A DNA stretch of 64,000 nucleotides. It comes from a virus. The notes under the pieces are model-generated. The model made no database searches. It was not told where the DNA came from and saw nothing but the letters and a program-made list of their open reading frames with translations. The stretch covers positions 12,490 through 76,489 of IMG/VR virus record IMGVR_UViG_3300036790_000811; one strand, given 5' to 3'. How positions within the stretch are numbered: position 1 is the stretch's first letter; every line of letters begins with the position of its first letter. The position numbers and the translations under genes are program-made. Positions 1-64,000 of the stretch are shown here, in pieces.

Positions 1-88
1 TACCCCCCGGGTCTACGACGGCAGTCGCCTGGCGCTTCTGTGTGACGAAATGCGCCAGATCCGGGAGAAAATGGCGCAGGATACCTGA
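1..88 (+). CDS. 3' end of a gene truncated by the window edge (…YDGSRLALLCDEMRQIREKMAQDT*)
   Basis: Open frame with GC-rich codon usage ending in TGA at 86-88. Confidence 0.5.
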   Translation, partial: TPRVYDGSRLALLCDEMRQIREKMAQDT

Positions 89-289
89 CCGGAGAGCACC
101 GTACCTGGTCTTCAGAAACCTTTAAGCGATTTCGTGAACCGGTGGACAGCGCTGGACAAGGGTGGTTACCGTTGCGTATAACTTGAGCAAGGGGAGGTAT
201 GCCTTGCTCAAGCGCGAGGCCCGTAGCCCTCCCTGAACCCGAGACGCGAATTACGGGCCGGCTTACTGCCTACTCCACGGAGTACATTC

Positions 290-1156
290 ATGTCTCGCGG
301 ACGTCATGCAGCTCCTTCGGCAACCCGGAAGGCCATATCTGCCGGGGTTTCCGTTACCACCACCACGCTCGCGGCCAGTGCGGTCGCGGCAATAGCGGTG
401 GCAGGGGGTCACGCTAGCGCAAGCACGACACAGGCGGCACCTGTCAATCCCGTCAAGGTACAGGCCGACGCTTACGTAGTCCACACGGTTAAAGTCCAGG
501 CGGCCAGTCACTACACCGTCAAATCCGGCGACACGCTCTCCGGGATAGCCCAGGCTAATCTCGGAAGTGCCGGCAAGTACGAGTGCCTGGCGGCAGCCAA
601 CGGCATTGAGAACCCGAATCTCATCTACGTGGGACAGGATCTCGTCCTTGACTGCTCAACGGGCGAGATCAGCCAGCAGCCCGAGAATACTCCCGCAAGC
701 GAGCCGCCATCCAGTGACTCGTCTACGGATTCGTCTACGGATGAGTCTGCCACGACTCACGATTCTTCCCAAGCGGTATCCACGTCCGGAGACGGGAGCT
801 TCCAGTCCTGCGTTATTTCCCGCGAGTCGGGCGGTAACCCGGACATCTGGAACGCGAGTGGACATTATGGACTCTACCAATTTTCGGAGAGTACCTGGGA
901 AGCCTACGGCGGTTCTGCCAGTGATTTCGGCCACGCTAGCGTGGCCGAGCAGAATCAAGTGTTCGAGAACGCTATGGCAACTCCCGGCGGAGAGGGAAAT
1001 TGGGGTCCTTACGATGGATGCTTATGCAATGTGTTAGAATCCTCGTATGGAACGTACGCCACCCCCAGAACCCGGGACCCGTTTCGGGCGCTGGACAGTT
1101 ACCGGAGAGTCATTCATGAGGGATCCGTCGCATCGAGCCATACCGGTTCGTTGTGA
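290..1156 (+). CDS. Secreted LysM + resuscitation-promoting factor (Rpf)-type transglycosylase; the functional end is probably near GPYDGC (1021)
   Basis: Signal/TM N-terminus; LysM YTVKSGDTLSGIA…NPNLIYVGQ; Rpf motif CVISRESGG…YGLYQF…TW…ASVAEQ…W; the domain ends at GPYDGC, followed by TTA and a tail that overlaps the next gene. Confidence 0.9.
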   Translation: MSRGRHAAPSATRKAISAGVSVTTTTLAASAVAAIAVAGGHASASTTQAAPVNPVKVQADAYVVHTVKVQAASHYTVKSGDTLSGIAQANLGSAGKYECLAAANGIENPNLIYVGQDLVLDCSTGEISQQPENTPASEPPSSDSSTDSSTDESATTHDSSQAVSTSGDGSFQSCVISRESGGNPDIWNASGHYGLYQFSESTWEAYGGSASDFGHASVAEQNQVFENAMATPGGEGNWGPYDGCLCNVLESSYGTYATPRTRDPFRALDSYRRVIHEGSVASSHTGSL

Positions 1157-1571
1157 GTGCGGCGCGGAGGCCAGCGTATTGGTTTTCCAGCTCCGGAACG
1201 GCAGGTCCGTCAGTTGCGGTTGCCATAAGCGTGAGCAAGTAGCCACGCTAGTTGGAAGAACGCGCTGGAAAGACTCGCACGGGCGGAGTAAAGACCCCCT
1301 CTATCAGCTCTGGCTCAGGATCAAGAAACGATGTGATGATCCGAAGGCCCACAACTACCGCTGGTACGGTGCTCGCGGCATTAGCGTCTGGGATAGCTGG
1401 AGAAATGACGCAGGGGCGTTCATCTCCTACATCGAGAAGAACCTCGGTCCCCGCCCCGACGGATGCTCGCTGGACCGCATTAACAACGACGGCAACTACG
1501 AGCCGGGAAACTTGCAGTGGGCTACCGCTGTTGAGCAGGCGCGTAACCGTCGTCCGAGGAGTGGCGATTGA
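1047..1571 (+). mobile_element. Free-standing HNH homing endonuclease
   Basis: RCECG…SCGC and SLDRINNDGNYEPGNLQWAT motifs; TGn-TAGAAT -10 box 6 nt before ATG. Confidence 0.9.
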
Positions 1572-1612
1572 CGATAGAGCGAACAGACAGGGCGCATAGC
1601 GCGCATTAGGCT

Positions 1613-1644
1613 TGAAGGGGCTTTCCTCCGGGAAGGCCCCTTCA
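1613..1644 (+). terminator. Hairpin or terminator after the HNH gene
   Basis: TGAAGGGGCTTTCC-TCCG-GGAAGGCCCCTTCA inverted repeat. Confidence 0.55.
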
Positions 1645-1751
1645 GTATGTAATGAGGTGGTTGTGTAGCCAACGATTTTCCGGTCGGCTGGGATCTCCCT
1701 GAGGGATTTGAGGACTTCCCGGCGGATGTTCAGCGGTACTTCATCGATGAG

Positions 1752-3431
1752 ATGAACAAGCGGATGCCGAAGCCTCCCCGGCCGTGGCATTCGATGGCCC
1801 GTCCTAAGCAGCTTCCCCCGGATCATTCTCGGCATCACCTCGCTGACAAAAACGGCTACCGCTGCCAGTGGAAAGAAAAGGACGGCACCCCCCACGTCTG
1901 CACGGGAGATAAAGACTGGTTCATCTGGCTCTTTCTCGCCGGCCGCATGGTCGGAAAAACGATGACCGGCTCGAACTGGATCCTGGAGGAAGCCCTCAAG
2001 TACCCCGGAACCCGGTGGGCGGTCGTGGCACCCACGTTCCAGCAGGTTCAGGAAGTCTGCTTTACCGGGGACTCGGGAATCATCGCGCAGGCGCTGCCCG
2101 GGGAGATCTCGGAGTACAACAAGAACGCGATGATGATCGTGCTCCAGAACGGCAGCGAGATCAAGGGGTTCTCGGCCGAGGCTCCGGAACGTATTCGTGG
2201 TTACAACTTGTCCGGCGCGTGGCTGGACGAGGTGGGCTCGTACCGGAATCGCGTCATCTGGGATGAGGCGCTCGGCCCGGCTCTCCGCAAAGGAAATCCC
2301 AGGGTTGTCGTCACGACCACCCCAAGTGGCAGCCCTCTCCTGAGGGAGTGGGTGGAGCGGTTCACCAATGCCGCAAAGAAGGGTGAGCCGTGCGACATCC
2401 ACCTCACCCCTGCGCGCTTCAGTGAGAACGACACCATCCCGAAGAAGCAGCTCGAACGTCTTGAGGAGCAGTACGGCGGTACCCGTATCGGGCGCCAGGA
2501 ACTCGAAGGCGAGATGCTGGAAGACTTCGAGGGAGCCCTCTGGAAGCGGAGCTTCATCGAGGACCACCGGGTAAACGAGTCGGATTACTTTGACAAGGCC
2601 GGCCGCATCAGGACCGAGCTGTTCGGCCGGATCGTGGTGGCAGTGGACCCGTCGATGACATCCGGCGAGACGTCGGACGAGTCCGGGATCGTCGTCGCGG
2701 GAGAAGGCGCCGACGGCGACGGCTACCTGATCGCTGACTGGAGCGTGCAGGGTACCCCCGAGGAGACCATGCGCCGAGCCGTGGCCGCCTACTACGAGTA
2801 CCACGCTGACTGCGTGGTCATGGAGACCAACCAGGGCGGTGACTACCTGGTCAAGGCCCTGCGCGCCGCCGACCCGCATGTCCCTCCCCGGCTGGTTCAC
2901 GCCTCCAAGGGGAAGATGATCCGTGCCCAGCCTATTTCCATGCTCGCCGAGCAGGGCAGGCTGCACCATATCGGGTTTTTCCCGAAACTAGAGGACCAGC
3001 TTTGTACCCTGGTTCCCGACGCGTCGCGGAATCAGCACGACGACCGGGCTGACGCGTTTGTCTGGGCGATGACCGAGCTGCGGGGAATTACCGACGGCTC
3101 CTACCTGGCCACCTATGGCCACAAGTACTGCAAGTCCTGCGGTAAGACCATCCGGACGTCCGCCCGGCTGTGCCCCGGTTGCGGCAAGATGCAGGACAGC
3201 AGTGACGACCAGACCCCCACTGCCGGCAAGTGGGCCGGCGCCTACCTGAACCACTGCAAGAAATGCGGCGAGAATTACCCGCAGCGCTTCAAGAAGTGCC
3301 CCACTTGCAACCCGACTCCGGAAACCTACATGGCCGCCGTCCAGAAGGCGTCGGGACAAGGGGGAGGCTGGCTATCCTATTCCGGGAGAGACTGGTTCAA
3401 GGGAGCAGGCCTGTTATCAGATGCGAGGTAG
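1752..3431 (+). CDS. terL: Terminase large subunit with C-terminal zinc ribbons; the frame is open back to 1665
   Basis: Walker A AGRMVGKT, Walker B AWLDE, TTTP coupling motif, RNase H-like VAVDPS…DESGIVV, DDRADA; CxxC pairs at the C-terminus. Confidence 0.95.
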   Translation: MNKRMPKPPRPWHSMARPKQLPPDHSRHHLADKNGYRCQWKEKDGTPHVCTGDKDWFIWLFLAGRMVGKTMTGSNWILEEALKYPGTRWAVVAPTFQQVQEVCFTGDSGIIAQALPGEISEYNKNAMMIVLQNGSEIKGFSAEAPERIRGYNLSGAWLDEVGSYRNRVIWDEALGPALRKGNPRVVVTTTPSGSPLLREWVERFTNAAKKGEPCDIHLTPARFSENDTIPKKQLERLEEQYGGTRIGRQELEGEMLEDFEGALWKRSFIEDHRVNESDYFDKAGRIRTELFGRIVVAVDPSMTSGETSDESGIVVAGEGADGDGYLIADWSVQGTPEETMRRAVAAYYEYHADCVVMETNQGGDYLVKALRAADPHVPPRLVHASKGKMIRAQPISMLAEQGRLHHIGFFPKLEDQLCTLVPDASRNQHDDRADAFVWAMTELRGITDGSYLATYGHKYCKSCGKTIRTSARLCPGCGKMQDSSDDQTPTAGKWAGAYLNHCKKCGENYPQRFKKCPTCNPTPETYMAAVQKASGQGGGWLSYSGRDWFKGAGLLSDAR

Positions 3432-3434
3432 CGA

Positions 3435-3680
3435 ATGGCGCGACTGATCGTAGTTCCCGATAGCGGGGAAATGGACGCCGATACCAAGAGGATTCTCCGG
3501 GAGCAGCTGGAAGCCGGCGAAGGATGCCGATGGTGCGGCGGCCTCCATCAGCGGGAGTGCCCGCGCCTGAAGAAGGTCACCTACCATCCCACCGACGGGA
3601 GCCAGGTCCGGGACGTTGAATTCTGGTCCGATTCTGAGTGGGACAAGTCGAGCATCATCTTTCCTGAGGACCTGACGTGA
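3435..3680 (+). CDS. Small zinc-binding hypothetical protein
   Basis: CRWCGGLHQREC motif; GAGG RBS. Confidence 0.8.
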   Translation: MARLIVVPDSGEMDADTKRILREQLEAGEGCRWCGGLHQRECPRLKKVTYHPTDGSQVRDVEFWSDSEWDKSSIIFPEDLT

Positions 3681-3850
3681 GCGAGAGTCCGTTGCCCGAC
3701 CCGTTCGGGGTTGGTCCCGACCTCACCACGTTCGGCGTGAATGTGGTGGCGATGATCAGCGCCCTCATGGCGGCCGGGATGGAGAAGCCCGACGCCATGT
3801 GGTTCACCCTGGAGCTCATGACCCGGATGGCCAAGGGGAAGACCTCTTAA
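3677..3850 (+). CDS. Small hypothetical protein (57 aa)
   Basis: GTGA overlap with the upstream stop; GC-rich codon usage; not in the ORF track. Confidence 0.65.
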   Translation: MSESPLPDPFGVGPDLTTFGVNVVAMISALMAAGMEKPDAMWFTLELMTRMAKGKTS

Positions 3851-3858
3851 ATCCGGAA

Positions 3859-3867
3859 TGCTATAAT
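3859..3867 (+). promoter_or_regulatory. Extended -10 promoter element
   Basis: TGcTATAAT in the intergenic gap. Confidence 0.5.
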
Positions 3868-3968
3868 CACAGCAGGTTCTGCTATGCCTGCGGATAGGAC
3901 TGTGTGACGATAACTTTTTCCACTGCCCTTAATGAGGGCATGGCCGCTCCTGACCGAACGGTCTCCCG

Positions 3969-5804
3969 GTGAAGTACGTCCCGTACTATCCGGGAGGCTG
4001 GGAAAACGGCAGCGGCGGAGATACTCCCATTATCGCCGCCGCCCTTGACGTCATGGAAGCGGGCATCGGCGCAGCGGCGCTGCCGACTACCGTGATGGTC
4101 ACTACCGTCGGAGCCACATTCAGTCCCTGGGTGACGGCCAGCACAACGTCAATTACGCTTTTCTGGTCCAGTCCGGGGTTCAGTACCGTTACCGGAACGG
4201 CACCGACTCTTTCTTTCGGGTCAGCGGGTACTCGCGCTGTCTATATGACGGCGATTGACTCGAATGGCTATGATGCCATGAGTCAGGTTCAGATGTTCAA
4301 TATCGGATTTCTCAATACTGATGACGAAGGTCAGTCATCTCTGCCGTCGTCGTACAACTGGACATCTCAAGAAGTTTCGGCCGTGGCGAACGTAAACTCC
4401 ATGACTGGCCTCCAGGTCTTCTGTGCCGCCAATATTGCCACTCTTGGGGGAACACTCGATTGCTCGGGGATGGGTCAGCTTCAACATATTGAGTGTTACG
4501 CATCCCAGTTTCAGAATGTATACGTCTCAGGGTGTATTAGCATGATTCGGCTTTGTGTCGAGGAAAATAACCTGACGGTACTCAATATCAATCCGGTTCA
4601 GCCGAACCTGCTTGACCTGCGTGCCGCAGGTCAAGCAGGTGATGCCCTGACGCTTGTGCCACTTGCTATTGACGCGCTATCCGAGTGGCATTTTTGTATC
4701 CGGGACCAGGTGATTACGAACTGGCCCGACCTCGGAACGCAATTCCCGGTACTGGAAGAACTCTGGATATGGAATACCGGTTACAGCGGGGAGCTGGCTC
4801 CCGGATCGATATTGCTGACCAACGTGCAAGCATACGATAATTCCGGGCTTACCTCAGCGGTATTTGCGGATGGCGCATTCTCAGATAACGACACGTATCT
4901 TGACTTGCACGATTGCACGCTGGCTTCGATTACACTTCCGACGACTAATGGCCTGATCTATGTGGACCTATCCGGGAATGCCCTTGACACCGCTCAGGTT
5001 AATTCCGTTCTTGAGAACCTAGCGGGTAATAGCATCGCTGACGGCATAGTTAACCTCAGCGGTGGCACTAATGGTGTTCCGTCTGGCGGGGGAAGTACTG
5101 CCGTCACAACACTGGAAGGGCGTGGGTGGACAGTAACCGTCAATTCCGGCGGGGGTGGCAATTTCACTCACGAGGACAGCGCGTTTAATTCCAGCACGTC
5201 AGCGACATCGCTGAGTATTACATTGAGCGGCGCCGTCAGCGCGGGTGACTTGTTGGTAATGGTGGTACAAACCGCTGGCGGCAGTACGAATGTCACCGTC
5301 ACCGACACCGCCAGTAATGTATGGGCATCTTCTGATGGAGGCCAGACCTGGTACTGTCTGTCGTCGCTTGCCGCGCCGTCAGGCTTGACCGTGACCGCTG
5401 TCGTTACGGGTGATTATTATATTCACCAGGTACTTGCCGACCGGTTTGCTCATAATGGAACTGTCACTTACGGGGCGGGTGTCAGTACGGGAAGTTCTGG
5501 TACGCCGGGTCTTAACTACAACAACACGGGATGCGGTGACCTTGGCACTGTTGCGGCCGGGGTGCTGGCGTGGGGTGCATTCAGTAGTGATGACACGACC
5601 GGTAATCAGGAGTATACGGCCGGGTTCCAGAGCGGTTCCAGCGGAACCGCCGACGTGATTGGCTCCCAGTTTGCCGGGGCGGCGGGTACTGGCGTAAGCA
5701 TGTACGTCCTCGACTGTGTGAACGCTGATGTGACACTAACGTGGTACGGCACGGGCGGCGCGGCATTCGGACATGCAGTCAGTGCTTATTTCCCGACGTC
5801 GTAA
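3969..5804 (+). CDS. Putative virion protein with leucine-rich repeats and a C-terminal beta-rich domain
   Basis: N-terminal W.NG..G.TPI.AAAL..ME.GI motif; repeated LxxLxLxxNxL-like units (LEELWIWNT, LIYVDLSGNAL). Confidence 0.75.
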   Translation: MKYVPYYPGGWENGSGGDTPIIAAALDVMEAGIGAAALPTTVMVTTVGATFSPWVTASTTSITLFWSSPGFSTVTGTAPTLSFGSAGTRAVYMTAIDSNGYDAMSQVQMFNIGFLNTDDEGQSSLPSSYNWTSQEVSAVANVNSMTGLQVFCAANIATLGGTLDCSGMGQLQHIECYASQFQNVYVSGCISMIRLCVEENNLTVLNINPVQPNLLDLRAAGQAGDALTLVPLAIDALSEWHFCIRDQVITNWPDLGTQFPVLEELWIWNTGYSGELAPGSILLTNVQAYDNSGLTSAVFADGAFSDNDTYLDLHDCTLASITLPTTNGLIYVDLSGNALDTAQVNSVLENLAGNSIADGIVNLSGGTNGVPSGGGSTAVTTLEGRGWTVTVNSGGGGNFTHEDSAFNSSTSATSLSITLSGAVSAGDLLVMVVQTAGGSTNVTVTDTASNVWASSDGGQTWYCLSSLAAPSGLTVTAVVTGDYYIHQVLADRFAHNGTVTYGAGVSTGSSGTPGLNYNNTGCGDLGTVAAGVLAWGAFSSDDTTGNQEYTAGFQSGSSGTADVIGSQFAGAAGTGVSMYVLDCVNADVTLTWYGTGGAAFGHAVSAYFPTS

Positions 5805-5830
5805 ACATCAGGATAGGTAACGGTGATGGC

Positions 5831-6313
5831 ATGACCACCCTCTATCCGGATACCACGACATATCCCGGTCCGGCTGTATACCCGGGAACTTCCGGTACCG
5901 TCGGCCTGGTACTTGACTGGACAGTCGGCAGTCCAGGAACTAACTGGAATATTGGTACGGCGGGAACGGAGTGGAATGTGGCCTACAGTAGTGCGCAGAT
6001 CACGAGCCTGAGTACGCAGTACGTATTTGTTCCCGTTCAGGTAACCAAGGCGGGAGCGGCCTATAATCCGACTGCCGACCCGGTGCAGTTCGCTTTTGCT
6101 CCTACCGTATTTTACGTTCCGCAGGATTCAGACTGGGTAGACGGGTCATGGCAGACGATCAGCACCTCCCTGATTTATCCTTACAATGCCCAGTGTCTTG
6201 TCGGTCCTTCCGGGGCAACGGTTCTCACGTCCGGGAATTACGTTATTTACGTGAAAGTTACCGATGATCCGGAAATTCCTGTGCTCACTGCCGGCTCCCT
6301 GGCTATTACCTGA
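5831..6313 (+). CDS. Putative virion structural protein
   Basis: Start refined to ATG 5831; beta-rich; C-terminal YVKVTDDPEIPV motif. Confidence 0.75.
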   Translation: MTTLYPDTTTYPGPAVYPGTSGTVGLVLDWTVGSPGTNWNIGTAGTEWNVAYSSAQITSLSTQYVFVPVQVTKAGAAYNPTADPVQFAFAPTVFYVPQDSDWVDGSWQTISTSLIYPYNAQCLVGPSGATVLTSGNYVIYVKVTDDPEIPVLTAGSLAIT

Positions 6314-6377
6314 GAAATAACAGGGTGTTACGAAAGAAGCCTGACAATTCACGTAGCTTACGAAAAGGAGCGCCGGA

Positions 6378-9300
6378 ATGGCTGACAAGCGCCGGGTTGC
6401 CGCCGCACTGAAGTCAATTCCCGGGGCTCGCCCCACGATGGCTCCTCAGTCGTCGGGGTACGGTTCCGCGTCGCCTATCGCGGCGATGATGAACCAGCAG
6501 AACCAGTTCGCCAACTCCTATGGTCCTTTCCTGCCCCGGCCGAGCCAGGTGTTCACCGACGGCGCTTTCGGTCCCATGTCGCCCATTCAGCCGGTGCCGG
6601 TGGACAATCCCCCGCCGGGAGGGGAGTTCGCCGACCCCAGAAGCTGGGAATACCGGGTCGGCTGGAACCTTCCGACTCCTCCGGGGACTGAGGGTCTCAA
6701 GCTGGCAAGCTTCCAGCAGCTGAAGACCCTCAGTGAGAAGTACTGTTTGGCACCAGAAACCCGGGTACTCTGCTCGGACTTCACGTGGCGTCAGCTATCG
6801 GACATCAGCGTGGGTGATGAGCTCATCGCGTTTGACGAAGATCCCCCCGCTCGTGGACTGCACCGTAAGATGCGGTTTGCGACAGTGACGGCGTATGACC
6901 GGATTACACGTCCCTGCTACCGGGTGACACTGACAGACGGTCGTACGGTTGTCGCATCCGCCGAGCATCTATGGCTTGCCGGACGTGACAAGGCGGATGG
7001 TTCCTGCGCCTGCGAAATCTGCGGAAAGCAGTTCGGCCGCGCTCAGGGGCTGGGTGTGCACCGCAGGCAGGTTCACGATATCGAGGGTCAGTGGAAGCAC
7101 AACAACTTCGGAGCATGGACGGTGACGGCGCAGCTGCGCCCGGGAAGCACTATCCGTGATCTCGGCTCCCCCTGGGAAGAGGATTTTTCCCGGGAAGCCG
7201 GCTATCTCTCTGGCGTTTACGACGGGGAAGCTTCTCTTAATATCGCGAACGGTAATCATAAAGGCTGGGGAATTGGATTCCCGCAGAATGCTGGTCCGGT
7301 TTTCGATGAAGTAGAAGCCATTCTCAAGCGCAAGGAATATGGTTTTCGGATTCACGGTCCAGGTATTAATGACTCCTGTAAGCATATTACGATCAGCGGG
7401 ATGCGTGATTGTTTCCGCTTCATGGGAGAAATGCGCCCTCTTCGTCTTCTAGGAAATGCCAGGAAGTGGATAGAGGGAAATAGCCCTTCCCGTGCTGGAT
7501 GTGCGACCGTGGAATCCGTAGAATTCCTGGGCGAGCGAGAGGTAATCGCTGCCGGCACGAGCACGAGCACGCTTATTGCGGAAGGGCTGTTTTCGCACAA
7601 CAGCGTCGCCCGCGCCTGCATCGACCTGCGCCAGCAGGAGATCCGTGGTCTCGAATGGGAGATCACGATGACCAAGGAAGCGGCGAAGGCATACCAGAAC
7701 TCGCACGCCAGGATGAAGGACTTCGGGGTCCGCGCGGCGGAGGCCACGAAGTTCTTCAAGCGTCCCGATCCGGATTATTGGACGTTCAGCTCGTTCATGA
7801 ACGCGATGCTGGAAGAGATCTTCGTCTACGACGCCCTGAGTGTCATCTTCCGTCCCAAGTACGGTGCCAAGTTCGGGCGCGGCGGTCGCGGGCTCCTCGG
7901 CAGCGACCTGGACTCGCTCCGTCTCATTTCGGGACCGACGATCCGTCCCCTGGTGGACCTGCACGGCAACATCCCCAAGGCTCCGGGGACTCCGGCCTAC
8001 CAGCAGTACCTGTACGGCGTCCCCCGCTCGGACTACATGTCCATCCTTCGGGGTGACGACATTGCGGGAACCGTCCTGGCGGGGTCGGAATACAACGAGT
8101 TCACCGCCGACTTGATGCTGTACGCCCCCTACTGGCCGCGCCGGGAGACCCCCTACGGCTTCCCGCCGATTGAGCGCGCCCTCTTGCCGGTGATCGCCGG
8201 GCTTCAGAAGCAGGAATACCAGCTTGACTTCTTCTCCGAGGGTTCGGTTCCGGCGGTCTATATCTCCCCGGGTGACCCCAATATCACCCCGACGCAGATC
8301 AAGGAGCTGCAAGACGCCCTGAACGGGATCGCAGGGGATCCGGCGTACCACATGAAGGTCGTCGTCCTCCCTCCTGGCTCTAAGGTCGAGCCGCAGAAGC
8401 CCGTGGATCTCGCGGACTCCTTCGACCTGCTCGTTCAGACTCAGGTGTGCATGGCATTCGATTGCCAGCCGGCAGAGCTGGGCATTCTGCCGAACGTGGG
8501 CAGCAACCAGGGCGGTGGCGGAGCCTCGGCCGGTGCCATCCGCCTCGGCATGCAAGAAGCCCGGGACATCAAGTCCCGCAAGTCCACGAAGCCGACCCTG
8601 CACTTCATCGCCAGCATCTTCAACTATATCCTTCAGGATGTCTGCGGCCAGAAGGACATGAAGTTCACCTTCGAGGGCCTCGCCGACGACGAGGACCAGC
8701 AGGCGATTACCGACCTCGGCGTCCAGCAGGTCCAGAACGGTATCGCGTCTATCGATGAGGTCCGGGACCGCCTTGATCTTCCCCCATGGGGCCTGTCCGA
8801 GACGTCGGAGCCGGTGGTCTTCACCGCCCAGGGGCCGATCCCGTTCTCCATGGCCCCGCAGCTCATCGCGAACATGCAGGGACAGAACGGAGGGTCGTCG
8901 TCATCCGGGAACTCGAACAATGGTACCCAGTCCAGCAATTCCGGGCAGCGCACTTCCTCCTCGCGGACGAGGACGAATCAGCCCTCGGTGCGAGCCGGAG
9001 GGCAGACCAAGCCCAACGGCAGTCATCAGGCGCCGATCGCCCCGCATCGCGAGTCCCTGACGCCCGCACATAGTGCCGCCAGCGGGGCCGTGCAGAGCCC
9101 TACTCCCCGAACTGGCGGCACCCCTTCGCGATCAAGTGTGGCCGGATCGAGGAAGAAGGCGGTGGAGGCTGAGTTCGGTGCCCTGAAGCGCCACCTCCGC
9201 AAGGGCCGGCTGATTACCACCTGGGAAACGCGGCACATTCCCGAGCGGTCCCTGTCCATGATTTCGGAGGACATCGCCAACGGCCTGCTGATTGACTCCG

Positions 9301-11525
9301 CCGTGGACCGGGCCACCGATTTCGTTCTGAAGGACGAAGAGGACATCTTTGAGCCGATCGTGGCCAAGGCACAGCAGTGGCCGGGCTGGGAGCGCGATCT
9401 CGGGCTCGTCGGTGCCTATAAGCAGCAGATTGAGGGAGCCTTTGCCGTTGCCCAGGCCAAGGGTGAGCAACTGCGCCACAAGGCGGCCAACGGGGGCATG
9501 TTCGTCTCCAGCTCTGCCCTGCGGGGACTCATTTCGGATGAGATGCATGACACTTTCCTGGGGGTTCTCCAGCCTCTGTGGAGCGAAGCGTGGCACCTCG
9601 GTTACGAGGCGGCCAAATCTCTGGTCACGGGCCAGGACGCGGACTTCGCCGTCAAGCACGAGAGCGGTGCGCTCGACGGGTTTATCGACACCCAGGGCGC
9701 TCACTGGGCGGAACAGATCGCCCGGACCGGCCTGAAGAACGAGAACGCCCGGACTGAGGCTATCGCCCGGACCGAAATAGCCCGCGCCGTGAACGCGGCG
9801 GCCATCCAGGCGTACCGGGACTACGGTGTCACCCACAAGCAGCTCATGCTTGCTCCTGATGACGCCTGCGACATCTGCAAGGATGCCGAGGATGAGGGTG
9901 TCATCCCGCTGGACGCGATCTTTCCTCAGGGAGGTCTTGGCGGTCCACTTCATGTTTCGTGCCGATGTGTCCCTGTCGCCGCCGGGATCGAGTTGGAGCC
10001 TCCGCAGGGACATCTCGGCAAGAGCCTTCTCGGGGATCTGGCTGCATCCGGTCCCTTTCCTTCCAGTGGGCCCGATCACCCCTACAGGCAGGACGGGCAG
10101 TCCGGAGCTGGCAACTGCGAGTGCGGTCATGCCGCAAGTGCACACGAAGATAAGTCCCGGCTTGCTTGGCTGCTGATGCGCGCCCGGGATGATGACGGCA
10201 AGTACCGCTTCCTGCTCCAGCAGCGGGACGACGGCACCTGGGGTATGCCCGGCGGCACGACTCACGTCGGGGAAGATCCGTGGGACGCCGCTATCCGCGA
10301 GTGTACGGAAGAAGTCGGGGACCTTCCGGGCATGACCGTGGCCGCCACGTTCCACCACGAGGAAGACAATGGCGCTCGCGCCTACGTCTGGATGGTGGAC
10401 GTTCCCTATTTCCAGCCGAAGATGAACGGCTCGACTCCCGAGGAGACCCAGGGTGTCGCCTGGTTCCGGCGCAAGGAGATCGACAAGCTTAACCTGACCG
10501 GAAAGTTCCGCGAAGACTGGGAGCAGACGCCCGATATCCGGGAGTACGCCACCAAGAACCAGAACATGGTGAACGAATCCGGTGAGCGACTGGCGATCGT
10601 GGACTCCCAGGCACCGCTGCACGCTTCGGGAGCGCGGTGGCCCTACCCGAACCGGTCGCCGAACGGCTTTCCGATCGAGGACCCGCACTACAACCAGGCA
10701 CCGGGCGAAATGGGAGCCAGCGAGCCTCCCCGCAAGGACCTGGACAGCGATACCCCGACCCGGCTGTACCCCAGGGGTACCGAAGACGAGAAATTCCCGC
10801 CCAGGAGGGGAAAGGGCAAGCCCGCCAAGAAGTTCCCGGAGCAGGGCGACGAACAGTGGCCCGAGACCGAGAACGGCGGAGCGCAATCATCGTCCGCTCA
10901 GGTAGGGGGCAATACGGGAGTCCCGAAAGCGGGTCCCGTGCCGGCGGTAGGGAGCGTCCCGGCGAAGACGCCGACTCCGATGGCGCCCCGGAGTGTTCCT
11001 CCGCAGGTTTACGATCCCGCTGACGCGGTGGCGACGGAAGAAGACGGGGAAATCGCGTACTACCCCCAGCCGAAGCCGAAGAAGGGAAAGGGTGCCGCGA
11101 ATTACACGGACCCTTCTCCGGTGGACGCCGAGCACGTATACGTTCAGCTCGCCAGGAATTTCCCACCAAAAGCTATTGCCTGGGTTCAGCGAGCTCGATG
11201 GATCGGCCCCATCTGGATTCCGTGGGATCGGATTGATACTGACGACCAGGATGAATGGGCCGCCTCCCACCAGCCTGAGCACGTGAAAGATTTCATGCGC
11301 CAGATCAAGGATCATGACGGCCGGATCGTCCCGTCGGTCCTGGTTCAGGAGCCAGACGGCGGAAAGGCGTTCATCGTAGACGGTCATCACCGTGCTCTCG
11401 CCCGGGAAAAGCTGGAGCAGCCGGTGCTCGCTTATCTCGGGACGATTAACCCGGATGATCGGCAGGCGGCACTGGAAACCCATAGCGCCCAGGTTCATCA
11501 CGGTGCCGACCATGACAATAACTGA
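6378..11525 (+). CDS. Portal protein (intein-containing) fused to MuF/gp7 head morphogenesis, Nudix and ParB-like domains
   Basis: Portal-like YGFPPIE…F.EG.VP…F…PAELG; MuF IARTE…CDIC…PLHVSCRC; Nudix box GGTTHVGEDPWDAAIRECTEEVG; ParB IVDGHHR; AAGGAG RBS. Confidence 0.9.
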   Translation: MADKRRVAAALKSIPGARPTMAPQSSGYGSASPIAAMMNQQNQFANSYGPFLPRPSQVFTDGAFGPMSPIQPVPVDNPPPGGEFADPRSWEYRVGWNLPTPPGTEGLKLASFQQLKTLSEKYCLAPETRVLCSDFTWRQLSDISVGDELIAFDEDPPARGLHRKMRFATVTAYDRITRPCYRVTLTDGRTVVASAEHLWLAGRDKADGSCACEICGKQFGRAQGLGVHRRQVHDIEGQWKHNNFGAWTVTAQLRPGSTIRDLGSPWEEDFSREAGYLSGVYDGEASLNIANGNHKGWGIGFPQNAGPVFDEVEAILKRKEYGFRIHGPGINDSCKHITISGMRDCFRFMGEMRPLRLLGNARKWIEGNSPSRAGCATVESVEFLGEREVIAAGTSTSTLIAEGLFSHNSVARACIDLRQQEIRGLEWEITMTKEAAKAYQNSHARMKDFGVRAAEATKFFKRPDPDYWTFSSFMNAMLEEIFVYDALSVIFRPKYGAKFGRGGRGLLGSDLDSLRLISGPTIRPLVDLHGNIPKAPGTPAYQQYLYGVPRSDYMSILRGDDIAGTVLAGSEYNEFTADLMLYAPYWPRRETPYGFPPIERALLPVIAGLQKQEYQLDFFSEGSVPAVYISPGDPNITPTQIKELQDALNGIAGDPAYHMKVVVLPPGSKVEPQKPVDLADSFDLLVQTQVCMAFDCQPAELGILPNVGSNQGGGGASAGAIRLGMQEARDIKSRKSTKPTLHFIASIFNYILQDVCGQKDMKFTFEGLADDEDQQAITDLGVQQVQNGIASIDEVRDRLDLPPWGLSETSEPVVFTAQGPIPFSMAPQLIANMQGQNGGSSSSGNSNNGTQSSNSGQRTSSSRTRTNQPSVRAGGQTKPNGSHQAPIAPHRESLTPAHSAASGAVQSPTPRTGGTPSRSSVAGSRKKAVEAEFGALKRHLRKGRLITTWETRHIPERSLSMISEDIANGLLIDSAVDRATDFVLKDEEDIFEPIVAKAQQWPGWERDLGLVGAYKQQIEGAFAVAQAKGEQLRHKAANGGMFVSSSALRGLISDEMHDTFLGVLQPLWSEAWHLGYEAAKSLVTGQDADFAVKHESGALDGFIDTQGAHWAEQIARTGLKNENARTEAIARTEIARAVNAAAIQAYRDYGVTHKQLMLAPDDACDICKDAEDEGVIPLDAIFPQGGLGGPLHVSCRCVPVAAGIELEPPQGHLGKSLLGDLAASGPFPSSGPDHPYRQDGQSGAGNCECGHAASAHEDKSRLAWLLMRARDDDGKYRFLLQQRDDGTWGMPGGTTHVGEDPWDAAIRECTEEVGDLPGMTVAATFHHEEDNGARAYVWMVDVPYFQPKMNGSTPEETQGVAWFRRKEIDKLNLTGKFREDWEQTPDIREYATKNQNMVNESGERLAIVDSQAPLHASGARWPYPNRSPNGFPIEDPHYNQAPGEMGASEPPRKDLDSDTPTRLYPRGTEDEKFPPRRGKGKPAKKFPEQGDEQWPETENGGAQSSSAQVGGNTGVPKAGPVPAVGSVPAKTPTPMAPRSVPPQVYDPADAVATEEDGEIAYYPQPKPKKGKGAANYTDPSPVDAEHVYVQLARNFPPKAIAWVQRARWIGPIWIPWDRIDTDDQDEWAASHQPEHVKDFMRQIKDHDGRIVPSVLVQEPDGGKAFIVDGHHRALAREKLEQPVLAYLGTINPDDRQAALETHSAQVHHGADHDNN
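6744..7601 (+). mobile_element. Intein (286 aa) with a LAGLIDADG endonuclease and an inserted C2H2 zinc finger
   Basis: Starts Y|CLAPETRV, block B ASAEHLW, LSGVYDGEAS, ends FSHN|S; AT-richer than the flanking exteins. Confidence 0.93.
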
Positions 11526-12076
11526 GAAGCTCCTGCTTCCAGATAGTCCACCATGGCCTGCAGTCTTTTGATGTCATCTTTTACCCATCCAAGAATCAGG
11601 TTGCAGTCTTTACAGAGAAGGCCTCGAATCTTTCCTGACTCATGGCAGTGGTCGATCGACATCCTGGCGGTCTTATTGCCGCATATGTCGCAACCATCTC
11701 CAGCTCGGCGCCGCGCCTCTACCTTGAGCCCGTCTGGGCCATAGATTCGGCGTACACGTGCGACTCGCTGGTTTTGGAGACTGCGTTCTTTGTTTGCGTG
11801 ATGCCACTCCAGGGAGTTCTTGGACATGCATCGTTTACAGATGCGCTGTCGTTTGTCCCGGTAACGTATGTTTTTCCCGAATCCTTCAATCGGTTTTTCT
11901 TCGTCGCATCGAGTGCACGTTCGCTTGGTGTCGCCTAGCACCACGGGCGCCGGGGCTCTAGAGATGAACACGTCCCCATATGTCATGAATCTTCGATAGT
12001 GGAGTCGGCAGTAGCCCCTCGCGACGTGCGGCCGAACGCAGTCGGGGACATCGCATTTCCTTTCTTTTGGTGTCAT
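11498..12076 (-). mobile_element. Free-standing endonuclease VII-type HNH homing endonuclease (antisense)
   Basis: CDICG…IDHCHESGKIRGLLCKDCN; N-terminal C..DC…ARGYCRLHY; leaderless TAAGAT -10 box. Confidence 0.92.
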
Positions 12077-12113
12077 AAATTCAATCTTAGCAAAGAAGGT
12101 GAGGTGATGTAGG

Positions 12114-12436
12114 ATGGTCGAGAAGTCTGAGCAGACTCCGACGCTTAGCAGCGAGCATCACCCTCTCGGAAGGGAGGGCTTGTGGCGCACTCCAAGTAAG
12201 CGCGTTCCGGAGAAACAGCAGCTTCCGGCTTATTTAACATCCAGAACATCGCCCGCGCCCTCATGAGAGACCAGGGCATGGATGAATCGCAGGCCATCGC
12301 CACTGCCGTCAATGCGGTGAAGCGCTGGGCGCAGGGCCATCTCGGGGAAGGCGGAGGCCAGGTGCACCCTGAAGTGGTAGCCGCCTCCCGTGCTGCGCTT
12401 GACGAATGGCGCAAGCTCCGGGAAGAACATCAGTGA
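12114..12436 (+). CDS. Head-associated protein split by a frame change at TAT-TTA-AC (12231-12238)
   Basis: Frame 0 MVEKSEQ…KQQLPAY continues in the -1/+2 frame as IQNIARALMRDQGMDESQAIATAVNAVKRWA…EWRKLREEHQ*; strong RBS GAGGTGA. Confidence 0.75.
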
Positions 12437-12648
12437 AGCGCCACACTAAGCAGATCCGCAAGCGCCGGGAACGAGCCGAACGCGCGTTGATCGAACTCGC
12501 TCTCGCGCTTGACAAATGTGATTCTCTCGGGGTAAAACTTGAACATGGAATAGCCGTGTCCAGATACGGTTATGTGATCCCGTTCAAGAAAGGCTGGGGC
12601 GTCCGCATGATGGCGGAGTCCGGCCGCGACGAAGACTACTTCGACTAA
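12433..12648 (+). CDS. Hypothetical protein
   Basis: GTG overlapping the previous stop (GTGA). Confidence 0.65.
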   Translation: MKRHTKQIRKRRERAERALIELALALDKCDSLGVKLEHGIAVSRYGYVIPFKKGWGVRMMAESGRDEDYFD

Positions 12649-12657
12649 TGACTTTCC

Positions 12658-12679
12658 AGCCCGCTTTGCGGGCTTTTTT
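12658..12679 (+). terminator. Rho-independent terminator
   Basis: AGCCCGC-TTT-GCGGGCT followed by a T run. Confidence 0.75.
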
Positions 12680-12702
12680 GATGCCCGTACCCATGGAGGC
12701 GT

Positions 12703-15486
12703 GTGGCTGCCACTCTGACTAATGACAACGAGATCCTCTACAGCAGCTTCCCGATCGAGAAGACCGAGACGACTGAAGACGGGGACCTGATTGTCTACGG
12801 CAAGGCGTCAGACGGCGGCCTGGACTCCGACAGTCAGATCGTAGATCCCAAGTGGATGGCGAAGGCGGCTCAGGAATGGCTGAGTACGGGCGGCAATCTT
12901 CGGGTGCAGCACTCGGCGCAGCGCGATCCTGCCGGGGTTGGCCTGGAAGCCACAACCGACGACTCAGGGAGTACGTGGGTTAAGGGGCTTGTTGTCGAGC
13001 CGGTTGCCCAGAAGCTTGTCAGCAAGGGCGCACTTCGTGCTTACTCGGTGGGTATTGCCCGTCCGACTATTACGCGAGACGCTTCTGCCCCGGGAGGCCG
13101 GATCATCGGCGGCGAGCTCGTAGAAATTTCGCTTGTAGACAGGCCCGCTAACAAGCGATGCGGAATCCAGCTCGTGAAGTCCGCGAGTGACGGTACTCCT
13201 GAATATGTCGGTGAGGTCTTCGGCTCCGAGGAGGACATCTCCAAGGCCCTGGGCGCGGATACCGTCAAGAACTACGACGCTGACGGGGAAGTCCCCGAGT
13301 CTTCCATTCCGCTGGCACAGGACACGGTGTTCTCGTTCACGCCGAACGACCTGGCGAAGATCGTCAAGTCTAAGGTCATCGAGGAACACTACGCCGAGCT
13401 GGCGATGAAGGCCATCGGTGATGCGGAATACGAAATTCTCGGTAAGGATCACCGCGAGTTCACCACTGATCGCCGCAAGGATCTTGCCGGACAGGGCAAT
13501 GCCCTTCCGGATGGCAGTTACCCCATTCCCGATAAGGACGCCCTTCGTCGTGCCGCCATCCTGGCGCGCTCCGGGCACGGAAACGCAGCGGCAGCGCGCC
13601 GCCTGATTGCCCGTAGGGCGAAGGAGCTTGGTGTGGCAAATCCGCTCGACGCGGACGACAAGGTCAAGAACGAGGATGTGACGACCGCCCCCGTGGCTGA
13701 GCCGGAGGTTCCCAAGGAGGCGGACGCGGACGTCACGAAGGACCCCGCCGACGGTGACGGTCCCGGCCCGGTGGACAAGAAGAAGCCGAAGAAGGGCAAG
13801 AACGGGAAGCCCCTTCCGCCCTGGCTCCAGGACAACAAGGGCAACTCCAAGTCCGGTGACTCGCCGTCGAACAAGCAGGACAACTCCGGTGACGGGGATG
13901 ACGCTGACGACGATGACGACGACAAGAAAGACATGGACTGCAAGCTCCAGCACACTCACACCGAGAAGTGCCACCCGAGCGGCACTCCGCAGAGCACCTC
14001 TGGCGCCAAGGACTCTCCCCCGATGAAGGAGATCCCGGACCCGGGCGCGGCGGAGTACACCCCCATGCCTGCCGGGCGGGCGACAGAACACCACAAGGGC
14101 GCCAACCCGGAGCAGGTCGCACTCATGCGCTTCAAGAGCGTGGGCATGGATCCCGACCTCGGCCGTCTTCACGACCTGACCTGTGCCGCGTTCCACCCGG
14201 AGGACGTCGCCAAGTATCACCCGTTCGCGGATTTCGCTTCCACGATCGACACCGGGGTCTGGCAGCGCAAGGCCGTAGACGCGGCCTGCGGCCCGCTGGA
14301 CCAGGCGATGGCGATGACCCAGGTGTGGCAGGCGGCGGAGACGCTCAAGGGCGCCGACCTGGCTGACCTCAACGACTACCGGCTGGCGCTGCACAAGGCG
14401 TTCCGGGACGCGAATCCCGGGCCGTCCAGCTATCCGTCGCCGGGCTCCATTTCGCCGGACCGTTACAACCGGCCGCTGATCACGGACGGGCACGAGACGT
14501 CGTCGCCCGGACATGACGGACCGAACTCCTCTCCCGACGTCGCTTCGCACGCGCCGTCCGGCGGGGACCATTTCGACCGCCCCCCGCTGGGGGAGGGTCA
14601 TCAGTCGCCGTCCCCCTCGTTCATGAAGGGCGGCTTCCCGTACCCGACTGAGCAGGGCGTGCCGACCAAGGTCCCCTTCGCCCACGCCGAGAAGGAGCGC
14701 GCCCGTCAGGCTCTGAGCCTGATGCACGATCATCTCGCCCGGATGTTCCCGAGTGCCTGCCCCATGCATGAGCAGGACCCTCACCGCGTTGACCAGCGCC
14801 CGGCGGTGCCGGAGCCGGTCGGCAAGACGGTAGAGCCGGAGGCTCAGGCCGAAGCGGTGAGCAAGTCCGAGACTCCCGGGAACGTCTTCAAGGCGGAAGT
14901 CGGCGACGACGAGGTCATCAAGGGCATTCGCAAGAAGCTGGCCAAGAAGGTTCTGAGCGGCAAGCTGACCGTGGACGAGGCGCGCGCCAAGCTGGGCCGC
15001 GCTCGTGCCCAGAAGTCTGACGAGCCCGACGAGAACGTCGTCAAGGGCCTGTTCGAGACCGGGAAGATCACCCGGGAAGAGGCGCTCAAGCAGCTGGGAC
15101 TCCAGGAGCCGGCGGCTCCCGCTCCCGCTGTCAAGGCAGCCGTCCCCGACGTCCCGACTCTTACCCCGGACATCATCAAGTCCGCGATTACGGAGGCTAT
15201 CGCCCCGATCGCGCAGGAGCTGGCCAAGGCCAGGGAAACGATCGATGAGCAGCAGAAGGCTCTCGACGTCCTGGCTGACCAGCCCGACCCGAGCACCGCC
15301 GCGTTTGCTGGAATCGCGGTGAATAAGTCGAGTCGCCCGGCGGGCGTCCCGACCCAGGCTGAGATCGCGGAGCGAACTCAGACGATGGTTATGCGGCAGC
15401 TCGACAGGGCTTACCGCACCAGCGAGAACCCCGCAGAGCGGGAAGCCGCCTTCCAGGCGCTTAGCAAGTACCGCGCATTTGAGTAA
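12703..15486 (+). CDS. Capsid maturation protease fused to a scaffold/accessory region
   Basis: HK97-type protease motifs (LRVQHS, AYSVGI, ELVEISLVDRPAN); ALPDGSYPI domain; coiled-coil C-terminus; directly before the capsid gene. Confidence 0.9.
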   Translation: MAATLTNDNEILYSSFPIEKTETTEDGDLIVYGKASDGGLDSDSQIVDPKWMAKAAQEWLSTGGNLRVQHSAQRDPAGVGLEATTDDSGSTWVKGLVVEPVAQKLVSKGALRAYSVGIARPTITRDASAPGGRIIGGELVEISLVDRPANKRCGIQLVKSASDGTPEYVGEVFGSEEDISKALGADTVKNYDADGEVPESSIPLAQDTVFSFTPNDLAKIVKSKVIEEHYAELAMKAIGDAEYEILGKDHREFTTDRRKDLAGQGNALPDGSYPIPDKDALRRAAILARSGHGNAAAARRLIARRAKELGVANPLDADDKVKNEDVTTAPVAEPEVPKEADADVTKDPADGDGPGPVDKKKPKKGKNGKPLPPWLQDNKGNSKSGDSPSNKQDNSGDGDDADDDDDDKKDMDCKLQHTHTEKCHPSGTPQSTSGAKDSPPMKEIPDPGAAEYTPMPAGRATEHHKGANPEQVALMRFKSVGMDPDLGRLHDLTCAAFHPEDVAKYHPFADFASTIDTGVWQRKAVDAACGPLDQAMAMTQVWQAAETLKGADLADLNDYRLALHKAFRDANPGPSSYPSPGSISPDRYNRPLITDGHETSSPGHDGPNSSPDVASHAPSGGDHFDRPPLGEGHQSPSPSFMKGGFPYPTEQGVPTKVPFAHAEKERARQALSLMHDHLARMFPSACPMHEQDPHRVDQRPAVPEPVGKTVEPEAQAEAVSKSETPGNVFKAEVGDDEVIKGIRKKLAKKVLSGKLTVDEARAKLGRARAQKSDEPDENVVKGLFETGKITREEALKQLGLQEPAAPAPAVKAAVPDVPTLTPDIIKSAITEAIAPIAQELAKARETIDEQQKALDVLADQPDPSTAAFAGIAVNKSSRPAGVPTQAEIAERTQTMVMRQLDRAYRTSENPAEREAAFQALSKYRAFE

Positions 15487-15519
15487 TAGCTCCGCAAAGA
15501 TCTTCAGTTTGGAGGAAGT

Positions 15520-17382
15520 GTGGCAGAAATTGTCACTGAGGCGGTTAACGCTGCGCAAAATGTGCGCGAGCAGGATGCCGCCCAGGCCCGTCGTAGCACC
15601 TATGAGGGCATGTTCACGTCCAAGGCCAAGAACCTCGTCAAGGGTGCCGGTCACGTCTCTAACGGCGGCGTGCCGCTGGACGACGTCACCCACGCCGGCG
15701 AGATCCTGACCAAGTCTCACCAGGCGATCCTGAGTACCCGGGCGGCCACTGCCGAAGGTGTCAACAACACCGACTCGGTCGTCAACCGGATCTCCGGCGA
15801 CTTCTGGGCCAGCCGCCAGGCCGGCGGCATCAAGCACATGGCCAAGCGCGACAGCGACATCCGCAAGTCGTTCACGGCCGGCAACCTCGGGCAGAACGGG
15901 GTTCCTTACGGCCTGGTCCCGTTCGACCTGCTTGCGCCTTCCCGCCTGATCTACCCGGTCTACACCCTCTTCCGGAACAAGTTCCCGCGTCCCGCCGGAC
16001 AGGGCGCCTCGCGCCAGGTTTACGGCCTGCTGGGCATCTCCGGTTCGCAGACCGGCGGACAGGGTGTCGTTGACATCTCCATCCCGGAGCTTGTTTCCGG
16101 CTCGAACGCCAACATGGGTACCTGGCCCCTGAACATCCCCAAGACCGGGTCGCAGACCGAGTACAAGCTCAACGTTCCCTATCGCTTCTTCGGCCTGTCC
16201 GAGTCCCTGAGCTGGCTCGCCCAGTTCGAGGGCCAGGGCTTCGAGGACATCAGCGCGCTGGCCAACCTGGTTCTGCTTCAGGAAATGATGCTGGGCGAGG
16301 AATACCAGATGATCGCGGGCTCCTCGCAGAGTCTCCCCGTTCCCGGCGCCCCCACTCTGGTCGCCCGTACGGCGGGATCGAACGAGACCCAGTTGAACGG
16401 CGGCACGGGCGCGACCCTGTATGTCAAGGTCACGGCGTTGAACTACTTCGGCGAGACGACGGCGGTTACAGGCGCGAACGTCGCGTTCCTGGCTGGTCAG
16501 GTCGTAGACGTTGCCATCTCTCCCGTCGCCGGGGCGCAGCAGTACAACGTTTACGCCTCCACCTCCAGTGCGGCAACGGCCGGTATCCAGGTCGGTACGA
16601 CCGTGCAGGCTGGCGTGACCTATCAGGGTCTCCAGTCGGCCAACTCGGTCGGCGGTACCCGAATCACTCTTCAGGGCGCCGTTAACACTTCCGGTCAGGT
16701 GGTTCCGACTGTTGACTCCGGCACTGGTTCCAGCCAGCGCATGGAGGGTCTCATCCCGACCTTGTCGGGCCTGTCGTCCACCGGTTCTGGTCCTTACGCC
16801 AACGTGGGCTTCGAGTCCTCGGGCGTCTGGAAGGGCGGCTACGTCAACCAGAACGTCGGCACCCACCTGAGCACCAACGCGATCTTCACCGCGCTGGACG
16901 CCCTGTGGGAGAACAACGGCATGAACAACGTCAGCCCGGGTTCCTACAAGGCGGACCCGAGTGAGATCGTTGCCGACGGCGGCGACCTCATGCGGCTGGC
17001 GAACGACATGCTGCTCCAGGGCGCCGGCATGAACTACCTGCTCAACATCTCCCAGGACCAGATCTCTGGCATCCGGGCCGGTGCTGCGGTGGCGGAGTTC
17101 GTGAACCCGGTGACGCGCTCCACGGTCAAGCTCACGGTCCACCCGTGGATGACCCAGGGCACGGCACTGCTGATGTCCTACCAGCTCCCGCAGACGTGGT
17201 CTCACGTTGACAATGCGTGGGAGATGACCGTCGTTCAGGATTATACGTCTTGCGCGTGGCCCGTCATTGACGCTACGTTCCGGTACAGCATCTTCTTGCT
17301 CGGCAGCCTCGTTGCCCATGCCCCCTTCTACTCGGGCATCCTTTCCGGGCTTCAGGTAAGCGACACGACCCCGTACTCCTGA
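15520..17382 (+). CDS. Major capsid protein with an inserted Ig/FN3-like domain
   Basis: Position after the protease; strongly biased codons; insertion PGAPTL…YVKVTALNYFGET…YNVY; hairpin downstream. Confidence 0.88.
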   Translation: MAEIVTEAVNAAQNVREQDAAQARRSTYEGMFTSKAKNLVKGAGHVSNGGVPLDDVTHAGEILTKSHQAILSTRAATAEGVNNTDSVVNRISGDFWASRQAGGIKHMAKRDSDIRKSFTAGNLGQNGVPYGLVPFDLLAPSRLIYPVYTLFRNKFPRPAGQGASRQVYGLLGISGSQTGGQGVVDISIPELVSGSNANMGTWPLNIPKTGSQTEYKLNVPYRFFGLSESLSWLAQFEGQGFEDISALANLVLLQEMMLGEEYQMIAGSSQSLPVPGAPTLVARTAGSNETQLNGGTGATLYVKVTALNYFGETTAVTGANVAFLAGQVVDVAISPVAGAQQYNVYASTSSAATAGIQVGTTVQAGVTYQGLQSANSVGGTRITLQGAVNTSGQVVPTVDSGTGSSQRMEGLIPTLSGLSSTGSGPYANVGFESSGVWKGGYVNQNVGTHLSTNAIFTALDALWENNGMNNVSPGSYKADPSEIVADGGDLMRLANDMLLQGAGMNYLLNISQDQISGIRAGAAVAEFVNPVTRSTVKLTVHPWMTQGTALLMSYQLPQTWSHVDNAWEMTVVQDYTSCAWPVIDATFRYSIFLLGSLVAHAPFYSGILSGLQVSDTTPYS

Positions 17383-17441
17383 CCTAGTAAAAGGCATTTT
17401 TCGAACAGTTGAACACTTTCGATACGATGTCTTTCTCCTAG

Positions 17442-17479
17442 CCTTCGGTCCCCAGTTTAATCTAGCCGGGGACCGAAGG
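17442..17479 (+). terminator. Hairpin or terminator after the capsid gene
   Basis: CCTTCGGTCCCC…GGGGACCGAAGG 12-bp inverted repeat. Confidence 0.65.
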
Positions 17480-17489
17480 ATGTCAGGAC

Positions 17490-17519
17490 TTGACCTACCC
17501 ACCAATCAGATGCTACGTT
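17490..17519 (+). promoter_or_regulatory. Leaderless promoter of the LAGLIDADG gene
   Basis: TTGACC-18 nt-TACGTT, 6 nt before ATG 17526; no SD. Confidence 0.6.
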
Positions 17520-17525
17520 TAGAAC

Positions 17526-18629
17526 ATGGCGAAGCATCTGACAGAAGATCAGAAGAAGTACGTCCTTCAGCGTTACAACGAGGGCACCTCACTCCGCGCG
17601 ATCGGCAGGGAGATTGAGCGTCCTGACATCACCGTGCGCCGGACCCTGGAATCCATGGGCGTGGAGTTCGGTGTTGCCCGGACCACAAACAAGCGGTCCT
17701 CGCCCGAGACTGAGGCTCTCGTTGTTCGGCTTTACGACGAGGGCACGACTTGGGCGCTCATCATGGAGCAGGCGTACATCACCGACGTCACTGTCTCCAA
17801 GATCCTCAAGCGTAACGGTCGTGATCTGACTCGCCAGGGAACGACTGAGGGCGAAGAGGAGATCATCAGTGCTCTCTATGCGGCAGGTCATAGCGCCCGC
17901 CATATCGGGGAGAAGCTCGGGCACAGCAAGACCACGATCGTCCGTAGTATCGTTACCAATGGTGGCAAGATCCGGATCGCCGGATGCGAGTACCCGGACT
18001 ATTTTGACGTGGTGGACACTCCCGAGAAGGCGTACTGGCTCGGGTTTATCGCTGCCGATGGCTGCATGATAACCACGGCAGGACATCCCGAAGGGGACCA
18101 TCTCGCGATTCAGCTAGCCATCGTTGATCGCGATCATCTGGCTAAGCTGAAGAAGGTTCTCGGAGCCCAGGCGGCGATTCTCACGGGCGCCAACACGGGC
18201 TTCGGGAATGGCACTCAGCGTCGCGCAAGTCTCACGGTCGGCTCTCGGAGACTTGCCATGGCTCTCATTGCTCTCGGCATCACGCCCCGCAAGAGTGCTA
18301 CCGCCGAACCTTGGAACGGTCCTGCTGACCTCATGCCGCACTACTGGCGAGGCATGGTTGACGGCGACGGCTCCATTGCCCGTAAGGGCGACGGACTCTG
18401 GACCCTCTTCCTCTGTGGCTCCGAGGCATGTGTTCGCGCGTTTACCGCATGGGCGCACGACGTCTGCGGGACGAACGCGACGCCCTACTTCAAGTCCGGC
18501 TGCTGGTACGTCTCCATCGCCGGGCGATACCAAGTGCGCAAGCTCGTTGCCGCACTGTACGAAAACGTTCCCGTCTCGCTTGACCGCAAGCAGGAGCGGG
18601 CTAATGCCGTACTTGCGGCAGGAAACTAG
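17526..18629 (+). mobile_element. Free-standing LAGLIDADG homing endonuclease with N-terminal HTH repeats
   Basis: YWLGFIAADG and YWRGMVDGDG motifs; three HTH-like repeats. Confidence 0.92.
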
Positions 18630-18671
18630 CGGCATACGCCGCAATCTTCACAAGACAACAAAGGAGCAAGT

Positions 18672-19001
18672 GTGGCGATTGCCGCTGCGTGGCAACTCTC
18701 GACCGTTGTGACCACTACGGTCAATACTTTTTACACCGTCCCGTCTGCGGGTACGGCCCCCTACGGGGCCTATGCCCGGGATCTGGTCGTCAACAATGGC
18801 GGGGGTAATACCCTGTTCATTACCATGAACCCGTCATCTACGACCTGCACTAGTGCGGCTAGCTTTGCGATCCCGCCGGGTGGTTCGGTTATCCTGACTC
18901 AGTGCCAGGTGCCGGCAGCCTCGGTGATCGGTGTCGCGTGCGCCGGGACGCTCAGCACGTTGGCCAACATCGGCTTCGGTACCAACGTCAGCTACATCTA
19001 A
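18672..19001 (+). CDS. Putative head decoration/structural protein
   Basis: AAGGAG RBS; small and beta-rich. Confidence 0.75.
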   Translation: MAIAAAWQLSTVVTTTVNTFYTVPSAGTAPYGAYARDLVVNNGGGNTLFITMNPSSTTCTSAASFAIPPGGSVILTQCQVPAASVIGVACAGTLSTLANIGFGTNVSYI

Positions 19002-19010
19002 GGAGCCCTT

Positions 19011-19511
19011 ATGGCCTACTTCGGCCCAGGGGTCCCGAACAATGTAAACCTGACCCCCACCGCAATGCTGGTGTTCACGCCCAATCCGAGCGCGAACTCC
19101 ACGGTTCGGATCGTCAATCAGGGCAGCTCCACGGTCTACGTGGGGGGTGCGAATGTGTCCGCGAACAGCGGCATTCCCGTCGCCCCTCTTGCCCGCATCG
19201 AGCTACCCGTCATGAACACCTCGCTGTACGCCGCCGGGTCCTACGGCCCCTCCACAGCGTCCAGTACCACGCTGGCGGCGGCCACTACGGCGGCCACCAC
19301 AGCCATCACCACGGCGGCTTCCGTTCCCACGGGATCCACCCTGCTGATCGGCAACGGCAGCGGCACGGAGTTCGCCACCGTCACGGTCGGCGGCACGACC
19401 GTGGGTACGAGTCCGCTGCTTTACGACCACGCCTCCGGCGCGGCAGTGAAGTACGTGAATCCCGTCATCGGACTACTTCAGGTCCAGGGCGGCACGTCCG
19501 GTATTGCCTGA
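19011..19511 (+). CDS. Putative structural protein (Thr/Ala-rich)
   Basis: AAGGAG RBS; IVNQGSSTVYVG motif. Confidence 0.75.
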   Translation: MAYFGPGVPNNVNLTPTAMLVFTPNPSANSTVRIVNQGSSTVYVGGANVSANSGIPVAPLARIELPVMNTSLYAAGSYGPSTASSTTLAAATTAATTAITTAASVPTGSTLLIGNGSGTEFATVTVGGTTVGTSPLLYDHASGAAVKYVNPVIGLLQVQGGTSGIA

Positions 19512-19554
19512 CGGAACTGTCCCGTTAAAGGCGTAGTGTAATTCCCGAACAGCG

Positions 19555-19591
19555 AGAGACTCCTGGCACTGCCCTCGTGCCAGGAGTCTCT
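19555..19591. terminator. 15-bp perfect hairpin before the sugar cluster
   Basis: AGAGACTCCTGGCAC-7 nt-GTGCCAGGAGTCTCT. Confidence 0.6.
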
Positions 19592-19611
19592 TCCAGGAAA
19601 GGGTTATGTGA

Positions 19612-20616
19612 GTGAAGATCTTCGTGACCGGCATCGCCGGTTTTCTCGGGGCGCACATTGCTCGTGAGGCGATAGACCGGGGCTGGGAAGTCACCGGGAT
19701 CGACAGCATGCTCTCGGCGGTTGACGATACGCTTGAAGGTGCCGAATGGAAGAGGACGGACTGTCGAGATGCCGACAGTTATGCGGATCTGATTCACGAT
19801 GTAGATGTCGTTTATCACTGCGCAGCAGCTCCCTATGAGGGACTTTCGGTCTTTTCTCCCCAGATCGTTTTCGAGAACACCCTGCTTTCTACCGTTGGTC
19901 TTCTCCGGGCGTCGGTGAATGCTGGAGCGCGCCGATTCATCTTCGCTTCCTCCATGTCCCGTTACGGTCATGGAGCACCCCCTTTCACTGAAGAGACGTC
20001 GTCGGTCCCCGTTGATCCATACGGAGTGGCGAAGGTCTCGGCCGAGAACGCAGTGAAGAACATCTGTGACCTGCACGGCCTGGAATGGGTCATCGCAGTT
20101 CCGCATAACGTCTACGGCCCCGGCCAGCGATACTGGGATCCGTACCGCAATGTTCCGGCGATTATGGTCAATCGGGTGTTGCAGGGCAAGCCGCCGGTCG
20201 TCTACGGAAACGGTTCACAACGCCGGTCACTGTCCTATGTGGCCGATGTCAGTGTCCCGATGATCGCCATGGCGGATCACCCTCACGCTCCCGGCGAGAT
20301 CTTCAACGTGGGACCCGGCGGGGCGGGTGTTACGATCGCAGAGCTGGCGGAGAAGATCATCCGGCTGGCGAACGTGGACTTCGATCCCGAGTACTATCCT
20401 GATCGTCCGAGTGAGGTGCGCTACGCCTTCTGTTCAGACGAGAAGACCCGGAACGTTCTCGGCTATGAGTGCCAGTGGACCCTGGAGGCGGGACTGGAGA
20501 AGCTTATCGCCTATATCGCCGAAAAGGGTCCCCGGCCGTTTGACTACCATCTCCCGCTGGAGATCACCAATACTCCGCTTCAGACGCCGCGTACGTGGAC
20601 CGAGAGACTGATGTAG
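19612..20616 (+). CDS. NAD-dependent nucleotide-sugar epimerase/dehydratase (extended SDR)
   Basis: VTGIAGFLG, YGVAK, NVYGPGQ. Confidence 0.93.
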   Translation: MKIFVTGIAGFLGAHIAREAIDRGWEVTGIDSMLSAVDDTLEGAEWKRTDCRDADSYADLIHDVDVVYHCAAAPYEGLSVFSPQIVFENTLLSTVGLLRASVNAGARRFIFASSMSRYGHGAPPFTEETSSVPVDPYGVAKVSAENAVKNICDLHGLEWVIAVPHNVYGPGQRYWDPYRNVPAIMVNRVLQGKPPVVYGNGSQRRSLSYVADVSVPMIAMADHPHAPGEIFNVGPGGAGVTIAELAEKIIRLANVDFDPEYYPDRPSEVRYAFCSDEKTRNVLGYECQWTLEAGLEKLIAYIAEKGPRPFDYHLPLEITNTPLQTPRTWTERLM

Positions 20617-21707
20617 TGGAACGTATCCGTTACGGCGGGATCATCGCGGGAGGCGAGGAAATTGCTGCGGTTACCGAGGTTCTCAAAGGCCAGGAGTGGG
20701 CTTCCGGAGCCAAGGTCGCAGAATTCGAGGAAAAGGCCGCCGGGTGGCAGGGATGCCGTCGCGCACTTTTTGTCAATTCCGGGTCCTCGGCGCTACTGCT
20801 TGCGATGTCTGTTCTTCCGGAACATTCCCGGATCGCGATGCCAGCACTTCAGTTTCCCACGCTTTACAGTGCCGCAGTCCGGATCGGGCATATCCCGGTG
20901 CTCGTGGACATTGACGACACCCTGAACATGGATCCGGCCCGATTGGACGAGGTGACCGGAAGCGTTGATGCCGTGGCTTTCGTTCACATGGCTGGCAATC
21001 CGGCGAACATCAGGGAAGTACGCGATATCTGCGCTCGGCACGGTCTCCTTCTGATTGAGGACGTTTGCGAGGCTCTCGGGGCTTCCGATGATGGCATCAG
21101 GGCAGGAAAAGTCGGACTCGTCTCCGCTGTCTCTACCCATGGGGCTCATCACATCTGCACCGGGGAGGGCGGTCTCGCTTTCACCGACGATGAAGCCGCT
21201 TACCAGAAGATGCGGCGCATTCGCGACTGGGGTCGCGCTTACGGAACTTTCGAGATTCCGGGATACTACGAGCATTACATCTTCTCGGAGCTAGGCTTCA
21301 ATCTCCACGCAAGTGACATTCAGGCCGCATTGGGGATCGTCCAGCTCGATCGTGCCGGAGGATTCATCGAGCGGCGCAGGGAAAACTGGGATCACCTGCG
21401 GCACGAGATTCGGGAAATGCCCATAGAACTTCCCCGGACAGGTACCGATCCGTCATGGTTTGCCTTTCCGATGCTGGTTCCGGAAAGACGCGCGGAGTTT
21501 ATCTCCCACCTGGAAAACTCGGATATCGAATGCCGGACTATTGTCGCGGGAAACATGCCCCGACAACCAATTTGCAATGACAATCCGGAGCGCTTTCCAT
21601 TTGCGGACAAGTGGTTCCATCGCGGATTGTGGATCAGTGTTCATCCCCGGATTACACCCGAGCAGATAGCGTACGCCGGAGAGAAGGTCAGGGAGTTCTG
21701 GGCGTGA
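20595..21707 (+). CDS. DegT/DnrJ-fold PLP enzyme with His at the catalytic Lys position (ColD/RfbH-like sugar C3-dehydratase); start possibly GTG 20616
   Basis: VNSGSSA, IEDVCEALG, STHGAHHICTGEGG, RDWGR. Confidence 0.88.
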   Translation: MDRETDVVERIRYGGIIAGGEEIAAVTEVLKGQEWASGAKVAEFEEKAAGWQGCRRALFVNSGSSALLLAMSVLPEHSRIAMPALQFPTLYSAAVRIGHIPVLVDIDDTLNMDPARLDEVTGSVDAVAFVHMAGNPANIREVRDICARHGLLLIEDVCEALGASDDGIRAGKVGLVSAVSTHGAHHICTGEGGLAFTDDEAAYQKMRRIRDWGRAYGTFEIPGYYEHYIFSELGFNLHASDIQAALGIVQLDRAGGFIERRRENWDHLRHEIREMPIELPRTGTDPSWFAFPMLVPERRAEFISHLENSDIECRTIVAGNMPRQPICNDNPERFPFADKWFHRGLWISVHPRITPEQIAYAGEKVREFWA

Positions 21708-22369
21708 CACGCGTTTCGGTTCTACTGACTACCTATAATCGCCCCGCAATGCTCGAAGAGGCTGTTCAGTCGGTACTGACACAGACATACACCGACTATG
21801 AACTGTTCATCCTTGATGACAATTCTTCCCTTTCTGAACAGCATGCCCTGATCGCTGGGTACTGGAACGATCCCCGTGTGCGCGTCTACAAGGACAACGT
21901 TTCCCGGGAGCGACGACGTGACCGTGTTCGCTATGCGACCATGATTAACGTGGGTCTCCAGCTCGCACGAGGGGAGTACATCACTTACCTGTGCGATGAC
22001 GACCTGTTCTTGCCCGACCGGCTGGAGACGATGACTGCCCGGCTAGACCAGGGCGACTGTCAGGTGGTCTACGGGGAACAGCAGATGGAGAATTACCGGG
22101 GCGCAGATCGCGGTATCCGTTTCCAAGCTGCTGGGGTTCTGGAAAACGCCTACGGCGTGGACCACTCCTCGGTCATGCACACCAAGGGTGCCTCCGATGC
22201 CGTCGGAGGCTGGGACGACAATCCCGGTCGCTGGCATGACGCCGATGCTGCATTCTGGGCACGTCTGACAAGTGCGGGATATCATTTTCATCCAGTAAAC
22301 AAGGTTACCGATATCCATCGGTTCCATGATGCCTCAGTGCAATCATCGGGATACGGCAGGGATTTTTAA
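21704..22369 (+). CDS. Glycosyltransferase family 2
   Basis: VSVLLTTYNRP…ILDDNS…YLCDDD; GTG overlapping the upstream stop. Confidence 0.9.
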   Translation: MTRVSVLLTTYNRPAMLEEAVQSVLTQTYTDYELFILDDNSSLSEQHALIAGYWNDPRVRVYKDNVSRERRRDRVRYATMINVGLQLARGEYITYLCDDDLFLPDRLETMTARLDQGDCQVVYGEQQMENYRGADRGIRFQAAGVLENAYGVDHSSVMHTKGASDAVGGWDDNPGRWHDADAAFWARLTSAGYHFHPVNKVTDIHRFHDASVQSSGYGRDF

Positions 22370-22399
22370 TGCAATTCAGTACTGACAGTGGAGGGTCCA

Positions 22400-23140
22400 A
22401 TGACTAATAGGGCTTTTGTTACCTACGCTGTCGGTGAAGGCGGTACAGGCACGATCACCCTATTCAATCAGCAATCAGTTACTCTCAATACTGTTACCGG
22501 AGATTACACTCTCGGATGCATGTTTTCGCTAAGTGAAGATATGCCCCTTGCTGGTATCTGGTGGTACTCACCTACCGGCGATACGAATCTTCCGACAGCA
22601 TCCGTTATCTACAATGCCGAGACTGAGTCGGAAGTGGCCGGTACGCTAAACGCTTCTCCTGCCTGGTCTGGGGTGGCAGGCTCCGGGTGGATCAGGTGCG
22701 ACTATTCCGGCAGCGGCGTGACTTTGTCATCTGACGTGAATTACATAGCCTGTATTGTCCATAGCGGACTTCTTCAGGCTACCTCCAACTACTGGACGAC
22801 GGGTACAGGCGCATCCGGTATCACCAGTGGCCCACTATCGGCACCGAATTACTCTTCGTCGGGAAATCTTCAGGATTCGTACGTATTTTCTTCCAGTACT
22901 CCTGATTTTCCGACCGATTCAGATGGCAGTAATTACTGGGTGGACGTTGAGGTCGGAACTCCGGCACTGCCTGTAAATGCGCAAGCGGTTATTGTCGGGC
23001 CAGACGGATCTTTTATCGATAATCTGTCCGTGACAACCCAGCTTAGCTATAACTACGAGAAATGGCAGGTGGAGAACAATCTTGCCGTCGCCCTTCGCGA
23101 AGCAGCCGAAGACGATACTCTCGGCGTAGTTTTCCTGTAA
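22400..23140 (+). CDS. DUF4082-like domain virion protein
   Basis: YTLG..F…GIWWY…FPT…SNYWVDV motif; GGAGG RBS. Confidence 0.7.
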   Translation: MTNRAFVTYAVGEGGTGTITLFNQQSVTLNTVTGDYTLGCMFSLSEDMPLAGIWWYSPTGDTNLPTASVIYNAETESEVAGTLNASPAWSGVAGSGWIRCDYSGSGVTLSSDVNYIACIVHSGLLQATSNYWTTGTGASGITSGPLSAPNYSSSGNLQDSYVFSSSTPDFPTDSDGSNYWVDVEVGTPALPVNAQAVIVGPDGSFIDNLSVTTQLSYNYEKWQVENNLAVALREAAEDDTLGVVFL

Positions 23141-23167
23141 TTTTCCAACCTAGAAGAGGAGTGGCGA

Positions 23168-23872
23168 ATGAGTCTTCTGGTAATAGTCCCGACGCGCACC
23201 CGCAAGGCCCAGTGTGAGCGCCTCATCGAATCCTTCGAGAAGACGACCGACTCCGCTGAGCTGCTTTTCGTCGTAGACGGCGATGACGACAGCTATGAGA
23301 CGATGGACTGGCGCGGTCACTCCTCCTCGACAATGTCCCCGAGGGGAAGTCTCGCCCAGAAGCTGAACCACACCGTGGATGCGGTGCTCGATAAATTTGA
23401 TCAGATCATGTGGACCGGCGATGACCATGAGTTCGTCACCGAGCACTGGGATACTCTCCTCCTGGAAACGCTGGAAAAGCATGGCGGCTCAGGCTGGGTC
23501 TATCCCGACAACGGCAGGCGCAAGGATGTTCCGGAGAGCTGGCTGTGCTCCTCCGACGTCATCCGGGAGCTGAACTGGTATGCGAACCCGATTCTCCAGC
23601 ACTACTACATCGATAACTCGATTGCCGTGCTGGGCAAGCGCACTGGTCTTATGTATTACGCACCGGACGTGAAGATTCCCCATCATCACTACTCGGTGGA
23701 CAAGCAGACCGAGTACGACGCGCTTTACAAGGAAACCGAGACCTCGTTCGGGCAAGCGGATGCTCAGGCATTTGCCACGTGGCACAACAGTCCGATGGCG
23801 TCGGGCGACGTCTCACGCCTGCGCCGCAAGTTTAATTCCGATGTAGCTTGGGCCATAGAGAAGGTGGCGTAA
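23168..23872 (+). CDS. Glycosyltransferase (GT-A fold, phage type)
   Basis: LVIVPTRTR…VVDGDD…WTGDDH…HYYIDN. Confidence 0.85.
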   Translation: MSLLVIVPTRTRKAQCERLIESFEKTTDSAELLFVVDGDDDSYETMDWRGHSSSTMSPRGSLAQKLNHTVDAVLDKFDQIMWTGDDHEFVTEHWDTLLLETLEKHGGSGWVYPDNGRRKDVPESWLCSSDVIRELNWYANPILQHYYIDNSIAVLGKRTGLMYYAPDVKIPHHHYSVDKQTEYDALYKETETSFGQADAQAFATWHNSPMASGDVSRLRRKFNSDVAWAIEKVA

Positions 23873-24142
23873 ATGGCGATCTCAACTGGCGTGAGCAGTA
23901 CTGCCGCCGGATTCCTGTGTACCGTTCCCCCCGGTCCCTGCACGGTTGTTCTCTCTGCCGCCGGAACTGGCACTACGGCGTACGTCAGCCCGAGTACGGC
24001 AAGTGCCGCTACGGCATCCACAGTCGGAGTGGCTGTGAACGCGGGAGCGTCTCCGGTTACTTTCAGCACCTATCCAGGCTCCAAGGGATGCAACCTGTAT
24101 GCCTCCGGTGCGGTTACCTACCTCATCTCGACGGACGCCTGA
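23873..24142 (+). CDS. Small structural-like protein
   Basis: Abuts the upstream stop; Ser/Thr/Ala-rich. Confidence 0.7.
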   Translation: MAISTGVSSTAAGFLCTVPPGPCTVVLSAAGTGTTAYVSPSTASAATASTVGVAVNAGASPVTFSTYPGSKGCNLYASGAVTYLISTDA

Positions 24143-24143
24143 T

Positions 24144-24503
24144 ATGGCAAAGATATTTCTTCCCCCGGGGTGCATGGGCGTAGGCGACGGAGATGACAAG
24201 CGCATGGCCAACAAGCCCGGTGGTCACCTCACGCTTGACGACAGCGATCCCCGCGACGCGAAGATCCTCCGCAAGCTTCAGAACCAGGACTACGCACAGG
24301 CGGGACTCGTGGACGCAGGACCGGAGAAGTTCGCCGTACGGAACACCCAGGCCGAGGGCCGCTGGTGCCGCACCTGCGGTCGCCTCTGGCATGCATGGGC
24401 GAAGATCTGCTCCAAGTGCGGCCAGGAGACCGTTCTCGAATCCGAGATGGACCGGACGCTCCCCGAGGGCCAGTACGCGCCCTTCGGGCCTGTCGCCAAC
24501 TGA
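24144..24503 (+). CDS. Zinc-ribbon hypothetical protein
   Basis: Start refined to MAKIFLPPG; CRTC…CSKC. Confidence 0.75.
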   Translation: MAKIFLPPGCMGVGDGDDKRMANKPGGHLTLDDSDPRDAKILRKLQNQDYAQAGLVDAGPEKFAVRNTQAEGRWCRTCGRLWHAWAKICSKCGQETVLESEMDRTLPEGQYAPFGPVAN

Positions 24504-24506
24504 AAA

Positions 24507-24541
24507 GACCACCCGCACAGGGGCCATCCGTGCGGGTGGTC
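24507..24541. terminator. Bidirectional terminator between convergent genes
   Basis: GACCACCCGCAC…GTGCGGGTGGTC. Confidence 0.7.
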
Positions 24542-24545
24542 GCTC

Positions 24546-24923
24546 TCAACTGAGGGGATAGAGCGCGTCCTCGTCGTAGGCGTTCACGTGGTAATCCCGA
24601 ACCGTGAACTTCCTGCGCTCGATGAACGGGATGTCGCTGGCGGTACCCTTCTTCGCCCACCCCAGCTGTTCGCGAATCTCCAGCTTGACCAGCTCGTAGC
24701 GTTCTGACCACAGGTCCCGGTTGTACTTCGCCGTCCGGAGCATCTCGGCAGCTTCGGGGCCCAGTTCCTTCGCGGACTCCTTGATCTCCGGGTAGGTCTC
24801 CTTCAGCCGGCCGGTCTCGCTCTTGACCCACTTGACCAGGCTCACCCCCGGAGGGCGGCGCAGCAGTAGGAGCTGGCTCGGGTAGTCCTCGGTCACTTCA
24901 GTCCGCTGGCGGATCGTCTTCAT
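24546..24923 (-). CDS. Hypothetical protein (MKTIRQRTEV…)
   Basis: GAAAGGAAG RBS; ATG overlapping the upstream gene end; GC-rich codon usage. Confidence 0.75.
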   Translation of the reverse strand: MKTIRQRTEVTEDYPSQLLLLRRPPGVSLVKWVKSETGRLKETYPEIKESAKELGPEAAEMLRTAKYNRDLWSERYELVKLEIREQLGWAKKGTASDIPFIERRKFTVRDYHVNAYDEDALYPLS

Positions 24924-25204
24924 CGGTTTCTTCCTTTCATCGCTATCGGCGTGACGGGATCGCAGCAGTTCAGCCAGGAGCAGCTGGTCCCGTCCTCGAA
25001 GTACAGGGTGTCCTTGTCCGAGGCCACCCATATGACCTGGTGAATATAGCTTCCGTGGACCCGGACGTAATCTCCGGGCTTCGGGCGATTGCGAGTCCAC
25101 TGCACGTTGCGCCAGGTAGCGCGCGGTGCCAGGACCCAGGGCCAGATCAGCCGTTCTGTCTTCAGCACCCCCGGAACGTGCCGTTCGAGCCACCACCACA
25201 TCAT
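24920..25204 (-). CDS. Hypothetical protein
   Basis: AAGGA RBS downstream of a sigma70-type promoter. Confidence 0.7.
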   Translation of the reverse strand: MMWWWLERHVPGVLKTERLIWPWVLAPRATWRNVQWTRNRPKPGDYVRVHGSYIHQVIWVASDKDTLYFEDGTSCSWLNCCDPVTPIAMKGRNR

Positions 25205-25221
25205 TCATCCTTTCCCCTCCG

Positions 25222-25251
25222 ACGCTATCCCGGCGTCGGTGTTTTTGTCAA
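25222..25251 (-). promoter_or_regulatory. Sigma70/HrdB-type promoter for the two-gene antisense insert
   Basis: TTGACA-18 nt-TAGCGT. Confidence 0.7.
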
Positions 25252-25286
25252 CGCCCTTGCGAGGGCAGGTATTCCGGAGGAAGCCC

Positions 25287-25988
25287 ATGACCCTCTATGC
25301 ACGCTCGGACCTGATGAGCGTGAGCGTTCCAGTCAGCAGCGGCGGCTGTGGAGTTGGCCACTCAAGGTCAGTGACCCAAGGCGCACCTGCGAAGGAGTGG
25401 AAGCTCCAGTGCCCCTCGTGCGAGTCCTTCCTCAAGGGAGGCGGGCGCACGACCCTGAAATACACCCCCGGCGACCTCAAGAACGGCATCACTCCCACGC
25501 AGGAGCGCGTCGCGGACTGCGACCCCTGCTGGAGCACGAGCCCCGAAGCCATTCCGCTGACCCCTGATGAGTCCCGGGTGTCGGCCACCCGAGCCGAGCG
25601 CGGTGCTCAGCAGATCCAGATGATCCAGGCTCTCGCGGCCCTGCGGTCCACCGGAATCGAGGTTCCGGCTGAGGCCATGTGGCTGCTGGAGCGTGAGCTC
25701 CCGGATTCTCTCGTCAAGGGCAAGATCCTGTGTGCTGCCGGTCACGAGAACGTGGCGGGCGCCAAGTTCTGCGCCGAGTGCGGCACGTCGATGTCGGTCC
25801 GTGCCGCCGTGGAGGCGCCGAAGATCCCGGAGCCCCGCGAGGAACCGCGTCAGGAGCCGAAGCAGAACACCTGGACCGCTGACCAGCTGGACAAGCTGCA
25901 CGGCATGACCCTGAAGAAGATGTGCCGGGAACGCGGCCTGCCTGACACGGGCGGCCGGGAAGCAGTAATCAAGCGTCTGTCAGCCTAG
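25287..25988 (+). CDS. Zinc-ribbon protein with a C-terminal SAP-like motif
   Basis: GGAGG RBS; CAAGH…KFCAECG; LKKMCRERGLPDTGGREAVIKRL. Confidence 0.8.
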   Translation: MTLYARSDLMSVSVPVSSGGCGVGHSRSVTQGAPAKEWKLQCPSCESFLKGGGRTTLKYTPGDLKNGITPTQERVADCDPCWSTSPEAIPLTPDESRVSATRAERGAQQIQMIQALAALRSTGIEVPAEAMWLLERELPDSLVKGKILCAAGHENVAGAKFCAECGTSMSVRAAVEAPKIPEPREEPRQEPKQNTWTADQLDKLHGMTLKKMCRERGLPDTGGREAVIKRLSA

Positions 25989-25995
25989 GAGCGCG

Positions 25996-26175
25996 ATGTC
26001 GAGAGCAGCCGGACTGTGCAAATTGTGCGGCGGGCCCAAGCGGGGCCGGGCGGCACGGACGGCTGCTCCCATCGCCCAGTGCAGTGAATGCGGCGCGGAT
26101 ATCTGCCCGAAGCACGCTACGTGGCGTGATGACAGTTACATCTGCAAACGATGCGAGAGGGCATCCAAGACATGA
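25996..26175 (+). CDS. Small Cys-rich zinc-finger protein (59 aa)
   Basis: AGGAG RBS; CKLC…CSEC…ICPKH…CKRC; not in the ORF track. Confidence 0.7.
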   Translation: MSRAAGLCKLCGGPKRGRAARTAAPIAQCSECGADICPKHATWRDDSYICKRCERASKT

Positions 26176-27155
26176 CGATGCCAGTCCCGCTAGGGCTAAC
26201 CCCGTACATAAGCCCCGCCACGCTTACGCAGGCATCTACGGGTGTTGACTACAGCTCTATTCCCGCGACCCCGAACTTCGATCCCCAGGCCAACAACTCC
26301 GAGCTGTGGAACATCTGCCAGCGCGCTACGGCCATGGCGGACCAGTACTGCAACCAGGTACTCCGGGCGACACTGGATACCGAGGTCATGCGCGGTCCGG
26401 ACTACCGGGTCACCGTAGGTCCCCAGGCCGGGGGAGCCTACCCCACTCCCTACTGGGGGAATGCGGGATCGAACGCGCGAATGATCATGTCCCGCTGGCC
26501 GGTCCTCGCGGTCAACGGCATCAAGGTCAGCCCGAACAACTTCCCCCGCAACTGGGTAACGGTCCCGGCGAACAACTACGAGCCGGAGCTTCCCCCGTAC
26601 GGGATCTTCAATAGCGTGGCTCCCGGTGACGACGCCTACGGCGGCCAGGCCATCATCATGGGAGCCGGCTACGTCGGCTGGAACTACGGCCGAAACGGCT
26701 ATGTCCTCCAGGTCAGCTACACCAACGGCTGGCCGCATACCTCGCTGACGACCGTGGCACCCGCAGGAGCCGAGACCATCTCCGTGGCGGACACCACGGG
26801 CTGGGCCGTCAGCAACTACGAGGACACCGTAACGGGAGCCACGGGAGTTTTCAAGGACGGGGGACAGCAGGAGGCGGGGTCGGTCGTCTCCGCGTCCACC
26901 ACGTCCGGACCCGGCACCCTGACCCTGAGTTCCCCGCTCCAGTTCACTCATCAGGGCGGGGTCGTGTTCAGCACTCTTCCCGGGGCGATTGAGCAAGCCT
27001 GCATCCTGTTCGGTGCCGGACAGGCTCTCGTCCGGGGTGCCACTACGACCACCATTCACGCTATCGGGGGTCATGCCCAGTCCAGCGGGGCTGACTTCAG
27101 CGAGCTGAATCTTGAGGGCGAGATTTTGCTCCATCCCTTCCGTCGGAGTGTGTAA
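26172..27155 (+). CDS. Putative head-to-tail adaptor
   Basis: ATAMADQYCNQ…YTNGW…PGAIEQAC…ILLHPFRR pattern; position in the operon. Confidence 0.75.
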   Translation: MTMPVPLGLTPYISPATLTQASTGVDYSSIPATPNFDPQANNSELWNICQRATAMADQYCNQVLRATLDTEVMRGPDYRVTVGPQAGGAYPTPYWGNAGSNARMIMSRWPVLAVNGIKVSPNNFPRNWVTVPANNYEPELPPYGIFNSVAPGDDAYGGQAIIMGAGYVGWNYGRNGYVLQVSYTNGWPHTSLTTVAPAGAETISVADTTGWAVSNYEDTVTGATGVFKDGGQQEAGSVVSASTTSGPGTLTLSSPLQFTHQGGVVFSTLPGAIEQACILFGAGQALVRGATTTTIHAIGGHAQSSGADFSELNLEGEILLHPFRRSV

Positions 27156-27653
27156 GTGGCCGAGAGTGCGGCCAAGGTCGCGGCCCGCAAGCGCCGGGAG
27201 GCTATCCGTGCTGCTCAGCGCGCACGGGTCAGGGCTCAGCGCAAGGCCATCCGGGAGGCGGCCCGCAAGCAGCGGGACGCCGAGCGCCGCGCTGCCCGTG
27301 CCGTCGCAAGGGCTAAGCGTGAGGCAGCCCGCAGAGCCGCCCGCGCTGCGGCCAGGGCCTACCGGCATGATCTCCGGACCGATGCCCGCGCGATCCGCCG
27401 GGGAGCCGAGATCGAGGCCCGCGCCCGGAAGGCGGCGGTTTCCAACGCGAAATACCTGGCGAAGCGGAAGACAATAGCACAGGCGCGCCTCCGGCCGTTC
27501 CTCGGGCTGAACACGAAGATCGTCCCGTATCCCCGGGATCTGTCGGGACACGCCGGATGGCATACGCACTACAAGTCCGGGACGATTATCCGGGGCTTCT
27601 ACTCCACCTGGGGCGCACAGTCCCGCGACAGGGCTGACAACCCCTTCATCTGA
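27156..27653 (+). CDS. Very basic Arg/Ala-rich protein
   Basis: Long RA-rich helical N-terminus; abuts the upstream stop. Confidence 0.7.
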   Translation: MAESAAKVAARKRREAIRAAQRARVRAQRKAIREAARKQRDAERRAARAVARAKREAARRAARAAARAYRHDLRTDARAIRRGAEIEARARKAAVSNAKYLAKRKTIAQARLRPFLGLNTKIVPYPRDLSGHAGWHTHYKSGTIIRGFYSTWGAQSRDRADNPFI

Positions 27654-27698
27654 TTGCCGCTCATTATACGTAATGCTAAAATGACCCAGAGGTGACCC

Positions 27699-28286
27699 AT
27701 GCCCTTGGTGGTGGTCCAGTCGTTCATCAAGGGTCTTCTCGACGGACTCGAAATGCCGTACTCTCAGCCGGCTGCCCAGACGTACGTCACCCCCCCCGAT
27801 CCCCGGATTCAGTCTCGCATTCCCGCCATCTACATCTGGCCAGGGGAGGGCGAGGAAAACCGCTCCCAGGAACTCGGCGGTACGATCCCCCGCAATAGTG
27901 GCCCGAACACCCCTTCCGGGACCAAGGGCCAGCTGCACCAGATGAGCGTTTACCTCACCTGGTTCTCGGCCAATCAGGGCACCGAGGGCGACCCGATCTT
28001 TCCCGGGATGATCGACGCGGTGATGAGCGCCCTGAGATACTCCCAGCCGAACCCGGCGGAGATTACCGACCCGAATACGGGACTCACGTCCACGGTCTAC
28101 AACGTGGGCGAGACGATGCGCTATCACACAGGGCTGGAATCCACCGAGGATGAGCGCTGGCTCAGATACGACTGTCTTGTGGACGTGTCGGTCTGGGAAA
28201 TTATGCAAGCGTTATCCGTTAACTGGAGGCGTGTGAACACAGGGACCATTACGGTCACAGGAATTTCAATTAGGAGCGTGATCTGA
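27699..28286 (+). CDS. Putative tail terminator/completion protein
   Basis: Position before the major tail gene; PAIYIW motif; TTA after WEIMQA. Confidence 0.7.
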   Translation: MPLVVVQSFIKGLLDGLEMPYSQPAAQTYVTPPDPRIQSRIPAIYIWPGEGEENRSQELGGTIPRNSGPNTPSGTKGQLHQMSVYLTWFSANQGTEGDPIFPGMIDAVMSALRYSQPNPAEITDPNTGLTSTVYNVGETMRYHTGLESTEDERWLRYDCLVDVSVWEIMQALSVNWRRVNTGTITVTGISIRSVI

Positions 28287-29660
28287 ATGGCCCTTACCGG
28301 CGGTGGCCTAGGAGGCCTTGGCGGGCCCAATATTTATCCGAGCGTTCTCACGTGGCTTGGCCTTGCGCGAGAGCTAACGGCGGGCAATCCAGTTCTTCCG
28401 GTCTGGACGCACCCCCTTGACCAGGGATCATTCGAGCCCGAGGATACGCCTAAGTTCCTTCAGGACAAGGCGATCCGTGGCGCGATGACGGACCTGTTCT
28501 ATGAGACCCTCGGCGTTGAGTCCGCCGCGTTCTCGTTCGGCGGTCCCAACTTCCTGGACACGCACGGATACTTCTTCGACAACGTCTTCGGCGATCTGTC
28601 CAGTTCATGCAGCACCCTTTCGACTAGTACGACTGTCGCCGCTACTCTCCCTGTTGGCGCAACGTCCATGACGGTAGCCTCCACCGCCGGGATGTCCACT
28701 GGCGGTTACATTCAGATCGGAACGGCAGCCTCCACGCTGACCTCTTCTTATATCAATGAAGTCGTTCAGATCACTAGCATGATCACGACGGCTGTGACCT
28801 TCGCGAACAACCCGCTCCGGTTCGCTCACACGGCAGCCACTCCCGTGGCTCCCTGCGTTCTCAGTACTGCTACCACCTTCACGCACCGTTTCGCGGCCCT
28901 GAACTCCCAGCTCGGCTACGGTGGCGCCTATGGTGCGCAGCCCCCGACGCACACTTTCACGGACCAAACAAATGTAGTCAATGCCCTGACGGCCGGCTAC
29001 ATCTCCGGCAACCCCTTCGGCACGGTTCCCACCAACACCTACGGTGCCCGGCAGTACGCTTTCTCGTGCCTGAAGAACATCGACTTTTCCGGTAATGCGG
29101 AACAGCTGCTCGGCATCAAGATGGCCGGGGACAGCTTCTTGTCCACCCCGGTTCCCGCAGGGACGCCGCCCATACTACAGACGACCGGCGCCAGGCCCAT
29201 TCCCAACTGGGCCGCGACAGTGAACATCCTGGGACAGACGGTGCCGACGACGACCGTCGGCGAGTTCATGGTGTCCTTTAAGCGTCAGACGCAGGTGTAC
29301 TGGACGGTTCAGGGATCGCAGCAGCCGTTCGTCATCGCACGCGGACCGCTGACCATGGACGGGACGATCCAGTACGACCCGACTACATCGGAAATCCCGC
29401 TGGACATCATGCTCCTGAACGCCCAGGGTCCGATGAGCATCAACCTGAGCAATGCGAACATCCCGAACTCGGGCCCCCTGTTCAACTTGACGTTCACTGC
29501 TTCCCAGGTCGCGAACGTCAAATCCAAGATCAACCGGTCCAAGGACCTAGTGGCTTACGGCAACTCATTCGAGGGCGTTGGAAATGCCACAGATGTGGGT
29601 GGTTCTGGGGGTCTTGGCCCGGGAACCATCACATTGGTCAACACGGTCGCCACTTACTGA
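28287..29660 (+). CDS. Major tail (tube) protein
   Basis: TWLGLARE…FLQDKAIRG N-terminus; position before the chaperones. Confidence 0.8.
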   Translation: MALTGGGLGGLGGPNIYPSVLTWLGLARELTAGNPVLPVWTHPLDQGSFEPEDTPKFLQDKAIRGAMTDLFYETLGVESAAFSFGGPNFLDTHGYFFDNVFGDLSSSCSTLSTSTTVAATLPVGATSMTVASTAGMSTGGYIQIGTAASTLTSSYINEVVQITSMITTAVTFANNPLRFAHTAATPVAPCVLSTATTFTHRFAALNSQLGYGGAYGAQPPTHTFTDQTNVVNALTAGYISGNPFGTVPTNTYGARQYAFSCLKNIDFSGNAEQLLGIKMAGDSFLSTPVPAGTPPILQTTGARPIPNWAATVNILGQTVPTTTVGEFMVSFKRQTQVYWTVQGSQQPFVIARGPLTMDGTIQYDPTTSEIPLDIMLLNAQGPMSINLSNANIPNSGPLFNLTFTASQVANVKSKINRSKDLVAYGNSFEGVGNATDVGGSGGLGPGTITLVNTVATY

Positions 29661-30232
29661 CGGTTACCTCTTCGCCACTGAGCGTAGTGCATAGAGCACC
29701 ACCCCCGACCAAAGTAGGGCTTATCGCACCCCGGTTCCCCGCATCGGCGGTTATCGGTAACTCGTTTGGTTCGCAACGCCGCGCTGCGATCCCGTGCGCA
29801 CTGCTTGCAGATGCGCTGCTTGAATGAACCGTCGGAATAGCGAGCGATCTTCGTATTTTCTTCGGTCCATTCGTGATCGTTATCGCAAGAGGTGCGACTT
29901 GCCTCATAGTGAGTACCATGCCGGATTTCGTCCAACTTGTTCTCGCTGCTTGTTCCCCAGGCGAGGTTAGACAGTGCCGGATTCCGGCAGTCACCATCAA
30001 GATGGCGAGCTTCTTGTCCTGAAGGCTTCGGTCCTATGAATGCTTCCAGGACAAGGTGGTGCAGATATTTACCTTTCTGCCTTCCATCCCTGAAGAGAAC
30101 TACCATCGGATAGCCGCCGCTATTGCTATAGCTTGGTTTCAGGATGATGTTCCGTCGCAGGCTGAGAACGTTGCCCTCATCCGAAATCTTGTAGTACTCC
30201 TCAAATCCCACCACTGGGCACCACTGAGTCAT
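29654..30232 (-). mobile_element. NUMOD4-HNH homing endonuclease (antisense)
   Basis: W.PVVGFEEYYKISDEG; RHLDGD..NP.LSNLAWGT; leaderless TATGAT -10 box. Confidence 0.92.
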
Positions 30233-30271
30233 CTGTCAATCATATCATAGTTACTAAAACAGGAGACGCGA

Positions 30272-30861
30272 ATGGCTCGTGCAGAGCTTCCATCCGGCGG
30301 ATTTATCGAATACCGGGACCACTTGCTCGCACGAGACAAGTTCGTCGTGCAAGATTCGGTCACCCTCACCTTCAAGGACGGGGGAAACGAGACCAGCATG
30401 GGCATCGTCAATGATCAGCGCAATGCCCTGCTCGGACGGATTATCACCTCATGGTCCTATCCGGTACCGATCCCGTCCCAGAACTCGTTCCAGGCAGCGG
30501 ACGTGGTTATCGGCGAGGCCATGGACCTCGATGATTACAACGCCTTGTCCAAGGCCGTACAGCCCCTGATGGACAAACTCACCGAGCGCACCACGGGGGA
30601 TGACCCAAAAAAGCCGTAGCGCGCATCGCCCAGATCATCGTCTACCGCTACAACGGGGGCGCGGAGAATTTCCAGCCGGAATACCCGGAAGAACTTCCGC
30701 CGAAGATGATGATCTACCACTACTTCGCCCGGCACCGGGGCTGGACTCCGCGCCAGGTAGATGAGCTGGAGATCGGCGAACTCGAATGGCTTGCCCTCCT
30801 GGATGAGGCATTCGGCGTGGCTGAAGAGAGAATCCGCAGGCAGAACAATCTAGGAAAGTGA
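30272..30861 (+). CDS. Tail assembly chaperone G (30272-30619) and GT, made by a -1 frameshift at A-AAA-AAG (30607-30613)
   Basis: Slippery heptamer before TAG; the -1 frame continues …GWTPRQVDEL… to TGA 30861. Confidence 0.85.
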
Positions 30862-30868
30862 GCCGCGA

Positions 30869-32008
30869 ATGAGCCGTGTTATGTGGCACAGCGTCAGTCC
30901 CTGGGCCCCGAGTGGGTACGGAGTTCAGACCCAGATCTGGACCCGGCGCCTCAAGGAACTGGGTCACGAGGTCATCATCAGCTCTTTCTGGGGAATTCAG
31001 GGCGGTGCTACCCAATGGGAAGGCATGATGGTCCTCCCCGGCTTCGGGGGTGCCTACTGCACGCCGTCGCTGCATCAGCATGCCAAGGCCTTCAAGCCCG
31101 ACCTCGTCATCACCCTCGGGGACATCTGGGTGATGGACGCCAACCTCCTCCGGGAGATCCCGGCGGCTCACTGGCTCCCCTCGGACTCGCGCCCCATGTC
31201 CTCGGCCGACCGGGGTGTCGCGGAAGCCTCCGGCGATGACCTGATCGCGATGAGCAAGTTCGGCCACCAGCGGTTCCTGGACGCGGGCTTCACGAACGCC
31301 CTCTACGTCCCCCACGGGATCGACACTGAGGTCTTCAAGCCGCTGGACAACGTGAAGGAACTGCGCGAAGCCTGCGGCCTGACGGAGGATCACTTCGTCA
31401 TCGGCATCAACCAGGCCAACAATGACGCCATCCGCAAGGCCCTGCCGGAGCAGATGTTGGCGTTCGCCCGGTTCGCGAAGAACCATGACGACGCCATGCT
31501 CACCCTGCACACCGGGGTTAAGCAGGAAGGCGGCCAAGACCTGGAGGCCGTGGCCGAGAATCTCGGCATCCTGGACCGGATCCGGGTGGTGGACCAGTAC
31601 CGCTACACCAGCGGGATGATCACCCAGTCTGACCTGAACGAGTGGTACAACGTCCTGGACGTGCTGTCCCAGGCGGTCTACGCCGAAGGCTTCGGCCTCC
31701 CGGTCGTGGAGGCGCAGGCGACCGGTACCCCGGTGATCACCACGAACGCCTCCGCCATGGAGGAGCTGAACCCCTACGGCATTACCGTGGACGGGGAGCC
31801 CTTCTGGAACGGCGTCCACAAGGCATGGTGGATACGTCCCAGCGTCAGGGAGATCGCGGATTCCTACGAGCTCGCCTACGAGAAGCGCAAGGACGTCAAG
31901 CCTGATCTCTACCGGGACTTCGCCGGGACCTATGACTTCCGCAAGGTCAGTCCGGAATTCATGGAGCCGGCGGTTGAAGAGTTGCTTCGCCGCATGAAGG
32001 ACCGCTGA
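30869..32008 (+). CDS. Glycosyltransferase (GT-B/GT4-like)
   Basis: SGYGVQT, VPHGIDT, EGFGLPVVEAQATGTPVI. Confidence 0.92.
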   Translation: MSRVMWHSVSPWAPSGYGVQTQIWTRRLKELGHEVIISSFWGIQGGATQWEGMMVLPGFGGAYCTPSLHQHAKAFKPDLVITLGDIWVMDANLLREIPAAHWLPSDSRPMSSADRGVAEASGDDLIAMSKFGHQRFLDAGFTNALYVPHGIDTEVFKPLDNVKELREACGLTEDHFVIGINQANNDAIRKALPEQMLAFARFAKNHDDAMLTLHTGVKQEGGQDLEAVAENLGILDRIRVVDQYRYTSGMITQSDLNEWYNVLDVLSQAVYAEGFGLPVVEAQATGTPVITTNASAMEELNPYGITVDGEPFWNGVHKAWWIRPSVREIADSYELAYEKRKDVKPDLYRDFAGTYDFRKVSPEFMEPAVEELLRRMKDR

Positions 32009-32022
32009 CTTAAAGGGGTGAC

Positions 32023-32511
32023 ATGGACCTCCAGGGACTGATTGAACAGTTGGAGGTCCTGAAAGGTGCTGTCGAGAACGCGGCAGCTCCTTCCGCGACG
32101 GCAATGGCGGAGAACTTCCGCAAGGGAGTAGTTGAGGTCACGCTCCGCCAGATATCTCATGCTCCCGGGCTGTACTGGGAAGCGCCAGCGGGCCAACCTC
32201 CTGCCTATGTTACGGGAAATCTTGCCCGTTCCGTCCGGACTACCCCCGCCAGCGGGACGCCGAGGGCTTCGGCATTCGTAGCAGCCTATGCGAAATATGC
32301 CGCGCTTCAAGCTTTCGGAGGCGAAACCCGGCCGACTCAAGGCAAGTACATGCACTGGCGAAATTCCGGCGGCAGTTGGTTCAAGGAGCGCGTCTATGTT
32401 CCCGCCCACCCCTACTTTCCGCCTACCCTGGGTCGTCAAATTTCCGATGGCAGTCTCTCTAATGTCGCAGCAGAAACTTTCTGGGCTCGCATTTCTCCGC
32501 TTCTTTCCTAG
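32023..32511 (+). CDS. HK97 gp10-like tail/neck protein
   Basis: PGQPPA..TGNLARS…YA…FGG…PAHPYF.P motif. Confidence 0.75.
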   Translation: MDLQGLIEQLEVLKGAVENAAAPSATAMAENFRKGVVEVTLRQISHAPGLYWEAPAGQPPAYVTGNLARSVRTTPASGTPRASAFVAAYAKYAALQAFGGETRPTQGKYMHWRNSGGSWFKERVYVPAHPYFPPTLGRQISDGSLSNVAAETFWARISPLLS

Positions 32512-33101
32512 GAAGCCCGGAGGGATGCGAGCCTTCTTTTTGCTGTCTCTAGATTGTTTGCTATAAGTCGCAGACGGTCTGGATCCTCTCGCCCCTGCCC
32601 TATCAATAGGTTGCATGAAGGGCAGGCGAGGCCTCGCCTGCATAGTTCACATGAGTACCCGTAGCGGCAGCATGAGTGATCGTGATCCATTACAAATCCA
32701 CGAGGATTTACTGTATCCAGTACCTCGGCGCAGAGGTAGCATCTGCCGTTTTGTAGAGCCAGGAATTCAGCTACCAACTCATCCCAGTTACGACCATGCC
32801 TGTATGACATACCGGAGCGTGGATTTTTCTCCCGAAACTCGCGAGACTTATTGACGTAATATTCTCGATGGCTAGATACATGCTGGCGTCTTTGGCATTT
32901 TTCACTACAGAAGCGACGCGAACTACGTTCGGCGGTAAAGGAAATGCCGCAACGTTCGCATACTTTTTCGAGGACATCAAAACCGCGCTGCCTTTTTCGT
33001 GCAGCTCGGTCTATACATTCCCTTGAACAAAATCGCTTATTCTTGTGCGCCGCCTTGACAGTCTTTCCGCACTCTTCACAGGTGATCATCGTTACCCGCA
33101 T
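32508..33101 (-). mobile_element. Endonuclease VII-type homing endonuclease (antisense)
   Basis: QNGRCYLC…DHDHSCC…RGLACPSCN; two N-terminal CxxC…FCSxxC repeats; leaderless TAAGGT -10 box. Confidence 0.9.
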
Positions 33102-33139
33102 AGTAGTCCACCTTACGCGAAGGAAGGAGGTGAACCAGC

Positions 33140-36100
33140 ATTCCGGAACTTCCAGAGGTGAATGAAGCCTTCGTTGCTGACGTGAGTGACTACCTTGTCG
33201 GCATTCAGGAAATGATCGACAAGACAGTTGAGGCTGCCGAGTCCGTAGCCAACCTGCGTCGCGAGATCGAGGAGCTTCCTCGCGAGACGATCGTCACGGT
33301 CAAGTACGTCCGGGAAACCGTCGGTGAAGCTCCTGAAGATATCCAGCGGACGGTTACTGACGTCACGGACGTTACGGGCGGCGCTAGTGACGATATCCAG
33401 AAGGCCGGGGAGCAGGCACAGCAGGCCCGGGAAGACTTCGAGGACATGTCCGAGTCCGCCGGGGAGGCCAGTGAGCGCCTGGAGGAACTCAGCGACGAGG
33501 CAGCCGGGCTCGATGAACACCTGGACGAAGTCCGGGAGAACGTCGGTGATCTCAAGGAGAACCTGGAGGACGCCGGCAATGCCATGGAGAATGCCGCCAG
33601 GGATACTCGCGATTACGATGCCGCCAACCGTGAGGCGATGGAAAGCGCAAGGCAGCTGGGAGAGCGCACCCTTGAAGGCAAGGAGGGTATGGATGAATTT
33701 ATTGACGCTCTCGATGAGGCTGTTCCCGGCCTGAAACAGTTCATGACGGAAAGTGCCATTGCCGGCGAAAGCCTGAAAGACCTGGGCGAGGATGCGGATC
33801 TCGCGACGATCGCGGCGGATGCATTCGACCGCGCCGTCACCGACGGCGATCTCACCATCGCCCAGACGACTGCCCTGCTGCGCGCCGCTCTTGCCGCCTA
33901 CAAGGAGCTCGGGGACGCGACCAGCGTCGCCGCCGTCGGTCAGTATGCCCTCAACGAGTCGATGGACGCGACCGACATGAAGGCGACCGAGCAAGCCTCT
34001 TTGCTCCAGATCGTCACTACCGCCCAGCGCAACTACGCCTCCATGACCAAGGACCTGGTAGTCGCGGAGCAGGCCGAGGAGGCCGCTCTCGCCGCCACCG
34101 AGGAGGAGCTGAACGCAAACGCGGTAAGCACCCTGGAAATGGCGGATGCCCAGACGTTCGCCAACGCCAACGTCATCGCCACGATGAACTCCGAGCGCAA
34201 GTACGCCGAGACGATCTCCATGGTCCAGGAGATCCAGGAGCGCGAGCAGGAACAGCTCATAGAGCTTTCCATTGCCTACGAGGCAGAGGCGGCGGCGGCC
34301 CGGGAAGCGGCGGCGGCGACTGAGGAGCAGCGGGCGCAGTCGGAGCGCCTTGATGCCGAGATCCTCATCGAGGAAGAGGCGATGAACCGCCTCCGGGAAT
34401 CGACCGGCGGCGCTACCGTCGCATTCGACCAGTTCCAGACAGCAATCGAAGATCTTCACGCCAATACCGACGGCGTCACGACCGACATGGACGCCCTGGC
34501 CGAGGCGCTCGCTCGCCAGGATGCCGGGGCTAATGCCGCTCGCGGTGCCTACGCCGCCCTGGCCGATGGTTTCGATTCTGCCGCCGAGGCGCTGACCAGT
34601 TACCGCCAGGGCATGACGATGACCACGGAGCAGGTGCATGTCCTCAACATCCTCCTCAGCTCCCTGGCCACGGGCGGTCTTCCCGCCTTCAATGAGGCCC
34701 TCCGCGCGAACACTGAGTCGTTCGATGACCTGGATGTGGGCATGCGGGGTGCCGTTGCTTCCAGCGACGCCTACCTGGCCGGCATGGAGACCGTCAGCGC
34801 GACTCAGCAGAAGCTGACGGAAAACACTATCTTCGCCAACGAGGCGCTGGCCATGGCGGGCGTTGAAGCCATGAAGCTGAGCGCCACGGAAGCAACACTC
34901 GCCGGGGATACCGAGACGGTAGCGAGCGTCATGGCCGCCGCCCGGGAAGCGGTAGCCCAGTTCACCACCACCAGTCACGCCAGTGCCGAAGATGTTGCCA
35001 ATCTCGCCGCCGTGACCCTGGCCCTGACGAACACCATCACGGCGAGCGGGGGAGCCTACCGGGGCTGGGGGGCCGGGCTTTCCAGTGCCAGCGTTGTCGC
35101 CGCCGGAGGCCTGCTGGACATGGTTGAGGCGGCTAAGCAGGCCAGCGCCGAAACCGGCGTCACGGGCGCCAACATGCTCGCCATGGCGGCAGCCGCCAGG
35201 CAGGCCGGGGACAATATCGGCGGCATGACAATCCCCCTCGGGGCTGCCGCCTTCGGTATCACCGGAATCGGCACGGCCCTCCACCTGGTCTTCATGGCCG
35301 TGGTGGAGCTTCTCGCCACGCTCGTCCCGGCGATGATCGCCGCTGCCGCCGGGGCCTCGGTTCTGGTGCAGGGTTTTTCCCAGCTCAAGACTCAGCTCAC
35401 CAGCGTCTATGAGGTGGGAGAATCGCTCGGTCCCGCGTTCGGGAAGACGCAGGGCGACATGCTCGGGCTGGGCCACAGTCTCCAGGTCGCCCAGAATGCC
35501 GCCGACCCTGATGCCTACGAGCTGCTCGGCGAGGCGATTATCGGGGTGGACGGGGCCACCGGTCACCTGAATGACCAGATGGGCAGCGTCACTCATACCA
35601 GCCAGGCGGCGGGGCAGGGTATTTCCTCGTTCGGCCAGATGGGACTGGCGGTCGGCAGCGAGCTGGAGAAGTTCGGCGCGGGAATCGACGCCGACCTGAA
35701 CAGCAACCTGAAGACGGTCACGAGCCTGCTGGCCAACGCCGTTCCCGACCTGGTGGAGTGGGGCCAGGTCATGGGCAACCTCGGTCACGCCGTTCTCAAC
35801 CTCGCCGCCGACATGCCGGGTCTGGCCGAGATCATCCTGAAGGTCATCGACGGCATTACGCAGCTCGTCAAGTGGGTCTCCGAGCTCAACCCGACGCTTA
35901 TTGCCGTCGTCTTCGGCTTCGAGGAAGCCTACCGGTGGTCCGGTCTCCTGGTCGGGATCTTCGGCCTGCTCGCTCGGGCCATCGCCCTGGTCGGCACTCT
36001 CGGCCTGCCGGTCATCGGCAAGATCGGCATGAACATGGGCGCCATGGCCGCCAATGTCATTACCGGTGTCGGTGACATGATCGTCAACTTCACCGCCCTC

Positions 36101-38770
36101 CTGGAGAAGATGGGGCTGCTCGCCGCCGGGGTGAAAGACGTGAGCGAGGCCATGGACATGGAGTCTGAGGCCGCCGCCATGTCCGGCGCGATGACGACTC
36201 TCGATGCAGGGGCGACGACCCTGGTCGGGGGACTCGGCAAGGCGGCGGCGTTCATGTCCGGGCCGTGGGGCGCGGCCGTCATGCTTGCCGTGGCCGCCCT
36301 GACCGTCCTGACGATCTGGATTGTCAACACCAAGAACGCCACGCAGCAGTGGGTAGAGGCATCCCAGAAGGCGGTGTCCTCCGCCACCAACCTGACGGTG
36401 CTGAATGTCATCGGCCAGCAGCTGGCCGACACGACCCAGAAGCTCGCCCAGACGAATGACGCGTGGAACGCCAGCCAGCAGCGCGGCCTGCTGTCCGCTG
36501 CCGAGTCCGTGACCTCCACCAAGGCCCTGACCCAGAATCAGCAGCAGCTTTTCAATGAGAGCAACAACGTCGTCGCCGGCGCGGAGTCGATCTCCCAGAC
36601 GTACGGGGTGAGCTTCTCGGCCGCCCTCGGCATCGCTGACCTGGCCGGGGTCAAGCTGGCAACGACGCAGGTGACTCTCGGGGTAAACGCGAACAAGGCC
36701 GGGATCCAGATCGAGTCCCTGATCCAGGGCTTTGATTCCCTGGGGCAAAGCGGGAATACCCTGGCCAACTCCATGAACGCGATCAATGTCGAAGCCGGAA
36801 TCCAGAGTTCCCAGATCAGCAAGGTCAATACCGCCTGGGATCAGTTCATCTCGATGGCCACCTCCCTGACATCCGGGTTCTCCCAGCTCAACCTGGACCT
36901 GGAACAGATGGGCAATGTCGCGGCGGTGACCGGCTCCAAGATCACGGCGTTCTCCACGTCCGCCACGGCGGGCATCACCTTGTCGGTGAGCCAGATCGCC
37001 GCCAGCCTGAACACCTTCAGCGGCTCCTCTGCCCAGACCTGGCAGGCGTTCGACCAGTCCATTACCGGCGCCAACACCTTCATCGACAGCCTGCGCACCG
37101 GCATGACCGCCGGGGTGGTTACCAGCGGGGATTACACCAAGGGCGTTGCCGATATCGTCGCGGAGCTGATTCCCTACGCGGCCCAGTCCAAGACGGCGGC
37201 GGCAGAGGTCAGTGCCCTGGCACAGGAGGCCGGAGGACCCGCGACCGACAGTATTTCCGCTCTCAAGAGCTGGGTGGACAAGGCCGGGGGCTCCACGAGC
37301 AATATGTCCGGGCTCGTGGACACGCTTACCCAGAAGCTGACCAACGTCACCTCGGTAGCCAAGACGTTCGCGGACACTCTTCAGCAGGATGTCATCAATG
37401 CCATTGCCAGTGCCGGGGTCAATACTTCCAACATCACCGGCCTGACGGAGGCGTACACCAAGTCGCTTCAGGAAAACGGCTCGCAGTCCGGGGTTACCAA
37501 GAGCGCTCAGGATCAGCTGACCAAGACTCTCCAGAGTTACGGTTTCTCGGCTTCGGACATCAAGGAGCTTGAGCAGGAACTGACCCAGGCGTACGGCAAT
37601 AACGCCTCCCAGGCTGGCACCACCAAGGGCAAGACGGACAGTCTCAGGGGATCTATTACCGAGGCCGGGAACCAGGCCACCATCGTGGGCAACGGCGGTA
37701 TGCGCATCCTGTCTGACGGTGCCCAGAGCGTGAACAAGCAGGCAGGTGCTGCCGAGAGCACGCTCAGGCAGTGGCCGTCGCACGAGGCCACGACCTTTCA
37801 CATGTCCGGTACCGGCGGCGCGAACATCTCAGCGAGCGTGGGCGGGTTCAGCATTCCCGGCGGCGGCGGCGTCCGCATTACGCCGATGTCGGCCGGCGGC
37901 GTGCTGCCCGGCTACGACCCGGGCCACGACAGCATTCACGCCCTGCTGTCTCCCGGCGAGGGGATTCTCGTCCCGCAGGCGGTGCGGGCACTGGGCGGCG
38001 AGCAGGGCATCACGTCCATCAACAAGAGCGTCCGGCACTTTGCGGGCGGCGGTGTCGCCTTCCCGGACGTGACCGGCCAGTCGGCCGGGATGGCGCAGGC
38101 GGCGGCGACCGACATGACCGATGCTCTCGGCCATGCCGCCGCGAACGCGGTCACCTATATCCAGCATCATCTTCAGCAGGAACTGACGGCGGCAGCCGGA
38201 ACAGTCACCGGCCATCTGTCCGCTTCGGAATCGGCGGTCGCGAGCCTGATGACGGTGATGGCCGCCGCCCAGGGGTGGACCGGAGCCCAGCTTCAGGCCC
38301 TGCTGGCCGTGGAATCCCGTGAGGCCGGGTTCAACCCGAACGCCAAGAACCCTTCTTCCGGTGCCTACGGCCTCGCCCAGTTCATCGACGGTCCCAGCGA
38401 ATACGCCCAGTACGGCGGCAATGCCAATACCGTCGCGGGGCAGATCACGGGGATGCTGGCCTACATTAAGAGCCGCTACGGGAATCCCGAAGGTGCCCTC
38501 GCCCATGAAGTGAGCGCGGGCTGGTATGACCAGGGCGGCATGCTGGCCCCGGGCTGGACTCTTGCCCTGAACAATACGGGCCAGCCGGAGCGCGTTACGG
38601 CTCCAAATGGGTCGGGACCGGGCGAAGGCGGAATGGTCCATGCGATCTTCCAGATTGACGGCAAGAGCGTCTTCGAGGGAGTCCAGCCCTACGCTCTGCA
38701 ATGGAATTCGAGAAATAGGGGCAATGGCAACATGGGTGCCGCCGGGTTTGCTCCTAACCGAGGTGCCTAA
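33140..38770 (+). CDS. Tape measure protein with a C-terminal lytic transglycosylase domain; probable ATT start at 33140 (ORF track start GTG 33158)
   Basis: ~1870 aa, Ala-rich and helical with TM segments; ESREAGFNPNAKNPSSGAYGLAQF; AAGGAGGTGA SD 6 nt before ATT. Confidence 0.93.
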   Translation: MPELPEVNEAFVADVSDYLVGIQEMIDKTVEAAESVANLRREIEELPRETIVTVKYVRETVGEAPEDIQRTVTDVTDVTGGASDDIQKAGEQAQQAREDFEDMSESAGEASERLEELSDEAAGLDEHLDEVRENVGDLKENLEDAGNAMENAARDTRDYDAANREAMESARQLGERTLEGKEGMDEFIDALDEAVPGLKQFMTESAIAGESLKDLGEDADLATIAADAFDRAVTDGDLTIAQTTALLRAALAAYKELGDATSVAAVGQYALNESMDATDMKATEQASLLQIVTTAQRNYASMTKDLVVAEQAEEAALAATEEELNANAVSTLEMADAQTFANANVIATMNSERKYAETISMVQEIQEREQEQLIELSIAYEAEAAAAREAAAATEEQRAQSERLDAEILIEEEAMNRLRESTGGATVAFDQFQTAIEDLHANTDGVTTDMDALAEALARQDAGANAARGAYAALADGFDSAAEALTSYRQGMTMTTEQVHVLNILLSSLATGGLPAFNEALRANTESFDDLDVGMRGAVASSDAYLAGMETVSATQQKLTENTIFANEALAMAGVEAMKLSATEATLAGDTETVASVMAAAREAVAQFTTTSHASAEDVANLAAVTLALTNTITASGGAYRGWGAGLSSASVVAAGGLLDMVEAAKQASAETGVTGANMLAMAAAARQAGDNIGGMTIPLGAAAFGITGIGTALHLVFMAVVELLATLVPAMIAAAAGASVLVQGFSQLKTQLTSVYEVGESLGPAFGKTQGDMLGLGHSLQVAQNAADPDAYELLGEAIIGVDGATGHLNDQMGSVTHTSQAAGQGISSFGQMGLAVGSELEKFGAGIDADLNSNLKTVTSLLANAVPDLVEWGQVMGNLGHAVLNLAADMPGLAEIILKVIDGITQLVKWVSELNPTLIAVVFGFEEAYRWSGLLVGIFGLLARAIALVGTLGLPVIGKIGMNMGAMAANVITGVGDMIVNFTALLEKMGLLAAGVKDVSEAMDMESEAAAMSGAMTTLDAGATTLVGGLGKAAAFMSGPWGAAVMLAVAALTVLTIWIVNTKNATQQWVEASQKAVSSATNLTVLNVIGQQLADTTQKLAQTNDAWNASQQRGLLSAAESVTSTKALTQNQQQLFNESNNVVAGAESISQTYGVSFSAALGIADLAGVKLATTQVTLGVNANKAGIQIESLIQGFDSLGQSGNTLANSMNAINVEAGIQSSQISKVNTAWDQFISMATSLTSGFSQLNLDLEQMGNVAAVTGSKITAFSTSATAGITLSVSQIAASLNTFSGSSAQTWQAFDQSITGANTFIDSLRTGMTAGVVTSGDYTKGVADIVAELIPYAAQSKTAAAEVSALAQEAGGPATDSISALKSWVDKAGGSTSNMSGLVDTLTQKLTNVTSVAKTFADTLQQDVINAIASAGVNTSNITGLTEAYTKSLQENGSQSGVTKSAQDQLTKTLQSYGFSASDIKELEQELTQAYGNNASQAGTTKGKTDSLRGSITEAGNQATIVGNGGMRILSDGAQSVNKQAGAAESTLRQWPSHEATTFHMSGTGGANISASVGGFSIPGGGGVRITPMSAGGVLPGYDPGHDSIHALLSPGEGILVPQAVRALGGEQGITSINKSVRHFAGGGVAFPDVTGQSAGMAQAAATDMTDALGHAAANAVTYIQHHLQQELTAAAGTVTGHLSASESAVASLMTVMAAAQGWTGAQLQALLAVESREAGFNPNAKNPSSGAYGLAQFIDGPSEYAQYGGNANTVAGQITGMLAYIKSRYGNPEGALAHEVSAGWYDQGGMLAPGWTLALNNTGQPERVTAPNGSGPGEGGMVHAIFQIDGKSVFEGVQPYALQWNSRNRGNGNMGAAGFAPNRGA

Positions 38771-38814
38771 TCGTACTTTCGCATCCTTGCGGAACAGCAG
38801 AAACGGACGATGAC

Positions 38815-38961
38815 ATGGATATTCACCTGGATCACCAGGCAGTGGCGACTGTCCGGAAGGCTGTCAGTTCCTGCTGCGGCATGCCCCTGGATTTTCCCGA
38901 GTGGCACTGCCGCCAGTGCGGGGAATCCTGCGAACTCGTTCTTGAAGAGGATGACTCATGA
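38815..38961 (+). CDS. Small Cys-rich protein (48 aa)
   Basis: SSCCG…CRQCGESC; ATGA overlap with the next gene. Confidence 0.6.
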   Translation: MDIHLDHQAVATVRKAVSSCCGMPLDFPEWHCRQCGESCELVLEEDDS

Positions 38962-39326
38962 GTGACGGCGTCTCCACGACTTACGCGAATACGATGCTGA
39001 CGAGCCTCACGGCCGCTTCCCTTTACATCAAGCTGCATACCGGGGATCCGGGAGCGGCGGGCACTGCCAGTCCTTCGTCGGTAACGACCCGCGAGAATGT
39101 CACGTGGGGCGCCCCGACCTCGGGGATTACCACTGCCAGCAATCAGCCCGTCTGGTCCTCCTGGGGCGGCACAAATGGCGAGATCGTGACCGACCTGTCC
39201 TTCTGGACGGCCTCGTCGGGCGGTACCTTCGCCACGTCCATGAACCTGACCTCGCCGGTTACGATGAACAGCGGCAACAGCATCACCTTGACGACGATTT
39301 CCATAGGAATTCCGACCGCCAGCTAA
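38958..39326 (+). CDS. Minor tail protein
   Basis: YIKLHTGDPG…WTASSGGTF motif common in actinophage tail proteins. Confidence 0.8.
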   Translation: MSDGVSTTYANTMLTSLTAASLYIKLHTGDPGAAGTASPSSVTTRENVTWGAPTSGITTASNQPVWSSWGGTNGEIVTDLSFWTASSGGTFATSMNLTSPVTMNSGNSITLTTISIGIPTAS

Positions 39327-39336
39327 GGAATGACCC

Positions 39337-42300
39337 ATGGGATTCACCGCAGTCGGGACGATCTTCGATAACGGCAACGGGAATTCCACCTTTTCTGTTA
39401 GCCCGCAGGCCGTCGGGGACATCCTGCTCGTTGAGATCATCGTCTCCGGTTCCAGCAGCATCACCGTCACCGCTCTGCTTGGCGGCGGGGTGACCACGTG
39501 GACCAAGATCGCCTCCTATGCCGGGACGAGTAACGCCGCGACCGGCTCGGTATGGATGGGAACCGTCACCACGACGGGATCCGCCGTCGGGATCCCGACT
39601 TTCTCCGGGGGCACGTCCGGAGACTTCCTGGAAATGGCCGGACAGGAGTACTCCTCCACCACCGGGGCGATGTTCGCTCAGGCAGCCTACCTGGACACCA
39701 GTTTCACCGGAAACATGCCGTCGCTCACCCCGTCCGGGGCGGGACAGATGTATTTCTGCTTCGCCTCCGACAACGGGATCGCCTCGCCGGGAAGCACGAC
39801 GGGATACGTCTATCAGCTGGACGCCACCGGGAACGGGCTCGCCTACAACCAGAACTGCACGTCCGGGGTCAGTACCCATCCGGTCTGGACGGACGGCAAC
39901 CTTTCTTTCGGGATTGCCGTTCTCATTTCCGGATCGGGATCGGGATCCAACACCGCCACGGGGTCTTTGACGATCACCCCGCAGATGAACGCCCAGGCGG
40001 CACCGGGAGGCAGCGCCCAGGCCGCTCTTACCGTTACTCCCGGGTTTCTTGCCGTCGCTTCCGGTGGTTCGGGAGCCCTCAGTATCGCCCAGATCGTCCC
40101 GGGCAACGTCATCAACGACTACGGGCTGGACAATGTCCCGTTCACGGTGAACACGCCCGGCACCGGCACGATGCTCGCCGCCTTTATCGGGTGGAATGCC
40201 GCCGCCTCCACGGCACAGTCGTCCGGTAAGGCACCCGCCGTCAACGTCACGGACTCGGCCGGCAACCTGTGGCGGCAGGCGGGCATCACCGCCGTTGATC
40301 CGCTTGCCCGCTGCGCCCTCTGGGTGGCCGACAATCCCCGGCAGACCGAATGGGTATCGGTTGCCCTTACCGGATGGGGATACTCAACCGCGTACACGAT
40401 CGTGGAACTGGACGGCGTCCCGAGTTCACTGGGGCAGATCTCCCTGGACTTCGTCTCCCCCGTCACGACCGACACCCCGGTCACGACCCTGACGATTCCC
40501 TCCCAGACGGCCTCCACGTCCGACCTGGTGCTCGGGGTGGTCACCACGGGAGGACCGGGAGGCCCCCTGACCGTCCCCACGGGATGGACGGGCATCCAGG
40601 CGGTCGGCGGGGCGACGTCCGGGGACGTGACGACGTATTCGGTGTACCGGCAGAGCTCGGCCGGCGCGGTGACGCTGGCACCCTCCTGGGCTAACTCCGT
40701 CCCGGCGTCGGGCGTCATGGCGGGAATCAGGATCACCTCGGCGGCTCCTGTCCAGCCGAACCCGAACTTTCCCGCCATCCGGGTGGAGGCGGCTTTCGGG
40801 GCGACCCCGGGCGACTGGACCCAGTCCGTGGACTACACCTATGACATCGGCGGCCTGGCCTGGACCGACATCAGCCAGTACACGACCGACGAAGAAGGCC
40901 AGTCCACCATCAGCGTCAAGCGGGGACGGCAGTACGAACTGAGCCAGGAAGAAACCGGGACGCTTGAGGTCCAGCTGGACAACCACACCGGGATCTTCAC
41001 CTACTCCAACACCGCCAGTACCTTCTATCCCAACGTGATCCCGGGTACCCCGCTGCGCGTGACGGCCTGGTTCGGCGGGGTGCAGTACCCGGTGGGATTC
41101 GGGTACGCGGAGAAGTGGCCGCAGGAGTGGCCGAAGATGCCCCAGTGGGGTTTCTCCCGGGTCACCGCGACCGATGCCTACGGCCCGCTGGCCGCCTGTA
41201 ATCTCTTCTCGGCGGTCATTTCCGAGATCCGCAAGGACTCCCCGTACGCCTACTTCCCGACGACGGAACAGTACGAGTTCACCACCCAGTCCCTGGATCC
41301 GGTCCAGGCTCCCCTGGACGCCAACGGCCTGATCGCGGCCAACTATGCCTTCGGGAACAACCGTTTCGGGGCCTACCGGGACGGCTACGACCAGCCCGTG
41401 ACTGTCGGTCAGGCGCTGAACCTGATGGGGGACCAGAACACCACCCTCGGGGCCACGACCTACACCGGCCAGGAGGTCAACGACAACGGGCCGGGGATGT
41501 TCTACTTCGACAACGGCATCCCGACGAACGCCAGCGGGAAATCCTTCGCCGTCGAGTTCTGGTTCGCCTGGGGCAACACCTCCAGTTTCGCCTGCACGAT
41601 GCTGTCCGCGTGGGCATCCCCCAGCAGCTTCTTCACCGTCGCCACGAGTACGACTCCCCCTTCCGCCGGAGGCGTTCTCACGGTCGGCATCAACACTCCC
41701 GCCGAGGGCAACACCCTGGAGGCGGGATTCTTCGTCAACGGCACGGAGATCTCCGGGGGGACGTTCAACCAGGACACGTACGCTCCGCAGCACTTCGTTC
41801 TCAACGTGGCCGGCACGAACGTCACCGCCTACCTCAACGGGGTGCAGCAGCCGAACACTCCCTCGGTGGCGACGATCCCCATGATCCGGGCGTTCGCCCT
41901 GGGGCCGGCGAGATTCTCTTACGATGTTTCCGGCATGGTCGTCTACAACGGCTACAACTACATATCCGGCCACGCGGCCTGGTACTCGCACGCCCTCAAT
42001 CCGACGGTGATCTCCAACCACTACGAGTCGGGTGCCACCGGTTTCGTCGGAGACCCGGCACCGGGACGGTTCGCCCAGGTCCTGACGTGGGGAGGGCTGG
42101 GCCTCAAGCGCGGCGGAACCGCCTGGTACAACACGTACGGCAATTATGAGGGCACGTTCATGTCCGAGGCGTACGACTACGACGGATCCTCGGCCGCCGA
42201 CATCATGAGCCAGATCACCCAGTCCGAGGGCGGCCGGTGCTACATCCAGGCCAACGGCAGCATTGTCTACGCCTACCGCTGGAGCCTGTATGACCAGCCG

Positions 42301-42858
42301 GTCGTGGCCCAGTTCGGGGACCAGCCGGGACAGCTGCCGTTCGAGAACGACACCAGCTTCGCGGTAGACAACCAGTTCATCTTCAACGTGGTCAACGCGA
42401 CCCAGCAGCGCGGTCCTAACCAGGACCTGTTCATCCAGGAAAACAATTTCCAGAGCCAGAACCAGTTCTTCATGCGCTCCGGGATCAGCTACCAGTCGTA
42501 CGCGATGCTGCCGTTCGACGTCAGCGACCTGGTGAACTGGTCGGTCGCCAAGTACCAGGAACCCCACGACCGGGTGGTCCAGGTCACCATTGACGTGGCC
42601 GGGGTCCAGGCGTCCAACTCGGCATTGTTCCCGACCATTCTCTCACTGGAGCTGAATCAGACGATCACGGTGACGAGAACCCCGATCGGGGGCAGCCAGA
42701 TATCCCTGACCGGGGTTATCCAGCAGATATCGCACGAATTCGGGGCCGCGAGCTGGAAGACCACCCTCGAAGTGACTCCTTTGATCCCGGAAGCCAATGC
42801 CCTGATCGCGGATAATACAGGTAATGACACTCCGGGATCGAGCTTTTTGGCGTGGTAG
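39337..42858 (+). CDS. Minor tail protein (hub/baseplate-like, with lectin-like domains)
   Basis: WTDIS…KRGRQYEL…LDN.TG.F; LamG-like AVEFWF; position after the tape measure gene. Confidence 0.85.
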   Translation: MGFTAVGTIFDNGNGNSTFSVSPQAVGDILLVEIIVSGSSSITVTALLGGGVTTWTKIASYAGTSNAATGSVWMGTVTTTGSAVGIPTFSGGTSGDFLEMAGQEYSSTTGAMFAQAAYLDTSFTGNMPSLTPSGAGQMYFCFASDNGIASPGSTTGYVYQLDATGNGLAYNQNCTSGVSTHPVWTDGNLSFGIAVLISGSGSGSNTATGSLTITPQMNAQAAPGGSAQAALTVTPGFLAVASGGSGALSIAQIVPGNVINDYGLDNVPFTVNTPGTGTMLAAFIGWNAAASTAQSSGKAPAVNVTDSAGNLWRQAGITAVDPLARCALWVADNPRQTEWVSVALTGWGYSTAYTIVELDGVPSSLGQISLDFVSPVTTDTPVTTLTIPSQTASTSDLVLGVVTTGGPGGPLTVPTGWTGIQAVGGATSGDVTTYSVYRQSSAGAVTLAPSWANSVPASGVMAGIRITSAAPVQPNPNFPAIRVEAAFGATPGDWTQSVDYTYDIGGLAWTDISQYTTDEEGQSTISVKRGRQYELSQEETGTLEVQLDNHTGIFTYSNTASTFYPNVIPGTPLRVTAWFGGVQYPVGFGYAEKWPQEWPKMPQWGFSRVTATDAYGPLAACNLFSAVISEIRKDSPYAYFPTTEQYEFTTQSLDPVQAPLDANGLIAANYAFGNNRFGAYRDGYDQPVTVGQALNLMGDQNTTLGATTYTGQEVNDNGPGMFYFDNGIPTNASGKSFAVEFWFAWGNTSSFACTMLSAWASPSSFFTVATSTTPPSAGGVLTVGINTPAEGNTLEAGFFVNGTEISGGTFNQDTYAPQHFVLNVAGTNVTAYLNGVQQPNTPSVATIPMIRAFALGPARFSYDVSGMVVYNGYNYISGHAAWYSHALNPTVISNHYESGATGFVGDPAPGRFAQVLTWGGLGLKRGGTAWYNTYGNYEGTFMSEAYDYDGSSAADIMSQITQSEGGRCYIQANGSIVYAYRWSLYDQPVVAQFGDQPGQLPFENDTSFAVDNQFIFNVVNATQQRGPNQDLFIQENNFQSQNQFFMRSGISYQSYAMLPFDVSDLVNWSVAKYQEPHDRVVQVTIDVAGVQASNSALFPTILSLELNQTITVTRTPIGGSQISLTGVIQQISHEFGAASWKTTLEVTPLIPEANALIADNTGNDTPGSSFLAW

Positions 42859-43529
42859 CGCATCTTGGAGTAGTGCGGATAGCAGAGACCCTTGCCATAG
42901 TGCGCCTTTTCGCAACCCGGTTCCGTGCAACGGCGGGCGTTGGGATTGTTTTTCTGGTTGCGATTGTAGTGGTTCTTGCACAAACCCCTGGCGTACGCCG
43001 CTTTCTCGCACTCAGGTTCTTCGCAGCGAGGAGAATCCGGGTTGGATAGTTTCTCTTCTATGTAATCCCGGTGCCGCTCTCGGCGACACTTTCGACATAC
43101 TCGATCACCCTTTTGGCCTATATACGTATTGTCGCTTGTATATGGATGACCCCGAGGACATTCAATTATGTTCTTGCGGATTCCATGTTGAATGTCATCG
43201 AGAAGGTTCTCTTTGTAGGTTCCGTATGCAAGATTGGAAAGTCTGTTATCGGCAGGATTTCCGTTGAGATGCCGAGAAACGATGCTTTTAGGTTTAGGAC
43301 CCACAAAGGCATCCAGGACGATGCGGTGCACGAGTCTGACTATTCCCCTTCCGTTTCGGTGAAGGGTAACTCGGAGATGACCGCTCGGATTCGGAGTCGG
43401 CCTAAGATAGGGCCAGTCTGTACCGCGAGGACCCTTGCGGTAGACGAGACGTTTCACGCGTCCGTAGTCTGATACTGCATAAAACTCTTCATAGTCCACC
43501 ACTGGAAGCCAGCGCTCCTGATCCGCCAT
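42657..43529 (-). mobile_element. NUMOD4-HNH homing endonuclease (antisense); start refined to ATG 43529
   Basis: ERWLPVVDYEEFYAVSDYG; RHLNGNPADNRLSNLAYGT; leaderless TACACT -10 box. Confidence 0.9.
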
Positions 43530-43562
43530 GGACTGGAGTGTAACACAAGGAGGTGATGTTAG

Positions 43563-45832
43563 GTGCCAATCTCCCCTTCCAGCTATGCGACGAACACTCC
43601 CATAACTGCGCACCAGCTTTTAACCAGGATTTTTACAGCATAGATGGCAGTGCATTCAATGCCACGGGAACAAGCTTTCACGCTAACCGCCCCCTGCTGG
43701 TAGAGACTTTCATCAAGGCGGGAGCGCAGGCTACCGCCCCTACGGGGGGAGCACCCAGCTTCCTCGGCGGGGTGAACGGGGACGCCATCTCGGTGATCGA
43801 CAACGCTGCCCTGTACGGGACCGGCGCGGACGGGGTCGGCAACGAGGCGAGATTCAACTCCGGCGGGGCTGTTGCTCCCGGCTCGGCGGGGATCTCGGGC
43901 CAGTACGGCGGCTGGAACCTCATGTTCGCGTTCGTCCCGATCTCCAAGTTCCCGGTCGCCGGGGGCATGTACGGCGTGGAGTGGAACGACTCCGCCATCA
44001 CCGGCAATCCTCCGGCTGACATCGGCTGCATGCAGCCCGCCAGCACGGTCTACAACAACGCCGGCTTCGCCTGCGACATGGTCGAGCTCGTCCCCCCGCT
44101 CTACAGCGCGGACTGGGGTCCGTCGGTCTACGCACTGAGCCCGACCGCTACCAGGATCCCGCTGGTGGTCAACACCGTCACGACGGTAGGCCAGACCCCG
44201 CGCTTCACCCAGATCTGGACCGGCGTCCTGAACGGCTACGGCACGCCGGTAAGCACGGTGCCGTCCCCGATGACGGTGATCACCGGGCTGACGACACTCA
44301 GCAGCTCGGCACTGAACGCCACGATCAACCAGAGCCTGAACCTGCTCAACTACCCCCCGATGCTGGACGTGACGGTCCAGTCCACGGCGCCGATCAACGC
44401 CAGCTCCGTGACGACCGTGCCGTTCAGCAACACCCCGGTTGAAGACAACTACAGCGGCTACAACGTCTCTGCCCGCACCTACACGGTGCCGTTGTCCGGA
44501 CTGTACTTCATGCACGCGAACCTGATCTACAGCCCGGCCTTTACCGTGGGAACGGCGATCGCCGGGTTCGACGTCAACGGGGCCATCCGGTGGGGAGGGG
44601 CCTACGCGGCGACCCCGAGTGCCAACCAGAACACCGGGGCCTCGGTCACCAAGCTGTTCGACCTGAACGCCGGGGACACTGTCCAGGTCATCACCGCCAC
44701 CAGCGTGGCGGCAGCCTTCGGCAGCGCGAACTACAGCCACTTCATCATGAACTGGATGGGCGCGCTCAACAGCAGCACCCAGCACTGGAAGCCGCCGAAC
44801 GTCACGGGCTTCCAGTTCACCGCCGGGATGCCCCCCGAGTCGGTCACGAACATCGTCCAGAACTCCTACTTCACGGCCGGGACGAGCAAGTGGAGCGGCT
44901 TCAACGGGTCGTTCACCGTGACCTCAAGCCCGGCCGCCGGGGCACCGTATCCCAATGCCGGCGTCTACGTGAACAACGGGTCGGCGTCCGGGGCGATGGA
45001 AGGCGGGGGGACATTCCAGGTCGATCCCACCGAAGTGGTCTACCTGGACGCGTGGACCTGGACCTCGGGAACGGTAATCCAGGCCGGGTTCGACTTCCTG
45101 AACAGCGGGACCTACGTCACGTCGGTGCTGTCCAACTTCACCGTGCCGACCCAGACGTGGAAGCTGGTCAGCCTGCCCGTTACCGCCCCCTCGTCGGCCA
45201 TCAACAGCGCCTACGCCCGGGTGGGAACCCCGTCCGGGAGCGGTGCCACGATCCAGACGCAGGCGATCCTGGCAGGCTTCCAGAGACCTCTCGCGCCCCA
45301 GCTGAACGAGAAGATCGCCAACGACCTCAACTTCCTCATCAACCGCCCGTACCTGATGGCCCGCCAGACGACGGCAACCTCAGGGACGGTGAATACCGCC
45401 ATCACGGTGCCGATGCAGACCGCGACGGGACTGATCCACAGCACCTTCGGGGACAACTACGGCGGCTGGAACGGCACCGCCTACACCGCCCAGGTTCCGG
45501 GCTGGTACCTGGCGGTCGAGGAAATCGGCGCGGCCACCCGCTCGACGGCGAATTCCGGCGACAGCCTGACGGCGGGCTTCTCGGTCCCCACTAGCGGCGG
45601 GGTAAACGCTCCCACGACCCCCCAGGCGATGCCGGACTGGTACCAGCAGATCCAGGTGGCCGGGAGCTGGACTTATCCCACGGCGGCGACGGCGATCGGC
45701 GCCTACTACCTCAACACCGGGGAATCCATCTCCCCCAGTGCGCGGTACCAGTCGGGCACGGCGACCAGCTGGACGACGGACACCTCGCACAGCTTCAATG
45801 GGCAGTTCAGCCTCATCTATTTGAGTTCGTAG
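43563..45832 (+). CDS. Minor tail protein; probable true start GTG 43563 with a frame change at CTT-TTA-AC (43617-43624)
   Basis: AAGGAGGTGA SD correctly spaced to GTG 43563; MPISPSSYATNTPITAHQL joins NQDFYSIDG in the long frame. Confidence 0.8.
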
Positions 45833-46391
45833 AGTTACCATGTCGTCGCTTTTGCATCCTTATCCTATGGCATTCGCGACATGTACGTCCTTTTTTCTCT
45901 CCGACTCGAATATAAGTATTTTCCTCGGTAAATTCATGATCTTTCAGGCAGTGAGTTTTTTGACTATTCTTCGCGGAGACGCTGTAGCTGCGAAGAGTGT
46001 TTACTCTCGATGTAACCGCTTCCAAGTGATTCGGATTGACACAGAGGCGCACTCGACACAAATGATCAATCTGTAGTTGATTGTGAATCGGACCGTAGGC
46101 TATAAGAAAACTGAGCCTATGAGCACCGCGTGTTACGTTACGACTTATAGAAAATACTCCGTATCCATCTTTTCCCACAGTTCCATTCCATATCCAGCAA
46201 GGCCCTAGGTCGGGACGATATTCTGGAACTGGACCTTCTTTATTCACTTTAGAGAAAAATCGATCTATCTTTGATCGTGCATAAAAGTTAACGCTTGAAT
46301 CTCCATACTTTACCCATCGCTGGTAATGCTTAGAACAGTAACCATAACCGTGGATCGGTGCAGTACATCCGCCATCATCGCCAAGGCACAT
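45813..46391 (-). mobile_element. HNH homing endonuclease (antisense)
   Basis: CWIWNG…DGYG…IDHLCRVRLCVNPNHLE; leaderless TATACT -10 box. Confidence 0.92.
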
Positions 46392-46420
46392 GGCGAGAAG
46401 TATAGAGCAGGAGGTGCGCC

Positions 46421-48745
46421 TTGAGCTTGTCGCCTGACGATCCGTATGCTGCCGCCACCAGCGCGGTGCCTACGAGTACCACCAACCAGATCCCCGGCAA
46501 CATGGTGGGCAACAACTCCAACACCATTAACACCGCCGAGATCAACCTGGGCACGGGCGGCAACGGGGCCATCTACGGCTACACCGGAAGTCCCTCCACG
46601 GCGAACCTCTATTTCTCGCTGGCTCCCGCCGCCGGAACTGACACCTACGGCAACACCTACCCGGCCGGCATCAACGTGCTGGCGGGATCGATCGCGGGCG
46701 CCTCCATGACCGGGGTTTCCCTTGACTCCACCTCGGTCCTGAACTCCAGCTCCGTGCTCACCCCGAGTGTCGTCTCGCCGTCGATTTCCGGGGGTACCGC
46801 CGCTTCCCTCGTCCATACGATGACCAACAGCTCGGGTGCGGTCCTGGGATATACCTCAGGATCAACCTCCCAGACCTGGTCCACGGCCGGAACCTACTCC
46901 TTCACCGTTCCCACGTCCGTCTCCACCATGCGGGTACAGGGCTGGGGAGCGGCAGCCGGCGGCGGGGGGGGCGGTGCCACCAATGAAGGCGGGGAGTCCG
47001 GAGGCGGCGGCGAGTATGCCGAGGAGCCGTCCCTGTCGGTGAATCCCGGGGACGTCTACACGATCTTCATCGGGGGCGGAGGCCAGGGCGGTTTCAACTT
47101 CCAGGGCGGCGGCCAGGGGGGTACCACGATCGTCACCCCCCCCAGCACCAGCATCAACCCTCCCGTGGTAGCCAACGGCGCCGGGGCGACCGCGAACTAC
47201 CAGGGCGGCAACGGGGGAACCGGCTCCTTCAACACCATCCACTACGACGGCGGCGACGGCGCGGACGCGGCCCACGGCGGCGGCGGGGCCGGCGGCGGCA
47301 GCTCGGCCGGGCCGTCCGGCGAGGGCAATCAGGGCTCGGAATGCGCCGGGGGCAATGGCGGAACGGGCGCAGCCCCCCCGTCCGGCGGCGGGGCAGGCGG
47401 GGCAGGCGGCAACACCGGCCTGTCCGGCGTCTCCGGTTCCTCCCCGGGCGGGGGAGGCGGCGGCGCGGGCTATATCGTCACCGGCACGACGACCGGCAGC
47501 TACAGTTACGCTCCCTCGGGCACCTACTCCTACTGGGGCAACAACGGGGCCTTCCGCTGCACGACCCCGCTTTACCAGGGACTCCAGCCCAATAACACGC
47601 ACGGTCAGTACCAGTTCTCCTACGTCCTGTTCCCGTATGCCGCCATGCAGTCCGAGCTGGCGGGCAAGGTCATCACCCGGGTAGCGCTGGAACTCAACGC
47701 CCTGCACTCCACCAACGGCTCGACTGTCCTGATCCAGCTTCAGCTCTCCAGCCAGGCGAGCTTCAGCTCGTTTGCCTCCCCCACCAGCGGGGGCACCATC
47801 CGGAACTGGGATGACGTCTGGATTTCCCTGGGGAAGATCACCCATGTCTTCTCCAGCACCGCCACGATCGGGGCGCTGATCCAGGACGGCGGCTTCAAGT
47901 CGCTGCTGATCGGCCCCGGGTCCAACTGGGGCGCTACCCAGACATGGGGGTACTTCGAGACCCCCACGCTGGTGGTCAGCTACGGCAACAGTGCCACCCA
48001 GGCAGGCAACGGCGGGGACGGTCAGGTCACTATTACCTACGGCACCGGGACTCCCTCCTACACCCTCGGCATCAGCTCCGTTTCCTCCACCGATCCCTAC
48101 GGCAATCCCGTCCAGGCCGGAGTCACCAGCGGTCAGGTCACCGTCATCGGCTCCAGCACCACTCCCACCTCGGTAGCCGATTCCAGCGTGGTCAGCGCGA
48201 ACGAGGGCGGCAATCTCGCCGTCACGAACTCCTCGGGCTTCTCGGGGTATGTCCCGCTTACCCTGACCGATACCGCGACCTATACGGGAACCGGCACGAC
48301 ACCTGCCATGGTTACCGCCGGATGGGTTATTCCCGCCGGGGACGCGAGCGAGGGCAGTGTCTATGAGGTGGAGGTCCCGTTTGCCGGCACCTATCTCAAT
48401 ACCATTACCACCCAGGTCTGGCTGAATGGCGCGAATGTCGCAGGCGATAATGCCGTCGGCCTTCTGTCAACGACGCAGCTTACGACGGGGTGGGTGAAAG
48501 GCTGGGTCATGGTCACCGGCACCGGGGCGACGGGCAGCTGTACCGCCATGATCGAGGGCAGCGTCGGCCTTGACGGCGCAAGGACCGGCACCAATGCCGC
48601 CCCCCTCACCGGGGTCGGACCGAATAAGGCATTCAATACCACCATTCCTAATACCGTCGGGATTGCCATCGCCAACGGTGCCGGCGGAGGCAATACCTCT
48701 TCAACGACAGGATACGGAAGCATCTTCACCCGCAAGGGACCCTAG
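46421..48745 (+). CDS. Glycine-rich tail fibre/minor tail protein
   Basis: AGGAGGTG SD with TTG start; GGGGG-rich domain. Confidence 0.85.
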   Translation: MSLSPDDPYAAATSAVPTSTTNQIPGNMVGNNSNTINTAEINLGTGGNGAIYGYTGSPSTANLYFSLAPAAGTDTYGNTYPAGINVLAGSIAGASMTGVSLDSTSVLNSSSVLTPSVVSPSISGGTAASLVHTMTNSSGAVLGYTSGSTSQTWSTAGTYSFTVPTSVSTMRVQGWGAAAGGGGGGATNEGGESGGGGEYAEEPSLSVNPGDVYTIFIGGGGQGGFNFQGGGQGGTTIVTPPSTSINPPVVANGAGATANYQGGNGGTGSFNTIHYDGGDGADAAHGGGGAGGGSSAGPSGEGNQGSECAGGNGGTGAAPPSGGGAGGAGGNTGLSGVSGSSPGGGGGGAGYIVTGTTTGSYSYAPSGTYSYWGNNGAFRCTTPLYQGLQPNNTHGQYQFSYVLFPYAAMQSELAGKVITRVALELNALHSTNGSTVLIQLQLSSQASFSSFASPTSGGTIRNWDDVWISLGKITHVFSSTATIGALIQDGGFKSLLIGPGSNWGATQTWGYFETPTLVVSYGNSATQAGNGGDGQVTITYGTGTPSYTLGISSVSSTDPYGNPVQAGVTSGQVTVIGSSTTPTSVADSSVVSANEGGNLAVTNSSGFSGYVPLTLTDTATYTGTGTTPAMVTAGWVIPAGDASEGSVYEVEVPFAGTYLNTITTQVWLNGANVAGDNAVGLLSTTQLTTGWVKGWVMVTGTGATGSCTAMIEGSVGLDGARTGTNAAPLTGVGPNKAFNTTIPNTVGIAIANGAGGGNTSSTTGYGSIFTRKGP

Positions 48746-48759
48746 CAAAGGAGAATATA

Positions 48760-49206
48760 ATGTCCAATCACTTCCCTGAGACTCCATCGTCTTTCAGTCT
48801 TTCCTCTATCACCTATTACGCCGCTATCGGCGGTCACCTGACGACCTCTCCCCTTAACGGGCAAGGCGGCGCTATAGTGCCAGTTTCCGGCTCTCCTCTT
48901 TATTTTGACGAGGAGTATGCCAGTTCCTATGTCTTCGAAAATCAGCTCCAGGATCCCGGCCCCAATCCAAGTCTCATTATCCAGTTTCCCACTCCAGGTG
49001 AAACTGGATCTTTCGATCAGGATGCCGTGGAAAGTGCTTTCACGGATGCCATTACGGCCTACTGTCAGGCCATTTCAGATCTCGGAGCCGGAACTTTGTC
49101 ACAAATACAGGAAACAGTGGGCACGCAACGAATCTGGACTTGGACGGACAGCACGAGCACGTTCACCCTCACGTATTCCAACAGCCTTACTTATCCGCCA
49201 GCGTAA
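48760..49206 (+). CDS. Hypothetical (tail-associated) protein
   Basis: AAGGAG RBS. Confidence 0.75.
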   Translation: MSNHFPETPSSFSLSSITYYAAIGGHLTTSPLNGQGGAIVPVSGSPLYFDEEYASSYVFENQLQDPGPNPSLIIQFPTPGETGSFDQDAVESAFTDAITAYCQAISDLGAGTLSQIQETVGTQRIWTWTDSTSTFTLTYSNSLTYPPA

Positions 49207-49220
49207 GAGGAGAAAAGGAA

Positions 49221-49544
49221 ATGACTGTAGGGGCACAGGCAACCAGCGGCACTATTGACAACACGCTTACCACCCTGTCTCTCAGCCTCCGGGACCTGAT
49301 GGATCAGATCAACAACCTGTGGACGTTTGTCGGGAACGGCGCCGAGGGTACTCCCGCAACCGTTCTGGCGAGTGTCGGCTATGACGGCACCAACACCGAT
49401 GCCCCGGGGGATCAGAGCGACGCTTCCTATGCGGCGTATCTCATCACCATGATGAACACCCTGGCCCAGATCTACTACGGCCAGACGGCTCCTACCGTCT
49501 ATAACTACGAGGGTGCACTCGCCCCCCTCTGGGCCGGAAGATGA
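49221..49544 (+). CDS. Hypothetical protein
   Basis: Start refined to MTVGAQ after an AAGGA RBS. Confidence 0.75.
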   Translation: MTVGAQATSGTIDNTLTTLSLSLRDLMDQINNLWTFVGNGAEGTPATVLASVGYDGTNTDAPGDQSDASYAAYLITMMNTLAQIYYGQTAPTVYNYEGALAPLWAGR

Positions 49545-49667
49545 GTTACGGAGTTATTTTCTCCGGAAACTATTAACACCTACAATTAAATAACGGTTCT
49601 ACAGTCACTCCGGAGGGTCACCCATGCACCAGCACGACATCACGACGGCTGTCCTCCGGAGCCGGGC

Positions 49668-50246
49668 GTGATATGGATCTCGGTCGCTTCCACCATTGCC
49701 GCCCTCGTCGCGGCCACGGTCGCTTACCTCGGGTTCCGCGAGAACCGGGGAGACCGGCAGGCGGAACGCCTGAAAGGCGCCATTGAGACCGCCCTCCAGC
49801 CGCTGGTGCACCGCATTACTTCTGTCGAGCAGCAGAACACTGACGCGGCCCAGCGCCTCCAGGATGTGGTTGAGATCATTATCGGCAAGGCGCTCCAGCC
49901 GATTCAGCAGCAAGTCGTCGTCCTTGAGACCAAAATTGACGTGTTCTGGAAGCAAGTCGCCATGGACGCTGCCAAGATCCTCCACCAGCCCGATCCCCGG
50001 CGCTCGGAAATCGACCGGCTCCTGGAGCTGTTCATGGAAGACGCCCTTGACGCTGACGAAGAACTCCAGTTGCGGAAATTCCTCCTCAAGATCCGGAATT
50101 ATGAGGAAGGAGCGAATATCGGGTTCCCGGTCCAGCCGGGAGAGCAGACGGCAGCCGCCATTCTCCTGCGTACCATGAATCACGCCATTACCCCCCGGCA
50201 TAGCACCGCCGCGCACTTCCAGGGAGATCCCGATGCCGGAAATTGA
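49668..50246 (+). CDS. Membrane-anchored coiled-coil protein (lysis region)
   Basis: N-terminal TM segment. Confidence 0.75.
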   Translation: MIWISVASTIAALVAATVAYLGFRENRGDRQAERLKGAIETALQPLVHRITSVEQQNTDAAQRLQDVVEIIIGKALQPIQQQVVVLETKIDVFWKQVAMDAAKILHQPDPRRSEIDRLLELFMEDALDADEELQLRKFLLKIRNYEEGANIGFPVQPGEQTAAAILLRTMNHAITPRHSTAAHFQGDPDAGN

Positions 50247-50718
50247 TGAATCCGCGATGATCCGTGCCGCCGAGCGGCAGGTGGACAGGCTTACCCGCGC
50301 GGTGACATGGTTCAAGTACTGCCTGATCCTGGTCGGGGTAGTCTGCGCCGGGCTTGCCGTTCTCGCGGTGCTGTTCGGCATCCAGTCGAGCCAGACGCGG
50401 GCCCTGTCCAAGAAAATCCAGCAGGGATCGATTACCTCCTGCCAGGGCGGCAATGCCACCCGGGCGGCCGACACGCAGATCTGGGACAAGTTCGTCGCCC
50501 TGCTGCTCGGCACCAGCTCCAACGCCTCCAAGGACCAGTGGAACGGCTTCCTGTCCTATGTGGCGGTGAACGATCCCGCCCAGGCTCCCGCATGGGATGA
50601 GTTCATGAAGCTGTACCTGACGGTTTCTCCCGCCACTCAGGCCGAGGCGAAGCAGTTCGAGAAGTACGTCGCCCAGATCGACGGCAGCCGCGACTGCATG
50701 AAGCTTTACGGAAAGTGA
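50233..50718 (+). CDS. Membrane protein (lysis region)
   Basis: Single TM segment; SCQGGN…RDC cysteine pair. Confidence 0.75.
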   Translation: MPEIDESAMIRAAERQVDRLTRAVTWFKYCLILVGVVCAGLAVLAVLFGIQSSQTRALSKKIQQGSITSCQGGNATRAADTQIWDKFVALLLGTSSNASKDQWNGFLSYVAVNDPAQAPAWDEFMKLYLTVSPATQAEAKQFEKYVAQIDGSRDCMKLYGK

Positions 50719-50722
50719 GTGT

Positions 50723-51151
50723 GTGGCTGACGTCCCCGCCCACGACCAGAAGGTAACGCACTCTTACTGGATCAGGTTCCCGGAACATCCCGCAAGAGAC
50801 GGTGACCCGAATTACAAAGATTTCGAGACGTACCGCAAGCGCACCAGAGATACGGCAAAGTGCGCTATCGGGAAACACCGGGATGATTTCTCCGACTGTC
50901 AGGGGCGCCTTGAACTCCATCACTCGCATATTGAGTTCTCCCTCCAGAACGGCGTCAATCTCGCCTGGCTGGAGAAGGACTATCCTGGCGTTTCCGACCC
51001 GGATACAGTCGGCGCGTGGATAGAAAGTGCCGAGAACCTTGAATGGCTCTGCGAGCGGCATCACAGAGGTGATCTCGGAGTTCATCTTCTGTCAGCTTCG
51101 GATTATGAGGCTGCGAGATTCGTCAAGGGACTATCCAGGGAGAAGTCATGA
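50723..51151 (+). CDS. HNH-fold-like protein
   Basis: C…C…LELHH…NLEWLCERHH pattern. Confidence 0.6.
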   Translation: MADVPAHDQKVTHSYWIRFPEHPARDGDPNYKDFETYRKRTRDTAKCAIGKHRDDFSDCQGRLELHHSHIEFSLQNGVNLAWLEKDYPGVSDPDTVGAWIESAENLEWLCERHHRGDLGVHLLSASDYEAARFVKGLSREKS

Positions 51152-51306
51152 TCCGTCTTATCGCCATCGTCGCGTTCGCGCTGGGAATCGTCTTCTACGC
51201 CTGGAGTCTCGGACATGGAGCTTTCCAGTGGCCCCTCTTCGCCCTCATCGGGTTCCTCTGCCTCGCCATCGACGGGCCGTGGAACTGGAAGTGGCCGCAT
51301 TCGTAA
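51148..51306 (+). CDS. Small 2-TM membrane protein (52 aa)
   Basis: ATGA overlap; MIRLIAIVAFALGIVFYAW…; not in the ORF track. Confidence 0.7.
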   Translation: MIRLIAIVAFALGIVFYAWSLGHGAFQWPLFALIGFLCLAIDGPWNWKWPHS

Positions 51307-51742
51307 GTTTCTCCGGTCCACCATCGGCACTGCCATCTTTGGTTTTTCGGATGGTTTGGTATCAATTGTCGGCGTCATCATCCTTCTCGCCAGCCAGGCT
51401 CCGCATCTGGTGTTCCCGGCGGCGGCCATGGGAGCGGTATCGGCTGCCTATTCCATGGCATCCGGGGATGCGATGGGGCAAACGCAGACGCACTGGGCGG
51501 CGGTTCCCGTCATGGCGGCCAGTACCTTCGCCGGCACTGTAGCCCCGGCACTGCCCTTCCTGTGGACGTCCGGATGGATGGCCCTGGCTCAGTCCGGGGC
51601 CATCGCCCTGCTCATCGCCCTGCTCGTAGGCTACGCCCGGTCCTGGCGCAAGCACCGCTACATCGAGACCGTGGCCATCATCGGCTTCGGGGTCGCCCTG
51701 ACCGTCGCCTGCAACCTGCTTGTCCCCGGGGGAAGCGCGTGA
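51299..51742 (+). CDS. VIT1/CCC1-like membrane protein; start uncertain (ATT 51299 or ATG 51215)
   Basis: AIFGFSDGLVSIVG…SMASG…PALPF motif; about 5 TM segments. Confidence 0.7.
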   Translation: MRKFLRSTIGTAIFGFSDGLVSIVGVIILLASQAPHLVFPAAAMGAVSAAYSMASGDAMGQTQTHWAAVPVMAASTFAGTVAPALPFLWTSGWMALAQSGAIALLIALLVGYARSWRKHRYIETVAIIGFGVALTVACNLLVPGGSA

Positions 51743-51972
51743 GCCTCCTGCGCGATCTTTATGACGTCGCATGGCTTGCCACCTGGGGCAACAATATGGC
51801 GGCGGTTGAGTGGGCGGTTATCGTGGGGCTTTCCACTATGCTGATGCGCCACAAGATCGGCCGGTATCTCGCCGCATTCTGGGCGAAGCACTATGGAGCG
51901 CACGCAATTGAGCATCACCTTGAGGCGCTCCGTCGCCATGAGGAAGAAAAAGGCAAAGGAGATAGCCAGTGA
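51739..51972 (+). CDS. Small membrane protein
   Basis: GTGA overlaps at both ends; one TM segment. Confidence 0.7.
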   Translation: MSLLRDLYDVAWLATWGNNMAAVEWAVIVGLSTMLMRHKIGRYLAAFWAKHYGAHAIEHHLEALRRHEEEKGKGDSQ

Positions 51973-52742
51973 CCACGACCTGTTACGACGGCATCAACTC
52001 ACTCGTCGCGGGAATTCACCTCAGCTTCCCGGACACCGCCTATGTCGCGGGCTACGTCAACGGCAGCTTCGCCTGGACCACGGCCCAGTGGGACCTGTTC
52101 CCGCACGCTGTCAAGGTCCAGGTCTCGGTGGACTACACGGCCAACGAGGGTGACGTGATCGACTGCGAGGCCGGGGACGCCACTGCCGCTCAGGCGGCCT
52201 CCTGGGTAGAACTGCGCCGCGCCCACGGCTACTACCGTCCCACCGTTTACACGGTCAAGGGCAACATCGGTGCCGTCCGTGCCGCCACCGGGTCCCTGGT
52301 CCTCGGGAGGGACTATGACATCTGGTGCGCCGACTGGACCGGGAGTCCCCATGAGGTCACGTCCGAGCTCGCCGGGGGGGTCACCGCGACCTGTGCCGCG
52401 ACCCAGTACCTGAACACCGCCGGCTACGATGCCTCCGCCGTGTACCTGGCGGGCTGGCCGCTGCGCACCGAGCCGGTAGTCACCCCTCCCGCCCCGGCGT
52501 CCCTGAGCGCTACTCCGTGGCTGCTGATCGACATGGCGTGGTCTGTCGTGGAGGTGAATGGCGCCCCGTCCCCGCACTACCGATACCAGATCGCCCAGGG
52601 CACCCCGGCGAAGGTCGGCACGGTTGTTGTCTCGGAGACGGTGACCGCCGTCCACGCTACGGCGACCGTCGTTCCCGGTACGTATGTCTGGCGTGTTCAG
52701 GGAGCCGGAAACGCCGCTTTCTCCGCATGGAAAGCTGTATAG
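51969..52742 (+). CDS. Endolysin, GH25/muramidase-like, with a C-terminal FN3-like domain
   Basis: DVIDCEAGDA…RPTVYT…WCADWTG…ATQY…YDAS. Confidence 0.75.
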   Translation: MTTTCYDGINSLVAGIHLSFPDTAYVAGYVNGSFAWTTAQWDLFPHAVKVQVSVDYTANEGDVIDCEAGDATAAQAASWVELRRAHGYYRPTVYTVKGNIGAVRAATGSLVLGRDYDIWCADWTGSPHEVTSELAGGVTATCAATQYLNTAGYDASAVYLAGWPLRTEPVVTPPAPASLSATPWLLIDMAWSVVEVNGAPSPHYRYQIAQGTPAKVGTVVVSETVTAVHATATVVPGTYVWRVQGAGNAAFSAWKAV

Positions 52743-52800
52743 CGGGAATCCCCGGCGCGATCTATCATCGAGACGTGATGGAAAACGATAGCCGTTCCGT

Positions 52801-53130
52801 GTGAGCAGCGAGATGGCCGTGAAATCGGTCGTCGCTCTTGCCTGCACCTATGAAGTCGTCGCCATTACTACTGGTCGCGCACCCACCCTGAGCTGGATAT
52901 GCCGCCACCACAGGGCGTTCGAGGCTGTGCTGCTCACAGTCCTCATCCTGCACTTTCACGTACCCCAGGAGATTGAGAAAGCATGGCTTACGAGGGCGTT
53001 ACGCAGACCAAGTTTGGTCGTTCAATGGTGCCAGACCCGATGCACTTCGAGAAGCTGCACTGGCGCCGGGAGCAGCTCAAGGAAATTGAGCACAGCATCC
53101 CGATCCCCGTTCTTGACCAGGAAGACCTGA
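52801..53130 (+). CDS. Small membrane protein; the coding part probably ends near 53000
   Basis: YEVVAITTGRAPTLS motif; the tail after the TTA at 52999 overlaps the next gene. Confidence 0.6.
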   Translation: MSSEMAVKSVVALACTYEVVAITTGRAPTLSWICRHHRAFEAVLLTVLILHFHVPQEIEKAWLTRALRRPSLVVQWCQTRCTSRSCTGAGSSSRKLSTASRSPFLTRKT

Positions 53131-53801
53131 TCAAGCAGGGGATTATCGTCTCCTCCTTCATTCCCAGCGCTCCGGCGAACGTGGACGCTCTCGGCAGCTG
53201 CACGGCGAATGCCACCACGGCAAGTCTTTCCGAGCGTTACGCTTCGGCCGGGAAGGACTTGCCTGCCGGGCTATCTGCCTCGGACGTCAAGGCGAACGAA
53301 GAGTTCGCCATCAAGTTCTATAACGTCTGCACGGACCAGACCGGAGACCCGTCACAGGAATGGCCGCCAACGGACTGCGGGTCAACGGGCCTGTTCTGCT
53401 GTACGGAACTCGAAAAGCAGAAGCTGATTACGAGCTATGAGTCCGGCAGTACGGTGCATGACGCAATCTCCATGCTCCAGGCAGGAACGGTTATCCAAGG
53501 GACGCCCTTTTTTAATTCCTGGATGTCCGTTGACTCCGAGGGTTTCGTGGACGGCGATGGTTCCCCTGACGCTCTCAGGGCGGCAGTTGAGTCCGGAGTC
53601 GCCGGAGGTCACGAGACCTGCCAGTACGCCATTCCGCAACTCGGCCAGACCCTGCTTGGCGGACTGGACCTGAAGAACACCGTTATCAAAGTCAGGAACA
53701 GCTGGTCAGATTCCTGGGGTCTTTCTGGATCCTTCTTGATTCACGCGAGCACTCTCGATTACCTCGCTCAGTTCGTTGATTACAAGTCCTTCGTTCTCTA
53801 G
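52983..53801 (+). CDS. Papain-like (C1) cysteine peptidase in the lysis cassette
   Basis: LDQ…GSCTANA, GGHE, VRNSWSDSWG catalytic motifs. Confidence 0.85.
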   Translation: MAYEGVTQTKFGRSMVPDPMHFEKLHWRREQLKEIEHSIPIPVLDQEDLIKQGIIVSSFIPSAPANVDALGSCTANATTASLSERYASAGKDLPAGLSASDVKANEEFAIKFYNVCTDQTGDPSQEWPPTDCGSTGLFCCTELEKQKLITSYESGSTVHDAISMLQAGTVIQGTPFFNSWMSVDSEGFVDGDGSPDALRAAVESGVAGGHETCQYAIPQLGQTLLGGLDLKNTVIKVRNSWSDSWGLSGSFLIHASTLDYLAQFVDYKSFVL

Positions 53802-53814
53802 AAAGCAGACGCGG

Positions 53815-54174
53815 ATGAAGATCCTCAAGCAGATCCTGTCGTACGAACCTGCCGTGGCCGCATGGTGTATTAGTGGCGGCTTGGCCGCCCTCCTGGCGTT
53901 CGCATTCCATGTAAGTGGTACGCAGGAGGCGGCTATCACGGTCATCTGTGCGGGACTGGCGACGGTCTACACGGCAGTCATGACGCGCCCGGTCGCCGTT
54001 CCTCTTATCGTAGGTTCGCTGGCGACAATCGCCACAGCCTGCGGTGCTTTCGGCTTGCACCTGGGCGCGAACGAAATTGCCACCGGAGCGACAATCCTCT
54101 CGGGGATCCTCGCCCTGATCCTGCGCCAGAACCTTACCCCCTCGGCATCACTGGCATCTAACCCCGCGAAGTAG
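53815..54174 (+). CDS. Holin
   Basis: 4 TM segments; YEP… and RQNLTP motifs typical of actinophage holins. Confidence 0.75.
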   Translation: MKILKQILSYEPAVAAWCISGGLAALLAFAFHVSGTQEAAITVICAGLATVYTAVMTRPVAVPLIVGSLATIATACGAFGLHLGANEIATGATILSGILALILRQNLTPSASLASNPAK

Positions 54175-54239
54175 CGAACGGAGCGGCGGCTGCCCTGCGG
54201 TGACCGTCGCTTCGCCGTACCATCGGTTCGGAGGTACTC

Positions 54240-54605
54240 GTGCTTACCAAGCTCGTGGCTTACGCGATCGTCCTGCTGGAAGTTCACAGGAACCAGCCTT
54301 TGAAGCATGATCCGTGGCCTGCCGCACAGCAGGAAATCTTCACCGCCGCCCGTGCCTGGGCGAGTACCCAGAATCCGCAGGAAGCCGTCTCGGCCTGCTC
54401 CGCCGCCTGCGAACGCCTGAGCGAGGTTCCCGGATCGTCATTCGTCAACTTCTGCGAGAGCGGCCGTGAATTCGCCAACGTCATCGGCTGGTACCTGTCC
54501 CAGATCAAGGGGGACGAGATTAGCCGGTCGGAGATCCTCGCAGAATTGGATCGCCTGGAGCTCGGCTATATCGAGGAGGCCGTTGTCTCCGACATGGAAG
54601 AATAG
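54240..54605 (+). CDS. Hypothetical protein
   Basis: GGAGGT RBS with GTG start. Confidence 0.7.
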   Translation: MLTKLVAYAIVLLEVHRNQPLKHDPWPAAQQEIFTAARAWASTQNPQEAVSACSAACERLSEVPGSSFVNFCESGREFANVIGWYLSQIKGDEISRSEILAELDRLELGYIEEAVVSDMEE

Positions 54606-54609
54606 CGGC

Positions 54610-55164
54610 GTGCTGCTATCTGATCGCGATATCCGAACCGAGATTGAGTCCGGCGACTTCTATGTCGTCCCTTACGAGGCGGGCAACGTCCAGCCCGCGA
54701 GTATCGACCTGCGCCTGGGGAGTTCCTTCCGGGTCTTCGACACCCACAACCACCCTGTCATCGACTCGGCCCTGGCCCAGATGCTCACCCGGGAAGTGGT
54801 CGTCAGCCCGAACCGGCCCTTCGTCCTCAAGCCGGGCGAGTTCGTCCTCGCCACCACGATGGAGAAGATCTGCGTCCCGGACTACCTGGCGGCGAAGATC
54901 GAGGGCCGGAGTTCAACAGGCCGACTGGGGCTTATGGTGCACAGCACGGCCGGCTGGATCGATCCCGGGTTCCACGGGGAGGTCACCCTGGAGCTGTCCA
55001 GCCTGGCTCAGCTCCCGATGCTGCTGCGCCCCGGAATGCCGGTCGCCCAGCTGTGCCTGTTCAGGCTCAGCTCGCCCGCGCAGGTTCCCTATGGTTCTCC
55101 TGAACTCAACTCCCGGTACCAGAACCAGAAAGGCGCCACTCCCGCACGGATCGCGACCAGTTAA
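54610..55164 (+). CDS. dcd: dCTP deaminase
   Basis: MLLSDRDI…QPASIDLRL…EGRSSTGRLGLMVHSTAGWIDPGF…YQNQ. Confidence 0.95.
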   Translation: MLLSDRDIRTEIESGDFYVVPYEAGNVQPASIDLRLGSSFRVFDTHNHPVIDSALAQMLTREVVVSPNRPFVLKPGEFVLATTMEKICVPDYLAAKIEGRSSTGRLGLMVHSTAGWIDPGFHGEVTLELSSLAQLPMLLRPGMPVAQLCLFRLSSPAQVPYGSPELNSRYQNQKGATPARIATS

Positions 55165-55178
55165 AGCTGTCATCGCGA

Positions 55179-55206
55179 GGCCCCCGTTCCGACTGGAACG
55201 GGGGCC
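55179..55206. terminator. Bidirectional terminator where the two transcription arms converge
   Basis: GGCCCCCGTTCC-GACT-GGAACGGGGGCC perfect 12-bp stem. Confidence 0.8.
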
Positions 55207-55218
55207 GGTTTCGCATGT

Positions 55219-55899
55219 CTAGGGTACGGCTGAGCCGGTGGGATCTGCGGGAGCCTGTGTCTGCGCCGGGAACGCGGGCTGCGTTGAGAGAAAGCTCGGG
55301 GTGGAGCTGGGCGTGACGGAGGGCGACACTGACGGGCTCATGCTTACCGGAGGGGGCGAACTGGGAATGAAGGCCTGCGACGGCTCTGCCGTGGCGCTGC
55401 GGCTCGCCGGGGGAACGACCGCCGGGGCCGACGGGGAGGGAGTCGTGGTGGTGCTCGTCCCGAGCGTGTAGCCGTAGTCCCGGGTATTCGTCGTCACGCC
55501 GTGGAGGGTCTTGCCGGAGGCGGCTTCGGTGAGTGTCAGGACCGCGAAGCACCCGATGACGCACAGTCCCGCCGTGAGTGCCCCTCCGGTCCAGATCAGC
55601 GTCCTGCGGTGCTTGCGCGCCTGATGAGAGGGAATGATCCGGGTCGCATCCGGGTCGTGGGCATACAGCCTGCCCGTGGTCTTCTTCAGGCGGGACGCGG
55701 TGAACGTCGCGAAGTTCTCGTACGCGACGACCGCTGAGCCGCTGACGATCGAGCCGACGGCGGTCCCGATAAGGGTTCCGGAGTCCCCGAACAGGGACCC
55801 GATGAACATCGACGTGACGGAAGCCAGGGCGCTGGCCACGAGCGCGAGAGGCTCCAGTTTCTTCCGCTGCTTCTGCCTGGGAGGGGGGGTAATTGTCAC
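55219..55899 (-). CDS. Membrane protein with a Pro/Ser-rich C-terminus; start probably GTG 55899
   Basis: ASALASVT…G..GTLIGTAVGS TM motif. Confidence 0.75.
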   Translation of the reverse strand: MTITPPPRQKQRKKLEPLALVASALASVTSMFIGSLFGDSGTLIGTAVGSIVSGSAVVAYENFATFTASRLKKTTGRLYAHDPDATRIIPSHQARKHRRTLIWTGGALTAGLCVIGCFAVLTLTEAASGKTLHGVTTNTRDYGYTLGTSTTTTPSPSAPAVVPPASRSATAEPSQAFIPSSPPPVSMSPSVSPSVTPSSTPSFLSTQPAFPAQTQAPADPTGSAVP

Positions 55900-55900
55900 G

Positions 55901-55948
55901 TGCTCCCACCGGGGATCGAACCCGGGTGAATCGGCCCGCGCCGGGAGC
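55901..55948 (-). ncRNA. Anticodon-less tRNA-like element (acceptor stem + T arm)
   Basis: GCTCCCG/TGGGAGC-A acceptor; CCGGG-TTCGATC-CCCGG T arm. Confidence 0.6.
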
Positions 55949-56862
55949 ATGAAGGTGCCCCCGGAGCGGCGGGTCGGGCTACTCCGGGGGCGGGGCGTTC
56001 CGGGATCTGGGGAAGGCGGAACGCCCGGCTTGCAAGTTTAACCGCTACCAGCGGCCGGGGCGCGAGTACTTCTCGCCGCAGAGCATGAGACCGCTCTTGC
56101 GCCAGTGCGGAGAGTTGGAGGGCTGCTCACCGCATAGCGCGAGACCGCTCTTAGGCGGAGACGGCATGTCACATTCCGGTCCTACCCCGGCAATCCGAGA
56201 TAGACCCGGCATGATCAGCGAACAGGCGAGGGTGTGGATGCCAGCCCGACTGTCACAGTGCGGGCGGACCGGATTGGCCCTATAGCCCTTGATCATCAAG
56301 TTCAGGATTGTCACTATCATGCTTATCTCCTATCAGTTTGCTGAGGGCACTGTGCCCCTTGGTCTCGGACAGCTCCCAGAGGGCTGCCCGGGTGCCGATC
56401 TCGGCTTCCCGTAGCCAGAAGTCAGTCGTCATTGTCGCCGCTCATGTCATCCTTCCCTGTCATCTCGGTGCCGGAAGCTGCGCGTCTGCTGTCGAACCAG
56501 TCGCACAGATGCCCTTGGATGACGTTCGGGAGTCCCACCCAGTGTCCCGCTTCGTGGATCCACTGGAGCGGGTGGTGCTTCAGGTCAGTCATCATGCGTC
56601 CTTCGTTGATGGCCAGAGCAGGTCAAGCGCCTTCGATGTTCATGTCTCCATGGACCCGCTGACAGGCTCCGGCCCGTGGACCCCGGGGAGTCGAACCTCG
56701 CCGGATCCCTAGACGGGATCCGGGACCATCAGGCCCTCCCGCATCCACGGTGTCGGCTCGTGAAGCAGGGATGCTTCGGCTACCTCGTCCCAGGTTTCCC
56801 CGGGCCAGGGGCACACGCTGTCGTAATCCATCGTATCGCTTCCCATCGGTTTCTTACTGCCG

Positions 56863-56890
56863 ACAGTACCTGCGATACGAGGTTTGTCAA
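56863..56890 (-). promoter_or_regulatory. Sigma70-type promoter
   Basis: TTGACA-16 nt-TACTGT. Confidence 0.55.
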
Positions 56891-56915
56891 CGTTACCGGA
56901 GGGTAGTTCCCGGTT

Positions 56916-57068
56916 GTTACAGCGCCGAGAGAAACCGGCTGAACCCGGTGGCCGCGACGTAGAGTGCGTGACCGATCCCGTCAGCGGCATGAGCGGCCTG
57001 GGCCGGTTCCCTGACGGCCCACCACAGGAGGAACGCAATGAGAAGCCATCCGGCGATCCTGCGGATCA
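56916..57068 (-). CDS. Small membrane protein (MIRRIAGWLLIAFLLWWAVREP…)
   Basis: Hydrophobic, about 50 aa; read manually. Confidence 0.6.
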
Positions 57069-57084
57069 TGTCCGGCTTTCCCGG

Positions 57085-57387
57085 TTAGCGGAGCCGGGCG
57101 AGAAATGCCTTCCAGGCACCCGGAGTGAATTCCAGGACGGTGCGCTCGAAGCCGGTGCCCTCGGTGGTGTCGGCCATGTAGACAACCGGCTCATTGTCCG
57201 ATTTGCGCCATCCTGTGGCGATATCTTGGCAATTTCCGGTCGCGTGACTATATGACGACTTGCGCCATTCGGCGGCTATGTCAACGCAATTGCCGTTGCC
57301 CCAGCTATAGGAACTCTTTCGCCATTCGGATGCGATGTCCAGGCAATTGCCGTTACCCATACTATGGGATGATTTACGCCAGTTCAT
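57085..57387 (-). CDS. DUF397 (BldB/AbaA-OrfD-like) protein with a tandemly repeated N-terminal motif
   Basis: Three full WRKSSxSxxxGNCxDIA units plus a fourth WRKS; ends F…WKAFL. Confidence 0.85.
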   Translation of the reverse strand: MNWRKSSHSMGNGNCLDIASEWRKSSYSWGNGNCVDIAAEWRKSSYSHATGNCQDIATGWRKSDNEPVVYMADTTEGTGFERTVLEFTPGAWKAFLARLR

Positions 57388-57598
57388 GCAGGATTCTTCC
57401 ATTCCATGAAGTCCCAGATCGTCACTTGCTCCGTCAGGAGCCGCTTCAGCTCCCAGTTCATCACGACCTGGCTGGGTCCGTTGGCGAAGCTGTTGCCCGC
57501 GCCGTTGCTCATGCTCTTATCCATGACTCTTATCCTTTCCTATCGGCGTCGCAAGTACCAAGCCCTTGCGCTGGCTTTACTGGTTTTCCGTACAATTG

Positions 57599-57671
57599 TG
57601 GGGGAGACGGGACTCGAACCCGTGACATCTGGGTTATGGGCCCAGCCAGCTACCGACTGCTGCACTCCCCT
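57599..57671 (-). tRNA. tRNA-Met(CAT), initiator-like
   Basis: Cloverleaf; CTGGG-CC CAT AA-CCCAG with three G-C pairs; A1:C72 mismatch; TTCGAGT T loop. Confidence 0.85.
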
Positions 57672-57713
57672 CGGCCCCCTTGCGGGAGTGTTTACTAGCC
57701 TAGCACCCTGAGG

Positions 57714-58163
57714 CTACTTTGCCTTCGGCTTCCGGTATCCCGTCCGAGGTTTCTCTGTCCTCGGGACAGGGCGGTACCTGCGGTACCGCTGCGCCCATTC
57801 CTCGCACGCCTCATAGGCAGCCTCGGGGATCTCCGGTGTCCAGTCCGGGCACTCGGAATCGTCCAGGCGAGCGCGGAGCACCTTGCCGCAGTGACGGCAG
57901 TGCTCCTGATGGAGGCAGTCCCACCGGGGGACGAACTCTCCCCGGTGAGCGTAGGAGGGGTACCATCGGCACCCGGTTCCGGTTCCATAGGGAACTGATA
58001 CCAGCTCCGGCTCGTGCGGACCCCAGTGGTTCTGCTTGCAGGCACTGGGGTCCTTCTTTCCCGGGACCGCCGGGAGCTTCTCGTCGTCGGCGGCACGCTG
58101 CTGGCCCCGGGGTCCCGAGGTTCCCCACTTGTCTTTCCCGTGGCGCTCATACGGGTCAGGCAT
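57714..58163 (-). CDS. Cys/His-rich hypothetical protein
   Basis: Start refined to MPDPYERH; CLHQEHCRHCGK. Confidence 0.7.
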   Translation of the reverse strand: MPDPYERHGKDKWGTSGPRGQQRAADDEKLPAVPGKKDPSACKQNHWGPHEPELVSVPYGTGTGCRWYPSYAHRGEFVPRWDCLHQEHCRHCGKVLRARLDDSECPDWTPEIPEAAYEACEEWAQRYRRYRPVPRTEKPRTGYRKPKAK

Positions 58164-58389
58164 TGCTTTCCCTCTGCTTTTCCGCGTGAGCCGCCCGGCA
58201 TACTTCACACCGGCAGCTCCAGTTCACGTAGGCCGACGCTCCGTGTTCCACACCCTCAGGCAGACCCGCGTCACGGACCCGCAGGCGACGGCGTTCCCGC
58301 TGGCGCCTGACCCGGTCCCGGTTCGCCTGAATGCAAGTGCGGCACCGGCAGCCCTTGTTGTACGAACCCGGCCCGTGACTGCGGATCAC
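58156..58389 (-). CDS. Small protein with two HG..Y…CRC..C zinc-binding repeats
   Basis: Duplicated motif visible in the translation. Confidence 0.75.
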   Translation of the reverse strand: MIRSHGPGSYNKGCRCRTCIQANRDRVRRQRERRRLRVRDAGLPEGVEHGASAYVNWSCRCEVCRAAHAEKQRESNA

Positions 58390-58390
58390 C

Positions 58391-58579
58391 TTAGGCCCGC
58401 TTGATGCCCACGAGGAACGTGCTCCACGACGTGGCGGAGACCGTCAGGACGGCACTCCGGTCCTTGGTGTCGCGGATCGCGACCGAGCCGTCCTTCGACC
58501 CGGTCTCGACGCAGTTGGAGGCGCCCTGGCTGTAGCTGGCCTTGCGCCAGTTGCTCATCTCGTTCATATCTGTCTCCAT
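58391..58579 (-). CDS. DUF397 protein
   Basis: WRKASYSQGASNCVE…VAIRDTKD…W.TFL. Confidence 0.9.
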   Translation of the reverse strand: METDMNEMSNWRKASYSQGASNCVETGSKDGSVAIRDTKDRSAVLTVSATSWSTFLVGIKRA

Positions 58580-58589
58580 CTGATTATCC

Positions 58590-58739
58590 TCACTGAGGCT
58601 TGCCCTCAATGATGGCCATGCGGTCTTTCCAGCCCCCGCCTGCTCCGTGGCAGTCCCGGCAGACGAGAAAGTTCGCCTGCGAGTCGAGTCCGTAGAACCC
58701 TGACCCGTCACAGATCCGGCACTCCTCCCAGAGGATCAA
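58590..58739 (-). CDS. Small CxxCxGxG zinc-finger protein (49 aa)
   Basis: CRICDGSG…CRDCHGAG; TTG overlapping the upstream stop. Confidence 0.65.
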   Translation of the reverse strand: MILWEECRICDGSGFYGLDSQANFLVCRDCHGAGGGWKDRMAIIEGKPQ

Positions 58740-59845
58740 ACGATCTCACGGAACAGGACTTTCGCGCCGCCGGGACTGGAGACGACGACCTTGCCGGTTT
58801 CCAGTCGCGTGACGGCCCAGCCCTGCGGCAGGTGGACATGGCCCCCGTCCTCGTTCTCCACGATGGCCATCGTCTCGTAGACGCCGCGAAACCTGTCTGC
58901 GGCCACTTCCCGGACCTCGTCCAGGTTGGTCCCGTCCCAGATGACCTGCCGGCCCTTTGCCTGGATCGTCGTCACGTCCATGATCATCGCCCCAGGAGCC
59001 CGTCTGCGATACAGCGGGTGCAGTTCACCATGCAGCCGCAAGCCTGACTGTGCTCGGCATGGGCACCATGCTTGCGCCAGTCCGCGCCGATCTTGGCGGC
59101 CGAGACCACGGCGCCGATCACTGTCAGTGCCAGCCGGAGCCGCTGCTCAATTGTCCTTGTCATCAGTTTCTGCCCCCGTGAAGGCGAGCCATTCCTCTCG
59201 GGTCGTGTTCCGCTCCCGCGCGTAACCGAACGGAAGTCGCTCCAGTATACGAAAATGCTCCGTGCCCACGCCATGGAGGGGGCAGGTATCACGCCAGCTC
59301 CGGGGCCATGTCGTGTCCGCCGGGTACCCCGCCAGGTTCGTCGGCTTCACCTCGGGGCAGTCGCACGGTGCTTCCGGCGGGGGCGAGGATGATCCGTCCT
59401 TCGGTGAACAGTCGTTCAATTTCATCACCCTCCTGTTCGGACAGGAACTTATCAGGGACTATCACCATCACGCCATCCAGCCATTCCAGCTGGGCACTGA
59501 CCGTCATTGATACGCTTCCACCTTGTCGTAAATGAACAGCTTCAGCCATTTGATGGCCTCAATATGACCGTCCCCGGCCTCCTGCTCGGTGCAGTACCGG
59601 TTCATGTAGATGTCACCGAAGTCGGTTTCGCCGTCCTCATCCCGGTGGAAGATCATCGTCTCAAAGATGACCGGAGGGGCGATCCCGGTGCTCCCGAGGT
59701 TGTGGTCAATGCCCAGCCAGACGGTGGAAATCAGGAAACCGGGGACCCATGTCTGCTCCACGACCTTGTAGGTCCGATCCCCGGAGAGCCGACCGAATTC
59801 GTCCGCGTCAACGGGATTGCCGTCCCGGTCGTAGTACTCGATCAT
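58736..59845 (-). CDS. Run of five small overlapping hypothetical genes (59845-59504, 59507-59289, 59350-59147, 59163-58984, 58987-58736)
   Basis: Mostly coupled start/stop overlaps; 59504-59845 carries an ISTVWLG.DH…FETMIF motif common in phages. Confidence 0.6.
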
Positions 59846-60020
59846 CTCATCTCCTGTCGGGTGGGCAGGGAGGCCGGGGAAGACCTCCCTGCCCTCATCC
59901 CGCGCTTCCGGGTTGAGACGGGAAGCATCCCCCGCCGGGGGAGCGGGGCGGGACGCCGGGAGAGGGTGCCCCCCTCAGGATCCATCCCTCCCCCGGGATC
60001 TTCAGGCTATCGGTCAACCC

Positions 60021-60206
60021 TTACTTCTGTCCAGGGGTAACGCCGGAATCGGCGATGAGAGAGCCGAGCTGCATCCACAGTCCCCCGAGCTGGAGGGCCT
60101 TCTCGTATGCCGGGGCCTTCTGGTCCAGCTTCTCCGCCCGCGACAACCACCAGCCCGAGAAGTCGAACGCCTCGTGCGCGGTAATGGCCCTGACCTCTTC
60201 GCTCAT
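60021..60206 (-). CDS. Hypothetical protein
   Basis: GAGGA RBS; 61 aa. Confidence 0.7.
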   Translation of the reverse strand: MSEEVRAITAHEAFDFSGWWLSRAEKLDQKAPAYEKALQLGGLWMQLGSLIADSGVTPGQK

Positions 60207-60274
60207 ATGTTCCTCGTCCCCTTATCCGTACGTGCTGTAAGCACAAAGTCCTTGCGCTGGCCTGCCTGGTTCCG

Positions 60275-60327
60275 TGGTCGCGAGAGGGTTTGAACCTCTG
60301 CCCCGGAGGGCCTCGCCAAGCGCGACC
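60275..60327 (-). ncRNA. Anticodon-less tRNA-like element
   Basis: GGTCGCG/CGCGACC-A acceptor; AGAGG-TTCAAAC-CCTCT T arm; small GCCC-TCCG-GGGC hairpin. Confidence 0.65.
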
Positions 60328-60505
60328 GTAACCCCGTTTGCCGCTTCCGCCATGTCCGGCGGGGTACAGCTACTAAGGGTGACGCACTTCCATCTATGTA
60401 GCCGGAGCGCCAAACGCCGACTGTCATGGTCTTCTCCGATTTAATGCCCGCAGGTTCACGGGGTTTGAGGGTCTGGCCTCGCCATGACGGAACTTAGTGA
60501 CCCTG

Positions 60506-60549
60506 TGGTCCGGGCGGGATTGAACCGCCTGGCCTCCTAAGGCCGGACC
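60506..60549 (-). ncRNA. Anticodon-less tRNA-like element overlapping an upstream stop codon
   Basis: GGTCCG/CGGACC-A; GGCGG-TTCAATC-CCGCC T arm. Confidence 0.55.
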
Positions 60550-60949
60550 TTCCAGTCGCGGGGGCCTTGTCCCGCTCCGATGGCCGGTCCCGAAATTTTT
60601 CCCCCCGGGGAACACTTCTCGCACCTTACGGGGAGGAAGTGACCCTCGTGCTGAGGGTCCTCGCGCTTCACGTGGTCCGCGACGGTGTGCCCGCCACGAA
60701 CTCGCTCCGCTGCCTTGCGCCGGTCCCTGCGGGCCTTCGTCATAGCCATGCCGGGGGCTTCCCTTCCCTGACGGCCTTGCGGGTGCGCTGCTCGCACTCC
60801 ATGGCCAGGTCGATTCTCGAATGACGGTGCGGACAGCAGCGGGATACCTCCGGGAACTGCGCACGATACGCCGGCTTCTTCGATGACCAGACGGTCTGGC
60901 TGTACCGGAAGCCGAGACCGAGCGGAACCGACCACGTTATTCTCGCCAT
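60537..60949 (-). CDS. Two small hypothetical genes (60949-60740, 60749-60537)
   Basis: AGGAGGAG RBS before 60949; overlapping arrangement. Confidence 0.6.
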
Positions 60950-61157
60950 AGTCTCCTCCTCGGGATATCTCTGCCGGCCTTCAGCCGCTCGATGTCTTCA
61001 GGCTGATCTTCACGATCTTCCTTTGGGTGCCCCTCCCCGCGCCAACGGGGAGGGACCGATCCGCGCCACGAACCACAACAGAACAACTATCAGCGGGAGC
61101 GGCCCGGTGGACCGCTCCCTTGAGACAGTAGAAGGGGGTGGTCTTCCGCTGTCCCCG

Positions 61158-61228
61158 AGCCCCTTAGACGAATCGAACGCCTGTTAACTGAGCACGACAC
61201 AGCAGCTCTGCCACTGAGCTAAAGGGGC
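61158..61228 (-). tRNA. tRNA-Thr(CGT)-like with an atypical anticodon loop
   Basis: GCCCCTT/AAGGGGC acceptor; GCTC D arm; TTCGATT T loop; anticodon loop GT-CGT-GC. Confidence 0.7.
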
Positions 61229-61381
61229 ATGCGGCCCTCCCGCTCCGACAGGAGGGCCGACTGGCGAGAACGCTTCTGTAACAAGACGATCTCACCGGTT
61301 CGGACGGGACGGAGGAAAGGATGAGAAACCCCGCCACGTCCTGGTTGGTCTGTGTATATGTCAACGTGTTGCCTTGCCGGG

Positions 61382-61856
61382 CTATTCCCTCCGGCAGGAT
61401 CTGTCGTGGTGTCCGCTGACGCAGCAGGGGCACCTCAGGAAATCTTCGTCCTCGTCCATCGGGCACGGGCACATCCGTTTGCAGGCCCGGCACCGGCACC
61501 GCAGGTCAATCGTCGCGTTTCCCGGCCTCGTGCCCGCCGGTCCCGCCGGGTGCGTCGAGTAGCCGCTCACAGCACATCAGCCAGTCGCACCAGACGAGCT
61601 CCCCGCAGGCGGCGATCGTGGTCCCGAGGAACATCACCGCCCAGGGTGACCCGCTTCCCCAGGTATAGCCGAGGGCCCAGCCGCTGACCAGGATCAGCGC
61701 GAGACTGAACAGCCATAGCCGCCTCACTTCTTCGGGGGCCGGCCGTCGGCTGGTCCCTTGTTCTGCCCCGAGCCGCCCTTGTCGCCCCGGCCGGGTCCAC
61801 CGGAGCCTCCTGAACCCTGTCCGGGCTTCGGGGTTCCGGGATGATCTTTGCCCACC
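61382..61856 (-). CDS. Three small genes: Gly/Pro/Lys-rich (~61856-61724), membrane (61727-61506), Cys-rich (61570-61382)
   Basis: AAGGAG RBS; GTGA overlap. Confidence 0.55.
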
Positions 61857-61910
61857 GTTCTCCTTGAGTTCCGGGCGGGGGTACCACCCTGAGCTTCCAC
61901 GTTCCTCGGG

Positions 61911-62050
61911 TGCCCGTGCTCTACCGTCTGAGCTACCTTGCTAATGCAACACCTTCGACCGTAAGCGCTGAATCTCTTACGCCGTCGGCTTTCACCGGGA
62001 CTCTCACCCGGCTCAGGGAGGGATTTGAACCCCCGGCCTCGGGCCTGACG
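61911..62050 (-). tRNA. Degenerate circularly permuted tRNA-Asp(GTC)-like module with a ~70-nt structured linker
   Basis: GTC-AG-GCCCG-AGGCC-GGGGG-TTCAAAT-CCCTC comes first; TA-GCTC-AGACGGTA-GAGC-A-CGGGC comes later; weak acceptor stem. Confidence 0.55.
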
Positions 62051-62113
62051 CTGAACGCTTCCGTCATCAGGACAGATCCCCGCCCGGACGATGAGAGAGG
62101 TACCCCCAGGGGA

Positions 62114-62191
62114 AGACGGTGCTCTGTCGCTGAGCTACCGGAACCTGTGATGCTCCGGGGAGGACTCAAACCTCCGACACCCGTCTTGTGA
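62114..62191 (-). tRNA. Circularly permuted tRNA-Val(CAC): 3' half 62191-62151, linker, 5' half 62144-62114
   Basis: Rejoining gives GTTCCGG TA GCTC AGCGACA GAGC A CCGTC TT CAC AA GACGG GTGTC GGAGG TTTGAGT CCTCC CCGGAGC A, with all four stems paired. Confidence 0.8.
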
Positions 62192-62240
62192 TCCCAAGGG
62201 AGATCTCTCTCAAAGGACGGGAGAGAGGGTACCGCACCAG

Positions 62241-62319
62241 GTCCGGCGTCCTAGCCACGTTAGACGATCCCCCGATGAGCCGGGGGCGAGAGCATCGAAC
62301 TCCCATTACCGGACTGAGA
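62241..62319 (-). tRNA. Circularly permuted tRNA-Glu(CTC): 3' half 62319-62280, linker, 5' half 62274-62241
   Basis: Rejoining gives CGGGGGA TC GTCT AACGTGGCTA GGAC G CCGGA CT CTC AG TCCGG TAAT GGGAG TTCGATG CTCTC GCCCCCG G; Glu-type D arm and short variable loop. Confidence 0.78.
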
Positions 62320-62384
62320 TCCGCTACAGATCCCCTCTCCCTTCAGCCCTTGCGGGACCTGCATGCCGCAGGGGTACCGGTGAA

Positions 62385-62472
62385 CTCCGACAGTGGGATT
62401 CGAACCCACGGGATCCCTCGGGACCCGGCGGCTTTCAAGGGCCGCTGCATTCAGCCACTCTGCCACGTCGCA
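62385..62472 (-). tRNA. tRNA-Ser(TGA) embedded in an extended acceptor stem
   Basis: GCGGC-CT TGA AA-GCCGC; long variable arm; GTGGG-TTCGAAT-CCCAC; G73; G2:G71 mismatch. Confidence 0.8.
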
Positions 62473-62613
62473 GTTCTCTCACTAGATTCCTGCCAGCGCC
62501 GCATGCGAGGGCGCTTAACCGGGAGGGTACCGCGTCGGCGTTATGTCCCTTGGGGCTAACCCTAGGACTGGCGCTATCGGCAGATCCTTCCGGTAACGGG
62601 GTACCGCCACTAA

Positions 62614-62684
62614 CCTCCGGCAGGGGACTCGAACTCCTACTTCCTGGCCTCTACCAGGCGTGCTGCCAATTACACTAGCCAGTT
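62614..62684 (-). tRNA. tRNA-Gln-like body with a defective 6-nt anticodon loop
   Basis: GTGT-AATTGGCA-GCAC D arm; CCTGG-TAGAGG-CCAGG; TTCGAGT T loop; partial acceptor stem. Confidence 0.55.
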
Positions 62685-62698
62685 CGGCAGATCCCGTC

Positions 62699-62764
62699 GC
62701 GGGCTGGCGGAGGCTTGAACTCCGCTGCATGCCGGCCGGGAGTGTCCCGGCTCGTTCAGCCCAC
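62699..62764 (-). ncRNA. tRNA-like element at the head of the array
   Basis: GGGCTG/CAGCCC stem; GCGGAG-TTCAAGC-CTCCGC T-like arm; GCCGGGA-CAC-TCCCGGC hairpin. Confidence 0.5.
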
Positions 62765-62875
62765 CGAATCAAGGATAATTTGAATTGTCAAGAAAACGCC
62801 CGTCAAGAGGCTTCCGGGGGTCTCATCCGTCCCCGTCTTTGTCAACCCTATCAAGCATCCCCGGGGGACGCAAGG

Positions 62876-63109
62876 TCAATCTGATCGTCCTTGCGCCAGG
62901 AGCCGCTGGACTTCTGTCCAGCTGTACCGTCTATGCCCACCTAGTGTCCGTATTGAGGCGATTTTTCCCTCTTTGGCCCACCGGGTAACGGTTTTCGGAT
63001 CACAGGCAAATATTGTACTCACCTGTGCCGGAGTGAGAAGTTTGTCTGCCCCGGAAGCGAGCTGGGCGATGAAGTCGTCCGGCTCGTCCTTCGCTACGAT
63101 GATCTTCAT
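62876..63109 (-). CDS. bldC: BldC-family MerR-like DNA-binding protein
   Basis: LLTPAQVSTIFACDPKTVTRWAKEGKIASIRTLGGHRRY closely matches the Streptomyces BldC core (LLTPAEVATMFRVDPKTVTRWAKAGKLTSIRTLGGHRRY, from memory). Confidence 0.88.
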   Translation of the reverse strand: MKIIVAKDEPDDFIAQLASGADKLLTPAQVSTIFACDPKTVTRWAKEGKIASIRTLGGHRRYSWTEVQRLLAQGRSD

Positions 63110-63158
63110 ATCCTCATCTTATCGGTTATCCCCGTACAGCACTGAATTTCCGGACATC

Positions 63159-63638
63159 TTACCGCACGGCTCTGGTATCCAGCCGGTGATTGTGATCGTC
63201 ACACGCCTGGATCGCCAGCTCGGGGACGGTGAAGCAGGCGATGGGCGCATCGTCCTTCCAGTTCGCCGCGATCCCCGTCACCGCGTAGACGTTGCAGGCG
63301 TTGGTCCGGCCCACCCGCCAGGGGACGAACGCGGCCACCGCGATGGCGTCCCGGTACCGGGCGTACGTGTCCGCGATAGCCCGCCGGTCGTCGTCGGCCA
63401 GCTCACTGCGCTGATCCGGGTTGTTCATGCCGCTCCAGTCGTGAGGGAGTTCATGCCCGGGAGACCTGACGCAGGCCACTCCGGCCCGGCCGACGGCTCC
63501 GCACGTGTTCTCCATCGCCACGCTCCTCATGTGACTTTCCACGCTGCGTCTGGTCAGCTCCGCCGGGTCGGTGGCGGTCTCCACGTCGCAGGCCAATGCC
63601 AGTCGGCGGAACTCCCTGAGCCACTCAGGACTGGTCAC
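63159..63638 (-). CDS. Hypothetical protein
   Basis: GTGA overlap with the upstream gene; PWRVG…A.QAC.DHN. Confidence 0.7.
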   Translation of the reverse strand: MTSPEWLREFRRLALACDVETATDPAELTRRSVESHMRSVAMENTCGAVGRAGVACVRSPGHELPHDWSGMNNPDQRSELADDDRRAIADTYARYRDAIAVAAFVPWRVGRTNACNVYAVTGIAANWKDDAPIACFTVPELAIQACDDHNHRLDTRAVR

Positions 63639-64000
63639 CGGATCATCCTGTCACTCTTGGCCCGGTTGTGGCGCCCACATAGCAGCTGGCAGTTCTCCAG
63701 CGTCGACTGTCCTCCCCGGGACCACGGAACGATGTGGTCGAACTGGATGTCCTTCCGGCTACCGCAGGTACGGCAACAGCCCCCGTCCCTCGCGGCTACC
63801 GCGACTTTCACCGACTGCGGGAAGGAGCGCGAGGTCCGCTGCGGCACAGGCCCGGGGCGTATCCGGGTCCCGGCCCAGATCAGGGCTCCCGTCAGTAGGA
63901 CCGGGAGGATGAACCACATCGCCAGCACGTGCCACGTCAGCATTTGCGCAACGGCGAAGATCAGGATCAGGGCGCAGTAGGTCCCGCCGCCTTTTCTCAT
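63635..64000 (-). CDS. Membrane-anchored HNH endonuclease
   Basis: Two TM segments followed by RDGGCCRTCG…FDHIVPWSRGG…ENCQLLCGRHNRAKS. Confidence 0.85.
   Translation of the reverse strand: MRKGGGTYCALILIFAVAQMLTWHVLAMWFILPVLLTGALIWAGTRIRPGPVPQRTSRSFPQSVKVAVAARDGGCCRTCGSRKDIQFDHIVPWSRGGQSTLENCQLLCGRHNRAKSDRMIR

What the first reader, a model, noticed from the sequence alone, without database searches (positions are those of the whole stretch)
12114..12436. Head gene requires a -1/+2 frame change at a TTA codon (TAT TTA AC)
Seen: after a strong SD, frame 0 reads …KQQLPAY-TTA and stops 10 codons later. The shifted frame continues IQNIARALMR…AIATAVNAVKRWA… and has no start codon of its own before the join. 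LPAY-IQNIA reads as one continuous motif with 5 extra nt. Known: UUA is the rare bldA-dependent codon in Streptomyces, and UUA-associated translational bypassing has been proposed for Streptomyces phage Hau3 terminase. Inference: programmed slippage or hopping at a hungry UUA codon links virion production to the host's developmental state.
Basis: partly seen in the sequence, partly recalled or inferred. Interest (0 to 1): 0.8.

Follow-up and report, generated by a model that had tools for sequence, protein, structure and literature searches.

The report
Short UUA coding gap in phage
A conserved small gene in the head region of an uncultured soil phage is interrupted by five extra bases that begin with the rare leucine codon TTA; the same kind of TTA-started interruption recurs in other genes and in related phages, so ribosomes probably hop over these bases and the gene is probably not dead.

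Summary
About 28 related phage contigs encode one uninterrupted ~105-aa protein (…KQQLPAY|IQNIARALMR…). The window has five extra bases, TTAAC (12234-12238), exactly at Y|I. An independent assembly at 44x depth gives the same sequence. One relative, only 68% identical in this protein, has the identical TTAAC at the same codon boundary. Both copies show the same purifying selection as intact copies.

This is not an isolated case. In this phage clade I found eight distinct frame-breaking sites (nine gap sequences, 13 phage instances) in three virion-region genes, including a second one in this window (43620-43621). The gaps are 2-16 nt long. Every gap starts with TTA, among the rarest sense codons. 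All lie 18-39 codons after the start codon. In three gap sequences the codon before the gap and the last codon of the gap are read by the same tRNA (GAT/GAC, ACT/ACC, ATA/ATA). In all four +1-class gaps the +1 frame hits a stop at once. No intragenic frame break without TTA was found.

The best reading is short-range translational bypassing triggered by a slow UUA, as proposed for Streptomyces phage Hau3. Homing endonuclease genes flank several sites, as with T4 mobA/gene 60. There is no protein or RNA evidence. The host is unknown (probably Actinomycetota), so the link to host development is untested.

The parts
6378..11525 (+). Portal-MuF-Nudix-ParB-like polyprotein. In several relatives the small domain gene is fused to its C terminus.
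   Evidence: ORF. In L027, L084, L019, L083 and L085 the ...ALETHS...NKSAQTP...LPAY... sequence continues in one ORF from the polyprotein.
11498..12076 (-). Free-standing HNH endonuclease (Endonuclease_7 type). It is transcribed divergently and sits between the polyprotein and the small gene.
   Evidence: PF02945, 66 bits. The orthologue (66% identity) lies in the same place in L022. About 28 gap-free relatives lack it there.
12098..12109 (+). Shine-Dalgarno-like sequence GGTGAGGTGATG ahead of ATG 12114.
   Evidence: A similar sequence precedes the L022 copy.
12114..12233 (+). N-terminal 40 codons of the small head-region gene (frame 0), ending at the take-off codon TAT (12231-12233).
   Evidence: 57-78% identical to the N parts of uninterrupted homologues.
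12234..12238 (+). Coding gap TTAAC. TTA is the frame-0 codon after the take-off codon, and AAC is the putative landing codon.
   Evidence: absent from about 28 homologues; identical in L022; same sequence in an independent contig at depth 44.
12239..12436 (+). C-terminal 65 codons plus stop, in the -1 frame, resuming at ATC (Ile). Three-helix domain.
   Evidence: Fold of the intact homologue L011: helices 39-52, 56-71 and 84-104, mean pLDDT 81. The junction lies at the N-cap of helix 1.
12263..12266 (+). ATGA: the frame-0 stop TGA overlaps an in-frame Met codon of the C part. This is the basis of the reinitiation rival.
   Evidence: An analogous ATGA occurs in L022 at 6701-6704.
42657..43529 (-). 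Second free-standing homing endonuclease (NUMOD4 + HNH_3), divergent from the gene that holds the second gap.
   Evidence: PF13392 and PF07463; ORF.
43563..43619 (+). Second site, N-terminal 19 codons: GTG start 9 nt after GGAGG, then ...PITAHQL, with take-off codon CTT at 43617-43619.
   Evidence: Homologues L157, L158, L160, L161 and L162 read MP..P....P.TA.QL|N(D).D.. in one frame.
43620..43621 (+). Second coding gap, TT. The frame-0 codon after the take-off codon is again TTA (43620-43622). The local sequence CTT TTAAC C resembles site 1.
43622..45832 (+). Second site, remainder of the 750-aa tail-region gene, resuming at AAC (Asn).

Best explanation
The small head-region gene is a working gene with a five-base coding gap. 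Ribosomes start at ATG 12114 and read 40 codons up to Tyr (UAU). They then meet UUA, the rarest sense codon of this phage, in the A site. Three related phages whose tRNA arrays could be read in full encode no tRNA for UUA.

During the pause, the peptidyl-tRNA-Tyr lets go of UAU. The mRNA slides a few bases and the tRNA re-pairs with AAC (2 of 3 positions). Decoding then resumes at AUC and gives the colinear ...LPAY-IQNIA... protein. A +2 variant that adds one Asn cannot be excluded. Ribosomes that decode UUA as Leu instead end ten codons later.

The same device is used at a second site in this window and at six more sites in relatives, so it is a property of the clade. The gap at this site lies about 160 nt from the start of a divergently transcribed homing endonuclease gene, which separated this domain from the upstream polyprotein. 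The gap may have arisen, or be kept, because it disrupts the endonuclease's target.

Shown: the gap itself, its conservation, the regularities across sites and the codon rarity. Inferred: that ribosomes bypass it, how efficiently, and any regulatory or endonuclease-immunity role.
For: 1. The gap is real. It is identical in an independent contig at depth 44.

2. It is precise. About 28 homologues are uninterrupted at Y|I, and 139 of 150 family representatives have no residue at that point.

3. It is conserved. L022 has the identical TTAAC, although its small protein is 68% identical, its HNH 66% and its capsid protein 74%.

4. Selection is unchanged. Window versus L022 gives pN 0.23 and pS 0.76, like intact pairs (pN 0.19-0.20, pS 0.69-0.78). 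The 8 codons between the gap and the first Met give pN 0.11.

5. There is a clade-wide pattern:
- CTT|TT|AAC (this window)
- TAT|TTAA|GAC
- GAT|TTAGGAC|TGG (three phages), plus the variant TTAGGGC
- ACA|TTATCGAAATT|GGA
- ACT|TTACC|GGC
- ATA|TTAAATA|GAT
- ACA|TTAGGGCCCCCGGTCA|GGC
All begin with TTA and lie 18-39 codons from the start.

6. Take-off and landing codons are read by the same tRNA in three gap sequences. They pair in at least 2 of 3 positions in 8 of 9.

7. The four +1-class gaps read UUA-A or UUA-G, so a plain +1 shift meets UAA or UAG at once. Both +1 and +2 frame changes are needed, which one hopping mechanism covers.

8. Scans of 7 genomes and 77 loci found no intragenic frame break without TTA.

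9. TTA accounts for 20 of 19,461 codons, the rarest sense codon. The fully read tRNA arrays of three relatives have Leu-CAA, Leu-GAG and Leu-CAG, and also Ile-TAT and Arg-TCT, but no Leu-TAA.

10. There is a precedent: the Hau3 terminase UUA inserts, with partial experimental support.
Against: - There is no protein, ribosome-profiling or RNA evidence, and no RNA run holds the stretch.
- At this site, take-off UAU/UAC and landing AAC mismatch at the first position. A nearer near-cognate codon, UAA at +4, would lead into the wrong frame.
- No stimulatory RNA structure was found (z-scores -0.8 to +0.8, not shared with L022), and no conserved internal Shine-Dalgarno sequence.
- Only two phages carry this particular gap. 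They may share it by descent, which would make it a single event.
- The flanking 2-3-nt repeats at other sites could come from the mutational process that made the insertions rather than from selection for re-pairing.
- TTA does occur in frame at a few homology-supported positions aligned with Leu or Phe, so UUA is decodable and the yield of bypassing is unknown.
- The window's own tRNA array is cut off by the record end, so whether this phage lacks a Leu-TAA gene is unknown.
Confidence: 0.68

Rival explanations
1. Ribosomal frameshifting rather than hopping. UUA is decoded as Leu, the P-site tRNA-Leu(UAA) then slips back one base (U_UUA to UUU), AAC is read next, and the product is ...LPAY-L-N-IQNIA... 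with two extra residues.
For: Both gaps in this window share T_TTA_AC, with TTT AAC in the -1 frame. This resembles the known slippery U_UUA_AAC minus one A (my own knowledge). A third lineage (L092-L095, L156) has an in-frame TTAGAC at the same point, giving ...LPAY-LD-IQHIA, which is colinear with a -1 product.
Against: L022 has C_UUA, so only the middle base would re-pair. There is no X_XXY_YYZ heptamer and no downstream structure. Four sister gaps need a +1 change with a stop directly in the +1 frame, so frameshifting cannot be the general mechanism. None of 139 family representatives has extra residues at this point.
Confidence: 0.12
2. Split gene. The two halves are made as separate polypeptides, with the C part started by termination-reinitiation at the ATGA overlap (12263-12266).
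For: In both the window and L022, the frame-0 stop TGA overlaps an in-frame ATG of the C part.
Against: The ATG used would differ between the two phages (Met of ALMR versus Met of NGMSE). It would cut off 8-12 residues of helix 1, yet those residues stay conserved at the protein level while synonymous sites are saturated. Any ATG-A in the C frame creates such a stop, so the overlap is cheap. The other seven sites have no such restart codon.
Confidence: 0.08
3. Plain inactivating indel. The gene is broken and dispensable, and the TTAAC is a mutational or endonuclease-repair scar with no decoding consequence.
For: Only two phages carry it, and both carry the neighbouring HNH gene, whose activity could leave scars. 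The function of the small protein is unknown.
Against: Both halves stay open and evolve like intact copies across a divergence in which synonymous sites are saturated. The identical 5-mer is kept. Every independent break in three genes starts with the rarest codon, which random indels would not do: about 0.007 per site by base composition (my estimate). The phage stood at 44x in its sample.
Confidence: 0.1

Closest known systems
UUA-mediated translational bypassing proposed for the Streptomyces phage Hau3 terminase (Smith et al. 2013; RNA Biol 2023, PMC10732093)
   Same: Frame-disrupting inserts begin with UUA. The flanks are adjacent in homologues without the insert. The setting is an actinophage-like one in which UUA is rare. 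The proposed trigger is a slow A-site UUA, with the peptidyl-tRNA re-pairing downstream.
   Different: The Hau3 gaps are 10 nt, in the terminase, in a temperate Streptomyces phage and two prophages. Here the gaps are 2-16 nt, in three virion-region genes (not the terminase), at eight sites in a clade of roughly 110-135 kb uncultured soil phages with large tRNA arrays. All lie within 40 codons of the start. No 5' stem-loop or internal Shine-Dalgarno sequence was seen. The host is unknown.
T4 gene 60 50-nt bypass with the MobA homing endonuclease element (Bonocora et al. 2011, as described in bioRxiv 10.1101/2022.08.31.505936)
   Same: An HNH endonuclease gene has split a parental ORF. The downstream ORF starts anew, and about 40 codons later carries an untranslated insert next to the endonuclease (one search compared). 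A second gap in this window also lies beside a homing endonuclease gene.
   Different: The gap is 5 nt, not 50. There is no take-off stem-loop. A rare sense codon follows take-off, not a stop. Take-off and landing are not identical at this site. The endonuclease is transcribed divergently. There is no sign of recent mobility. Several sister gaps have no clear homing endonuclease beside them.
Hungry-codon hops and shifty stops in E. coli (Weiss et al. 1987; Gallant and Lindsley 1998; my own knowledge, both listed as references in PMC10732093)
   Same: Short forward hops of +2, +5 or +6 happen when the A-site codon is slow, with the peptidyl-tRNA re-pairing at a nearby similar codon.
   Different: Those are low-level events in reporters. 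Here the gaps sit in conserved natural genes and are evolutionarily maintained.
Bypassing elements ('byps') in Magnusiomyces capitatus mitochondria (Lang et al. 2014; cited in PMC10732093)
   Same: Many coding gaps in several genes of one genome, flanked by matching take-off and landing codons.
   Different: Byps are 27-55 nt structured mobile elements in a yeast mitochondrion. Here the gaps are 2-16 nt and unstructured.

Membership tests
Programmed translational bypassing (general) | A coding gap: two colinear halves of a protein separated by nucleotides that are absent from homologues and break the frame | tested here: met
   about 28 uninterrupted homologues; 5 extra nt in the window.
Programmed translational bypassing (general) | Take-off and landing codons read by the same peptidyl-tRNA | tested here: inconclusive
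   At this site UAU/UAC versus AAC pair in 2 of 3 positions. Sister sites in the clade have cognate pairs: GAT/GAC, ACT/ACC, ATA/ATA.
Programmed translational bypassing (general) | A slow or stop codon in the A site at take-off | tested here: met
   TTA follows the take-off codon at all sites. TTA accounts for 20 of 19,461 codons, the rarest sense codon.
Programmed translational bypassing (general) | Stimulatory mRNA structure or nascent-peptide signal | tested here: not met
   No structure beyond shuffled controls, and none shared with L022. A nascent-peptide effect cannot be tested here.
Programmed translational bypassing (general) | A junction peptide or trans-frame product is observed | not testable with these tools
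   No RNA holder is listed and there are no proteomics.
Hau3-type UUA-mediated bypass | The insert begins with UUA and its flanks are adjacent in counterparts | tested here: met
   definition from PMC10732093.
Hau3-type UUA-mediated bypass | A host in which the tRNA-Leu(UAA) supply is limiting or regulated (bldA) | not testable with these tools
   The host is unknown. An Rpf-like gene points to Actinomycetota. The tRNA arrays of three relatives lack Leu-TAA.
Homing endonuclease plus bypass cassette (MobA/gene 60 type) | A free-standing homing endonuclease gene beside the gapped ORF, having split a parental ORF | tested here: met
   PF02945 gene at 11498-12076. The domain is fused to the polyprotein in L027, L084 and L019.
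Homing endonuclease plus bypass cassette (MobA/gene 60 type) | The gap is present only where the endonuclease is present | tested here: inconclusive
   TTAAC occurs with the orthologous HNH in 2 of 2 cases. An in-frame TTAGAC occurs with a 50%-identical HNH. Three loci with a 39-45%-identical HNH have no insert. Several sister gaps lack a clear homing endonuclease.
Homing endonuclease plus bypass cassette (MobA/gene 60 type) | The gap protects against cleavage; the element is mobile | not testable with these tools
   There is no sign of recent transfer: the cassette is no more similar between the window and L022 than the rest.
-1 programmed ribosomal frameshift | An X_XXY_YYZ slippery heptamer with a downstream structure | tested here: not met
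   The sequence is T_TTA_ACA in the window and C_TTA_ACA in L022, and no structure was found.

The most novel reading that the evidence does not exclude
A whole clade of large soil actinophage-like viruses gates several virion genes with 2-16-nt UUA-started coding gaps placed 18-39 codons after the start. Full-length virion proteins would then be made only when ribosomes stall at UUA and hop, that is, when the host's tRNA-Leu(UAA) is scarce. The phages carry nearly complete tRNA sets but deliberately omit that one tRNA. Some gaps double as self-protection for neighbouring homing endonucleases. This would be the first multi-gene, multi-genome natural system of short-range bypassing, and it would offer a natural series of take-off and landing pairs.
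Probability: 0.35. Interest if true: 0.9.

Novelty: new variant of a known kind. Interest (0 to 1): 0.8.

Why it matters
Natural translational bypassing is known from very few systems: T4 gene 60 and its relatives, yeast mitochondrial byps, and the still only partly tested Hau3 terminase. This window and its relatives offer eight independent sites (nine gap sequences) in three genes. The gaps are 2, 4, 5, 5, 7, 7, 11 and 16 nt long, all begin with UUA, and they have cognate or near-cognate take-off and landing pairs.

That makes a ready comparative data set for three questions: what a ribosome needs in order to hop, how a rare codon can act as a switch, and how homing endonucleases and recoding co-evolve.

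It also matters for annotation. Gene callers split or truncate these genes, so essential virion genes of such phages are mis-annotated as fragments.

Tried and rejected
- Megablast of 11400-13400 against isolated phages found nothing. tblastn of the 50-aa N fragment against phages found nothing. The same fragment against the 5.8-billion protein set gave no candidate.
- No RNA holder is listed for the stretch. The second DNA run, X2, has no contig across 12114-12290, so it says nothing about the gap.
- RNA folding around the junction gave nothing beyond shuffles.
- A fold search of the three-helix domain against the PDB gave no match at E <= 0.001. Pfam and PHROGs gave nothing for the small protein.
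- I considered that the odd tRNA at 62385-62472 (8-nt anticodon loop CCUUGAAA) decodes UUAA or UUAAC. I rejected this. A quadruplet reading gives the wrong frame at both sites in the window, and no similar tRNA was found by DNA similarity in five relatives.
- I considered a target-site duplication or excision footprint. There is no flanking repeat of TTAAC.
- I considered recent homing between the window and L022. The N half next to the HNH gene is not more similar than the C half.
- A viral-contig scan with the protein of the second gapped gene found no close relative; relatives were reached through the genome search instead.
- The census of TTA in homology-supported codons is contaminated by antisense shadow frames. 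I used it only to say that some in-frame TTA codons exist.
- Three calls (92-94) failed because I gave wrong coordinates.

Full report
**What is there**

The window is the last 64 kb of a 76.5-kb IMG/VR record classed as a provirus. Logan's contig of the same sample is 127.7 kb. Relatives are 110-135-kb phage genomes, some with terminal repeats. It is therefore more likely a large virulent-type phage genome than a prophage.

GC content is about 61%. There are no cultured relatives: the best capsid-protein hit in isolated phages is 28% identical. An Rpf-like LysM/transglycosylase gene has its best genome matches in a Streptosporangiaceae MAG (50%) and an Actinomycetota MAG (47%). The host is thus probably an actinomycete, but it is not identified.

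**The observation**

ATG 12114 follows a strong Shine-Dalgarno-like sequence. Frame 0 reads 40 codons to ...KQQLPAY, then TTA, and stops ten codons later. The -1 frame is open from 12200, has no start codon before 12263, and reads IQNIARALMR...AIATAVNAVKRWA... to 12436.

In about 28 related viral contigs the two halves are one ORF, and the C half begins at the base after the N half ends. In 139 of 150 cluster representatives of the wider family (1,855 representatives at E <= 0.001) nothing stands between the aromatic residue and the helix start. The window therefore has exactly five extra bases, TTAAC (12234-12238).

Logan's independent assembly at word depth 44 has the same sequence, so this is not an assembly error.

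**The protein**

The intact homologue folds with good confidence (mean pLDDT 81) into an extended N-terminal arm and a three-helix bundle. The junction lies at the N-cap of helix 1. No solved structure or named family matches.

The domain occurs in several forms:
- on its own;
- fused to the C terminus of the portal-MuF polyprotein (L027, L084, L019);
- at the N terminus of large proteins of Streptomyces and Microcystis phages;
- inside a Microbacterium phage protein, with related matches annotated as capsid maturation proteases.

It looks like a head-associated module. Its function is unknown.

**Conservation of the gap**

L022 comes from another soil metagenome. It has TAC TTAAC ATC where the window has TAT TTAAC ATC. 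Yet its small protein is only 68% identical, and each copy has closer relatives without the gap.

Synonymous sites between the two are saturated (pS 0.76), while pN is 0.23, as in intact-intact pairs. The eight codons between the gap and the first Met are also constrained. A dead gene would not look like this unless the break were very recent in both lineages.

Both phages have an orthologous Endonuclease_7-type HNH gene (66% identical), inserted divergently between the polyprotein and the small gene. A third lineage (L092-L095, L156) has a 50%-identical HNH gene and an in-frame six-base TTAGAC at the same point. Loci with more distant HNH genes (39-45% identical) have no insert.

**A clade-wide pattern**

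An earlier first-stage note on this genome (e1-6075125) pointed to a second TTA frame break beside another endonuclease gene. I tested it.

The gene at 43563 starts with GTG, nine bases after GGAGG. It reads ...PITAHQL, then CTT TT AAC. Five homologues read ...TA.QL|N.D... in one frame. So two extra bases (43620-43621) break the frame. The frame-0 codon after the last colinear codon is again TTA. A NUMOD4/HNH_3 endonuclease gene lies divergently about 90 nt upstream.

I then compared all ORFs of seven related genomes with each other and read the N terminus of one further gene in 52 relatives. That gene is intact here at 26151-27155. The further gaps are listed below, with vertical bars marking the gap:

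| Phage record or locus | Gene | Gap |
|---|---|---|
| G006 | same gene as the window's second site | TAT\|TTAA\|GAC |
| L007, L022, L065 | third gene | GAT\|TTAGGAC\|TGG or TTC |
| L012 | third gene | GAT\|TTAGGGC\|TGG |
| L027 | third gene | ACA\|TTATCGAAATT\|GGA |
| L008 | third gene | ACT\|TTACC\|GGC |
| L006 | third gene | ATA\|TTAAATA\|GAT |
| L015 | third gene | ACA\|TTAGGGCCCCCGGTCA\|GGC |

Taken together:
- Every gap starts with TTA.
- All lie 18-39 codons from the start codon.
- In three gap sequences the last codon before the gap and the last codon of the gap are read by the same tRNA. In eight of nine they can pair in at least two positions.
- The four gaps that need a +1 change read UUA-A or UUA-G, so a plain +1 shift would terminate at once.
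- Other gaps need +2. One mechanism, hopping, covers both; frameshifting does not.
- No intragenic frame break lacking TTA turned up in either scan.

By base composition a random insert starts with TTA about 0.7% of the time (my estimate). Eight independent sites make chance negligible.

**Codon and tRNA context**

TTA is the rarest sense codon in this phage's ORFs: 20 of 19,461 codons, or 1.4% of Leu codons. It is absent from the large structural genes.

Three relatives whose tRNA arrays I read completely carry 30-39 tRNA genes. These include tRNAs for the rare AUA and AGA codons, and Leu-CAA, Leu-GAG and Leu-CAG, but none for UUA. The window's own array is cut off by the record end.

**Mechanism at this site**

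The reading that fits the clade is as follows. Peptidyl-tRNA-Tyr takes off from UAU while UUA waits in the A site. It lands on AAC, pairing at the second and third positions. Decoding resumes at AUC. This gives the exact colinear protein.

A +2 shift (product LPAY-N-I) or a -1 slip after reading Leu (LPAY-LN-I, colinear with the TTAGAC allele's LD) cannot be excluded from sequence alone.

No RNA structure or conserved internal Shine-Dalgarno sequence was found, unlike what is described for T4 and proposed for Hau3.

**Comparison with what is known**

Hau3 terminase has two 10-nt UUA-started inserts, and bypassing there is supported by reporter and mass-spectrometry work, the latter in E. coli with UAA in place of UUA (PMC10732093).

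The layout at this site also resembles the T4 MobA element: an endonuclease splits an ORF, the downstream ORF starts anew, and an insert follows about 40 codons later. In T4 the insert protects against the element's own nuclease (bioRxiv 10.1101/2022.08.31.505936).

The differences here are the very short gaps, the many sites and genes, the placement close to the start codon, the lack of visible RNA signals, and the uncultured clade. I found no paper describing this in the held library.

**Verdict**

Programmed recoding at UUA is the best-supported explanation, with confidence of about two in three that it is bypassing. All the evidence is comparative.

The proposed link to host development is untested, and the host is not known to be Streptomyces.

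I rate it a new variant of a known, still poorly documented, kind.

Noticed in passing
window 62385-62472 (-): A class II (long variable arm, Ser-like) tRNA with an 8-nt anticodon loop, CCUUGAAA, on a perfect 5-bp stem (Rfam tRNA 36.4 bits). ARAGORN reports a 2-base anticodon. It could be a quadruplet-reading or defective tRNA. It does not explain the gaps here.
   Followed up: partly
window 62089-62210 (-): A YrlA (Y RNA-like) match at 39.9 bits, below the gathering score of 69, with a tRNA-like module. It lies at the edge of the tRNA array.
   Followed up: no
window 56675-62684 (-), and relatives G001, G002, G005: Relatives carry arrays of 30-39 tRNA genes covering nearly all codon boxes, but no Leu-TAA or Leu-TAG. 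The window's record ends just as its own array begins, so the 'provirus' boundary probably cuts a 127.7-kb phage contig.
   Followed up: partly
L159 (G006) about 80 nt upstream of its gapped gene; compare L158: The upstream tail-fibre-like gene ends ...QYLSW, followed by TTA where the relative L158 has the stop TAA. The frame then runs on about 29 codons into the next gene. TTA may act as a stop-like signal in this clade.
   Followed up: partly
window 6378-11525: A 1715-aa ORF joining portal, an intein-like insert (CLAPETRV...SHNS), MuF, Nudix and ParB-like parts. I did not check the domains with a tool.
   Followed up: no
L015 6020-9880: In one relative the small three-helix domain gene runs on without a stop into the protease/scaffold gene, giving one ORF of about 1,286 aa.
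   Followed up: no
loci L010, L013, L006, L012 downstream of the small gene; window 12406-12648: The interval between the small gene and the protease gene is a hot spot for different HNH genes in relatives. The window has an 80-aa ORF of unknown function there.
   Followed up: no
window 290-1156: A phage-encoded LysM plus Rpf-type transglycosylase protein (PF01476, PF06737). Its best genome matches are in Streptosporangiaceae and Actinomycetota MAGs.
   Followed up: partly

What the first reader, a model, noticed from the sequence alone, without database searches (positions are those of the whole stretch)
61880..62694. Six-module RNA array: one conserved GGAUCU/GGUACC stem presents different tRNA-shaped cargoes
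Seen: six GGATCT-type and six GGTACC motifs alternate strictly over ~815 nt. The flanks pair around them (e.g. ACGGG-AT-CTGCCG…TGGCGG-TA-CCCCGT), giving a stem with a fixed AU/UA internal loop. The cargoes differ: Gln-like and Ser tRNAs are attached through the acceptor end; Glu, Val and Asp-like tRNAs are attached through the anticodon end (permuted); one module holds only a hairpin. The motif differs from the Ro60-binding GNCGA consensus as I recall it. Inference: the stem is a recognition or processing signal for one protein (nuclease/ligase or RNP scaffold). The array may be an undescribed system that produces or displays tRNAs or mimics, for example to resist or titrate host anticodon nucleases.
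Basis: partly seen in the sequence, partly recalled or inferred. Interest (0 to 1): 0.9.

Follow-up and report, generated by a model that had tools for sequence, protein, structure and literature searches.

The report
Phage array of stem-mounted tRNA mimics
A soil phage carries a row of six non-coding RNA modules, each a sealed or back-to-front imitation of a tRNA (one is just a hairpin) mounted on the same short conserved stem; the design resembles bacterial Y RNAs, but the stem lacks their known protein-docking motif and its partner is unknown.

Summary
On the minus strand (window 62698-61870), six modules are each closed by a two-part stem with an invariant core: 5'-GG|AU|CU paired with 5'-GG|UA(C)|CC. 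Beyond the core the stem sequences differ between modules but pair only with their own partner (unique best of 720 partner permutations).

- **Cargoes:** two tRNA-shaped bodies are joined through the acceptor end and have 6- and 8-nt "anticodon" loops. Two are clean circularly permuted tRNAs with a closed acceptor hairpin. One has T and D arms around a ~95-nt insert. One is a hairpin. None can decode.
- **Family:** one module matches Rfam YrlA below threshold. Both known Y-RNA topologies occur. The Ro60-binding CGAA motif is missing, and the 76-kb record has no Ro60 gene, although two of five terminase relatives have one.
- **Relatives:** ~90%-identical arrays from three other soil-metagenome studies differ by whole modules. 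There is an extra 143-nt unit in a linker, and one cargo is replaced between kept stem cores.

Best reading (about 0.5): a Y-RNA-like array of tRNA mimics whose stem is a protein-docking or processing site. Expression, RNA ends and the partner are untested.

This scan has noted "handle plus exchangeable tRNA-like cargo" RNAs before on other phage DNA, but not with this handle.

The parts
62786..62791 (-). TTGACA word in an AT-rich stretch about 20 nt upstream of the first RNA element. It is a possible -35 box, but no convincing -10 box was found.
   Evidence: Read directly from the sequence. The promoter scan did not call it. Homology with the relatives' contigs ends exactly at 62786.
62699..62764 (-). 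M0: a tRNA-like minihelix without a D arm (acceptor-like stem, hairpin, T arm) and without the handle. It is replaced by 51 other letters in relatives.
   Evidence: Fold z-score -3.83. Only a weak mascRNA-like match, 13.6 bits, E 2.9. Joint 62702->62786.
62595..62698 (-). M1: handle plus a tRNA-shaped body joined through the acceptor end, with a 6-nt 'anticodon' loop.
   Evidence: Rfam tRNA 29.6 bits, E 1.2e-4, model positions 3-68. ARAGORN calls a tRNA with a 2-letter anticodon. Handle has 6 outer and 6 inner pairs.
62518..62594 (-). M2: handle enclosing only a ~50-nt hairpin. Its interior is about 15 nt shorter in relatives.
   Evidence: Fold. Deletions at 62538-62580 lie inside the cargo and none lie in the core hexamers.
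62368..62493 (-). M3: a variant handle (AAU/UACC loop) on a class-II Ser-like tRNA body. The acceptor helix is extended to 11 bp with a G.G mismatch, and the anticodon-like loop has 8 nt.
   Evidence: Rfam tRNA 36.4 bits. ARAGORN calls an odd anticodon. Relatives carry one more base in that loop, behind 62435.
62220..62340 (-). M4: handle plus a circularly permuted tRNA body in the order T arm, closed 6-bp acceptor hairpin, D arm. The anticodon stem runs into the handle. A second, unused GGAUCU lies at 62322.
   Evidence: ARAGORN finds a cloverleaf after in-silico de-permutation. Fold z-score -2.23. No Rfam match. The cargo 62236-62326 is replaced by diverged sequence of equal length in relatives, while both core hexamers are kept.
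62092..62212 (-). M5: handle (AGAUCU / GGUACCU, a compensated G-C to A-U change) plus a clean permuted tRNA body with a 7-bp closed acceptor hairpin.
   Evidence: Rfam YrlA 39.9 bits, E 4.9e-7 over 1.2 kb, below the gathering score of 69. Cloverleaf after de-permutation. Fold z-score -4.18, with MFE equal to centroid.
61870..62088 (-). M6: the longest handle (11 outer and 9 inner pairs), carrying a T arm and a D arm separated by three hairpins (~95 nt) where the acceptor stem would be.
   Evidence: Fold z-score -2.76. Handle found. No significant Rfam match.
61724..61865 (-). An AAGGAG ribosome-binding site and a 43-codon Gly/Pro/Lys-rich ORF (GTG at 61855, stop at 61726-61724), starting directly after M6.
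   Evidence: With the relatives' substitutions applied, this frame stays open while the other two frames acquire stops.
61506..61727 (-). A 73-aa protein that looks like a two-helix membrane protein. Its GTG start overlaps the previous stop (GTGA). It is inherited together with the array in relatives.
   Evidence: Homologs of 82-84% identity come from other assemblies. The block shared with the relatives' contigs spans 61503-62883. No Pfam or PHROG match.

Best explanation
The region is one transcription unit on the minus strand. It encodes a string of six Y-RNA-like modules, possibly starting near the TTGACA at 62791 and running into two small ORFs.

**What each module is.** Each module is a 'handle' carrying a cargo.
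- The handle has an outer helix of 5-11 bp, an invariant core and an inner helix. The core is G-C, G-C, a small AU/UAC loop, C-G and a conserved U.G wobble. The loop can also be read as an A.C mismatch, a U-A pair and a bulged U.
- In five modules the cargo is a tRNA-shaped body that cannot decode or be charged as made. It is sealed either at the acceptor end (M1, M3; the Yrn1 topology) or at both ends, with the handle replacing the anticodon loop (M4, M5, M6; the YrlA topology).

**How it probably works (inferred).**
- The handle is the constant part that one protein recognises, either as a docking site or as a cleavage site that frees the modules.
- The variable tRNA-like bodies, with their T-loop/D-loop elbows, engage tRNA-recognising host factors as tethers or decoys.

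**Shown versus inferred.**
- Shown: the helices, the invariant core, the tRNA-like bodies, the non-coding nature of the region, and the modular gain, loss and replacement of cargoes in relatives.
- Inferred: transcription, the identity of the partner, and what the cargoes bind.
For: - **Handle is real.** It covaries module by module. Cognate partners give 50 extra pairs against a mean of 19.2, the unique maximum of 720 permutations. In M5, a G-to-A change in the core is matched by C-to-U.
- **Core is constrained.** The core is invariant in 6 of 6 modules while the flanks differ.
- **Strand.** U.G and G.U pairs make sense only for RNA read from the minus strand.
- **tRNA-likeness.**
  - M1 scores 29.6 bits on the tRNA model.
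  - M3 scores 36.4 bits on the tRNA model.
  - M5 matches YrlA at E 4.9e-7, and its handle core aligns to the position of YrlA's internal loop.
  - M4 and M5 give cloverleaves after de-permutation.
- **Non-decoding.**
  - Anticodon-like loops have 6 and 8 nt.
  - The 8-nt loop has 9 nt in relatives.
- **Both topologies are known.** Chen et al. 2014 describe both for Y RNAs, including a 6-nt 'anticodon' loop in Yrn1 (PMC4201824).
- **Modularity in relatives from other soil samples.**
  - A 143-nt insertion sits exactly in the M5-M6 linker.
  - The M4 cargo is replaced between kept cores.
  - Indels that are not multiples of three are confined to the M2 cargo.
- **Not coding.** No ORF over the array has a coding base composition.
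- **Ro60 in the clade.** Two of five terminase relatives carry a TROVE/Ro60 gene.
Against: - No CGAA/GNCGAA word in the handles. The only one, in M1, loses a base in relatives.
- No TROVE, DUF2828 or any RNA-related Pfam family in the 76-kb record.
- The YrlA score is well below Rfam's threshold (39.9 against 69), and M4 and M6 have no Rfam match.
- No array with this handle was found in IMG/VR, JGI metagenomes or GenBank phages.
- Between-genome covariation could therefore not be counted.
- There is no evidence on transcription or on RNA ends.
Confidence: 0.5

Rival explanations
1. The handles are mainly endonuclease processing stalks. Like the stems flanking rRNAs, or the internal-loop hairpins that RNase III cuts in phage T7 transcripts, they would direct excision of each module from a polycistronic precursor. 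No stable protein would be docked. This partly overlaps with the best explanation.
For: - The modules lie head to tail with linkers of 0-8 nt, or with short hairpin spacers, apparently in one unit.
- Every module's two ends are base-paired.
- The two helices are split by a small conserved asymmetric loop. From my own knowledge, that is the general design of T7 RNase III sites.
- A ribosome-binding site and ORF follow M6 directly, so the mRNA part would need to be separated from the array.
Against: - Several handles are short for RNase III (M1 has 6+6 bp, and M3 fewer).
- RNase III has little sequence specificity, so an invariant GG-AU-CU / GG-UAC-CC core is more than it would need.
- No cleavage data exist.
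Confidence: 0.22
2. The handles are only structural insulators that let each cargo fold on its own. Their shared core would then be a remnant of recent tandem duplication rather than a recognised motif.
For: - M1 and M2 share an 11-nt word, GGAUCUGCCGA.
- M4 and M5 have near-identical GAGAG/CUCUC outer helices.
- Both point to duplication.
Against: - The flanks of the other modules have diverged completely while the core has not.
- In relatives, the cargo between the cores was replaced while the cores stayed.
- A plain insulator helix would not need an unpaired AU/UAC loop and a fixed U.G pair.
Confidence: 0.13
3. The conserved hexamers act at the DNA level. RGATCY and GGTACC are DNA palindromes and could serve as recombination or enzyme sites that bound exchangeable cassettes, with the RNA pairing secondary.
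For: - Both cores are palindromic restriction-type words.
- GGTACC is over-represented across the whole window, 33 copies against 12.8 +/- 3.7 expected.
- Cassette-like differences in relatives fall at the motif borders.
Against: - The flanks covary as RNA helices with module-specific partners.
- They use G.U pairs, which are mismatches in DNA hairpins of the other strand.
- The two motifs always occur as a 5'/3' pair around a folded cargo.
- M3 keeps the structure with an inserted base that destroys the palindrome.
Confidence: 0.05
4. It is an ordinary or decaying phage tRNA gene cluster, misread as something special.
For: - The array lies in the phage's tRNA region, next to genuine tRNA-Thr and tRNA-Met genes.
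- Chen et al. warn that tandem tRNAs can mimic YrlA matches.
Against: - ARAGORN and Rfam find no normal tRNA in the array. M1 and M3 have 6- and 8-nt loops and sealed acceptor ends.
- M4 and M5 are true permutations, with a closed acceptor hairpin and no partner halves on either side.
- The block is kept at about 90% identity in other samples.
Confidence: 0.05

Closest known systems
YrlA, the tRNA-like bacterial and mycobacteriophage Y RNA (Rfam RF02553; Chen et al. 2014, PMC4201824)
   Same: - The terminal stem is formed by the 5' and 3' ends.
- An internal loop interrupts the stalk.
- The order is T arm, closed acceptor-like hairpin, D arm, with no anticodon loop.
- M5 aligns end to end with the model.
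- Several such RNAs can lie side by side.
   Different: - The handle lacks GNCGAA(N0-1)G.
- The score is below the gathering threshold.
- No rsr/Ro60 gene lies within 4 kb or anywhere in the record.
- There are six modules in a row with mixed topologies.
Deinococcus radiodurans Yrn1 (Y RNA)
   Same: The tRNA-like part is joined through the acceptor side and keeps an 'anticodon' arm with a 6-nt loop (PMC4201824). M1 shows the same topology and loop size.
   Different: Yrn1 lacks a full D arm, carries the Ro60 motif and lies beside rsr.
Thermus phage phiLo Yrl1/Yrl2 with phage Ro60 (PMC12135203)
   Same: These are phage-encoded stem-bulge-stem RNAs in tandem.
   Different: - They were defined by a CGAA motif in the bulge and by a neighbouring Ro60 gene. 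Neither is present here.
- They were not reported to have tRNA-like bodies in the passages I read.
Phage T7 RNase III processing signals and the processing stems of rRNA operons (from my own knowledge, not checked here)
   Same: They are helices interrupted by a small conserved internal loop, repeated along one transcript, that bracket or separate functional units.
   Different: They separate mRNAs or rRNAs, not tRNA mimics. No sequence likeness was tested.
Circularly permuted tRNA genes of red and green algae (from my own knowledge)
   Same: The 3' half of the tRNA precedes the 5' half in the gene.
   Different: - Those genes yield real tRNAs through a circular intermediate cut at bulge-helix-bulge motifs.
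- Here the handle is a single 2x3 internal loop, the anticodon loop is absent, and the context is a bacterial virus.

Membership tests
YrlA / bacterial Y RNA | GNCGAA(N0-1)G (CGAA) Ro60-binding motif near the 5' end, in the terminal stem or bulge | tested here: not met
   The handle 5' strands read ..GG AU CU... Only M1 has GCCGAA inside its inner helix, and relatives delete one A of it. The motif definition comes from PMC4201824 and PMC12135203.
YrlA / bacterial Y RNA | Encoded within about 4 kb of, and on the same strand as, a Ro60/Rsr (TROVE) gene | tested here: not met
   No TROVE or DUF2828 match in the 76,489-base record. The record is about 68% complete and ends 1.3 kb upstream of the array, so the gene may lie outside it. 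TROVE is present in two of five terminase relatives.
YrlA / bacterial Y RNA | tRNA-like domain with T arm, closed acceptor-like stem-loop and D arm on a terminal stem | tested here: met
   Met for M4 and M5, which give cloverleaves after de-permutation, with supporting folds. M6 fits only in part. M1 and M3 have the opposite, Yrn1-like topology.
YrlA / bacterial Y RNA | Score at or above the Rfam gathering threshold (69 bits) | tested here: not met
   The best match is M5 at 39.9 bits. M4 and M6 give nothing.
YrlA / bacterial Y RNA | Bound by Ro60/Rsr in vivo | not testable with these tools
   Needs immunoprecipitation or a gel-shift assay.
Functional tRNA genes | Seven-nt anticodon loop, and free 5' and 3' acceptor ends after processing | tested here: not met
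   The loops have 6 nt (M1) and 8 nt (M3). The acceptor helices run on into the handle. M4-M6 have no anticodon loop.
Permuted tRNA genes processed through bulge-helix-bulge motifs | Two 3-nt bulges separated by a 4-bp helix at the junction of the flanks | tested here: not met
   The handle has a single 2x3 internal loop.
RNase III processing signal | Cleavage by RNase III within the stem | not testable with these tools
   Only the general shape, two helices and a small internal loop, is seen.
Type III toxin-antitoxin RNA repeats (ToxI type) | Near-identical short tandem repeats followed by an endoribonuclease toxin gene of about 170 aa | tested here: not met
   The modules differ in sequence and in length (77-221 nt). 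The downstream ORFs are 43 and 73 aa with no family match.

The most novel reading that the evidence does not exclude
The GG-AU-CU / GG-UAC-CC handle is the docking or cutting site of a dedicated protein that is not Ro60. That protein could be a host factor or a phage protein outside the record; the co-inherited 43-aa basic Gly-rich peptide is a long shot. The phage would use exchangeable cassettes on this handle to display a changing set of sealed tRNA bodies that capture host tRNA-recognising enzymes or tRNA-directed defence proteins. That would make it a new phage ribonucleoprotein system built on the Y-RNA principle.
Probability: 0.15. Interest if true: 0.85.

Novelty: new variant of a known kind. 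Interest (0 to 1): 0.6.

Why it matters
- **Scope of Y RNAs.** Y RNAs are the only well-studied bacterial RNAs that pair a protein handle with a tRNA mimic. What their tRNA-like part does is still unclear.
- **What this array adds.** It puts both known topologies on one different, invariant handle. It exchanges cargoes between relatives and seems to do without a neighbouring Ro60 gene.
- **If the handle binds a protein.** The 'handle plus tRNA-mimic' design would extend beyond Ro60. It would also offer a simple system for asking what sealed tRNA bodies are for in phage infection, because one handle carries several cargoes.
- **If the handle is only a processing stalk.** It would still be an unusual way for a phage to make small structured RNAs.

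Tried and rejected
**Searches for homologous arrays**
- blastn against 50,697 GenBank phages found nothing.
- Three motif patterns gave only chance matches without paired flanks or tRNA-like content: two in IMG/VR and one in JGI metagenomes.
- Neighbouring proteins as bait found no relatives: the 159-aa and 146-aa ORFs and the ORF73 alignment in IMG/VR, and ORF73 in JGI metagenomes.
- Terminase as bait found relatives in IMG/VR. The two closest records are incomplete and hold neither tRNAs nor motif junctions.
- In GTDB genomes the terminase found only Proteobacteria MAGs at 29-32% identity, so I had no actinobacterial genome handle for wider searches.

**Contigs of the relatives**
- I also searched with a spurious ORF that lies over the array. 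That found nothing.

**Expression**
- No RNA holder was listed for this stretch.

**Partner protein**
- There is no TROVE, DUF2828 or other RNA-related family in the record.
- The ESM Atlas search on the upstream 159-aa ORF was uninformative.
- No YrlA was found next to the relatives' TROVE genes. A motif junction near the TROVE gene of G005 lies in coding-looking sequence.
- The best YrlA hit in G005 overlaps two tRNA genes found. It looks like the tandem-tRNA false positive that Chen et al. warn of.

**Readings considered and dropped**
- A synthetic construct, since GGATCT and GGTACC look like cloning scars. The block sits in a phage genome and recurs at about 90% identity in four studies.
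- Ribozyme, CRISPR repeat, tmRNA, and the large phage RNAs GOLLD and ROOL. None gave an Rfam match.
- A bulge-helix-bulge splice site. The geometry is wrong.

Full report
**Where it is.** The window is the last 64 kb of a 76,489-base IMG/VR provirus record from a soil metagenome. It has 61.6% G+C. It encodes a terminase, portal and other phage proteins, and a DUF397 protein typical of actinomycetes. The finding lies on the minus strand, 1.3 kb from the end of the record. It sits in the phage's tRNA region, which also holds genuine tRNA-Met and tRNA-Thr genes.

- Read on the minus strand, GGUACC occurs six times between 62605 and 61880.
- A GGAUCU-type word precedes each one. Four are exact, one is AGAUCU and one is GGAAUCU. 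Module 4 holds one extra internal copy.
- Six GGTACC in 815 nt compare with about 0.35 expected from the rest of the window.
- A scan of both strands of the whole window, for a 5' word and a 3' word whose flanks pair on both sides, finds strong cases only here.

**The handle.**
- Laid side by side, the six handles share an invariant core: 5'-G G | A U | C U and 5'-G G | U A (C) | C C.
- That gives two G-C pairs, a small AU/UAC loop, a C-G pair and a conserved U.G wobble.
- The loop can also be drawn as an A.C mismatch, a U-A pair and a bulged U.
- In M5 the first G is A, and the opposing C is U.
- M3 has one more base on each side of the loop.

**Covariation inside the array.**
- Outside the core, the helices have unrelated sequences in different modules, yet each pairs with its own partner.
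- Cognate partners give 50 additional pairs. The mean over all 720 re-partnerings is 19.2, and the real arrangement is the single best.
- This is covariation within one array. With the G.U pairs, it shows the constraint acts on an RNA read from the minus strand.
- Each module folded alone forms the handle. Fold z-scores run from -0.97 (M1) to -4.18 (M5).

**The cargoes.**
- **M1** fits the tRNA model over positions 3-68 (29.6 bits). It has a 6-nt anticodon-like loop, and its acceptor helix runs on into the handle.
- **M3** is a class-II, Ser-like body (36.4 bits). It has an 8-nt loop, a G.G mismatch and an 11-bp sealed acceptor helix.
- **M4 and M5** have the order T arm, closed acceptor hairpin, D arm. 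Their anticodon stems continue into the handle.
  - When cut open at the acceptor loop and closed at the other end in a script, ARAGORN draws both as cloverleaves.
  - M5 also aligns end to end with Rfam's YrlA model (39.9 bits, E 4.9e-7, below the gathering score of 69).
  - This is not the tandem-tRNA artefact that Chen et al. warn of, because the missing halves are not there.
- **M6** has a T arm and a D arm around three extra hairpins.
- **M2** is only a hairpin.
- **M0**, a D-armless minihelix without a handle, precedes the array.

**It is not coding, and it is conserved.** Contigs of four other soil-metagenome runs from three further studies were laid on the region.
- Contigs of 2.0-2.4 kb in runs X3 and X7 match 61503-62883 at about 90% identity. 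Shorter contigs in runs X2 and X6 match parts of it.
- The differences are modular.
  - 143 extra letters sit exactly in the 5-nt linker between M5 and M6.
  - The M4 cargo (62236-62326) is replaced by diverged sequence of the same length, while both core hexamers and the outer helix are kept.
  - M0 is replaced.
  - About 15 nt of small deletions, not in multiples of three, are confined to the M2 cargo.
  - One base is added to the M3 anticodon-like loop.
- No ORF over the array has a coding composition.
- The shared block also holds two small genes directly after M6.
  - One is a 43-codon Gly/Pro/Lys-rich ORF with a strong ribosome-binding site. Its frame alone stays open under the relatives' substitutions.
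  - The other is a 73-aa membrane-type protein.
Covariation between genomes is therefore untested.

**What it is like.**
- The design of a terminal stem interrupted by a small loop, carrying a tRNA-shaped body with no usable anticodon, is that of bacterial Y RNAs.
- Chen et al. (PMC4201824) describe YrlA, joined at the anticodon side with a closed acceptor. They also describe Yrn1, joined at the acceptor side with a 6-nt 'anticodon' loop. Both topologies occur in this one array.
- In the YrlA alignment, M5's handle core falls where YrlA has its internal loop.

**Why it is not a member.**
- The Ro60-binding word GNCGAA/CGAA is absent from the handles. The one GCCGAA, in M1, is not conserved.
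- The record contains no TROVE, DUF2828 or other RNA-related family.
- Two facts soften the second point. The record is about 68% complete and ends just upstream of the array. Two of five terminase relatives carry a TROVE gene, including the closest one searched (G001, 65% terminase identity). There a 151-aa ORF holds the end of the TROVE domain and a DTSGSMS word that I read as the start of the vWA domain's metal site.
- I therefore file it as working like a Y RNA, not as a YrlA.

**Mechanism.**
- I commit, at about 0.5, to this reading. The constant handle is recognised by one protein, and the variable sealed tRNA bodies are what is presented.
- Whether recognition means docking or cutting is open. 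A pure processing-stalk reading gets about 0.22.
- Duplication remnants acting only as insulators get 0.13. A DNA-level role for the palindromic hexamers gets 0.05, and an ordinary tRNA cluster gets 0.05.
Three modules have no anticodon loop, M2 is only a hairpin, and the other two have loops of variable length.
- What most cargoes share is the T-loop/D-loop elbow. This points to elbow- or acceptor-recognising factors, but that is inference only.

**Novelty.**
- No array with this handle was found in GenBank phages, IMG/VR or JGI metagenomes.
- My literature searches found no description of such an array.
- Earlier notes of this scan describe other 'handle plus exchangeable tRNA-like interior' RNA families in phage tRNA regions, mostly beside Ro60-like genes. 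None has this handle.
- It is a new variant of a known kind. The evidence rests on one phage lineage and on no expression data.

Noticed in passing
window 60276-60327 (-): A second D-armless tRNA-like minihelix (7-bp acceptor stem, small hairpin, T arm, discriminator A), like M0. It matches the mascRNA model at 26.4 bits, E 0.035, but its fold z-score is only -0.31. It overlaps a doubtful 74-aa ORF.
   Followed up: partly
window 56675-56748 (-): ARAGORN's 'tRNA-Arg(TCT)' is not found by the Rfam tRNA model at E<=1. It folds with an 8-bp anticodon-type stem (GGAUCC palindromes) and a 5-nt loop, so it may be another tRNA mimic rather than a tRNA.
   Followed up: partly
whole window: GGTACC is over-represented throughout the phage genome, 33 copies against 12.8 +/- 3.7 in shuffles, with 27 of them outside the array. 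The cause is unknown; it could be codon usage or a DNA motif.
   Followed up: no
window 62727-62732, 62503-62508, 62361-62366 (-): The palindrome GCAUGC occurs three times, in M0 and in the two hairpin-containing spacers (M2-M3 and M3-M4). GAUC is also about three times more frequent in the array than my rough estimate from base composition. Palindromic words could allow RNA-RNA contacts. Not tested.
   Followed up: no
L229:1004-1459 (G001, closest terminase relative searched): A 151-aa ORF carries only the C-terminal part of a TROVE domain and a DTSGSMS word that looks like the start of a vWA metal site. The Ro60 gene of this relative looks split or frameshifted in the assembly.
   Followed up: partly
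window 61724-61855 (-): An unannotated 43-aa Gly/Pro/Lys-rich basic ORF with a strong ribosome-binding site. Its stop overlaps the start of the 73-aa membrane protein (GTGA), and it is conserved with the array in relatives.
   Followed up: partly
G005:C1:18600-35600: A distant terminase relative (38% identity, 115 kb) carries 37 tRNA genes in one island, plus a 673-aa TROVE protein 55 kb away.
   Followed up: no

Follow-up and report, generated by a model that had tools for sequence, protein, structure and literature searches.

Two neighbouring elements in a soil phage, named here the Glu unit and the Val unit, are probably Y-RNA-like tRNA mimics and not decoding tRNAs: they have the topology of the bacterial YrlA RNAs and a new handle. 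In both units the halves of a tRNA are encoded in inverted order, and both belong to a row of modules that share this handle. The stem motif of the handle is previously unseen, and the array has six modules.

The window studied, 64,000 nucleotides long, makes up most of a 76.5-kb provirus record in IMG/VR that comes from a soil metagenome and is 68% complete. The source is an uncultivated soil actinophage whose terminase is less than 40% identical to any GenBank phage terminase, and its record contains BldC-like and DUF397 genes.

On the minus strand, at 62319-62241 and at 62191-62114, a 3' tRNA half is followed by a linker of 5-6 nt and then by a 5' tRNA half. Each unit starts with U33, the "anticodon", two loop purines and the 3' strand of the anticodon stem, and continues with the variable loop, the T arm, the 3' strand of the acceptor stem and the discriminator. 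After the linker come the 5' strand of the acceptor stem, the D arm, the 5' strand of the anticodon stem and, at the end, position 32. The original prediction had described this permuted anatomy for both genes; reading the sequence, and running ARAGORN after the halves are swapped, gives the same picture. The GGA that it had placed directly ahead of both 3' halves is also there when the minus strand is read.

In the native order, neither ARAGORN nor the Rfam tRNA model (RF00005) calls any tRNA in 62092-62343, i.e. there is no contiguous cloverleaf. When the halves are swapped in silico, as had been proposed, ARAGORN calls both units, as canonical cloverleaves of tRNA-Glu(ctc) and tRNA-Val(cac). 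Joining positions 32 and 33 thus gives the 7-nt anticodon loops that had been anticipated. Shuffled controls are never called (0 of 2000).

The nucleotides expected for the tertiary fold are present in both units: U8, A14, G18, A21, G53, U54, U55, A58 and C61. The Levitt pair is A15:U48 in the Glu unit and G15:C48 in the Val unit, while the discriminators are G73 and A73, respectively. The replacement of the usual G19-C56 by A19 and U56, reported earlier for the Val gene, was seen again. Further, the 5-bp anticodon stem is complete in both units, the loop nucleotides on the two strands add up to exactly seven, and U33 and a purine at position 37 are in place. Taken together, the calls on the swapped halves and the tertiary nucleotides confirm the permuted arrangement.

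The claim that the anticodons fit the tRNA bodies holds only loosely. The Glu unit does have a D arm of the Glu/Gln type, with U11-A24 and U13-G22, but its best matches are to tRNA-Gln, and also to tRNA-Glu; its acceptor stem has an A7.G66 mismatch. The body of the Val unit is generic, and in a comparison with 360 labelled tRNAs it is most similar to those for Arg, Lys and Thr.

The RNAfold z-scores are -3.1 for the Glu unit and -3.8 for the Val unit, and both minimum free energy (MFE) folds show a four-way junction on a long stem. For the Val unit, the MFE and centroid structures are identical, with the four-way junction on the handle. In its precursor fold U32 can pair with A38, which leaves the "anticodon" in a bulge of 5-6 nt between two stacked helices. 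The parts of both units, and the other modules of the array, are listed in the table.

Table. Positions of the handle and cargo elements in the array, in minus-strand order; positions are those of the window.
Module	Feature	Position	Strand	Basis
U1 and U1b	tRNA-like, normal topology, 6-nt anticodon loop (U1) and hairpin cargo (U1b); common handle	62516-62712	-	fold, pairing
U2	type II tRNA-like (62385-62472), normal topology, 8-nt anticodon loop	62360-62512	-	RF00005, 36.4 bits
U3 (Glu unit)	outer handle stem, 5' strand, 10 nt, GGGAGAGGGG	62332-62341	-	pairs with 62219-62228; in MFE fold
U3	conserved 5' handle motif AUCU	62328-62331	-	tetramer and its position relative to the stems common to 6/6 modules
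U3	inner handle stem, 5' strand	62320-62327	-	pairs with 62234-62240, one G.G mismatch
U3	3' tRNA half (U33, CUC, A37 to G73; 4-nt variable loop)	62280-62319	-	ARAGORN tRNA-Glu(ctc), swapped
U3	5-nt linker CUCAU, closes acceptor stem	62275-62279	-	sequence, ARAGORN, fold
U3	5' tRNA half (positions 1-32, ends C32)	62241-62274	-	ARAGORN tRNA-Glu(ctc), swapped
U3	3' side: inner stem 62234-62240, GGUAC 62229-62233, outer stem 62219-62228	62219-62240	-	pairing, MFE
U4 (Val unit)	5' side: outer stem 62205-62212, AUCU 62201-62204, inner stem 62192-62200	62192-62212	-	pairing, MFE
U4	3' tRNA half (U33, CAC, A37 to A73; starts UCACAA)	62151-62191	-	ARAGORN tRNA-Val(cac), swapped
U4	6-nt linker UCACAG, closes acceptor stem	62145-62150	-	sequence, ARAGORN
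U4	5' tRNA half (positions 1-32)	62114-62144	-	ARAGORN, swapped
U4	3' side: inner stem 62105-62113, GGUAC 62100-62104, outer stem 62092-62099	62092-62113	-	pairing, MFE
U5	third permuted module, same handle; ~70-nt structured insert replaces the short linker	61872-62088	-	own-partner pairing, 11-bp outer stem

The two units are part of an array of six consecutive modules (62760-61870, minus strand). In the Glu and Val units the open anticodon loop leads into a handle of about 20 bp, formed by an inner stem of 7-9 bp, an internal loop and an outer stem of 8-10 bp. Over the whole array the outer stem has 8-10 bp (11 bp in U5) and the inner stem 6-9 bp. In the loop, a 5' (G)AUCU lies opposite a 3' GGUAC(C), which can be folded as a 2x3 loop; its asymmetric core is 5' AU against 3' UAC, flanked by G-C and C-G or U.G pairs. 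The hexamer GGTACC occurs six times within 720 nt of the array, compared with 33 times in the entire 64 kb, and all six of these sites are matched by an upstream (G/A)AUCU.

The sequences of the outer stems differ among the six modules, and the best partner of each 5' strand is its own 3' strand. For U3, the ten consecutive pairs of the outer stem give -19.8 kcal/mol with the own partner and at most -11.5 kcal/mol with the partners of other modules. What the handle carries is mixed: three permuted tRNA bodies, two tRNA-like elements of normal topology and one plain hairpin. The third permuted body, in U5, is a weaker, Asp-like tRNA, which ARAGORN calls as tRNA-Asp(gtc) after swapping at some choices of the junction only.

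The acceptor end of U2 is extended into the common handle (AAUCU / GGUACC), and ARAGORN can assign no 3-nt anticodon to this module. Its anticodon loop reads CCUUGAAA, and it has a long variable arm (62385-62472, minus strand). The loop of one relative is CUUUAAAA, so that UGA is changed to UAA, the anticodon that would read UUA, a rare codon in Streptomyces. An insertion of 1 nt is present in two further relatives, and the loop thus varies in both sequence and length. To the tRNA-like element of U1 (62614-62684, minus strand) ARAGORN likewise assigns no 3-nt anticodon.

The array is located downstream of the BldC-like regulator gene, in the leader of downstream ORFs. Just downstream of it there is a 62-aa Cys-rich ORF (CxC...CxxC; 61382-61570, minus strand) and a Gly/Pro-rich ORF of about 44 aa (about 61715-61846, minus strand). 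A scan for promoters and terminators gave nothing clear. The minus strand also contains minihelices that resemble a tRNA without anticodon, i.e. an acceptor stem and a T arm, at 55902-55948, 60276-60327 and 62699-62764. The former two have weak Rfam matches of the mascRNA type, and one of the minihelices stands at the head of the array.

The array is found in contigs of four other soil-metagenome runs from three studies, at about 93-95% identity. An assembly artefact is ruled out, as the array is found in runs of four studies; no RNA runs are listed among the runs that contain this stretch. We mapped the listed differences of the relatives from the four runs onto the folds. In the Val unit, all seven listed changes are fold-neutral: they make up two double compensatory pairs, one turn of U.G into C-G, and single changes in the linker and the variable loop. 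The compensatory pairs are 62174/62160 in the T stem (G-C to C-G) and 62142/62154 in the acceptor stem (U-A to C-G); the U.G pair is at 62143, and the variable linker position is 62145.

The other modules behave similarly. In U2, handle pairs A.C and G.U are both G-C in relatives, and a G-C pair of the variable arm has become A-U. The outer stem of U1b shows G-C to A-U, and A.C to G.U or A-U. An A.C mismatch in the T stem of U1 is repaired to G-C, and the T and acceptor stems of U5 are improved. The conservation and covariation among relatives that the original prediction had called for is thus present, with folds kept through compensatory changes in the four runs.

Entire cargoes differ as well. 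In all four runs the 91 nt between the handle motifs of the Glu slot (62235-62327) have given way to a diverged sequence of equal length, and three of these runs have an extra insert of 143 nt between U4 and U5 (62087/62091). Both the replacement and the insertion lie exactly at the motif boundaries. The fold-neutral and compensatory changes, together with the cargo replacement at the handle, therefore show that the folds of the array modules are under selection as RNA, and that modules are exchanged between relatives at the handle.

Outside these close relatives we found no similar arrays. A blastn search detected none in GenBank phages, and exact-pattern scans gave no matches in viral contigs or, in two scans, in metagenome contigs; one scan of genome contigs returned only tandem tRNAs of Bacteroidales. 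No array is present near the BldC-like gene in any of 80 viral contigs with such a gene, nor elsewhere in the 50 of them that were scanned over their whole length. The neighbouring proteins of 159 and 73 aa have no relatives in viral contigs: for the 73-aa protein only its own cluster was found, and for the 159-aa protein the Protein Atlas gave only unnamed viral clusters with scores below 0.8. The spurious ORF that covers the array had no matches when used as a protein query.

The Val unit has short matches in phiC31-like phages, which turned out to be a tRNA or tRNA-like element of ordinary topology between gp13 and gp14. This tRNA-shaped element is found in phiC31 (L204:1502-1589), Vash (L205:1510-1600) and phiBT1 (L206:1510-1584), and its 5' half resembles the 5' half of the Val unit. 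The phiBT1 version is a clean tRNA-Thr(cgt). Those of phiC31 and Vash have an enlarged, irregular anticodon arm; ARAGORN calls an 88-nt Gly(ccc) in phiC31 and makes no call in Vash.

The closest known RNA is YrlA, a tRNA-like Y RNA that is bound by Rsr/Ro60 (RF02553; Chen et al. 2014, PMC4201824). More than 250 bacteria and phages have been reported to carry it, in every case adjoining Ro60 and with the 5' motif GNCGAAN0-1G (PMC4201824). The statement in the original prediction that no permuted tRNA genes were known from phages therefore stands for true tRNA genes, for which we found no report in the literature, but not for mimics, as permuted tRNA mimics in phages had already been described (Chen et al. 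2014, PMC4201824).

The likeness to YrlA extends over the whole unit. The parts come in the same order: the 5' strand of a stem, the T arm, an acceptor stem closed by a loop, the D arm and the 3' strand of the stem. Both the T loop and the D loop resemble those of tRNAs, with the conserved nucleotides and a covarying 15:48 pair, and a long terminal stem with an asymmetric internal loop is formed by pairing of the two ends. As with YrlA, several Y-like RNAs follow one another, here probably within a single precursor, and the setting is that of actinobacteria and their phages. The acceptor stem has 7 bp, as in the YrlA of Mycobacterium smegmatis, an RNA that RNase P cleaves and to which CCA is added in vivo (PMC4201824).

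A search with the YrlA model, proposed at the outset, was only partly successful. The Val unit aligns with the Rfam model (RF02553) from end to end at 39.9 bits (E 3.7e-6), below the gathering threshold of 69 bits, and the outer stem, internal loop, inner stem, T arm, closed acceptor and D arm follow each other in the expected order. The Glu unit has no match at E<=10. The proposed Rsr-binding motif GNCGAAN0-1G (PMC4201824) is absent from the 5' strands of U3 and U4, where the handle motif is AUCU/GGUAC instead; near-matches occur in U1 and U1b only (GCCGAA, GCCGAU). Further, six-frame searches of the 76.5-kb, 68%-complete record, which ends 1.3 kb upstream of the array, reveal neither a Ro60/TROVE nor a DUF2828 gene. 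Because of the subthreshold score, the absent Rsr-binding motif and the lack of a Ro60 gene in the record, neither unit is a certified YrlA. The units also differ from the Rfam consensus in their junction at 32/33 and in keeping a 5-bp anticodon stem and seven loop nucleotides, where the consensus has a 3+4 nt loop and a 4-bp stem.

A comparable case is found in Streptomyces phage Comrade (NC_048728.1 68504-68791; L207:4505-4792). Here, two unannotated units lie upstream of an annotated Ro-like gene and have a common handle, GGGUCGGAUG ... AUAUCCGUG; one of them has a permuted tRNA-like cargo with T arm, closed acceptor stem and D arm. The Rfam YrlA model has no match at E<0.01 in the tRNA region of Comrade, and since it misses these Y-like units, the Rfam score is a poor test of membership in this phage group. 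Both phages have tandem small RNAs within a tRNA region, with one terminal handle and interchangeable interiors that include a permuted tRNA mimic. The Comrade handle, however, resembles a Ro-binding site and adjoins a Ro-like gene, whereas the handle of the array is new and no partner gene is seen.

The original prediction had left two interpretations, tRNAs matured by cleavage and ligation, or permuted mimics; the permuted anatomy itself stands, and of the two the evidence favours the mimic and disfavours the maturation. It leans this way because of the alignment with YrlA, a conserved handle that is not a bulge-helix-bulge (BHB), the mixed cargoes and the negative search of the record for ligases and splicing enzymes. 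In particular, mixed cargoes on one handle fit a set of presented RNA modules better than tRNA genes. A point against the mimic is that the retained 5-bp stem, the seven loop nucleotides, U33 and the purine at 37 are not obviously needed by it.

In the mimic reading, the six modules are probably transcribed together on the minus strand, downstream of the BldC-like gene, and each folds independently into handle and cargo. The cargo of the Glu and Val units is a complete, L-shaped tRNA body with its acceptor end sealed by the loop of 5-6 nt. The anticodon loop, open between 32 and 33, continues into the handle, so the former anticodon lies in a bulge between stacked helices, where it cannot read codons. 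One protein may bind the handle as a stable partner analogous to Ro60/Rsr; alternatively, the protein that recognises it may be a double-strand-specific nuclease that excises the modules. The tRNA body, in turn, could be recognised by tRNA enzymes. If the units behave like M. smegmatis YrlA, their 7-bp acceptor stem would permit a cut by RNase P in the linker and addition of CCA, which would give an RNA in two pieces held together by the handle. The modules may then tether or decoy tRNA-binding host factors during infection.

The units might instead be genuine permuted tRNA genes, cut at 32/33 on both strands, ligated and opened at the linker to give functional tRNA-Glu(CUC) and tRNA-Val(CAC), which we consider rather unlikely. 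The handle would here direct an endonuclease, the ligase would be the host RtcB or an unrecognised phage enzyme, and RNase P together with 3' processing would open the linker. Such genes are known from Cyanidioschyzon merolae, some green algae, nucleomorphs and Thermofilum (Soma et al. 2007; PMC4090602). In the C. merolae type, a splicing endonuclease acts on a BHB that leader and trailer form at the junction, by way of a circular intermediate (PMC4090602). The units resemble these genes: the 3' half comes first and is separated from the 5' half by a short spacer, leader and trailer are complementary in a way that is formally comparable to permuted C. merolae and split archaeal tRNAs (PMC4090602), and the rejoined sequence is a canonical tRNA. 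The swapped halves have 7-nt loops, U33, purine 37, correct tertiary pairs and G73/A73; in both units the two strands together contribute exactly seven loop nucleotides, and the Glu unit has D-arm features of the Glu/Gln type. RtcB is also common in actinobacteria, and the control genome of Corynebacterium glutamicum scores for it.

Other evidence speaks against such maturation. In place of a BHB there is a bulge of 5-6 nt on a single strand, with 0-2 nt opposite, followed by a continuous helix, and the junction is at 32/33, whereas the known genes have it at 37/38 or within the D arm or the T arm. Between the conserved motif and the supposed cut sites there are 7-9 bp, and the two junctions on the 3' side have no sequence in common. 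The setting is bacterial and viral, without a known enzyme. To our knowledge bacteria have no splicing endonuclease. The suggested search for RtcB or Rnl ligases was negative for RtcB, Rnl1 and Rnl2 in the 68%-complete record, as it was for Ro60/TROVE, and 35 of its non-structural ORFs gave no match to an RNA-repair family. Further, the cargoes of U1, U1b and U2, on the same handle, could not become tRNAs by this route; the Val body is not specific for Val, U5 makes a poor tRNA, and the anticodon in the precursor, placed between stacked helices, could not reach a codon. It is quite improbable that a bacterial or phage pathway recognises the AUCU/GGUAC handle, cuts there and rejoins position 32 to 33, with working tRNAs as the outcome. 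If true, permuted tRNA genes would be documented for the first time beyond eukaryotes and archaea, and a bacterium and its phage would have a protein-only system of tRNA "splicing"; an unknown bacterial RNA cut-and-join pathway would then exist.

For a tRNA-shaped RNA in two pieces there is a bacterial precedent. The two-piece permuted tmRNA genes of alpha-proteobacteria and cyanobacteria (RF04321) have their acceptor end opened by processing, and the pieces stay together without ligation. The units are similar in being permuted genes of a tRNA-shaped RNA, but neither has an mRNA-like domain and tmRNA models give no match. Both a tmRNA and a known ribozyme are ruled out for the units by the lack of such Rfam matches.

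The modules could also act in processing, with handles as RNase III-type sites and cargoes as RNase P/Z signals that punctuate and stabilise the operon transcript, while the RNAs cut out would themselves be without function. A duplex of about 20 bp, interrupted like the handle by a small asymmetric loop, has the general shape of the RNase III sites of phage T7; the position of the array in the leader of downstream ORFs and the tRNA-like minihelices elsewhere on the same strand (55902-55948, 60276-60327) would also fit. One hairpin or minihelix would be enough for punctuation, however. Six modules with full sets of tertiary interactions exceed this need, as do the compensatory evolution in the T, acceptor and variable arms and the exchange of cargoes, and we therefore regard this explanation as unlikely. 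Very improbable, finally, is that the units are scrambled tRNA pseudogenes or DNA recombination cassettes (GGATCT/GGTACC sites) without a function as RNA. The motifs are near-palindromic hexamers, the replacement and insertion in relatives respect their boundaries, and HNH endonuclease genes are abundant in the phage genome. Recombination of DNA does not account for flanks that are specific to each unit and complementary in a strand-specific manner, for stems with compensatory and mismatch-repairing substitutions, for tRNA tertiary nucleotides that are all intact, or for minus-strand folds that are at least as stable as those of the plus strand.

tRNA-mimic Y RNAs were already known beside Ro60 genes. 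What the present array adds is the same design on another conserved handle, with no Ro60 gene found in the record. Its tRNA bodies are complete and retain the anticodon nucleotides, and close relatives have swapped modules of the array. A more general phage strategy is suggested, in which a handle presents a tRNA-shaped cargo, possibly to a partner other than Ro60, and at 0.9 kb the array is a compact system in which this can be tested.
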